A DNA stretch of 24,197 bases. It comes from a virus (Duplodnaviria; Heunggongvirae; Uroviricota; Caudoviricetes). Each line of letters begins with the position of its first letter. Positions within the stretch are counted from its first letter, which is position 1. The position numbers and the translations under genes are program-made. Under the pieces are notes generated by a model. The model saw nothing but the letters and a program-made list of their open reading frames with translations. It was not told the DNA's origin and made no database searches. The stretch spans positions 1 through 24,197 of IMG/VR virus record IMGVR_UViG_2619619133_000006; one strand, written 5' to 3'. Below are positions 1 to 24,197 of the stretch, piece after piece.

Positions 1-291
1 TCTCATTGCAGCCCCACGAATAGCATCGACCCCGATCAGCCCAACGCCGCCACCAATGGCAACAGAAAGAGATTTAGGCCATCCGACATACTCAAGAGCG
101 GATGCAAAAGTCAGCGTCAGAGCACCACAGAGCAAAATCTCGAGCGTTTTTCGTTTCCAGCCACCACCACCGCCAAAATAGGCAATGCGCAAGCCAGCCA
201 TAACGATCGACATAATCACTGCGCCCAGCGGTGTGTCTCCACGCCACCAGCTCTGGACCAACTCCAGCCAGGTATTTGGGTTATGAGGCAT
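1..291 (-). CDS. Holin, lambda S family (N-terminal 97 codons; 3' end beyond window start)
   Basis: Minus-strand ATG at 291-289; translation MPHNPNTWLELVQSWWRGDTPLGAVIMSIVMAGLRIAYFGGGGGWKRKTLEILLCGALTLTF... aligns in pattern with lambda S / P22 gp13 ([33 protein letters not shown]) as recalled. Hydrophobic segments; lies downstream of Q. Not in the ORF track because it runs off the edge. Confidence 0.55.
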   Translation of the reverse strand, partial: MPHNPNTWLELVQSWWRGDTPLGAVIMSIVMAGLRIAYFGGGGGWKRKTLEILLCGALTLTFASALEYVGWPKSLSVAIGGGVGLIGVDAIRGAAMR

Positions 292-745
292 TTGTAGTTA
301 TCTCTCACCTCGCCGATACAGGAGGTGCAAATTGAGGGAGTACCACGAACCGCAAACCAGAAGCGGAAACGTAAAAGAAGCCGAGCCAATGGATAAGTGC
401 TAGATAGACCAAGCCCAACGAATACCAAGGCCCAGAAATGACAAAACCCGCTCGACGGCAGGTTTAAGCTGTGTGGCGAAGTAACCACTCTTAACAGATT
501 ACACGATAAAATGCGGACCGCGTGAGGAAAACTATGGTTTTTTTGAAGCGAATGAGTAAAATCAACGCCACTTTGCACATAAGTTATCCACACTGTACGT
601 TTGCAAAATCTCATTGCTCTCTTTGAGTTTTGTAAATGCGCTAATTTTTGGACTTTTTTTGCCGATAGAATCTAACCACTTGTGTGGTAAGTTCTGAATG
701 AATGTTACCTCTTGGTTTGAAAATTCTTAACATAAGGACATCTGA

Positions 746-1741
746 ATGTTTGAGCAGCGTAAAGCCCTGTATGCGCAACTGGAACAAGCACGCAATTCAA
801 AAGTATTATGCTATGTAACAGGTGATAGACCAAACCAAGAAGCTCAAATCAGCGCTGATGTATTCGATCTGTTCGTCAATCATCTTGATGTGATAGGTGA
901 TGTTCAAAAAATTAGCCTCGTGCTCTATACGCGAGGCGGCGACACTTTAACAGCATGGAGCCTTGTAAACCTGCTTCGTCAGTTTTGTAAAGAACTCGAA
1001 ATCATAATCCCATCAAAATGCCATAGTTCTGGGACGATAATGTGCCTTGGCGCGAACAACTTGGTTATGACCAAGCAGGCAACCTTAGGGCCAATCGATC
1101 CAAGTGTGAATACACCACTTAACCCTTCGGCCATAATCAATGGGCAGCCACTTCAACTTCCAGTCAGTGTTGAAGAAATCAATGGCTATCTTGAAGTAGT
1201 TAAGCATGATTTGAGTATCAAAGATGATGCCTCACTTGCACAGATCCTCCTTGCATTAAGTGAAAAGGTTCATCCCTTGGTACTTGGAAAAGTCTATCGA
1301 GCTAAAGCGCAGATTCAAATGCTCGCAAGAAAACTACTGTCTCACCAACTCACTGATAGTGAAAGCATTGAGAAAATTGTAAGTTTCCTTTGTAGTGATT
1401 CTGGTAGCCATGACTACACTATAAATAGGATTGAAGCGGTAAACGATTTAGGTCTTACGGTGGAAAAACCAGATGAGCACCTTTACGGTCTGATCAAAGA
1501 AATTTATGAAGATTTCAAAACTGAGATGCATCTGGGTGAACCTTTTGACCCAAATGCTATCTTAGGAACAGTTAACCAGGCATCGTACGTATCTGTCAGA
1601 AGCATTTTAGAGGCTCCAGACACGTTTTCATATCAATTCCGCACTGAGGGGATGTTACAGCGTTTTCAAGTTCCAGGCGTCCCAGGTCAGTTCGGCATAA
1701 ATCATAACCTTATCTCAGAGGGGTGGGCTCGACATGGATAA
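746..1741 (+). CDS. SDH-family (serine dehydrogenase proteinase-like, ClpP/crotonase-fold) serine peptidase; accessory (moron) gene
   Basis: 331-aa ORF with AAGGA RBS 6 nt upstream. Motifs VLCYVTGDRPN, LVLYTRGGDTLTAW, HSSGTIMCLGA, LGPIDP match the SDH family as I recall it. Opposite strand to the flanking Q and holin genes, with non-coding flanks. Confidence 0.6.
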   Translation: MFEQRKALYAQLEQARNSKVLCYVTGDRPNQEAQISADVFDLFVNHLDVIGDVQKISLVLYTRGGDTLTAWSLVNLLRQFCKELEIIIPSKCHSSGTIMCLGANNLVMTKQATLGPIDPSVNTPLNPSAIINGQPLQLPVSVEEINGYLEVVKHDLSIKDDASLAQILLALSEKVHPLVLGKVYRAKAQIQMLARKLLSHQLTDSESIEKIVSFLCSDSGSHDYTINRIEAVNDLGLTVEKPDEHLYGLIKEIYEDFKTEMHLGEPFDPNAILGTVNQASYVSVRSILEAPDTFSYQFRTEGMLQRFQVPGVPGQFGINHNLISEGWARHG

Positions 1742-1910
1742 CAAATCATCTACAGGTAACTTTGTAGTCTATACTAACAGGCATACAACTACAGCTGCGC
1801 CTAAGCCAGCAAGCATTCCATCCACTGCTCAAAAAACAAGCAACAATGGCGTCAATGGCTACAGTAACTTTTTAAGTTGCACCACAGGTTCAGTCATAAA
1901 AAACAGTTTC

Positions 1911-1942
1911 TAAAAACAACGGCTCTCTAAGAGCCGTTGTTG
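1911..1942 (-). terminator. Intrinsic terminator hairpin immediately downstream of Q (possibly bidirectional)
   Basis: 10-bp perfect stem caacggctct / agagccgttg (1917-1926, 1930-1939), loop cta; on the minus strand followed by TTTTTAGAAACTGTTTTTT. Confidence 0.5.
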
Positions 1943-1945
1943 TAT

Positions 1946-2323
1946 CTATTCACATTCTAAACGTATATCGAGCATACTAAGGCAACCATCGATAAATCCC
2001 TCAGCCATCTGTATCTCAATGCGTATTAGTTTCTCATCCTTTTTACTAGCCTTGGCGAGCTTTCTTTTAGAGATACCGTATAGGTAATGGGCAACAAGAA
2101 GCGAATGTTCGTCCGGCCTTTTTTGCTTTAGACGAGCAAGACAACCTTCAATAATTAATGCATCACTATCTGAACAAGCCTGACGTGTTTTACTTGTATA
2201 GGGAAGAAGCCCTTTAAACCCAGCAGCTATAGGCGAATAATCTACTCCAGAACTATCACTCGCCGCCCATGCTCCCCAACGCTCCAGAACCATCTGAATA
2301 TCACGCATCAACTTTCTCCACAA
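1946..2323 (-). CDS. Late-gene antitermination protein Q-like (phage 82 / QuuD-type)
   Basis: 125-aa ORF; MRDIQMVLERWGAWAA... N-terminus and size recalled as typical of small Q antiterminators; canonical position upstream of the lysis genes. Confidence 0.55.
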   Translation of the reverse strand: MWRKLMRDIQMVLERWGAWAASDSSGVDYSPIAAGFKGLLPYTSKTRQACSDSDALIIEGCLARLKQKRPDEHSLLVAHYLYGISKRKLAKASKKDEKLIRIEIQMAEGFIDGCLSMLDIRLECE

Positions 2324-2325
2324 AA

Positions 2326-3321
2326 TCAGGCCAGCACACCAATCGCCAGCGCACGATCGATAAAACGAAATATCAGCTCCAGCTGGGAGCCATACTTCTC
2401 TTCAAATGCCACGGTATCCGCATGCAGCTCGTCGTGATGCTTTCTGCACAAAGGCAACACAAAAAGGTCATGCGCTTTTGTACCCATTCCACCCTGACCG
2501 TGGCCTATCAGGTGGTGGGGATCATCAGCGGGCTTTCCACAACATGCACACGGCTGCGTCTTAACCCAGCGCGTGTACTTTTCATTAACCCAGCGGCGAC
2601 GTTTTGGGCGTAACATAAAAGACTCCGGCGACTCCGGCTCCACTTTCAGCGCCAGCACCTTTTTCGCTTTATCCTGGATGATGCTGGTGGCAGGAACCGA
2701 AGGAACAAGATCACTTTCCCGGGTGACAGACGGCACAACAGGCTTCGGTAATCTCAGTGCCTTACGGGCTGCACTTTCCGGTAAGGCATCCGCCAGGTCA
2801 TTACGAACCAGCCACCAGCACAGTTCCGGCATTGTCACAACGTGACTGTCATCAAAACCGAGATCCCGACGCACGACAGACAACACCCAGCTGGCACAGT
2901 TATCCGTTGCCATTGATTCCAGCCGTTCCGTGAACTGATCGCGCAGCTGGTTATCGCAGTGCCAGCACAGACGGATTGCGCCCGGAGCGTGTCGCATTGT
3001 GGTCATGTTCTCGCTGTGCCAGTCGGAATGAGGCCACTGGCAGCCTTTTTCACGAAGTAACCAGCTTTCAAGACATTCCACGCCACCAGCACGACGGATC
3101 ACCGCCTCATTGCGGAACACAGCCCGAACGGCAGGATCATCCGCCAGTGGTTGTAATGCCGCCGGAACGGCACCACTGGAAAAAGATGAATAATGTTCCG
3201 GCTCAGGCTCCAGCAGGACACGCCCCTGCATAAACAGGGGCATCAGCTCTGAACCGGGTCTGAACAATACGATCCCCATACGCGGGGCAATTTCAGGGGT
3301 CAGTAGCGCTCTCACGGTCAC
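2326..3321 (-). CDS. DUF968-family prophage protein with C-terminal Cys/His cluster
   Basis: 331-aa ORF tightly packed between KilA-N and Q. C-terminus CACCGKPADDPHHLIGHGQGG...LCRKHHDELH suggests a zinc-binding HNH-like motif. Family assignment from memory. Confidence 0.5.
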   Translation of the reverse strand: MTVRALLTPEIAPRMGIVLFRPGSELMPLFMQGRVLLEPEPEHYSSFSSGAVPAALQPLADDPAVRAVFRNEAVIRRAGGVECLESWLLREKGCQWPHSDWHSENMTTMRHAPGAIRLCWHCDNQLRDQFTERLESMATDNCASWVLSVVRRDLGFDDSHVVTMPELCWWLVRNDLADALPESAARKALRLPKPVVPSVTRESDLVPSVPATSIIQDKAKKVLALKVEPESPESFMLRPKRRRWVNEKYTRWVKTQPCACCGKPADDPHHLIGHGQGGMGTKAHDLFVLPLCRKHHDELHADTVAFEEKYGSQLELIFRFIDRALAIGVLA

Positions 3322-3322
3322 C

Positions 3323-4126
3323 TCAATGAACGGTATCGAGCAGCTTTAACAGCTCAGGGAATCGGGATTCGAAGAAATGCGGCTGCGTCTCACGCGGATT
3401 TGCAGGACTGGTGATGTTCTTGCCGAACATGCAGCCTTTCGCCGTCAGCGACCAGAATTTTTTAATGTTGTTAATTGCGGTACGGCTGTATCGTTCGCGT
3501 TGTTCAACGATCCCCAGCTTCGCCATCTGGTGATATGCCTGATTAGCCGTCAGGCGGATACCATACTGCTTCAGCAGTGCACTCAGCGCCAGCGTCGGGC
3601 GGCTTGAGCCATCAGGCGCGTCAGCAGGAGCATCAATGGCATAGCGCGGTGCCAGATTCGGTAAGCCAACAGCCTCCTGGAGTTTCTGACAGGCACCAAG
3701 CACAGATGAGTTAGACAGGTTTAACTCCCGACGCATAAAGTCCAGCAGAATCACACCAGCCTGCATCTTGTCAGCAGCCTGCCCGGATAATTTTTCCGGT
3801 GCGCTGGTTACCATATCGAAAGTACGGATCACCTTCAGATGGAATGACGGGCTGATACACATTGCATAGGCATACACCAGTTCTTTGCAGACATACGTCC
3901 CCTGGTTATTTCCGCCACGAATAACGTTAACTGGCTCTATATTGACATTGACCGAGTTGCAAATCTGCAACTCGCTTATTAAACGTTCAGTTTGCTCATT
4001 GCGGAGCCAGAATGCAGGCTTATGCTTATCCAGAGAACCGGCAGCCCTGTGCAGATCGTTCAGGCTGTAACGCCCATAAGCATCACGACGAACTTCAATA
4101 CCATCAATAACCATCAGATTATTCAT
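3323..4126 (-). CDS. KilA-N domain protein (Roi/antirepressor-like)
   Basis: 267-aa ORF; N-terminus MNNLMVIDGIEVRRDAYGRYSLNDLHRAAGSLDKHKPAFWLRNEQTERLI fits the KilA-N/Bro-N signature. Confidence 0.55.
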   Translation of the reverse strand: MNNLMVIDGIEVRRDAYGRYSLNDLHRAAGSLDKHKPAFWLRNEQTERLISELQICNSVNVNIEPVNVIRGGNNQGTYVCKELVYAYAMCISPSFHLKVIRTFDMVTSAPEKLSGQAADKMQAGVILLDFMRRELNLSNSSVLGACQKLQEAVGLPNLAPRYAIDAPADAPDGSSRPTLALSALLKQYGIRLTANQAYHQMAKLGIVEQRERYSRTAINNIKKFWSLTAKGCMFGKNITSPANPRETQPHFFESRFPELLKLLDTVH

Positions 4127-4145
4127 ACTTCGTTTCTCCTCTTAA

Positions 4146-4330
4146 TCAGGCGGCTGCACCCGCCGGTTTCTCGTACTTACTGATAGTGATCTCGACCTTC
4201 CCTTCCGGGATAACCGGTCCCCACTCCACCAGCATTCTTTTCACCTGACTGTCGTCTTCCCACACACCCGCGTGGGTCAGGGCGTCAAACAGCGCCTTGT
4301 TATAGTTGTCCAGATCGCGGATCCGGTTAC
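4146..4330 (-). pseudogene. rusA: RusA-like Holliday-junction resolvase remnant (C-terminal part only, no start codon)
   Basis: Minus-strand frame translates to ..NRIRDLDNYNKALFDALTHAGVWEDDSQVKRMLVEWGPVIPEGKVEITISKYEKPAGAAA*, matching the RusA C-terminal half ([25 protein letters not shown]) as recalled. Frame is closed by TGA at 4370-4368; neither other frame encodes a RusA N-terminus. Confidence 0.5.
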
Positions 4331-4944
4331 AGGGCGATGATTTTTTTCCAGAGCCACTGTGCGCAGGTCAAATCATCCTGCGTTCCCCACTGGCGCTTTT
4401 TAGGGCTGAATACAACCGCATCAGGATGGCGAGTTAAAAAATCCTGTTCATCCGTCTGCGTGTCCGGTTGCGAAGCGTCCGGACGAGAAGTTTTTTTATC
4501 TGACGGATCATGTTTTGATTTTACTGACGGATCCCCGCCAGATTCTGACGGGTGAAAACCCGCTTTTTTGCCAGATTTCGACGCATCAAATTTTGACGGG
4601 TCAGATTTTGATGCGTCAGATTTTGACGGGTCAGAATCTGACAGTTGAGAAAATGCCGCTGCCTGAAGCTTCGCAACGTTAAGCTGATAAACATTCGACG
4701 CATTGCGGTTACCCTGGCGACGCGCCTTACGCGTTAACCAGCCTTCTGCTTCCAGCCGTGCGATAGCCGTTCTGACGGTACTCATCCCCGCGCCAATCTG
4801 GCGGGCAATGGTTTCAATTGATGGCCAGCACACACCTTCGTCATTACTGAAATCAGCCAGGCGGGCCATAACTGCCACGCTGGATAATTTCATGCCTGAT
4901 GCAGCGCAACCATCCCATACATAGCCGGTTAATTTAGTGCTCAT
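4327..4944 (-). CDS. Replication initiator-like protein (N-terminal winged HTH, repeat-rich linker), possibly C-terminally truncated
   Basis: 205-aa ORF; N-terminus VAVMARLADFSNDEGVCWPSIETIARQIGAGMSTVRTAIARLEAEGWL resembles the HTH of phage O-type initiators; central DPSKSDASKSDPSKFDASKS repeats; no helicase-loader gene follows. Confidence 0.5.
   Translation of the reverse strand: MSTKLTGYVWDGCAASGMKLSSVAVMARLADFSNDEGVCWPSIETIARQIGAGMSTVRTAIARLEAEGWLTRKARRQGNRNASNVYQLNVAKLQAAAFSQLSDSDPSKSDASKSDPSKFDASKSGKKAGFHPSESGGDPSVKSKHDPSDKKTSRPDASQPDTQTDEQDFLTRHPDAVVFSPKKRQWGTQDDLTCAQWLWKKIIAL
4498..4644. repeat. About 7 tandem 15-bp repeats (consensus GATTTTGACGGGTCA) inside the replication gene; candidate origin iterons
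   Basis: Copies at about 4517, 4541, 4575, 4589, 4604, 4619, 4634. Period 15 bp (5 codons), so also a peptide repeat. Confidence 0.6.
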
Positions 4945-5155
4945 GACCGACCTCTATTTCCCTGAATTTACGACGAAACTGTTCGAGCGGGCTGAAGCAC
5001 TCATGCTCATAGCCTTCGCGGAGGTAGATAACCCGTTGTGTTTCCGGCTCCCAACGAATGACTCTGACGGGCACTCCGTAGTGATCTTTGAACCAGCGGT
5101 TAACTTGTCGCAAAGGACTGTCTCCTTCTGCCGGTTGAAATCCCCCACAGCCCAC
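4934..5155 (-). CDS. Alternative/overlapping ORF, 73 aa, protein-like
   Basis: [51 protein letters not shown] looks like a folded domain; its stop overlaps the start of the replication gene. May be the C-terminal part of a frameshifted gene with 4954-5292. Confidence 0.3.
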
Positions 5156-5292
5156 TCTGCAAAGCTGTGGGTTACAATTTCCCTGTCACCTGGTACATTC
5201 ACTGCATAGCAATACTCCACCTTCGCTTTTCCACCCGGTACAGGAAGCGCAATCAGTTGCGAGCGACGGTAGTGTGTTGTTAAACTGTTCAT
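4954..5292 (-). CDS. Hypothetical early-region protein (overlaps an alternative frame; possibly frameshifted)
   Basis: Start ATG overlaps the upstream stop as ATGA (5292-5289), suggesting coupling. The N-terminal half looks protein-like; the C-terminal half is low-complexity. Confidence 0.3.
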
Positions 5293-5840
5293 GCGTTAGT
5301 TTCTCCACAGTCACGACACGCCACGGCGCCCGGAGCTGCACACTCGCGGGCGTCATTACTTTCTGAAATGCAAAAAATTTTGTAGACCAGTGCTGCATGC
5401 TCCTGCAGCTTCGAAATTGAGAGGTACAGCTCATCGTTAATTGCTGTCTTCTCATGCGGTTCCACTACACCGTCTTCAATTGCTGAACGAATCTGTTTTG
5501 AATAACTGCCGATCTGTTCAATGACTTCCAGCAGACGTTGGTTGATATCGGCGTTGTCCACATCCTCGACATCAGGAAGAGACACAAAGACGCCATTTGC
5601 AGACTGCGCCACAGCGTCAGCAATGAAGTGAGTTCCACCAGCACGTTGTAAAATCATTGCCCATCCCAGCGGGAAAATTTGATCGCCATCGGCACGAAGG
5701 CGATTAAATAATGCGTTCTCTGTTACATCCAGCCAGTCAGCTGCTTCAGCGTAACCCCCCGGCAACGCTGCGATAGTTTTTCTGACAGCTTTCACGTACC
5801 ACTCAGGCTGTTTTTCTACTTTCCAGTGATGCTTACCCAC
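5289..5840 (-). CDS. Hypothetical early regulatory protein (in the CII/YdaT position)
   Basis: 183-aa ORF directly downstream of the Cro-like gene with an overlapping start. Assignment by position only. Confidence 0.4.
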
Positions 5841-6093
5841 GGTTCACCTCCTGTTCCTGTGGTTTAAACCCATTCTGGTTTTGGCTAGATTGAAAACGTG
5901 CCGGATAAAGAATCTGCATTTCGCTGACTTCACCCTTAAAAAAATTGGCTAAACGTTCTGCAAGCTCGATAGATGGAATCTGCTCCAGCCTCTCAATACG
6001 ACTCAACGTCGCTGGATTGACTTGAACACCCGCAGCAACATGCTGCAAAGTGAAACCATGCGCCTTACGCACATTTCGTAATGGTGATTGCAT
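5833..6093 (-). CDS. Cro-like HTH (XRE-family) regulator
   Basis: 86-aa ORF divergent from the repressor gene; HTH segment HGFTLQHVAAGVQVNPATLSRIERLEQIPSIELAERLANFF; GGAGGG RBS upstream. Confidence 0.6.
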   Translation of the reverse strand: MQSPLRNVRKAHGFTLQHVAAGVQVNPATLSRIERLEQIPSIELAERLANFFKGEVSEMQILYPARFQSSQNQNGFKPQEQEVNRG

Positions 6094-6107
6094 ACGCCCT
6101 CCAAATA

Positions 6108-6170
6108 TTGCGCGTTATGCATGTTATTTCACGCAATTATTTTGCGCAAGTTGATTTGCTTATCACGCAA
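6108..6170. promoter_or_regulatory. Right operator region (OR-like) between cro-like and cI-like genes
   Basis: TTGC-N7-GCAA at 6156-6170 (perfect), TTGC-N7-GCAT at 6108-6122, palindrome TTGCGCAA at 6142-6149; lies in the 97-bp divergent intergenic region. Confidence 0.45.
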
Positions 6171-6190
6171 TAAAGAAATGTAATAAACGC

Positions 6191-6883
6191 ATGAACATAG
6201 GAAACCGAGTCAGACAACTTCGCCAAGCGAAGAACATGAAAATCGCCGATCTCGCTGAAGCAATAGGAGTAGATGCGGCGAACATCTCGCGCTTAGAAAC
6301 GGGTAAGCAAAAACAATTTACCGAACAAACACTGAGTAATATTGCCAAGAGCTTAGGTGTTGATATTGCTGATCTCTTTACCTCTGCCCACAAAAGTAAT
6401 ACTGTATATAAAAACAGTAATGATGAGGATGTTGCGCAGGTGAAGGATGTGTTCCGTATTGAAATGCTGGATATCAGTGCCAGTGCGGGAAATGGCCTTA
6501 TCCAGGGCGGTGATGTCATTGATGTGATTCATGCCATCGAATACAGAACTGATAATGCTGTATCAATGTTCGGCGGACGACCAGCCAATCACATCAAAGT
6601 TATCAACGTTCGTGGGGACAGTATGTGTCCAACCATTGAGCCAGGAGATCTCATCTTCGTTGATGTCAGCATCAATCAGTTTGATGGTGATGGTATATAT
6701 GTCTTTGGTTTTGATGACAAAATATACGTTAAAAGACTTCAAATGATTCCTGACAAACTGCTGGTGATTTCTGATAACCAGATTTACCGTGAATGGGGAA
6801 TTACTAGCGAAAACGAACACCGATTCATGGTCTTTGGAAAGGTCTTAATCAGTCAGTCGCAAACCCTTAAGAGACATAATTAA
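6191..6883 (+). CDS. CI-like prophage repressor (N-terminal XRE HTH plus C-terminal S24 LexA-like autopeptidase)
   Basis: 230-aa ORF; HTH IADLAEAIGVDAANISRLETGKQ; S24 motifs GDSMCPTIEPGDLIFVD and IYVKRL (Ser/Lys dyad); divergent from the cro-like gene. Confidence 0.8.
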   Translation: MNIGNRVRQLRQAKNMKIADLAEAIGVDAANISRLETGKQKQFTEQTLSNIAKSLGVDIADLFTSAHKSNTVYKNSNDEDVAQVKDVFRIEMLDISASAGNGLIQGGDVIDVIHAIEYRTDNAVSMFGGRPANHIKVINVRGDSMCPTIEPGDLIFVDVSINQFDGDGIYVFGFDDKIYVKRLQMIPDKLLVISDNQIYREWGITSENEHRFMVFGKVLISQSQTLKRHN

Positions 6884-6901
6884 CCTCAATATCCTTCCAT
6901 C

Positions 6902-6923
6902 GGCCACCGAAAGGTGGCTTTTT
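6902..6923 (+). terminator. Intrinsic terminator after the repressor gene
   Basis: Stem ggccacc / ggtggc with GAAA loop, followed by TTTTT. Confidence 0.6.
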
Positions 6924-6936
6924 ATTACCTATCAAT

Positions 6937-6973
6937 TTGCATATTCCGCAAATATCACTTGCATATCTCGCAA
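6937..6973. promoter_or_regulatory. Left operator region (OL-like): two TTGC-N7-GCAA sites
   Basis: Perfect TTGC-N7-GCAA at 6937-6951 and 6959-6973, centres 22 bp apart; same core as the OR sites. Confidence 0.45.
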
Positions 6974-7159
6974 TTTAATTTTATCTTTTGTTCCAGACCA
7001 ACTACAGGATTACAACAAAATCTGGTTGCAACACGGTGCATGTGTCGTAAGCAGTCAGTAAATGTCAAAAACGAACAGGCAGGACGCCCACGAAGTAGCC
7101 GCCTGGGGCATATGAAGTCCAGGATGATTCGTTGAGTCATGTTGTGCCACTAGGCACTC

Positions 7160-7456
7160 ATGTTAAAGCAGGTGTATGAAATGAAAGTCCAGATTTTAAA
7201 CAATAACTGTGAAGTCGTTTGGTCATACGACATAGCCGCCCCTGTAGATCAGAGCGGCGATAGCTGGACCAATGGGAAACATCAGATTATGGCTGGAGTT
7301 GTGTTCTCTTTACGCCGTGCTTTGGAACAGGCTGAAGTATTTCCATCAGACCCTGAATGGAAATGGCCTTTTTCTATTTGTCCAAATTCGGAGAGTACAT
7401 TTCAGAAAATTGGTCAGAAAGTCGCACTCGAAGAGCATCAGCCAACTGTTTCCTGA
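7160..7456 (+). CDS. Hypothetical protein (early-left region)
   Basis: 98-aa ORF downstream of the putative OL/pL; no recognisable motif. Confidence 0.3.
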   Translation: MLKQVYEMKVQILNNNCEVVWSYDIAAPVDQSGDSWTNGKHQIMAGVVFSLRRALEQAEVFPSDPEWKWPFSICPNSESTFQKIGQKVALEEHQPTVS

Positions 7457-7873
7457 TTTTTTCAGGTAACTCGTCGGCATCGCAGAAACAACAACGCTCG
7501 ATCATGTTGAAAGCCGATTCGTAGAACTGTTTCTGCTGAGTGTCGCTGAGACAGGAAAAGAGCGACGTTACGATGATTTTATTAATGCATTATCAAGTTC
7601 TTTTTCATCAAAAGTCATTTGATTTTCCTTTTATGTATACGGGCTTAAAAGGATACCACCGAGCCTGAAGTGGTGAAAAGACAGGCACATAACAGCTAAG
7701 TATTTTCAACCAAAGAGAATCCTTAGCGTTGTGGTGAATGCGGCTCAGCGCACGCGGGTTAAGGTTGAGGCTGACAGTCGACCTTCTGTAGATACCCACC
7801 CGCCTGGTGTGCAACCTTCGCCAGGCACCGGGAGGCACCCGGCACCACAACTTTATGCTGTGTGTAGTCCTGG

Positions 7874-7919
7874 CGGTACCAGTTTGTACCCTTGCTTCCG
7901 GCTGGTACCGTTCTTTTTA
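7874..7919 (+). terminator. Terminator-like hairpin (9-bp stem, large loop) followed by TTCTTTTT
   Basis: cggtaccag (7874-7882) pairs with ctggtaccg (7902-7910), then a T-rich run. The 19-nt loop makes this uncertain. Confidence 0.3.
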
Positions 7920-8007
7920 CAAAACAGAGAAGAGCATCACCGGACGACGGGCTCATAAACCAATCCATCCGGGCGGCTGCCACCGCAGGTGTTCTTCTCT
8001 GTTTTGT
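7919..8007. repeat. Long inverted repeat (15-bp perfect arms, 55-nt spacer) just upstream of the yfdP-like gene
   Basis: acaaaacagagaaga (7919-7933) is the exact reverse complement of tcttctctgttttgt (7993-8007). Confidence 0.6.
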
Positions 8008-8055
8008 GGAGAAACTAATCGGCCTTGCAGGGTCGATATGATGAGGAGCAGCAAA

Positions 8056-8418
8056 ATGGCTAGCGAACGCAGTACTGATGTGCAGGCATTTATCGGGGAG
8101 CTGGACGGCGGCGTATTTGAAACCAAAATCGGCGCAGTTCTCAGTGAAGTCGCTTCCGGTGTGATGAACACGAAAACCAAAGGTAAGGTCTCACTCAACC
8201 TGGAAATCGAACCATTTGATGAGAACCGTGTGAAAATCAAACACAAACTCTCATATGTTCGCCCGACTAACCGCGGGAAAATTTCCGAAGAAGACACCAC
8301 CGAAACGCCGATGTATGTCAATCGCGGTGGTCGCCTGACTATTCTGCAGGAAGACCAGGGACAGTTACTGACTCTTGCCGGTGAACCTGACGGAAAACTC
8401 CGCGCAGCAGGTCGTTAA
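8056..8418 (+). CDS. yfdP: YfdP-like prophage protein
   Basis: 120-aa product from the ATG at 8056 with AGGAG RBS; the track ORF 7807-8418 extends upstream through non-protein-like sequence. Length and position before the yfdQ-like gene match CPS-53 as recalled. Confidence 0.45.
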   Translation: MASERSTDVQAFIGELDGGVFETKIGAVLSEVASGVMNTKTKGKVSLNLEIEPFDENRVKIKHKLSYVRPTNRGKISEEDTTETPMYVNRGGRLTILQEDQGQLLTLAGEPDGKLRAAGR

Positions 8419-8483
8419 TATCGTTCTTAATTAACTGATTATTTATCTCATCACTGAATATCTTTATATAGTGAGGACTTATT

Positions 8484-9308
8484 ATGTCTCAGAACTTAGA
8501 CGCAACCGCAATTAATCAAATCCATGCCCTTATTTCTGCTCAGGGTGTTAATGAAATTATCAGTAAGATTGGTGCCGATGCTGTGGCATTGCCTGAGAAT
8601 TTCCGCATTCATGATCTGGAAAAATTTAATTTAAATCGCTTCCGTTTCCGTGGTGCGCTTTCCACTGCCAGCATCGATGACTTTACCCGTTATTCTAAAG
8701 ATCTTGCAGATGAAGGCACCCGCTGCTTTATCGATGCTGATAATATGCGTGCCGTCAGTGTGCTTAACCTGGGTACTATTGATGAACCAGGTCACGCAGA
8801 TAACACCGCCACACTCAAACTGAAAAAGACAGCACCGTTCTCTGCTCTGTTGACTGTTAACGGCGAGCGTAACTCCCAGAAGTCACTGGCAGAATGGATT
8901 GAAGACTGGGCCGACTATCTTGTGGGCTTTGATGCTAATGGTGACGCTATTCAGGCAACAAAAGCGGCTGCGGCTGTCCGTAAAATCACGATTGAAGCAA
9001 ACCATACCGCTGATTTTGAAGATAATGACTTCAGCGGCAAACGCTCCCTGATGGAGTCTGTCGAAGCGAAGACCAAAGACATTATGCCAGTGGCATTTGA
9101 ATTTAAATGCATTCCGTTTGAAGGTCTGAAAGAACGTCCGTTTAAATTACGCCTCAGCATTATCACTGGCGATCGTCCGGTACTGGTTCTGCGCATTATT
9201 CAGCTGGAGGCGGTGCAGGAAGAAATGGCTAACGAATTTCGTGATCTGCTTGTTGAGAAATTCAAGGACAGCAAAGTAGAAACCTTTATTGGTACTTTCA
9301 CCGCCTGA
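8484..9308 (+). CDS. yfdQ: YfdQ-like DUF2303 protein
   Basis: 274-aa ORF; same size and neighbourhood as CPS-53 yfdQ, from memory. Confidence 0.55.
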
Positions 9309-9320
9309 TTTCATTACTGC

Positions 9321-9342
9321 AAATGCCCCTGCGGGGGCATTT
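9321..9342 (+). other. Perfect 9-bp stem-loop between the yfdQ-like and yfdR-like genes
   Basis: aaatgcccc-tgcg-ggggcattt; no clear U-tract, so possibly an attenuator or mRNA-stability element rather than a terminator. Confidence 0.35.
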
Positions 9343-9435
9343 ATGGAAACGTAATTTACTCAATAATCGCCGGATGGTGAGGGATTCTTTTTACCAGAAT
9401 TCAGCGCGGTGCAGCGCATATACGTGGAGAACAAA

Positions 9436-9972
9436 ATGTCATTTATTAAAACTTTTTCCGGGAAGCATTTTTATTATGACAGGATAAATAAAGACGACAT
9501 CGATATTAACGATATCGCGGTTTCCCTTTCAAATATCTGTCGCTTTGCCGGTCATCTTTCGCACTTCTACAGCGTCGCCCAACATGCGGTTCTTTGCAGC
9601 CAGCTGGTGCCGCAGGAATTTGCTTTTGAAGCGTTAATGCATGATGCAACAGAAGCGTATTGCCAGGACATTCCCGCACCACTGAAACGCCTTCTTCCTG
9701 ACTATAAACAAATGGAAGAAAAAATAGACGCCGTAATCCGTGAGAAATACGGGTTACCCCCGGTTATGAGTACGCCCGTGAAATATGCCGATCTCATCAT
9801 GCTGGCAACCGAACGCCGCGATCTCGGGCTTGATGATGGCTCTTTCTGGCCTGTACTGGAAGGTATCCCGGCAACAGAGATGTTCAACGTGATTCCACTG
9901 GCACCGGGCCATGCCTACGGGATGTTTATGGAACGCTTTAACGAGTTATCGGAGTTACGCAAATGCGCATGA
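9436..9972 (+). CDS. yfdR: YfdR-like HD-domain phosphohydrolase (5'-deoxynucleotidase family)
   Basis: 178-aa product from the internal ATG with GGAGAA RBS; His/Asp-containing motifs (CRFAGHLSHFYSVAQH, LMHDATEAYCQDIP) are consistent with an HD-domain fold. Confidence 0.55.
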   Translation: MSFIKTFSGKHFYYDRINKDDIDINDIAVSLSNICRFAGHLSHFYSVAQHAVLCSQLVPQEFAFEALMHDATEAYCQDIPAPLKRLLPDYKQMEEKIDAVIREKYGLPPVMSTPVKYADLIMLATERRDLGLDDGSFWPVLEGIPATEMFNVIPLAPGHAYGMFMERFNELSELRKCA

Positions 9973-10325
9973 ATGTTTTCGAAATGGAAGGGTTTCTTCG
10001 TGGGAGATGTGTACCGCGAGATCTGAAAGTAAATGAAACAGATGCTGAATACCTGGTGCGTAAATTCGATGCGCTTGAAGCTAAATGTGCAGCACAGGAA
10101 AACAAAGTAATACCAGTGTCAACTGAACTGCCACCAGCAAATGAAAGTGTTTTGTTATTCGATGCTAACGGAGAAGGCTGGCTAATTGGCTGGCGTTCTC
10201 TCTGGTACACCTGGGGACAAAAAGAAACCGGAGAATGGCAGTGGACATTTCAGGTCGGGGACCTTGAAAACGTCAATATCACTCACTGGGCAGTAATGCC
10301 AAAAGCACCGGAGGCTGGAGCATAA
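9963..10325 (+). CDS. yfdS: YfdS-like protein
   Basis: 120-aa ORF overlapping the upstream stop; size and order as in yfdQRST. Confidence 0.45.
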   Translation: MRMNVFEMEGFLRGRCVPRDLKVNETDAEYLVRKFDALEAKCAAQENKVIPVSTELPPANESVLLFDANGEGWLIGWRSLWYTWGQKETGEWQWTFQVGDLENVNITHWAVMPKAPEAGA

Positions 10326-10630
10326 TGACCACTTTTACCGACAAAGAACTGATTAAAGAAATTAAAGAGCGTATCAGCAGCCTTGACGTGCGAGACGATA
10401 TTGAGCGCCGTGCTTATGAAATCGCACTCCTATCTCTGGAAGTAGAACCAGATGAACGCGAAGCTTATGAATTATTCATGGAAAAGCGTTTCGGTGACTT
10501 AGTAGATCGTCGGAGAGCAAAAAACGGCGATAACGAATACATGGCATGGGATATGACTCTCGGTTGGATCGTCTGGCAGCAACGAGCTGGTATCCATTTT
10601 TCAACAATGTCACAGCAAGAGGTGAAATAA
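10325..10630 (+). CDS. yfdT: YfdT-like protein
   Basis: 101-aa ORF; start overlaps the upstream stop (TAATG). Confidence 0.45.
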   Translation: MTTFTDKELIKEIKERISSLDVRDDIERRAYEIALLSLEVEPDEREAYELFMEKRFGDLVDRRRAKNGDNEYMAWDMTLGWIVWQQRAGIHFSTMSQQEVK

Positions 10631-10980
10631 TGGAGCCATACAGCCTCACACTCGATGAGGCCTGTCATTTTCTCAAGATATCCAGACCGACTGCCATTAA
10701 CTGGATACGCACAGGGCGTCTTCAGGCAACACGCAAAGATCCCACTAAGAATAAATCTCCTTACCTCACAACACGACAAGCCTGCATTGCGGCGCTTCAG
10801 TCTCCGCTGCATACTGTCCAGGTGAGCGCGGGTGATGGCATAACAGAGGAAAGAAAATGTCACTCTTCCGCAGAGGTGAAATATGGTACGCCAGTTTCAC
10901 ATTGCCGAACGGTAAAAGATTTAAACAGTCTCTTGGAACAAAGGACAAAAGGCAGGCGACAGAACTCCATGACAAGCTAA
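10630..10980 (+). CDS. Excisionase-like (Xis/AlpA-type HTH) protein; C-terminal extension overlaps int
   Basis: Starts at the ATG overlapping the upstream stop; N-terminus [33 protein letters not shown] is Xis-like and sits immediately upstream of int. The last ~40 codons overlap int and look non-protein-like. Confidence 0.4.
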
Positions 10981-12020
10981 AGGCTGAAGCATGGCGGGGC
11001 AGCAAACTTGGTGAAATACCTGATATAACGTTCGAGGAAGCGTGTGTCAGGTGGCTTGAAGAGAAAGCACATAAAAAATCACTGGACGATGACAAAAGCC
11101 GGATCGGATTCTGGCTTCAACATTTCGCAGGAATGCAACTAAGAGACATTACTGAATCAAAAATTTATTCAGCAATGCAGAAAATGACGAACCGGCGTCA
11201 TGAGGAAAACTGGAAACTCAGGGCAGAAGCATGCAGAAAAAAAGGGAAACCTGTTCCAGAATACACGCCAAAACCAGCGTCCGTTGCAACGAAGGCTACG
11301 CATCTTTCATTTATAAAGGCCCTACTAAGAGCCGCAGAGCGTGAATGGAAAATGCTGGATAAGGCACCAATTATTAAAGTGCCTCAACCAAAGAATAAAC
11401 GGATCCGCTGGCTGGAGCCCCATGAAGCACAAAGGCTGATTGATGAATGTCCGGAGCCATTAAAGTCTGTTGTTGAATTTGCACTGGCAACAGGCTTAAG
11501 ACGCTCGAACATCATCAACCTTGAATGGCAACAAATAGATATGCAGCGCCGGGTGGCATGGATAAACCCAGAAGAGAGTAAATCAAACCGCGCAATCGGC
11601 GTTGCGCTGAATGATACTGCATGTCGCGTTTTGAAAAAACAAATCGGGAATCATCACCGTTGGGTATTTGTGTACAAGGAAAGCTGTACCAAACCAGACG
11701 GAACGAAAGCGCCAACAGTAAGGAAGATGCGGTATGACGCAAACACAGCCTGGAAAGCGGCGCTGAGACGGGCTGGTATTGATGATTTCAGATTTCACGA
11801 CTTGAGACACACCTGGGCAAGTTGGCTGGTTCAAGCCGGAGTCCCGTTGTCAGTGTTACAGGAAATGGGAGGCTGGGAGTCTATCGAAATGGTTCGTCGA
11901 TATGCTCACCTTGCACCTAATCACCTTACCGAACACGCACGGCAAATAGACTCGATCCTGAACCCATCGGTCCCAAATTTGTCCCAGTCAAAAAATAAGG
12001 AAGGTACTAATGATGTGTAA
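10857..12020 (+). CDS. int: Tyrosine integrase, P22 Int / DLP12 IntD type
   Basis: 387-aa ORF; N-terminus [34 protein letters not shown] recalled as the P22/DLP12 integrase family; catalytic motifs [11 protein letters not shown] and MVRRYAHL; 10 bp from the tRNA-Thr core. Confidence 0.85.
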
Positions 12021-12029
12021 CTTATTGAT

Positions 12030-12048
12030 TTAAATGGTGCCGATAATA
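12030..12048 (-). other. att core: 19-bp copy of the 3' end of tRNA-Thr (thrW), not a complete tRNA gene
   Basis: tggtgccgataataggagt is the reverse complement of ACTCCTATTATCGGCACCA, the thrW 3' end as I recall it. Flanking sequence diverges from the tRNA, so only the core is present. Confidence 0.45.
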
Positions 12049-12196
12049 GGAGTAAAACACTCGATTAATCTCGTGTTAATGCCATCACCTACGACCATTA
12101 CTAATTGATTGAATCTTATAGAAAAAATCATCATTTTCTATGCATTACAATCAATTTTCACATTACAAACGCTCCGACACTTTAGCCGGGGAGTTT

Positions 12197-13474
12197 ATGA
12201 GATACAAGCCCAATCAATACATAATCTGTGATTCTTACGGTAACTACTATTTGAGGATCACGTTGCCTGTGTATATGCAGCCCTTTTTTGAAGGAAAAAG
12301 GACGTTTGTCAGGAGTCTGCATACAAGTAACCTTCGTGTTGCACGTAGAAAGCGTGATCAGATTGCAGATGAATACCATTGTTTACGGGAGAGTGTCGCC
12401 CCTGTAAACAGCACAATAGAGAACACGCTGGAACTGTTACGCAGTAAGGCTAAATACGCCAAAACAGCTACCAGAATGCAAGATACAGCGTCTTCGTGTC
12501 CGTCATTGCTTAAAATTCTTGAAATCTACCTGACAATTAACAGCACGAAGAAGAAGCCAGCCACTTTAGCTAAGGCAAGAAAAGCGGTAGAGATGTTTCT
12601 CTCCTACCGTAAAAAGCCTGATATTGCATTGCAAGATGTGAGCCGCACCACTGTTACAGGCTGGATTGAACACATGCAAAAAACCCTTTCACAACAATCA
12701 ATTGCAAATTATATCAGCCCAATGGCCCAGCTATGGGAGTTAGCTTCATCACGTTACCACGATGCGCCAGAAAGGGCGCTCTCCCCCTGGCGAGGGCATA
12801 GGCTTGATGTGGCACAAAGTAGAGAGAGCTACGAGGCATTTTCTAACAAAGAGCTATTGCAGGTGTTGCAAGTATTTTCCGGTAATTCAGCAGAAAACAA
12901 AGAAATGATGGCTTTGTGTCTTATCGGTGCTTATACAGGTATGCGGATCAATGAGATAGCAAGTCTCACAATAGACGATGTGAAAGAGATCGAAGGTGTG
13001 CTGTGTTTTGAAATCACACAGGGAAAAACGAAAGCTGCGGCACGTGTTGTGCCTGTACATAGCCTTATCACTCCGTTGGTGTTGTCGCTGCGTGAAAAGC
13101 CTCATAATGGCTTTTTGTTCTATCACGCCAGCATTACAGAGCGTGCTGATGGTAAACGTTCCACGTGGCACACGCAGAGATTTACAAGAGCTAAACGAAA
13201 GGCTTTAGGGGAAAAGGGAACAGAAAGGAAGGTGTTTCATTCTCTGAGACACGGAGTAGCACAGCTTCTTGATCGAAATCAAATTCCAGAAGACAGGATC
13301 GCCCTTCTCCTGGGCCATACACGCGGTAATACAGAGACATTCCGCACATATAGCAAGAATGCAGCTTCTCCAGTAGAGCTTAAAAACTATATTGAGCTTC
13401 TACGCTACCCTGAAATAGAGAAAGGCTTATCAATCAATAAAAAATCAAATTTAAGGCGTAAAACAACGCCATAG
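12197..13474 (+). CDS. Tyrosine integrase (second, unrelated family)
   Basis: Likely start at the internal ATG with GGGGAG RBS (track ORF begins at 12140). Catalytic motifs HSLRHGVAQLL and ETFRTYSKN; N-terminus NGNYYLRITLP typical of integrase arm domains. Confidence 0.75.
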   Translation: MRYKPNQYIICDSYGNYYLRITLPVYMQPFFEGKRTFVRSLHTSNLRVARRKRDQIADEYHCLRESVAPVNSTIENTLELLRSKAKYAKTATRMQDTASSCPSLLKILEIYLTINSTKKKPATLAKARKAVEMFLSYRKKPDIALQDVSRTTVTGWIEHMQKTLSQQSIANYISPMAQLWELASSRYHDAPERALSPWRGHRLDVAQSRESYEAFSNKELLQVLQVFSGNSAENKEMMALCLIGAYTGMRINEIASLTIDDVKEIEGVLCFEITQGKTKAAARVVPVHSLITPLVLSLREKPHNGFLFYHASITERADGKRSTWHTQRFTRAKRKALGEKGTERKVFHSLRHGVAQLLDRNQIPEDRIALLLGHTRGNTETFRTYSKNAASPVELKNYIELLRYPEIEKGLSINKKSNLRRKTTP

Positions 13475-13481
13475 ACGCAAT

Positions 13482-13520
13482 AAAGAGGCTTCAACATAGA
13501 TTGGTAGCCTCTTTTATAAT
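13482..13520 (+). terminator. Hairpin with a weak T-tract after the second integrase
   Basis: aagaggct / agcctctt stem with 15-nt loop, followed by TTTATAATT. Confidence 0.35.
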
Positions 13521-13555
13521 TACATCGTTACAGAGCGTTTTAGAGGCATTTACGG

Positions 13556-14269
13556 CTATTCCTGTTTAAAGGCAGGAGTAATAGTGTCTTCACCTTCACT
13601 ACTAGATTTTTCAGTGTTAACACGTTTTTTCATATTAGCCCCGATGTTCTTAGATGGCTGTGTTTTGATAGCTACAGTGTTTACAGTGCCATAAGACACT
13701 AATCTTATTTGCTCAAAGCTAAGATCAAATACCAGAGATTCGCTTGCCTCTTCTGTGTATTCGATGCCTGTTAAAACAACGTTCTCAAAAGTTTTATTTT
13801 CTGTAACAAGAAGAAAAGGCTGTCTACTGTCCATAATCTGATTCAGGTAGTCGATAGCTAATGATCTTCTGTTCCCGTTCACCCCTGCACTCTTTAACAA
13901 GCCAGGATCGCTTTTAATCGGTGTTTCAGTGATCCTTCCCTTAAGAGAAAACTTATTGTTTTTAATTTGAACGTGATCAGACACAGTAGCACCATTCTCT
14001 ACGGGGTAGCTTGTGACATCTGCCGAACGTCTCACGTTCACATCATCTACACTGTCAAAGGCCAGTGCCATATAATTTTCATAAACGTCATTGCCAGAAG
14101 ATGCCAAGCCACTTGTAACAATAGCAAATCCATTCTCTCCTTTTGTTTTATTAGCTTTGCTATTTTCGTTTTTTGTAGAGTTTATATCTTGTTCTGCTTT
14201 GTAAACAGCCTGAACGTGTTGTTCTGGAGTATTTGCTGCACGTATGGTTAAAATTCCCGCCGTTGCCAT
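13556..14269 (-). CDS. Hypothetical protein (virion-protein-like composition)
   Basis: 237-aa ORF with AAGGAAA RBS; rich in N/S/T/G; last gene of the minus-strand cluster, facing the integrase. Confidence 0.4.
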   Translation of the reverse strand: MATAGILTIRAANTPEQHVQAVYKAEQDINSTKNENSKANKTKGENGFAIVTSGLASSGNDVYENYMALAFDSVDDVNVRRSADVTSYPVENGATVSDHVQIKNNKFSLKGRITETPIKSDPGLLKSAGVNGNRRSLAIDYLNQIMDSRQPFLLVTENKTFENVVLTGIEYTEEASESLVFDLSFEQIRLVSYGTVNTVAIKTQPSKNIGANMKKRVNTEKSSSEGEDTITPAFKQE

Positions 14270-14290
14270 AATAATAATTTCCTTGTAATG

Positions 14291-16132
14291 TTATGGCGGA
14301 AATTCCCCGCCGTTAGATTGTCCTGATAAGCTGGTTAATGTTAATGATTTCAAGAAGCTATCCCGACTTGCTCTCGCTGTAAAATCCACATAATCGCTTA
14401 ATCTTGATGTGTCACTATTAATAGTAAGCGGAACCTCTGTTACCACTTCAAATGTAGGATTCAGATTAAACACAGGAGATAAATTATAAGCCGGAGTTGT
14501 CATTGCAAGATTATTTAAAGCACCCTGTTTGAGATTGGTTATCGGTGCTTCATTGACTGACATTTTTACATCTGACACAGAAGATTTATCATCGAAAAGC
14601 AATCCCTTAATCGTGTTAAAGAGAGAATGACTATTATCAGGTGTAGTTGTTGCAGTGCCAGCGCCTTTATATTGATCAGGAACGAGATTAGAAAGATTCT
14701 GTTTCATTCCGTCATTGCTTAATGGCGGTGCATCACCTAAATTTTTCTGAATAGCCTCTGTCTTATCATCATTACGATTAAACCAGTTTACAATCTTCAT
14801 AATAGCTTCAAAGAGACTTCCTACAGCTTCTCCCAGCTTCGTAAAATACGGAGTGAGATTAGAAAGGTTTTTCATAAACTCTTCCGTTACTTTTGGATCG
14901 AGAGATTTCATAAAGCCATCAACAAAGGCGATCCCTTGTGAGTCAGAAAGCCCACTAAGTGCATTATTCAGTTCACGGAATTTAATAACGCTTTCCTGTT
15001 GTGCCTGTGTTACCCAGCGCCCTGATTCTCGTTGTTCTCGTGCTGATTGTTCCACTTCTTTAGCGGAGCGTGTCCAGTATTTAGAGGTGAGCATCAAATC
15101 ATCAGCCAGATCTTCCAGACGACTACCGATCTGCGCATCTGAATAGCCCTTTTTCACCATTCCATTGACAGCTTTACTAACCAGACCAGCCGGATTATCA
15201 GCAAAGTCTTTTAAATCTTTCTTAGTTAAGAAACCTTCGTTAAGTAAAGTATTAATACCTGAATCGCCGCCCTTCCATTCGCCTCGGCCTGTTTTCTTAT
15301 CAACTACATATTCAGCTTCATCATAAGATTTGGTTGCACGTTCACGCACATCTTTCATCTGATCCAGATACTTGCGACGACCTTGATCCCCCATCATTGA
15401 ATCAACGCCGTTTTTATACGCCCATTGTTCAATATTGTTCATCTGGTTAACATCTACACCGCCCAGCTTCGCACGGCTATACAATTCACCCAGCGTTTCA
15501 GCGTTAGCGAAGCTGTTAGCCATAAATTCAGAGGTTTTACTAACAGCCATCACGCCAGCAGCAGCCGTAGCGCCTCCAAATAACAGAGCGCCCATAGTGG
15601 CGGAATTCCCTGATCCTCCCTTAACGGGGGCTAATTGTGCTTTTCTGTTGCCATTAATTTTACGTTGTTGCTGTTGTAAGCGTTTCATCTGGCTATTCAT
15701 ACGTGCAAGCGAGATAGCGCCTTGTTCGTATTGTTTGGCTATCTCACGCGCCTGTGCAATAGCTTTGTATTGTTCCGCTACAGAGAGGCGGTGCATTGCA
15801 CTGATAGAGCTTGAAACATCAAGGAGCTTTAACTCTGCTTTCTCTTTACGTGCTGCTATTTGTGCCTGTTGCCTTGCCTGTGCTCTTGCTGCGGCAGCTT
15901 GTGCTTTTTGATTCTGTTTTTCGTTTTTCGCTTTTTGCTGGGTAATCTTGTCTACTTCACTTTGTGCTTTCTTATAGCCTTTAGTGACACTATCAAACCT
16001 TAATTTAGCTGGCTTGATATTTTCTGTGAATTCTTTTAGGCTTGTAATAGAGTCTTTCGCTTTTTTCAAGCTGTCTTTATCTACACTAAATGTTACTGTG
16101 TTCTTAATTTTAGAAGTGTTAATTTCTAACAT
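14291..16132 (-). CDS. Large hypothetical protein with N-terminal coiled-coil/low-complexity region (structural or ejection-protein-like)
   Basis: 613-aa ORF with GGGGA RBS; N-terminal KAKNEKQNQKAQAAAARAQARQQAQIAARKEKAELK; no catalytic motif recognised. Confidence 0.45.
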   Translation of the reverse strand: MLEINTSKIKNTVTFSVDKDSLKKAKDSITSLKEFTENIKPAKLRFDSVTKGYKKAQSEVDKITQQKAKNEKQNQKAQAAAARAQARQQAQIAARKEKAELKLLDVSSSISAMHRLSVAEQYKAIAQAREIAKQYEQGAISLARMNSQMKRLQQQQRKINGNRKAQLAPVKGGSGNSATMGALLFGGATAAAGVMAVSKTSEFMANSFANAETLGELYSRAKLGGVDVNQMNNIEQWAYKNGVDSMMGDQGRRKYLDQMKDVRERATKSYDEAEYVVDKKTGRGEWKGGDSGINTLLNEGFLTKKDLKDFADNPAGLVSKAVNGMVKKGYSDAQIGSRLEDLADDLMLTSKYWTRSAKEVEQSAREQRESGRWVTQAQQESVIKFRELNNALSGLSDSQGIAFVDGFMKSLDPKVTEEFMKNLSNLTPYFTKLGEAVGSLFEAIMKIVNWFNRNDDKTEAIQKNLGDAPPLSNDGMKQNLSNLVPDQYKGAGTATTTPDNSHSLFNTIKGLLFDDKSSVSDVKMSVNEAPITNLKQGALNNLAMTTPAYNLSPVFNLNPTFEVVTEVPLTINSDTSRLSDYVDFTARASRDSFLKSLTLTSLSGQSNGGEFPP

Positions 16133-16147
16133 TTAAAATCCCCCTTA

Positions 16148-16351
16148 TTAATCATTTTTACAACCTTCTTTACTTAAGAAATGGTGTAGAGCCTGATCAA
16201 TACTCTCGTTTAATCTGAACATACGGGCTTTTACTCCTTCATATGGAACATCTAAGAGAGAACATAGATATTTCAGATTTAACAAGCCTCTAGAATCATT
16301 AGCATCTAAATGTACGTGGACACCATTTTTTGATTTCAGAATCACTTCCAT
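16148..16351 (-). CDS. Small hypothetical protein
   Basis: 67-aa ORF with GAGAGGTGA RBS immediately after the A19 terminator. Confidence 0.35.
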   Translation of the reverse strand: MEVILKSKNGVHVHLDANDSRGLLNLKYLCSLLDVPYEGVKARMFRLNESIDQALHHFLSKEGCKND

Positions 16352-16373
16352 ATTTTAATCACCTCTCAAAATT

Positions 16374-16420
16374 AAAAAAAAAAAAAAAAAAAGGCGAAGC
16401 GTGAATACACGCCACGCCTC
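16374..16420 (-). terminator. Strong intrinsic terminator after the capsid-like gene, with a 19-nt homopolymeric T tract
   Basis: On the minus strand: hairpin ggcgtggcgtg-tatt-cacgcttcgcc (about 10 bp, one mismatch) followed by T19 (A19 on the plus strand, 16374-16392). Confidence 0.6.
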
Positions 16421-16436
16421 TATTACACGTTAAATA

Positions 16437-17465
16437 TTATTTAACAGTGATTTGAACGGAGAAGCCTACACCGTGGTTTACAACCATCTGGCTATTCTCT
16501 GTAACAACGTTAACAGCATCACCACGAGAAGATTCATAGCTATAGCTGTAAACCTCAGTAGGAGCGGCATTAATCAGTTCAAAGGTGCTGGAAGCAGCCC
16601 CGTAGATGTTCTGATATACGTTAGAGCCTTTAGCGAATTTAGGCACAGCTACAGCGTCTGCGGTCATATGTGCAAGGTGTAGCGGATCTACCAGTTTAAC
16701 AACATCAATGTTAGTTCCTGGAATAGTGAACGCTGTCACCCCTGGCAGCAGGTCACGACGCTGATACACAACGTTCCCTTCTTCCAGTGGGCTTACATAC
16801 TGGAATGCGTTTGCCATACCCGCAGAGAATCGAATTGCAGAGAAGGCTTCCGGCTTACAGAAAACAACAATACGCTCTACAGCAGCCGCCTGGCTTTGTG
16901 CTTTCTCGATAATGTCAGTAGCAATCTGATCAAATTCTTTAAAAATCTTCGTGGTGTCAGTGCTGGAAGCGTTCACAGTGGCTTTCATAGCTGATACGTT
17001 AAACAGCTTGCCCCACTCGATAAGAACATCATCAGTTTTAGGCGTGTAAGTTTTGCCAGAGAACAAAGAAGCCGCCAACACGCTCTCTTTAGTGCGCTGA
17101 TACGCTACGTGGTGTTTAGCAACATAGTCAGCATAGATATCAGTGAGTGTTTCCTGGAAATCAGTGCCAGGTTTACGTTTGCCTTGAACATCAGAAGGAC
17201 GGATCACATCTTCACGAAGAAAATACGGGATTTCAATCAGCCATTCTTTACCTTGTTCTCGCTTAGTAACGTTGTGTTCAGAAGAGAAACGAGAGGTTTC
17301 TTTGTTAAAGAGAGATTCGTTGCTTTCGACAAGCTGGGAAACAGCTACTTTATGAGAACTAACGCCCACCGGATCAGTGAAGTCGAGGGTAGAGAGCAGA
17401 TAGTTTCTAGTGCTATGAGCCTGGAAAAGCGGAGCTAAATCAACGTAATCATTACCTAGAATCAT
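16437..17465 (-). CDS. Putative major capsid protein (local similarity to T7 gp10-type capsid protein)
   Basis: 342-aa ORF. VERIVVFCKPEAFSAIRFSAGMANAFQYVSPLEEGNVVYQRRDLLPGVTAFTIPGT parallels T7 gp10A ADRVFYCDPDSYSAILAALMPNAANYAALIDPEKGSIRNVMGFEVVEVPHLT as recalled. Size, strong terminator after it and operon position fit a highly expressed structural gene. Confidence 0.45.
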   Translation of the reverse strand: MILGNDYVDLAPLFQAHSTRNYLLSTLDFTDPVGVSSHKVAVSQLVESNESLFNKETSRFSSEHNVTKREQGKEWLIEIPYFLREDVIRPSDVQGKRKPGTDFQETLTDIYADYVAKHHVAYQRTKESVLAASLFSGKTYTPKTDDVLIEWGKLFNVSAMKATVNASSTDTTKIFKEFDQIATDIIEKAQSQAAAVERIVVFCKPEAFSAIRFSAGMANAFQYVSPLEEGNVVYQRRDLLPGVTAFTIPGTNIDVVKLVDPLHLAHMTADAVAVPKFAKGSNVYQNIYGAASSTFELINAAPTEVYSYSYESSRGDAVNVVTENSQMVVNHGVGFSVQITVK

Positions 17466-17483
17466 TTATTATTATTCCTTTTA

Positions 17484-17846
17484 TTAAGAAGTGAAAACAG
17501 AGTGGAACCCTTCAAGCTGGAAGCCTTTTTTAATTAATGCTGTTTTTGCTGCTTCACTTACAGCATTCAGCGCATCAGCTTTGATGCAGACAAGCCCAGC
17601 ATTGCTACGTAGCACATCTACAGGCTTGTTGTCTCCAGCCGTTAAAAACTCACTCATAACAACATAGATATCATCTCCTGATTCATATTTAGCGCCAGTG
17701 CTTGTGATCAAGTCGCCGCACTCAACATCAGCAGGAAGAGAAGCAAAAACCTTGCTTTCTACAGAGGCAAACGGATCAGTACAATAACTTACAATATCTG
17801 TGAAAGTCTTTCGAACTGGAAATAGAGTGTCTAAATCAATAATCAT
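17484..17846 (-). CDS. Hypothetical protein upstream of the capsid-like gene
   Basis: 120-aa ORF overlapping the upstream stop (ATGA). Confidence 0.4.
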   Translation of the reverse strand: MIIDLDTLFPVRKTFTDIVSYCTDPFASVESKVFASLPADVECGDLITSTGAKYESGDDIYVVMSEFLTAGDNKPVDVLRSNAGLVCIKADALNAVSEAAKTALIKKGFQLEGFHSVFTS

Positions 17847-18055
17847 TTAGTAATCTCCTTAGCTTTTAATTTGATTAATTCATTAAGGGAAGGTGTAGAC
17901 GGAGAAGAAGGAGAAAAATATTTTTCAACACATCTTTCTACTTCCTCGACAGAACACCCAGCGTATTTAGCTACCATTTCGGTAATTTGTGGATTAATTT
18001 TCAGCATTTCATCTTTATACTTGATGATTTGCTCTTTATCATTTAAGAACAACAT
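17843..18055 (-). CDS. Small hypothetical protein
   Basis: 70-aa ORF, first gene after the 18.06-18.39 kb intergenic region. Confidence 0.35.
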   Translation of the reverse strand: MLFLNDKEQIIKYKDEMLKINPQITEMVAKYAGCSVEEVERCVEKYFSPSSPSTPSLNELIKLKAKEITK

Positions 18056-18329
18056 TTATATAAACCTTGTTACCTTGTTTAAAGTAAGAAATACAACTTT
18101 TAAGTTGCATAACGGGCAAAATAAAAGGCAGCATTTAAAGCCGCCTTTGTAATTACCCTATGTTATGCACACTCCAAGATGTATGCATAACAAAGGAAAA
18201 AAGAGGTAATAATGACACAGTATTTACTTAAGGAGGAGAAGCGGGGAGCGGAGATTTTACTCCCCTTTAACGACAAGAAGAATTTTTAATATCGAACCAA
18301 TAAAGGAAAAATAATCACCCCATATAATT

Positions 18330-18358
18330 ATATTAACATACAATAGATGGAATGTCAA
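18330..18358 (-). promoter_or_regulatory. Candidate sigma70 promoter for the capsid-containing operon
   Basis: Minus strand TTGACA (18358-18353), 17-bp spacer, TAATAT (18335-18330). Downstream palindromes CAACTT-TT-AAGTTG (18095-18108) and TTATGCA-N14-TGCATAA (18163-18190) could be operators. Confidence 0.35.
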
Positions 18359-18387
18359 GATATTTTACAACTTTTTTGTTGCTTTTT

Positions 18388-18726
18388 TTATTCTTCTGTG
18401 ATAGTAGCGCCTAAGCGTTGAGCTAGTTCAACAAGTCCGTCTCCTACATAGCGAACGTCCGATTCAAGACCTTCTATCCAGTTTGATAGCTCCCATAGCT
18501 GAGCCGCTGTCAGATATGCGTTCTCACGCTTACAGAGCATCTCTACACGCTTAGAGAGGTGCTCAAAGGCATTCACAGCTAAATCCCAGTGTTTAAACGC
18601 CTCATTTAGTGCCGCTGGCGTGTTTTCTTTGTATGCTTCAAGTTCAGCGCGGTTTAAAGGCAGGAGGTAATCATCCTCATAATAATTAATTAGTGAATAA
18701 ATTGTGTCATACGTGTTTTTGTTCAT
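18388..18726 (-). CDS. Hypothetical protein
   Basis: Likely start at the ATG at 18726 (GGAGA RBS, 2 nt after the upstream stop) rather than the track start at 18753; about 112 aa. Confidence 0.4.
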   Translation of the reverse strand: MNKNTYDTIYSLINYYEDDYLLPLNRAELEAYKENTPAALNEAFKHWDLAVNAFEHLSKRVEMLCKRENAYLTAAQLWELSNWIEGLESDVRYVGDGLVELAQRLGATITEE

Positions 18727-18727
18727 A

Positions 18728-19138
18728 TTAAAAGTCTCCATAGTGATCAACATTATCTAGAATATGGAATTCTGGGACTAAATTATTTAGGCCATTTGTG
18801 GCGAGATAACCAACGTAGTGGTTATAGTCTTCAAATCCTAAAATCTGGTATTTGCGGAGTTCGTCAGAACTAACAATATACTCTTTTCTTTTTCTAGGTT
18901 TCCAGAATACACCAGGTGTTGAAGATAAGATTTCTTGTAATGCGTTAAATTCATCTCCACAAGGCACAGAGGGAGAATGTTCTATGATCTCTGTTTTCCA
19001 TTCGCCAGGGGCGCTATTTTGCTTGGTGAGCGTAACTAGCTCTTTAAAGTCTTTACGTCTTAGAATAGATTTAGGTTTACTTAGAAGAGAAGCTGAATCA
19101 CCGATTTTCTTAACAACGTTGTTTTTTCTTTTTGCCAT
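18728..19138 (-). CDS. Hypothetical basic protein
   Basis: 136-aa ORF; lysine/arginine-rich N-terminus MAKRKNNVVKK. Confidence 0.4.
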   Translation of the reverse strand: MAKRKNNVVKKIGDSASLLSKPKSILRRKDFKELVTLTKQNSAPGEWKTEIIEHSPSVPCGDEFNALQEILSSTPGVFWKPRKRKEYIVSSDELRKYQILGFEDYNHYVGYLATNGLNNLVPEFHILDNVDHYGDF

Positions 19139-19270
19139 TATTTACTTTTCCTTTTCTTTTAAAGGAAAACACCCCGAAGTATGTTTCTAACGTGAGAAAG
19201 AACAATAACCAATACATAGCTACTATCATAATAATGTTTTCCTTTTATATTTTAATTACATAGAGAGATT

Positions 19271-19546
19271 TTAGAGAGTGGAATAGATGAATTCTACTTT
19301 ATCTAGTCTTTTGAGATTGAATGTAGAGAAAGATAATTCTTTAATCTCTATAACACCGAAATTTGATAGCTGTCTAAGCCAGAATTTTAAACCATCTTCA
19401 GAGCAAGCTGCTCGATGTAACACATCGCTATATTTTAGCGGTGTTGGCTTTCCTTTATAGAGGTAAGCAAGTGTTTCGTAGATGCGTTTTCCTGTGTCAT
19501 TACACTGAATTCTGTCTACTTGATTTTTTACTAAATATTGAATCAT
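19271..19546 (-). CDS. Small hypothetical protein
   Basis: 91-aa ORF in the operon. Confidence 0.35.
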   Translation of the reverse strand: MIQYLVKNQVDRIQCNDTGKRIYETLAYLYKGKPTPLKYSDVLHRAACSEDGLKFWLRQLSNFGVIEIKELSFSTFNLKRLDKVEFIYSTL

Positions 19547-19557
19547 AACCCTCCTTA

Positions 19558-20247
19558 TTAAAATGGAATATCAAAGTCTTCATATACTTTGGGATGTTTC
19601 TTAGCAAAATATGCCTCAATACCATTTGGTAGCTTTAACCTGTGCTTATAGGCTAACGATGTTGCAAATTCTATAAAGGATGCCCCTCCTGTTCTGGTAT
19701 TCTTCTGCGTGATAATAAGAGAGGCAAAATTCTCTAACACATCCTCCTCATTATCATTAGCTACCTTTTCATTTGATGAAACAGGTGTTTCTTCCATCTC
19801 CCAGGGTAAAGGCGTATCCCAATCATCAAGAACATCAAAAGAAGGCTGTTTATGGCCTTTAGGTTGTTCCTGTGCTTCTTCTGCCTCAGAAAGATCAGAG
19901 AGTGATGATTCTCCTGGGGGAGTAATATGTGCATCTGTGAGAGGGAGAGCATTGTAAATCAAAGATGAAATATACGGATCAGGATGTGGGGATGTTTCTA
20001 ATAATCCCATCTCTTTAAGATCGTTTATCTTACGTTTAATTGTTGACGCTGAAGACTTAAAAATCTTAGCTAATGTTTCGTGACTTTCATAACAATTAAG
20101 GTTGTTTTCCTGATAACTAAGGAATCGAAAATAAAGCACAATATGTAATAGTTCTAAATCTTTTCCTTGAGGGAATTTATCAGAATAAATCTTTGATACA
20201 TTATCAAACGTGTCATAGTGTTTTGTAAAAGTTAGTTGATTAATCAT
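19558..20247 (-). CDS. Putative DNA-binding / replication-initiator-like protein (N-terminal winged HTH, acidic linker)
   Basis: 229-aa ORF; LELLHIVLYFRFLSYQENNLNCYESHETLAKIFKSSASTIKRKINDLKEMGLLE resembles the HTH of phage/plasmid initiators; lies near the iteron region. Confidence 0.35.
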   Translation of the reverse strand: MINQLTFTKHYDTFDNVSKIYSDKFPQGKDLELLHIVLYFRFLSYQENNLNCYESHETLAKIFKSSASTIKRKINDLKEMGLLETSPHPDPYISSLIYNALPLTDAHITPPGESSLSDLSEAEEAQEQPKGHKQPSFDVLDDWDTPLPWEMEETPVSSNEKVANDNEEDVLENFASLIITQKNTRTGGASFIEFATSLAYKHRLKLPNGIEAYFAKKHPKVYEDFDIPF

Positions 20248-20298
20248 TAAAAATCTCCTTATAAATCACGCTTAATGCGCTACTAAAGTGAATGAGGA

Positions 20299-20466
20299 TC
20301 ACTTACCCTTTTTTTGTTTGATGTTCTCTGCTGCTTCAGTAATGATTTCTAACATCAAATCACTGACCATAATTTGCCTTTTCTTGGCTTCAGCAAATAA
20401 AACCTTGAAGATTTCAGGGTCAACGTGTAGGTAAGTGCGCGGAATTGGTTTCTTAGTTTCGCTCAT
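20299..20466 (-). CDS. Small protein (55 aa), possible DNA-binding regulator
   Basis: Below the ORF-track size cutoff. ATG at 20466-20464 with AGGAGA RBS; MSETKKPIPRTYLHVDPEIFKVLFAEAKKRQIMVSDLMLEIITEAAENIKQKKGK; a beta-strand-then-helix pattern is compatible with ribbon-helix-helix, which is uncertain. Confidence 0.3.
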   Translation of the reverse strand: MSETKKPIPRTYLHVDPEIFKVLFAEAKKRQIMVSDLMLEIITEAAENIKQKKGK

Positions 20467-20485
20467 AGTTTTCTCCTTCTATTCT

Positions 20486-20674
20486 TTACTCTGTTTCAGA
20501 TTCTTTTTCATTTTTTCTTAATTCATCAATAATCTTGAGTGCTTCATTGAAGCAAGCTGCTCGCTCTGGATAACCTCGACTCCTTGCCATATTACGATTC
20601 ATTACTATTTGATGGCGTGTAAGCTCACCTTTTTTAAATGCCTGGATGACGTGCTCAGATGTAAACCATTTCAT
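20486..20674 (-). CDS. Small hypothetical protein (first gene of the minus-strand operon)
   Basis: 62-aa ORF directly downstream of the candidate promoter at about 20.8 kb. Confidence 0.3.
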   Translation of the reverse strand: MKWFTSEHVIQAFKKGELTRHQIVMNRNMARSRGYPERAACFNEALKIIDELRKNEKESETE

Positions 20675-20784
20675 AAAAAACTCCTTATTCAGTTAAAAGA
20701 AAAAACACCTTGCAAGCCTGACGGCTTCAAAGTGCATTGATTTTGATTATTTAGAGAAGAATGTTTTCTGTCCCTCTAATACCT

Positions 20785-20813
20785 ATTATTACATATAAAG
20801 AAACATTTGTCAA
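20785..20813 (-). promoter_or_regulatory. Candidate sigma70 promoter facing the 62-aa gene
   Basis: Minus strand TTGACA (20813-20808), 17-bp spacer, AATAAT (20790-20785). Confidence 0.3.
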
Positions 20814-20905
20814 TACCCTTTCCGAAAAAAATCGATCTTTTTCATGCACTTACATTTTTTCTTAGCTATTCGTGCTCTTCTGTGTAGTGCTATTCTTCCT
20901 TATTG

Positions 20906-20935
20906 TCTAAAACGCTCTAAAACGCTCTAAAACGC
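20906..20935. repeat. Three exact tandem copies of 10-bp TCTAAAACGC
   Basis: Copies at 20906-20915, 20916-20925, 20926-20935. Confidence 0.7.
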
Positions 20936-21349
20936 GTTATAACGAGATTTTGATAAAAGCAATACATTCCCTTATGTAATGGCTGTTTAGCTCGCCAGAG
21001 GCTTATTTAAGGGGCTTATTTTGTATTTGTTAGGTATATGAAAAGGTAATGGTAGATATAAGATAGAGAGTCACTTTATAAAACGCTATGTAAAGCCCTG
21101 TAGTGAGCTTATATGTGTAGGCAATGCGTTTCCATTCCCTACCCTGCTTAATGCTGTTAGAGAAGCATTTAGACCCCTTATTTTTAATTAATTAAAGTAT
21201 CCTCTATACATTCCTGTTATGAAACACCTCTGAATCCTTCATAAAACACATTATGACGCAAAGAACACTTTTCTAAGGTGATTCCCTTCCTGAATGCTGT
21301 TTCTTGCGTCAGAGAGCTACAGAGAGCTTATAAAGCTATTATTAATAAT

Positions 21350-21410
21350 AAAGTAGATAAAGTAAGATAAGTAAGTAAGATAACTAAGATAGATAAGATT
21401 AATAAGATCA
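21350..21410. repeat. AT-rich GATAA / TAAGATAA repeat cluster
   Basis: aagtagataaagtaagataagtaagtaagataactaagatagataagattaataagatcag; multiple GATAA units. Confidence 0.5.
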
Positions 21411-21450
21411 GAATTCTCTTTCGGTGTCGCCTCTGGCTTTTCCACCGAAA

Positions 21451-21617
21451 ACAATTACACGACTACAGAATGTAGGAAGTGGAATTGTATTGAGGCTTAG
21501 TGAAATTACACGAGGAAAGCAGAGTGTAATTGAGCTTTAGCCGCTCTCTCTTCGAGTAATTACACAACTACAGAGAATAACGAGAGTTATTAAGTGTAGG
21601 AAGTGGAATTAAGAGGT
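21451..21617. repeat. Dispersed direct repeats (AATTACAC-N-ACTACAGA and 16-bp TGTAGGAAGTGGAATT, two copies each)
   Basis: TGTAGGAAGTGGAATT at 21471-21486 and 21595-21610 (exact); AATTACAC(G/A)ACTACAGA at about 21453 and 21559; the second copy carries a palindromic insert aataacgagagttatt. Confidence 0.6.
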
Positions 21618-21649
21618 AGAGAGAGTTACACATAAGCAATCAGTATGAT

Positions 21650-21835
21650 TGGTTAGGTGATTACTCTTCTGCGCACAGCGCAATAGTATTTCTTCGTGGG
21701 CGTTATCGCCAACGAAGTTACACGAAGAAAGTAACGCTTTGCTTTCGGTGTGAGCGGAACGGGCCAGCCACGAAGCCCGAAAGGTAGCGGAGTAAGGCTG
21801 CTTGCCAGGGAGTGAAGCTAACGCCGGAAGGCAAA
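21650..21835. ncRNA. GC-rich structured island inside the AT-rich origin-like region; candidate regulatory RNA
   Basis: Hairpins cttcgtgggcg-ttat-cgccaacgaag (21683-21708) and ctttcgg...ccgaaag (21739-21781). The only long ORF here (21609-21842, minus) translates to non-protein-like sequence. Confidence 0.25.
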
Positions 21836-21840
21836 AGATC

Positions 21841-21852
21841 ATATATATATAT
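21841..21852. repeat. (AT)6 dinucleotide repeat; candidate DNA-unwinding element
   Basis: atatatatatat immediately upstream of the 22-bp iterons. Confidence 0.4.
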
Positions 21853-21924
21853 AGATATAAAGAATATTATTATTATGATCTAATTAATAATCTAATATAG
21901 TTTTATTAATAGTCTTATTGTAGT

Positions 21925-22026
21925 TCACAGTGACCTACCCCCTAGCTCACTATGACCTACCCCCTAGCTCACTATGACCTACCCCCTAGCTCATAGTGAA
22001 CTACCCCCTAGGTCACAGTGACCTAT
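21925..22026. repeat. Iteron array A: 4.5 tandem copies of 22-bp TCACTATGACCTACCCCCTAGC
   Basis: Copies at 21925, 21947, 21969, 21991 (variant) and partial at 22013; directly abutting, no spacers. Confidence 0.8.
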
Positions 22027-22082
22027 ATAGTATAAAGAATATTATTTATATTATTTAATTATAGTATTTAATTATAGTATTG

Positions 22083-22184
22083 GTGGAACTCATTTCCTAG
22101 GTAGGTAGGAACTCATTTCCTAAGTAGGTAGGAAACCACTTCCTAGGTTACTTCCTAAATAGATCGGAAATCATTTCCTAGGTG
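22083..22184. repeat. Iteron array B: 4-5 copies of about 23-bp GGAACTCATTTCCTAGGTAG-like unit
   Basis: Copies at about 22085, 22108, 22131, 22166; each contains internal GGAA...TTCC dyad symmetry. Confidence 0.75.
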
Positions 22185-22198
22185 TTATTTATACTTAT

Positions 22199-22262
22199 CG
22201 GGTATCAGTTTTGATAGGGGTATCAGACTTGATAGGGGTAACAGAATTTTGTTAGGGTAAAA
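22199..22262. repeat. Iteron array C: 3-4 copies of about 18-bp TTGATAGGGGTATCAGA
   Basis: Copies at 22211-22227 and 22229-22245, plus partial copies on both sides. Confidence 0.7.
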
Positions 22263-22304
22263 ATCTCTTTAAAAGTTAAGATTAACAGAATTCTGTGGGG
22301 GTGG

Positions 22305-22341
22305 TTCACTATGACCTACCCCTAGTTCACTGTGAGCTACC
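22305..22341. repeat. Two further array-A-type iterons about 280 bp from the main array
   Basis: ttcactatgacctacccctag (22305-22325) and ttcactgtgagctacc (22326-22341). Confidence 0.65.
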
Positions 22342-22470
22342 GTTACATTCAATCATCTTCCGATGTGTAATATCGTTACATTCAATAATTAGTCTATGTA
22401 ACATATCGTTACTACCAACTTTCTTACAGAGAGCATTTCAGATAGCTGAATGTAACCTCTCGTTACATCC
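22340..22470. repeat. Repeat family CGTTACAT(T)C (4 direct copies plus 1 inverted)
   Basis: Copies at about 22340, 22372, 22406 and 22460; inverted copy tgaatgtaacc at 22447. Confidence 0.6.
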
Positions 22471-22936
22471 ATTTGTCACATAGCACTCTGTGTAATGTCT
22501 TTCTATGTGTGTGCCATAATCCCCCTATATTCCCTGTGTAAATCATAGAATATCCCTAACTTATTCCTGTGTAATTCCCTACTAAAAAATCCAATGAAAA
22601 ATGGCTTCAAAGTGCAATGTTAGCTTTCTTCACTTTTACATCACTTTCGCAAAGCCTTGTGTAATGCGGTTTACAGAGCACCATCAGAAATTGTTGGCTA
22701 AAAATTGTTCTGCTTGTTTCTTAATGAGTTTTCTTGTTTGTGCAAATTTTAAAATTTATTTTGTTTTTACAGCCTTATTTCGTGTAATGCGTGGCATAGC
22801 AAGCCCTTTTCTTGTGTTGTCAAGACATTTGGCAACGTTCAAACATCTGTTTAGAAATGCCAAATTATTGATCTAACAAATAAACCTGTATAAACAGAAC
22901 ACCATTTAATCTATTCCCCTGTGTATCCATTAGGCA

Positions 22937-23045
22937 TACCAAATGAATACAGCTAAATCGTGTAATATTCCGTACCCATAAGGCTTGAAACAGACCAAAT
23001 GAATACGATATACTCATTTGCATTGAAGTAGTGCCAAATCGATAC
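22937..23045. promoter_or_regulatory. Candidate recombinase-binding (res-like) site upstream of the serine recombinase gene
   Basis: Direct repeats ACCAAATGAATAC (22937-22949, 22997-23009) and related GCCAAATCGATAC (about 23031), 15-120 bp upstream of the recombinase start. Confidence 0.3.
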
Positions 23046-23059
23046 ATTAAGAGGATTTT

Positions 23060-23599
23060 ATGAGCAATATCGGTTATAAGCGTGTGAGCACTGTAGATCA
23101 GAACACTGATCGCCAGCTTGCAGGAGTAACGCTTGATAAAGTCTTTGAAGATAAGCTGTCAGGTAAAGACACTAACCGTCCAGGCTTACAAGCGTGTTTA
23201 TCCTATCTGAGAGAAGGCGACACCTTACACGTGCACTCTCTCGATCGTTTAGGGCGTAACACCTTAGACATTCTTGCCTTAGTGGAACAACTTAATAATC
23301 GTGGTGTAATTGTTCGCTTTCACAAAGAAGGGATCATTGCAGACATTACAAGCGCGATGGGAAAGATGATGCTTACGATGTTGTCGGCAGTTGCAACGTG
23401 TGAACGTGAACTGATGTTAGAGCGTAAACGAGAAGCGCAAGCCGTCAATCCTACAAAGCGTGGTAAAGGTAAAGCAGTGGATAGGGAAGGTATAAAGAAA
23501 GCCCTTTCTGATGGCCTGTCAGTGCGTAAAACCGCCGAGAGCTTTAATGTTGCTCCTTCAACGGTACAGCGAATTAAGAAGGAAGAAGAGGAGGCGTAA
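23060..23599 (+). CDS. Small serine recombinase (resolvase/invertase family)
   Basis: 179-aa ORF; catalytic N-terminus MSNIGYKRVSTVDQNTDRQ with Ser in the RVST motif; aligns in pattern with Hin/Gin/Tn3 resolvase; C-terminal HTH LSVRKTAESFNVAPSTVQRI. Confidence 0.85.
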   Translation: MSNIGYKRVSTVDQNTDRQLAGVTLDKVFEDKLSGKDTNRPGLQACLSYLREGDTLHVHSLDRLGRNTLDILALVEQLNNRGVIVRFHKEGIIADITSAMGKMMLTMLSAVATCERELMLERKREAQAVNPTKRGKGKAVDREGIKKALSDGLSVRKTAESFNVAPSTVQRIKKEEEEA

Positions 23600-23710
23600 T
23601 GCCTCCTTGATATTTGGGGATTCTGGATTTTCCAGATCGGGGGGCGCTGAAAATCGCGTTAAGCACCTCTCGCAATCTAGCCATAAGGGAAGGAATATAG
23701 GTATTTAGAT

Positions 23711-23750
23711 GTATTTATAGCTATTTATGGCTATTTATGGCTATTTATTT
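23711..23750. repeat. Four to five tandem 10-bp repeats (G/C)TATTTAT(G/A)G
   Basis: gtatttatag, ctatttatgg, ctatttatgg, ctatttattt in tandem; 10-bp phasing. Confidence 0.65.
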
Positions 23751-24038
23751 TTTATTTACCTTTATTTAAAAATAACCTTATAAATCAATAAGATACAGAA
23801 CTATCTGTTTATATTTTAACCAATTAAATCAAGTTTAATACCCTTAAATAACCTGAAAATAGCCTTAAATACCCCAATAATTAATTTTAAGGTTTTCCGT
23901 GTTCTCTTCTGCATTATGAAAATGCAAAATAAGGCACAAAACAAGCGCACAGACGCATTAAACACACATCACCTATACATCCCTATACCAAGCAATGAAA
24001 ACAGCGTTAGAATGCGTCCTGTTGGGTTCTGGAGATTT

Positions 24039-24197
24039 TCAGAAATCCTCTCTAAGCCATTTCAACTCACTAAGGAGTTTTCTTTCTTCGTTCTCTCGCT
24101 GTTTACGCTCTAGCCAGGCTTTTCCTTCTGGCGTAGACAGGAACTTACGAGCGTGAATCTTGCGGTTATTACGTTTTATAGCTGCAATGTTTTTCAT
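24039..24197 (-). CDS. Small basic hypothetical protein (52 aa), start codon at the window edge
   Basis: Minus-strand ATG at 24197-24195; MKNIAAIKRNNRKIHARKFLSTPEGKAWLERKQRENEERKLLSELKWLREDF; below the ORF-track cutoff. The start may lie further upstream outside the window. Confidence 0.25.
   Translation of the reverse strand: MKNIAAIKRNNRKIHARKFLSTPEGKAWLERKQRENEERKLLSELKWLREDF

Follow-up and report, generated by a model that had tools for sequence, protein, structure and literature searches.

The question raised by this locus is what a short word, (T/C)GTGTAAT, could be doing in seven ordered copies on one strand within some 600 bp. In an earlier note on the window (the whole stretch of 24,197 nucleotides analysed here), these copies were suggested to be binding sites for a partition or replication protein. 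The recurrence itself was confirmed. Between 22364 and 22966 there are six exact copies of YGTGTAAT and one TGTGTAAA variant, all on the plus strand, and every one of the seven positions listed in the note is occupied, with the single correction that the first copy starts at 22364 and not at 22365. In the interval 22340-23060, six copies of YGTGTAAT stand against 0.14 expected, and none of 2000 dinucleotide shuffles reached six; over the whole window the figures are 11 against 1.55 (0/100 shuffles). Since dinucleotide composition was preserved in these shuffles, the recurrence is not an effect of composition. The CC(C)T said to precede many of the copies was found at only three or four of the seven sites. 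Among 55 distinct sites in related elements, the flanks carried little information beyond a T at -1 and a depletion of G at -4 to -1, and the copies are thus not remnants or pieces of longer duplications or of a longer repeat. The spacings of the right-hand sites are irregular (125, 46, 33, 90, 123, and 178 bp). The copies and the segments that hold them are as follows.

22364 to 22371, plus strand: motif copy 1, TGTGTAAT, overlapping the palindrome TGTAA-N5-TTACA at 22366-22380 (S-type iteron family); kept in relatives L002, L010, and L011
22489 to 22496, plus strand: motif copy 2, TGTGTAAT; the orthologous site is GTGCAAT in all loci with a type-B winged-helix gene
22535 to 22542, plus strand: motif variant TGTGTAAA; the same variant is present in L004
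22561 to 22705, plus strand: conserved block, kept in every relative, even in non-coding regions that are otherwise unalignable, and flanked by copies 3 and 4
22568 to 22575, plus strand: motif copy 3, TGTGTAAT, at the left edge of this most conserved block of the region
22612 to 22618, plus strand: GTGCAAT copy within the conserved block
22658 to 22665, plus strand: motif copy 4, TGTGTAAT, forming the palindrome TGTAA-N6-TTACA (22660-22675) with TTTACA
22781 to 22788, plus strand: motif copy 5, CGTGTAAT, in a segment co-inherited with resolvase allele A
22959 to 22966, plus strand: motif copy 6, CGTGTAAT, in the spacer that separates subsites I and II of the res-like site
21454 to 21723, minus strand: left arm with five outward copies, ATTACAC at 21454, 21505, and 21559 and GTTACAC at 21625 and 21717
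21524, plus strand: left-arm copy pairing with 21505 as the palindrome AATTACAC-N12-GTGTAATT

The restriction to the plus strand holds within the reported span but not overall, the minus-strand counterparts at 21454-21723, which mirror the reported copies, having been overlooked. With minus copies to the left of a central block and plus copies to its right, the motif faces away from this block on either side (Fisher test of arm by strand, p = 0.005). The complete array comprises about five minus-strand copies on the left and seven to nine plus-strand copies on the right, shares the core RTGYAAY, and is spread over 0.3-0.7 kb on each side; elsewhere in the island that carries it, the motif occurs at background frequency.

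The same arrangement was present in the relatives, for which 26 non-coding regions from genomes and IMG/VR and 33 from metagenomes were compared. The minus-left/plus-right order of the generalised motif was found in all of these approximately 59 regions (e.g., ---+-+++++++ or -----++++++), which fall into two or three lineages, so that the counts are not independent. The polarity is broken by the plus-strand member of the left-arm palindrome, by a single ATGTAAT on the far left and, in the metagenomic loci L059 and L070, by a match to the minus strand at the +36 site. When all 21 single-base variants were scanned for polarity, concordant and discordant copies numbered 20:2 for GTGTAAT, 16:0 for GTGCAAT, 8:0 for ATGTAAT, and 3:0 for GTGTAAC, whereas transversion variants showed no polarity (9:23). 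Variation was confined to positions 1, 4, and 7 and consisted of transitions only. Since only these four words keep the polarity, the true core of the motif is RTGYAAY. Left arms with ATTACAC (clade A) and with ATTGCAC (clade B) are unalignable, yet have identical polarity; the resolvase-proximal segment has been swapped for unrelated DNA in some loci, and the replacement again carries plus-strand copies; and in the alignable part the cores are retained while the flanks are divergent. All three observations argue for selection on the motif. The GTGTAAT motif is thus enriched, polar, and conserved.

The array lies in a gene-free region of an island, most of which (about 12.5 kb in all) is represented by positions 12140-24197 of the window. 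In relatives, the island is bounded by a direct repeat, tggtgccgataataggagt, at the tRNA-Thr gene thrW, beside proA, and further copies of the island are situated at a tRNA-Gly or within the thiM leader. Its genes encode a tyrosine integrase, a Dit-like tail protein, a 613-aa tape-measure-like protein, a gpE-type major capsid protein, several small proteins, a 229-aa Rep, two small leader genes, and a serine recombinase. The features surrounding the array are listed below.

20675 to 23059: gene-free region of 2.4 kb between the small leader genes and the serine recombinase, with divergent operons on either side
19271 to 19546, minus strand: 91-aa winged-helix protein, candidate reader of the motif, directly downstream of rep
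19558 to 20247, minus strand: Rep-like initiator of 229 aa (HTH_36, lambda-O-like) with an exchangeable N-terminal domain
20299 to 20674, minus strand: two small genes, with products of 55 aa and 62 aa, that come first in the leftward operon
20813 to 20785, minus strand: sigma-70-like promoter of the leftward operon
22827 to 22865: inverted repeat ATTTGGCA-N23-TGCCAAAT, also found in the non-coding region of phage ESCO8
23636 to 23675, plus strand: 40-nt stretch shared without mismatch with the 1.7-kb non-coding region of phi92-like phages

An ORF at 22601-22876 was not conserved in L001 or L003. A 17-nt repeat, GGCTTCAAAGTGCAwTG, was observed both in the 5' leader of the leftward operon (20723-20740) and in the conserved block (22604-22621). 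The island looks like a phage satellite, which would depend on a helper phage. The likely helpers appear to be phi92/phAPEC8-like phages (Stephanstirmvirinae): the tape-measure-like protein is about 35% identical to that of these phages, and two further short matches, at 21168-21189 and 22826-22863, are collinear with their 1.7-kb non-coding region. Some part of a 3.5-kb query covering the gene-free region and the recombinase (20700-24197) was matched by 722 of 5426 complete E. coli genomes (~13%). The island is almost absent outside E. coli, and as a scan of species-representative genomes yielded three loci only, the family looks confined to Escherichia. With regard to packaged or circular forms, the IMG/VR matches are prophage calls from isolate genomes, no circular contig was found among the metagenomes, and the Logan contigs end inside repeats. 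A literature search found no paper on the element, the motif, or satellites of Stephanstirmvirinae, and the family has apparently been undescribed until now.

The block between the two arms holds several families of repeats.

21836 to 22470: central block, putative origin, with AT-rich stretches and repeat families
21921 to 22025 (cores): 22-bp palindromic iterons, 4.5 copies, beside AT-rich DNA, with an inverted copy at 22323-22339
22085 to 22178: GGAAnTCATTTCC repeats with a 23-bp period
22200 to 22235: GGGTATCAG repeats, also in the central block
22366 to 22467: TGTAAC-N5-GTTAC palindromes in the central block, one of which includes the first reported site at 22364

The N-terminal domain of Rep occurs in three unrelated types, W, K, and S, on a common linker (W/K versus S, 25-33% identity). 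Over the 30 loci in which Rep type was scored against repeat family, K-type Rep was accompanied by GGAA-type repeats (two to five copies, 14/14 loci), S-type Rep by TGTAAC palindromes (three or four copies, 5/5), and W-type Rep by the 22-bp cores (one to seven copies, 11/11); all three iteron sets are carried by the window. In a comparison of the window with the 95%-identical L001, a 177-bp block of 22-bp iterons differed together with a swapped Rep N-domain. Because the repeat families co-vary with the type of the Rep N-domain, the central block at 21836-22470 is most likely the replication origin. The 22-bp repeats at 21921-22025 have the form expected of iterons, i.e., tandem repeats of 17-22 bp near an AT-rich element, whereas RTGYAAY does not. 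RTGYAAY arms accompany all three Rep types, W, K, and S, and the type of arm is uncoupled from that of Rep. The suggestion of binding sites for a replication protein was therefore right insofar as the copies are non-random, ordered, and located in what is most likely the replication-control region, but does not hold for sites of the initiator itself: the central repeats co-vary with Rep type and RTGYAAY does not, so the initiator's sites would be the central repeats.

The right end of the array adjoins a recombination module.

23060 to 23599, plus strand: serine recombinase, closest to gamma-delta/Tn3 resolvases (gamma-delta-like, E 2e-29)
22921 to 23046: res-like site with CCAAATGAATACA three times and inverted partners TGTATCCATTAGG (13-bp half-sites), found with resolvase allele A only

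The res-like site overlaps the final 50 bp of the reported span and lies directly upstream of the resolvase gene. In loci with resolvase allele B (63% identical), the allele-A set is replaced by GTGTAGTGAT/ATCACyACAC sites. Inverted subsites within about 140 bp upstream that switch with the recombinase, as expected of a res site, are thus provided by the CCAAATGAATACA family and not by GTGTAAT. As in the res sites of Tn3 and gamma-delta, an inverted multi-subsite region stands directly upstream of the resolvase gene; unlike in those, the subsites are CCAAATGAATACA/TGTATCCATTAGG, and the GTGTAAT arrays also occur in the absence of the resolvase, being present in the 11 of 26 loci that have neither recombinase nor res. 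It is accordingly very unlikely that the motif copies are accessory sites of the gamma-delta-like resolvase by which res would be extended. Such a role would suit the position of the copies next to the resolvase gene, the outer TGTAT of the local res half-sites, which is one base from TGTAA, the I-L half of res in L012, which is CCCCTGTGTAATCC, and the resemblance of TGTGTAATA to TGTCYNNTA, which we take to be the half-site consensus of gamma-delta/Tn3. However, the separate res-like site has its own 13-bp half-sites and switches with the allele while the core motif sites are common to both alleles, the arrays persist in those 11 loci, and the left arm is 1.4 kb away, with the polarity centred on the origin and not on res. 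The motif is independent of both Rep type and resolvase allele.

A candidate for the protein that reads the motif is the 91-aa product encoded directly downstream of rep. Its AlphaFold model (pLDDT 87) has a winged helix-turn-helix fold and resembles the DNA-binding domains of CodY, ArsR, HlyU, BlaI, MarR, TubR, and AspA, with weak Foldseek E values (2e-3 and above); Pfam and PHROGs scans of the small ORFs gave no match. Two main types of the protein, A and B, were distinguished, plus one B2 locus (L004). Type A was accompanied by left arms with ATTACAC and type B by left arms with ATTGCAC, with no exception in about 36 scorable loci, an association that is essentially one deep split, A versus B, together with the one B2 locus. 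On the right, the orthologue of the site at 22490 reads GTGTAAT in all 15 type-A loci, as against GTGCAAT in all 16 type-B loci. The intervening genes (Rep N-domain and 62-aa gene) and the resolvase allele occurred in mixed combinations with arm type. The winged-helix fold is thus present, and the type of the protein tracks the usage of GTGTAAT versus GTGCAAT. At 22568 and 22658, GTGTAAT was found with both types, for which the specificity of the 91-aa protein would have to be loose. The 62-aa protein was also considered as the reader and rejected; it is conserved, but its three-helix AlphaFold model had no significant PDB neighbour and its type was uncoupled from arm type. The winged-helix gene and the arm are less than 2 kb apart, and shared ancestry of the backbone, combined with exchange of the rep cassette, could mimic such an association without function. 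A winged-helix fold alone is no proof of sequence-specific binding.

Several familiar identities of the motif were rejected. No GTGTAAT site was called as a sigma-70 promoter. A promoter or primase word of the helper was rejected because the ESCO8 genome has 30 copies (about 31 expected), 14 running with the genes and 16 against them, and no comparable polar word was found in the helper's non-coding region. GC skew in the helper follows transcription only and did not place this non-coding region at an origin. In the relaxed DnaA consensus, C or A stands at the position where the motif has A/G, and (a)ATTACAC(g), aligned on CAC to TTATNCACA, mismatched at four of the eight specified positions. 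The Tus-Ter core GTTGTAAC is absent from all listed sites, TGTAA alone being in common. In by-eye comparison with the consensus sequences, none of CRP, TyrR, GalR, CpxR, OmpR, Fis, and IHF fitted. Mini-ORFs (GTG-TAA, or GTG-CAA-TRA in 6 of 12 distinct GTGCAAT sites) were rejected as well, the upstream sequence being G-poor and lacking a Shine-Dalgarno sequence.

The preferred explanation, which is tentative, is that the motif copies could be oriented binding sites of the 91-aa protein, by which the origin and the divergent operons would be controlled; both the binding and its effect are inferred. The GTGTAAT copies would then be the right half of a mirror-polar RTGYAAY array bracketing an iteron-type origin, and they would serve as oriented, mostly monomer-type sites for a small DNA-binding protein encoded by the island itself. 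Bound to both flanks in opposite polarity, the 91-aa protein may organise or occlude the flanks of the origin and the two divergent transcription units, so that origin firing and expression would be gated, as copy control or immunity, until the arrival of the helper phage. In that case, the array would be a control layer separate from the initiator.

Other explanations were weighed against this one. The motif could be a strand-specific signal in RNA or single-stranded DNA, which is unlikely but is the main rival. In the RNA form, it would regulate the origin or the leftward operon through antisense, leader, or R-loop effects, like the CI RNA of P4 or the non-coding RNAs of PLE; in the DNA form, it would be a cue for priming or helicase loading, presented by the lagging-strand template as forks move out from the origin. 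In PLE satellites, non-coding RNAs are abundantly expressed and have antisense homology to leaders (PMC7567579). The polarity reverses precisely at the putative origin and runs with the flanking operons and the outgoing forks; together with a plus strand that is rich in purines in the left arm and in pyrimidines in the right, it fits this explanation as well as it fits binding. The left arm is strongly folded on both strands (z -5.1 and -6.8; clade B, -4.3 and -6.7), transition-only variation at three positions is compatible with wobble pairing, and the 17-nt repeat common to the leftward-operon leader and the conserved block points the same way. On the other hand, no match to Rfam 15 was found (gathering score or E<=1), the arms yielded no outward sigma-70 promoter and no terminator that was convincing, the right arm, i.e., the reported region, is weakly folded (z -1.8 and -2.5), complementarity between arm copies stops at 8-9 nt, and the motif occurs in the likely helper genome at chance and without strand bias. 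Even less probable, at well under the chance given to a strand-specific signal, is that the motif has no present function and is a hitch-hiking relic of old duplications or of mutational bias in a repeat-rich region. All the related non-coding regions amount to two or three lineages and therefore to few independent observations, which leaves some room for such a relic. The shuffles, none of which in 2000 reached the observed count, speak against it, as do the maintenance of polarity in non-homologous arms and replacement segments, the persistence of cores while flanks diverge with no longer repeat unit around them, and the lack of polarity in transversion variants.

The remaining alternatives concern other proteins. 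The copies might be auxiliary sites or half-sites of the Rep initiator, with copy number controlled by titration or handcuffing, which by analogy with plasmids appears conceivable but quite improbable. Oppositely oriented iteron clusters are an established plasmid arrangement, as in incB/incC of F and incC/incA of P1. Here, RTGTAAY is one half of the TGTAAC-N5-GTTAC palindromes, the apparent S-type iterons, the copy at 22364 lies within such a palindrome, and that at 22658 is paired with TTTACA. However, single polar sites also occur in W- and K-type loci, whose N-domains are unrelated to S, and arm type does not track Rep; decay of palindromes would give randomly oriented halves and not a strict polarity; and sites of 7-8 bp at irregular spacings of 33-178 bp differ from phased repeats of 17-22 bp. 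The other possibility raised in the earlier note, a partition (centromere-like) site, is the least probable of all and hardly to be expected. No ParA/ParM/TubZ-like gene was found among the island ORFs in the Pfam and PHROGs scans, and the sites are dispersed with opposite polarity on each side, unlike the compact arrays of known centromeres; moreover, the element is chromosomally integrated. What could be said for partition is that the sites are short and repeated, that ATTACAC is one base from ATTTCAC, which we take to be box A of P1 parS, and that the fold of the 91-aa candidate is also that of TubR and AspA, which bind centromeres, and of many other regulators.

In terms of organisation, and by analogy, the closest known counterpart is the non-coding region of PLE in Vibrio cholerae; among its four repeat families, repeat 3 alone serves as the RepA iteron and origin, and the others are unexplained (PMC7145576). 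Both elements are satellites of a virulent myovirus (ICP1 for PLE, a presumed one here), and both have a gene-free region between divergent gene clusters, of 2.7-3 kb in PLE and 2.4 kb here (PMC7145576, PMC7567579). In both there are several repeat families with only one Rep iteron, and Rep/origin modules that look exchangeable; this likeness is one of organisation only. The differences are that no sequence or protein homology was detected, that no mirror-polar short motif was described for PLE in PMC7145576 and PMC7567579, and that PLE has a large serine integrase whereas a tyrosine integrase and a small resolvase are present here.

Oppositely oriented clusters of protein-binding sites around a replication module are also known from incB/incC of F, incC/incA of P1, and ori/crr of P4, where they control initiation and the repeats, of 19-22 bp (8-bp type I in P4), are the initiator's own sites. 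Here, in contrast, the motif is independent of initiator type, has 7-8 bp and irregular spacing, and flanks the origin itself. In E. coli oriC, two arrays of short asymmetric DnaA sites stand in opposite orientation on either side of the origin core with tight spacing; the arrays are likewise mirrored, but the present ones have no DnaA boxes and are spaced by tens to hundreds of bp. To our knowledge, the sites in all of these clusters (F, P1, P4, and oriC) belong to the initiator. The array is thus a real conserved cis-element of unusual mirror polarity in an apparently undescribed satellite family, with a putative reader and a putative function.

A more comprehensive proposal, which taken as a whole is doubtful, would be that undescribed E. 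coli satellites of virulent phi92/phAPEC8-like phages have a modular multi-iteron origin with a new kind of bracket, in which mirror-polar 7-bp arrays and a dedicated 91-aa reader license or block firing and the divergent operons whichever of the exchangeable initiator/iteron cassettes is present. The analysis supplies parts for direct testing: one candidate protein, the motif in two variants, a res site, and the mapped position of a putative origin. The phi92/phAPEC8-like phages are popular candidates for phage therapy, and given the prevalence of about 13% in E. coli and these phages as apparent targets, the control region is of practical interest for phage resistance and transduction. If the proposal is true, the origin would be under a second, initiator-independent layer of control in an element whose Rep/iteron cassette is freely exchanged, and this would explain how replication specificity is swapped while one regulatory scaffold stays. 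Such swapping of specificity may help the satellites to evade counter-measures of their helpers, as has been described between PLE and ICP1.

In the central block (21836-22470) of the non-coding region, three distinct iteron families lie side by side, and among the relatives each family co-varies with one of three exchangeable N-terminal domains of the lambda-O-like initiator Rep. All three families are present in the window, yet only a W-type Rep is encoded there. Between the modules of the non-coding region lie low-complexity stretches in which TAA/TAG abounds in every reading frame (e.g., aagtagataaagtaagataagtaagtaagataactaagatag and ctaactaacatcaacaaacaaaaac). The coordinates are as follows, L003 being a clade B relative and L004 another relative.

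Window 20906-20935: three copies of a TCTAAAACGC repeat, upstream of the leftward promoter
Window 21343-21405; L003 8850-8880; L004 7960-8000 and 8540-8650: TAA/TAG-rich stretches
Window 21405-21835; L003 8590-8995: structured left arm, both strands
Window 22921-23046; L003 9591-9707: res-like multi-subsite region, upstream of the gamma-delta-like resolvase

The left arms of the two clades could not be aligned, yet both are unusually structured, with folding z-scores on the two strands of -5.1 and -6.8 in the window and of -4.3 and -6.7 in clade B. A GCGCACAGCGC hairpin and TGTGAGCGG are common to both. The left arm could be a structured RNA or a DNA-hairpin element.

The half-site sequences of the res-like region change together with the resolvase allele. 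At 11 of 26 loci, about 400 bp of non-coding DNA stands in place of the resolvase and res, and the breakpoint of this replacement is the outer edge of subsite I. The same replication-resolvase module was also observed in an element that is far smaller and has no capsid genes:

L014 (NZ_AP017617 990814-1000601): rep, winged-helix gene, non-coding region and resolvase module

This element encodes an HNH endonuclease and a different integrase, and its insertion site adjoins the thiM TPP riboswitch, duplicated so that each end of the element has one.

Many copies of the outward-pointing GTGTAAT motif can be read as a minimal ORF, GTG-TAA or ATG-TAA, and six of the 12 distinct sites of the GTGCAAT variant can be read as GTG-CAA-TGA/TAA. 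The variable motif positions (1, 4 and 7) are spaced three bases apart. Over the 55 distinct motif sites of the window and its relatives, no Shine-Dalgarno sequence lies upstream, and the mini-ORF reading is probably a coincidence. A separate 17-nt direct repeat, GGCTTCAAAGTGCAwTG, occurs at 20723-20740 and 22604-22621, its first copy belonging to the 5' leader of the leftward operon and its second to a universally conserved block; RNAs from the two copies would be complementary if these were transcribed in opposite directions.

Comparison of the island's non-coding DNA with the 1.7-kb gene-free region (61161-62889) of ESCO8, the likely helper phage (L005), gave three short collinear matches. 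Two sets of repeats right of the resolvase, GCTATTTATG and AATAGCCTTAAATACC, also share 11-mers with the non-coding region of the helper.

Window 23636-23675, L005 2501-2540: match of 40 nt, 100% identical
Window 22826-22863, L005 2318-2355: match of 38 nt, 82% identical
Window 21168-21189, L005 1280-1301: match of 22 nt, 95% identical
Window 23700-23745 and 23837-23878: GCTATTTATG (3-4 copies) and AATAGCCTTAAATACC (two copies)

An inverted repeat, ATTTGGCA-N23-TGCCAAAT, makes up the 38-nt match. With these ESCO8-like matches the island may be mimicking a cis-site of the helper (its origin or pac). Repeated AATGATAATCATT palindromes, which resemble the E. coli Fur box, were observed in the ESCO8 region itself (L005 1350-1420 and 2440-2470).

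A second island lies directly to the left (window 1-12020).

Window 10857-12020: P4-type integrase of the second island
Window 12140-24197: the island, about 12.5 kb, integrated at thrW; relatives L001-L004 and L009-L030

The two integrase genes are 120 bp apart and the islands adjoin; in this window thrW therefore carries a tandem of two elements. Part of the non-coding region and recombinase module is carried by 722 of 5426 complete E. coli genomes, and no paper describing the island was found in the literature. Neither a terminase nor a portal is present among its genes (12140-24197). It encodes its own gpE-type capsid protein, a Dit-like protein and a tape-measure-like protein about 35% identical to those of phi92/phAPEC8-like phages, and it appears to represent an undescribed family of phage satellites.
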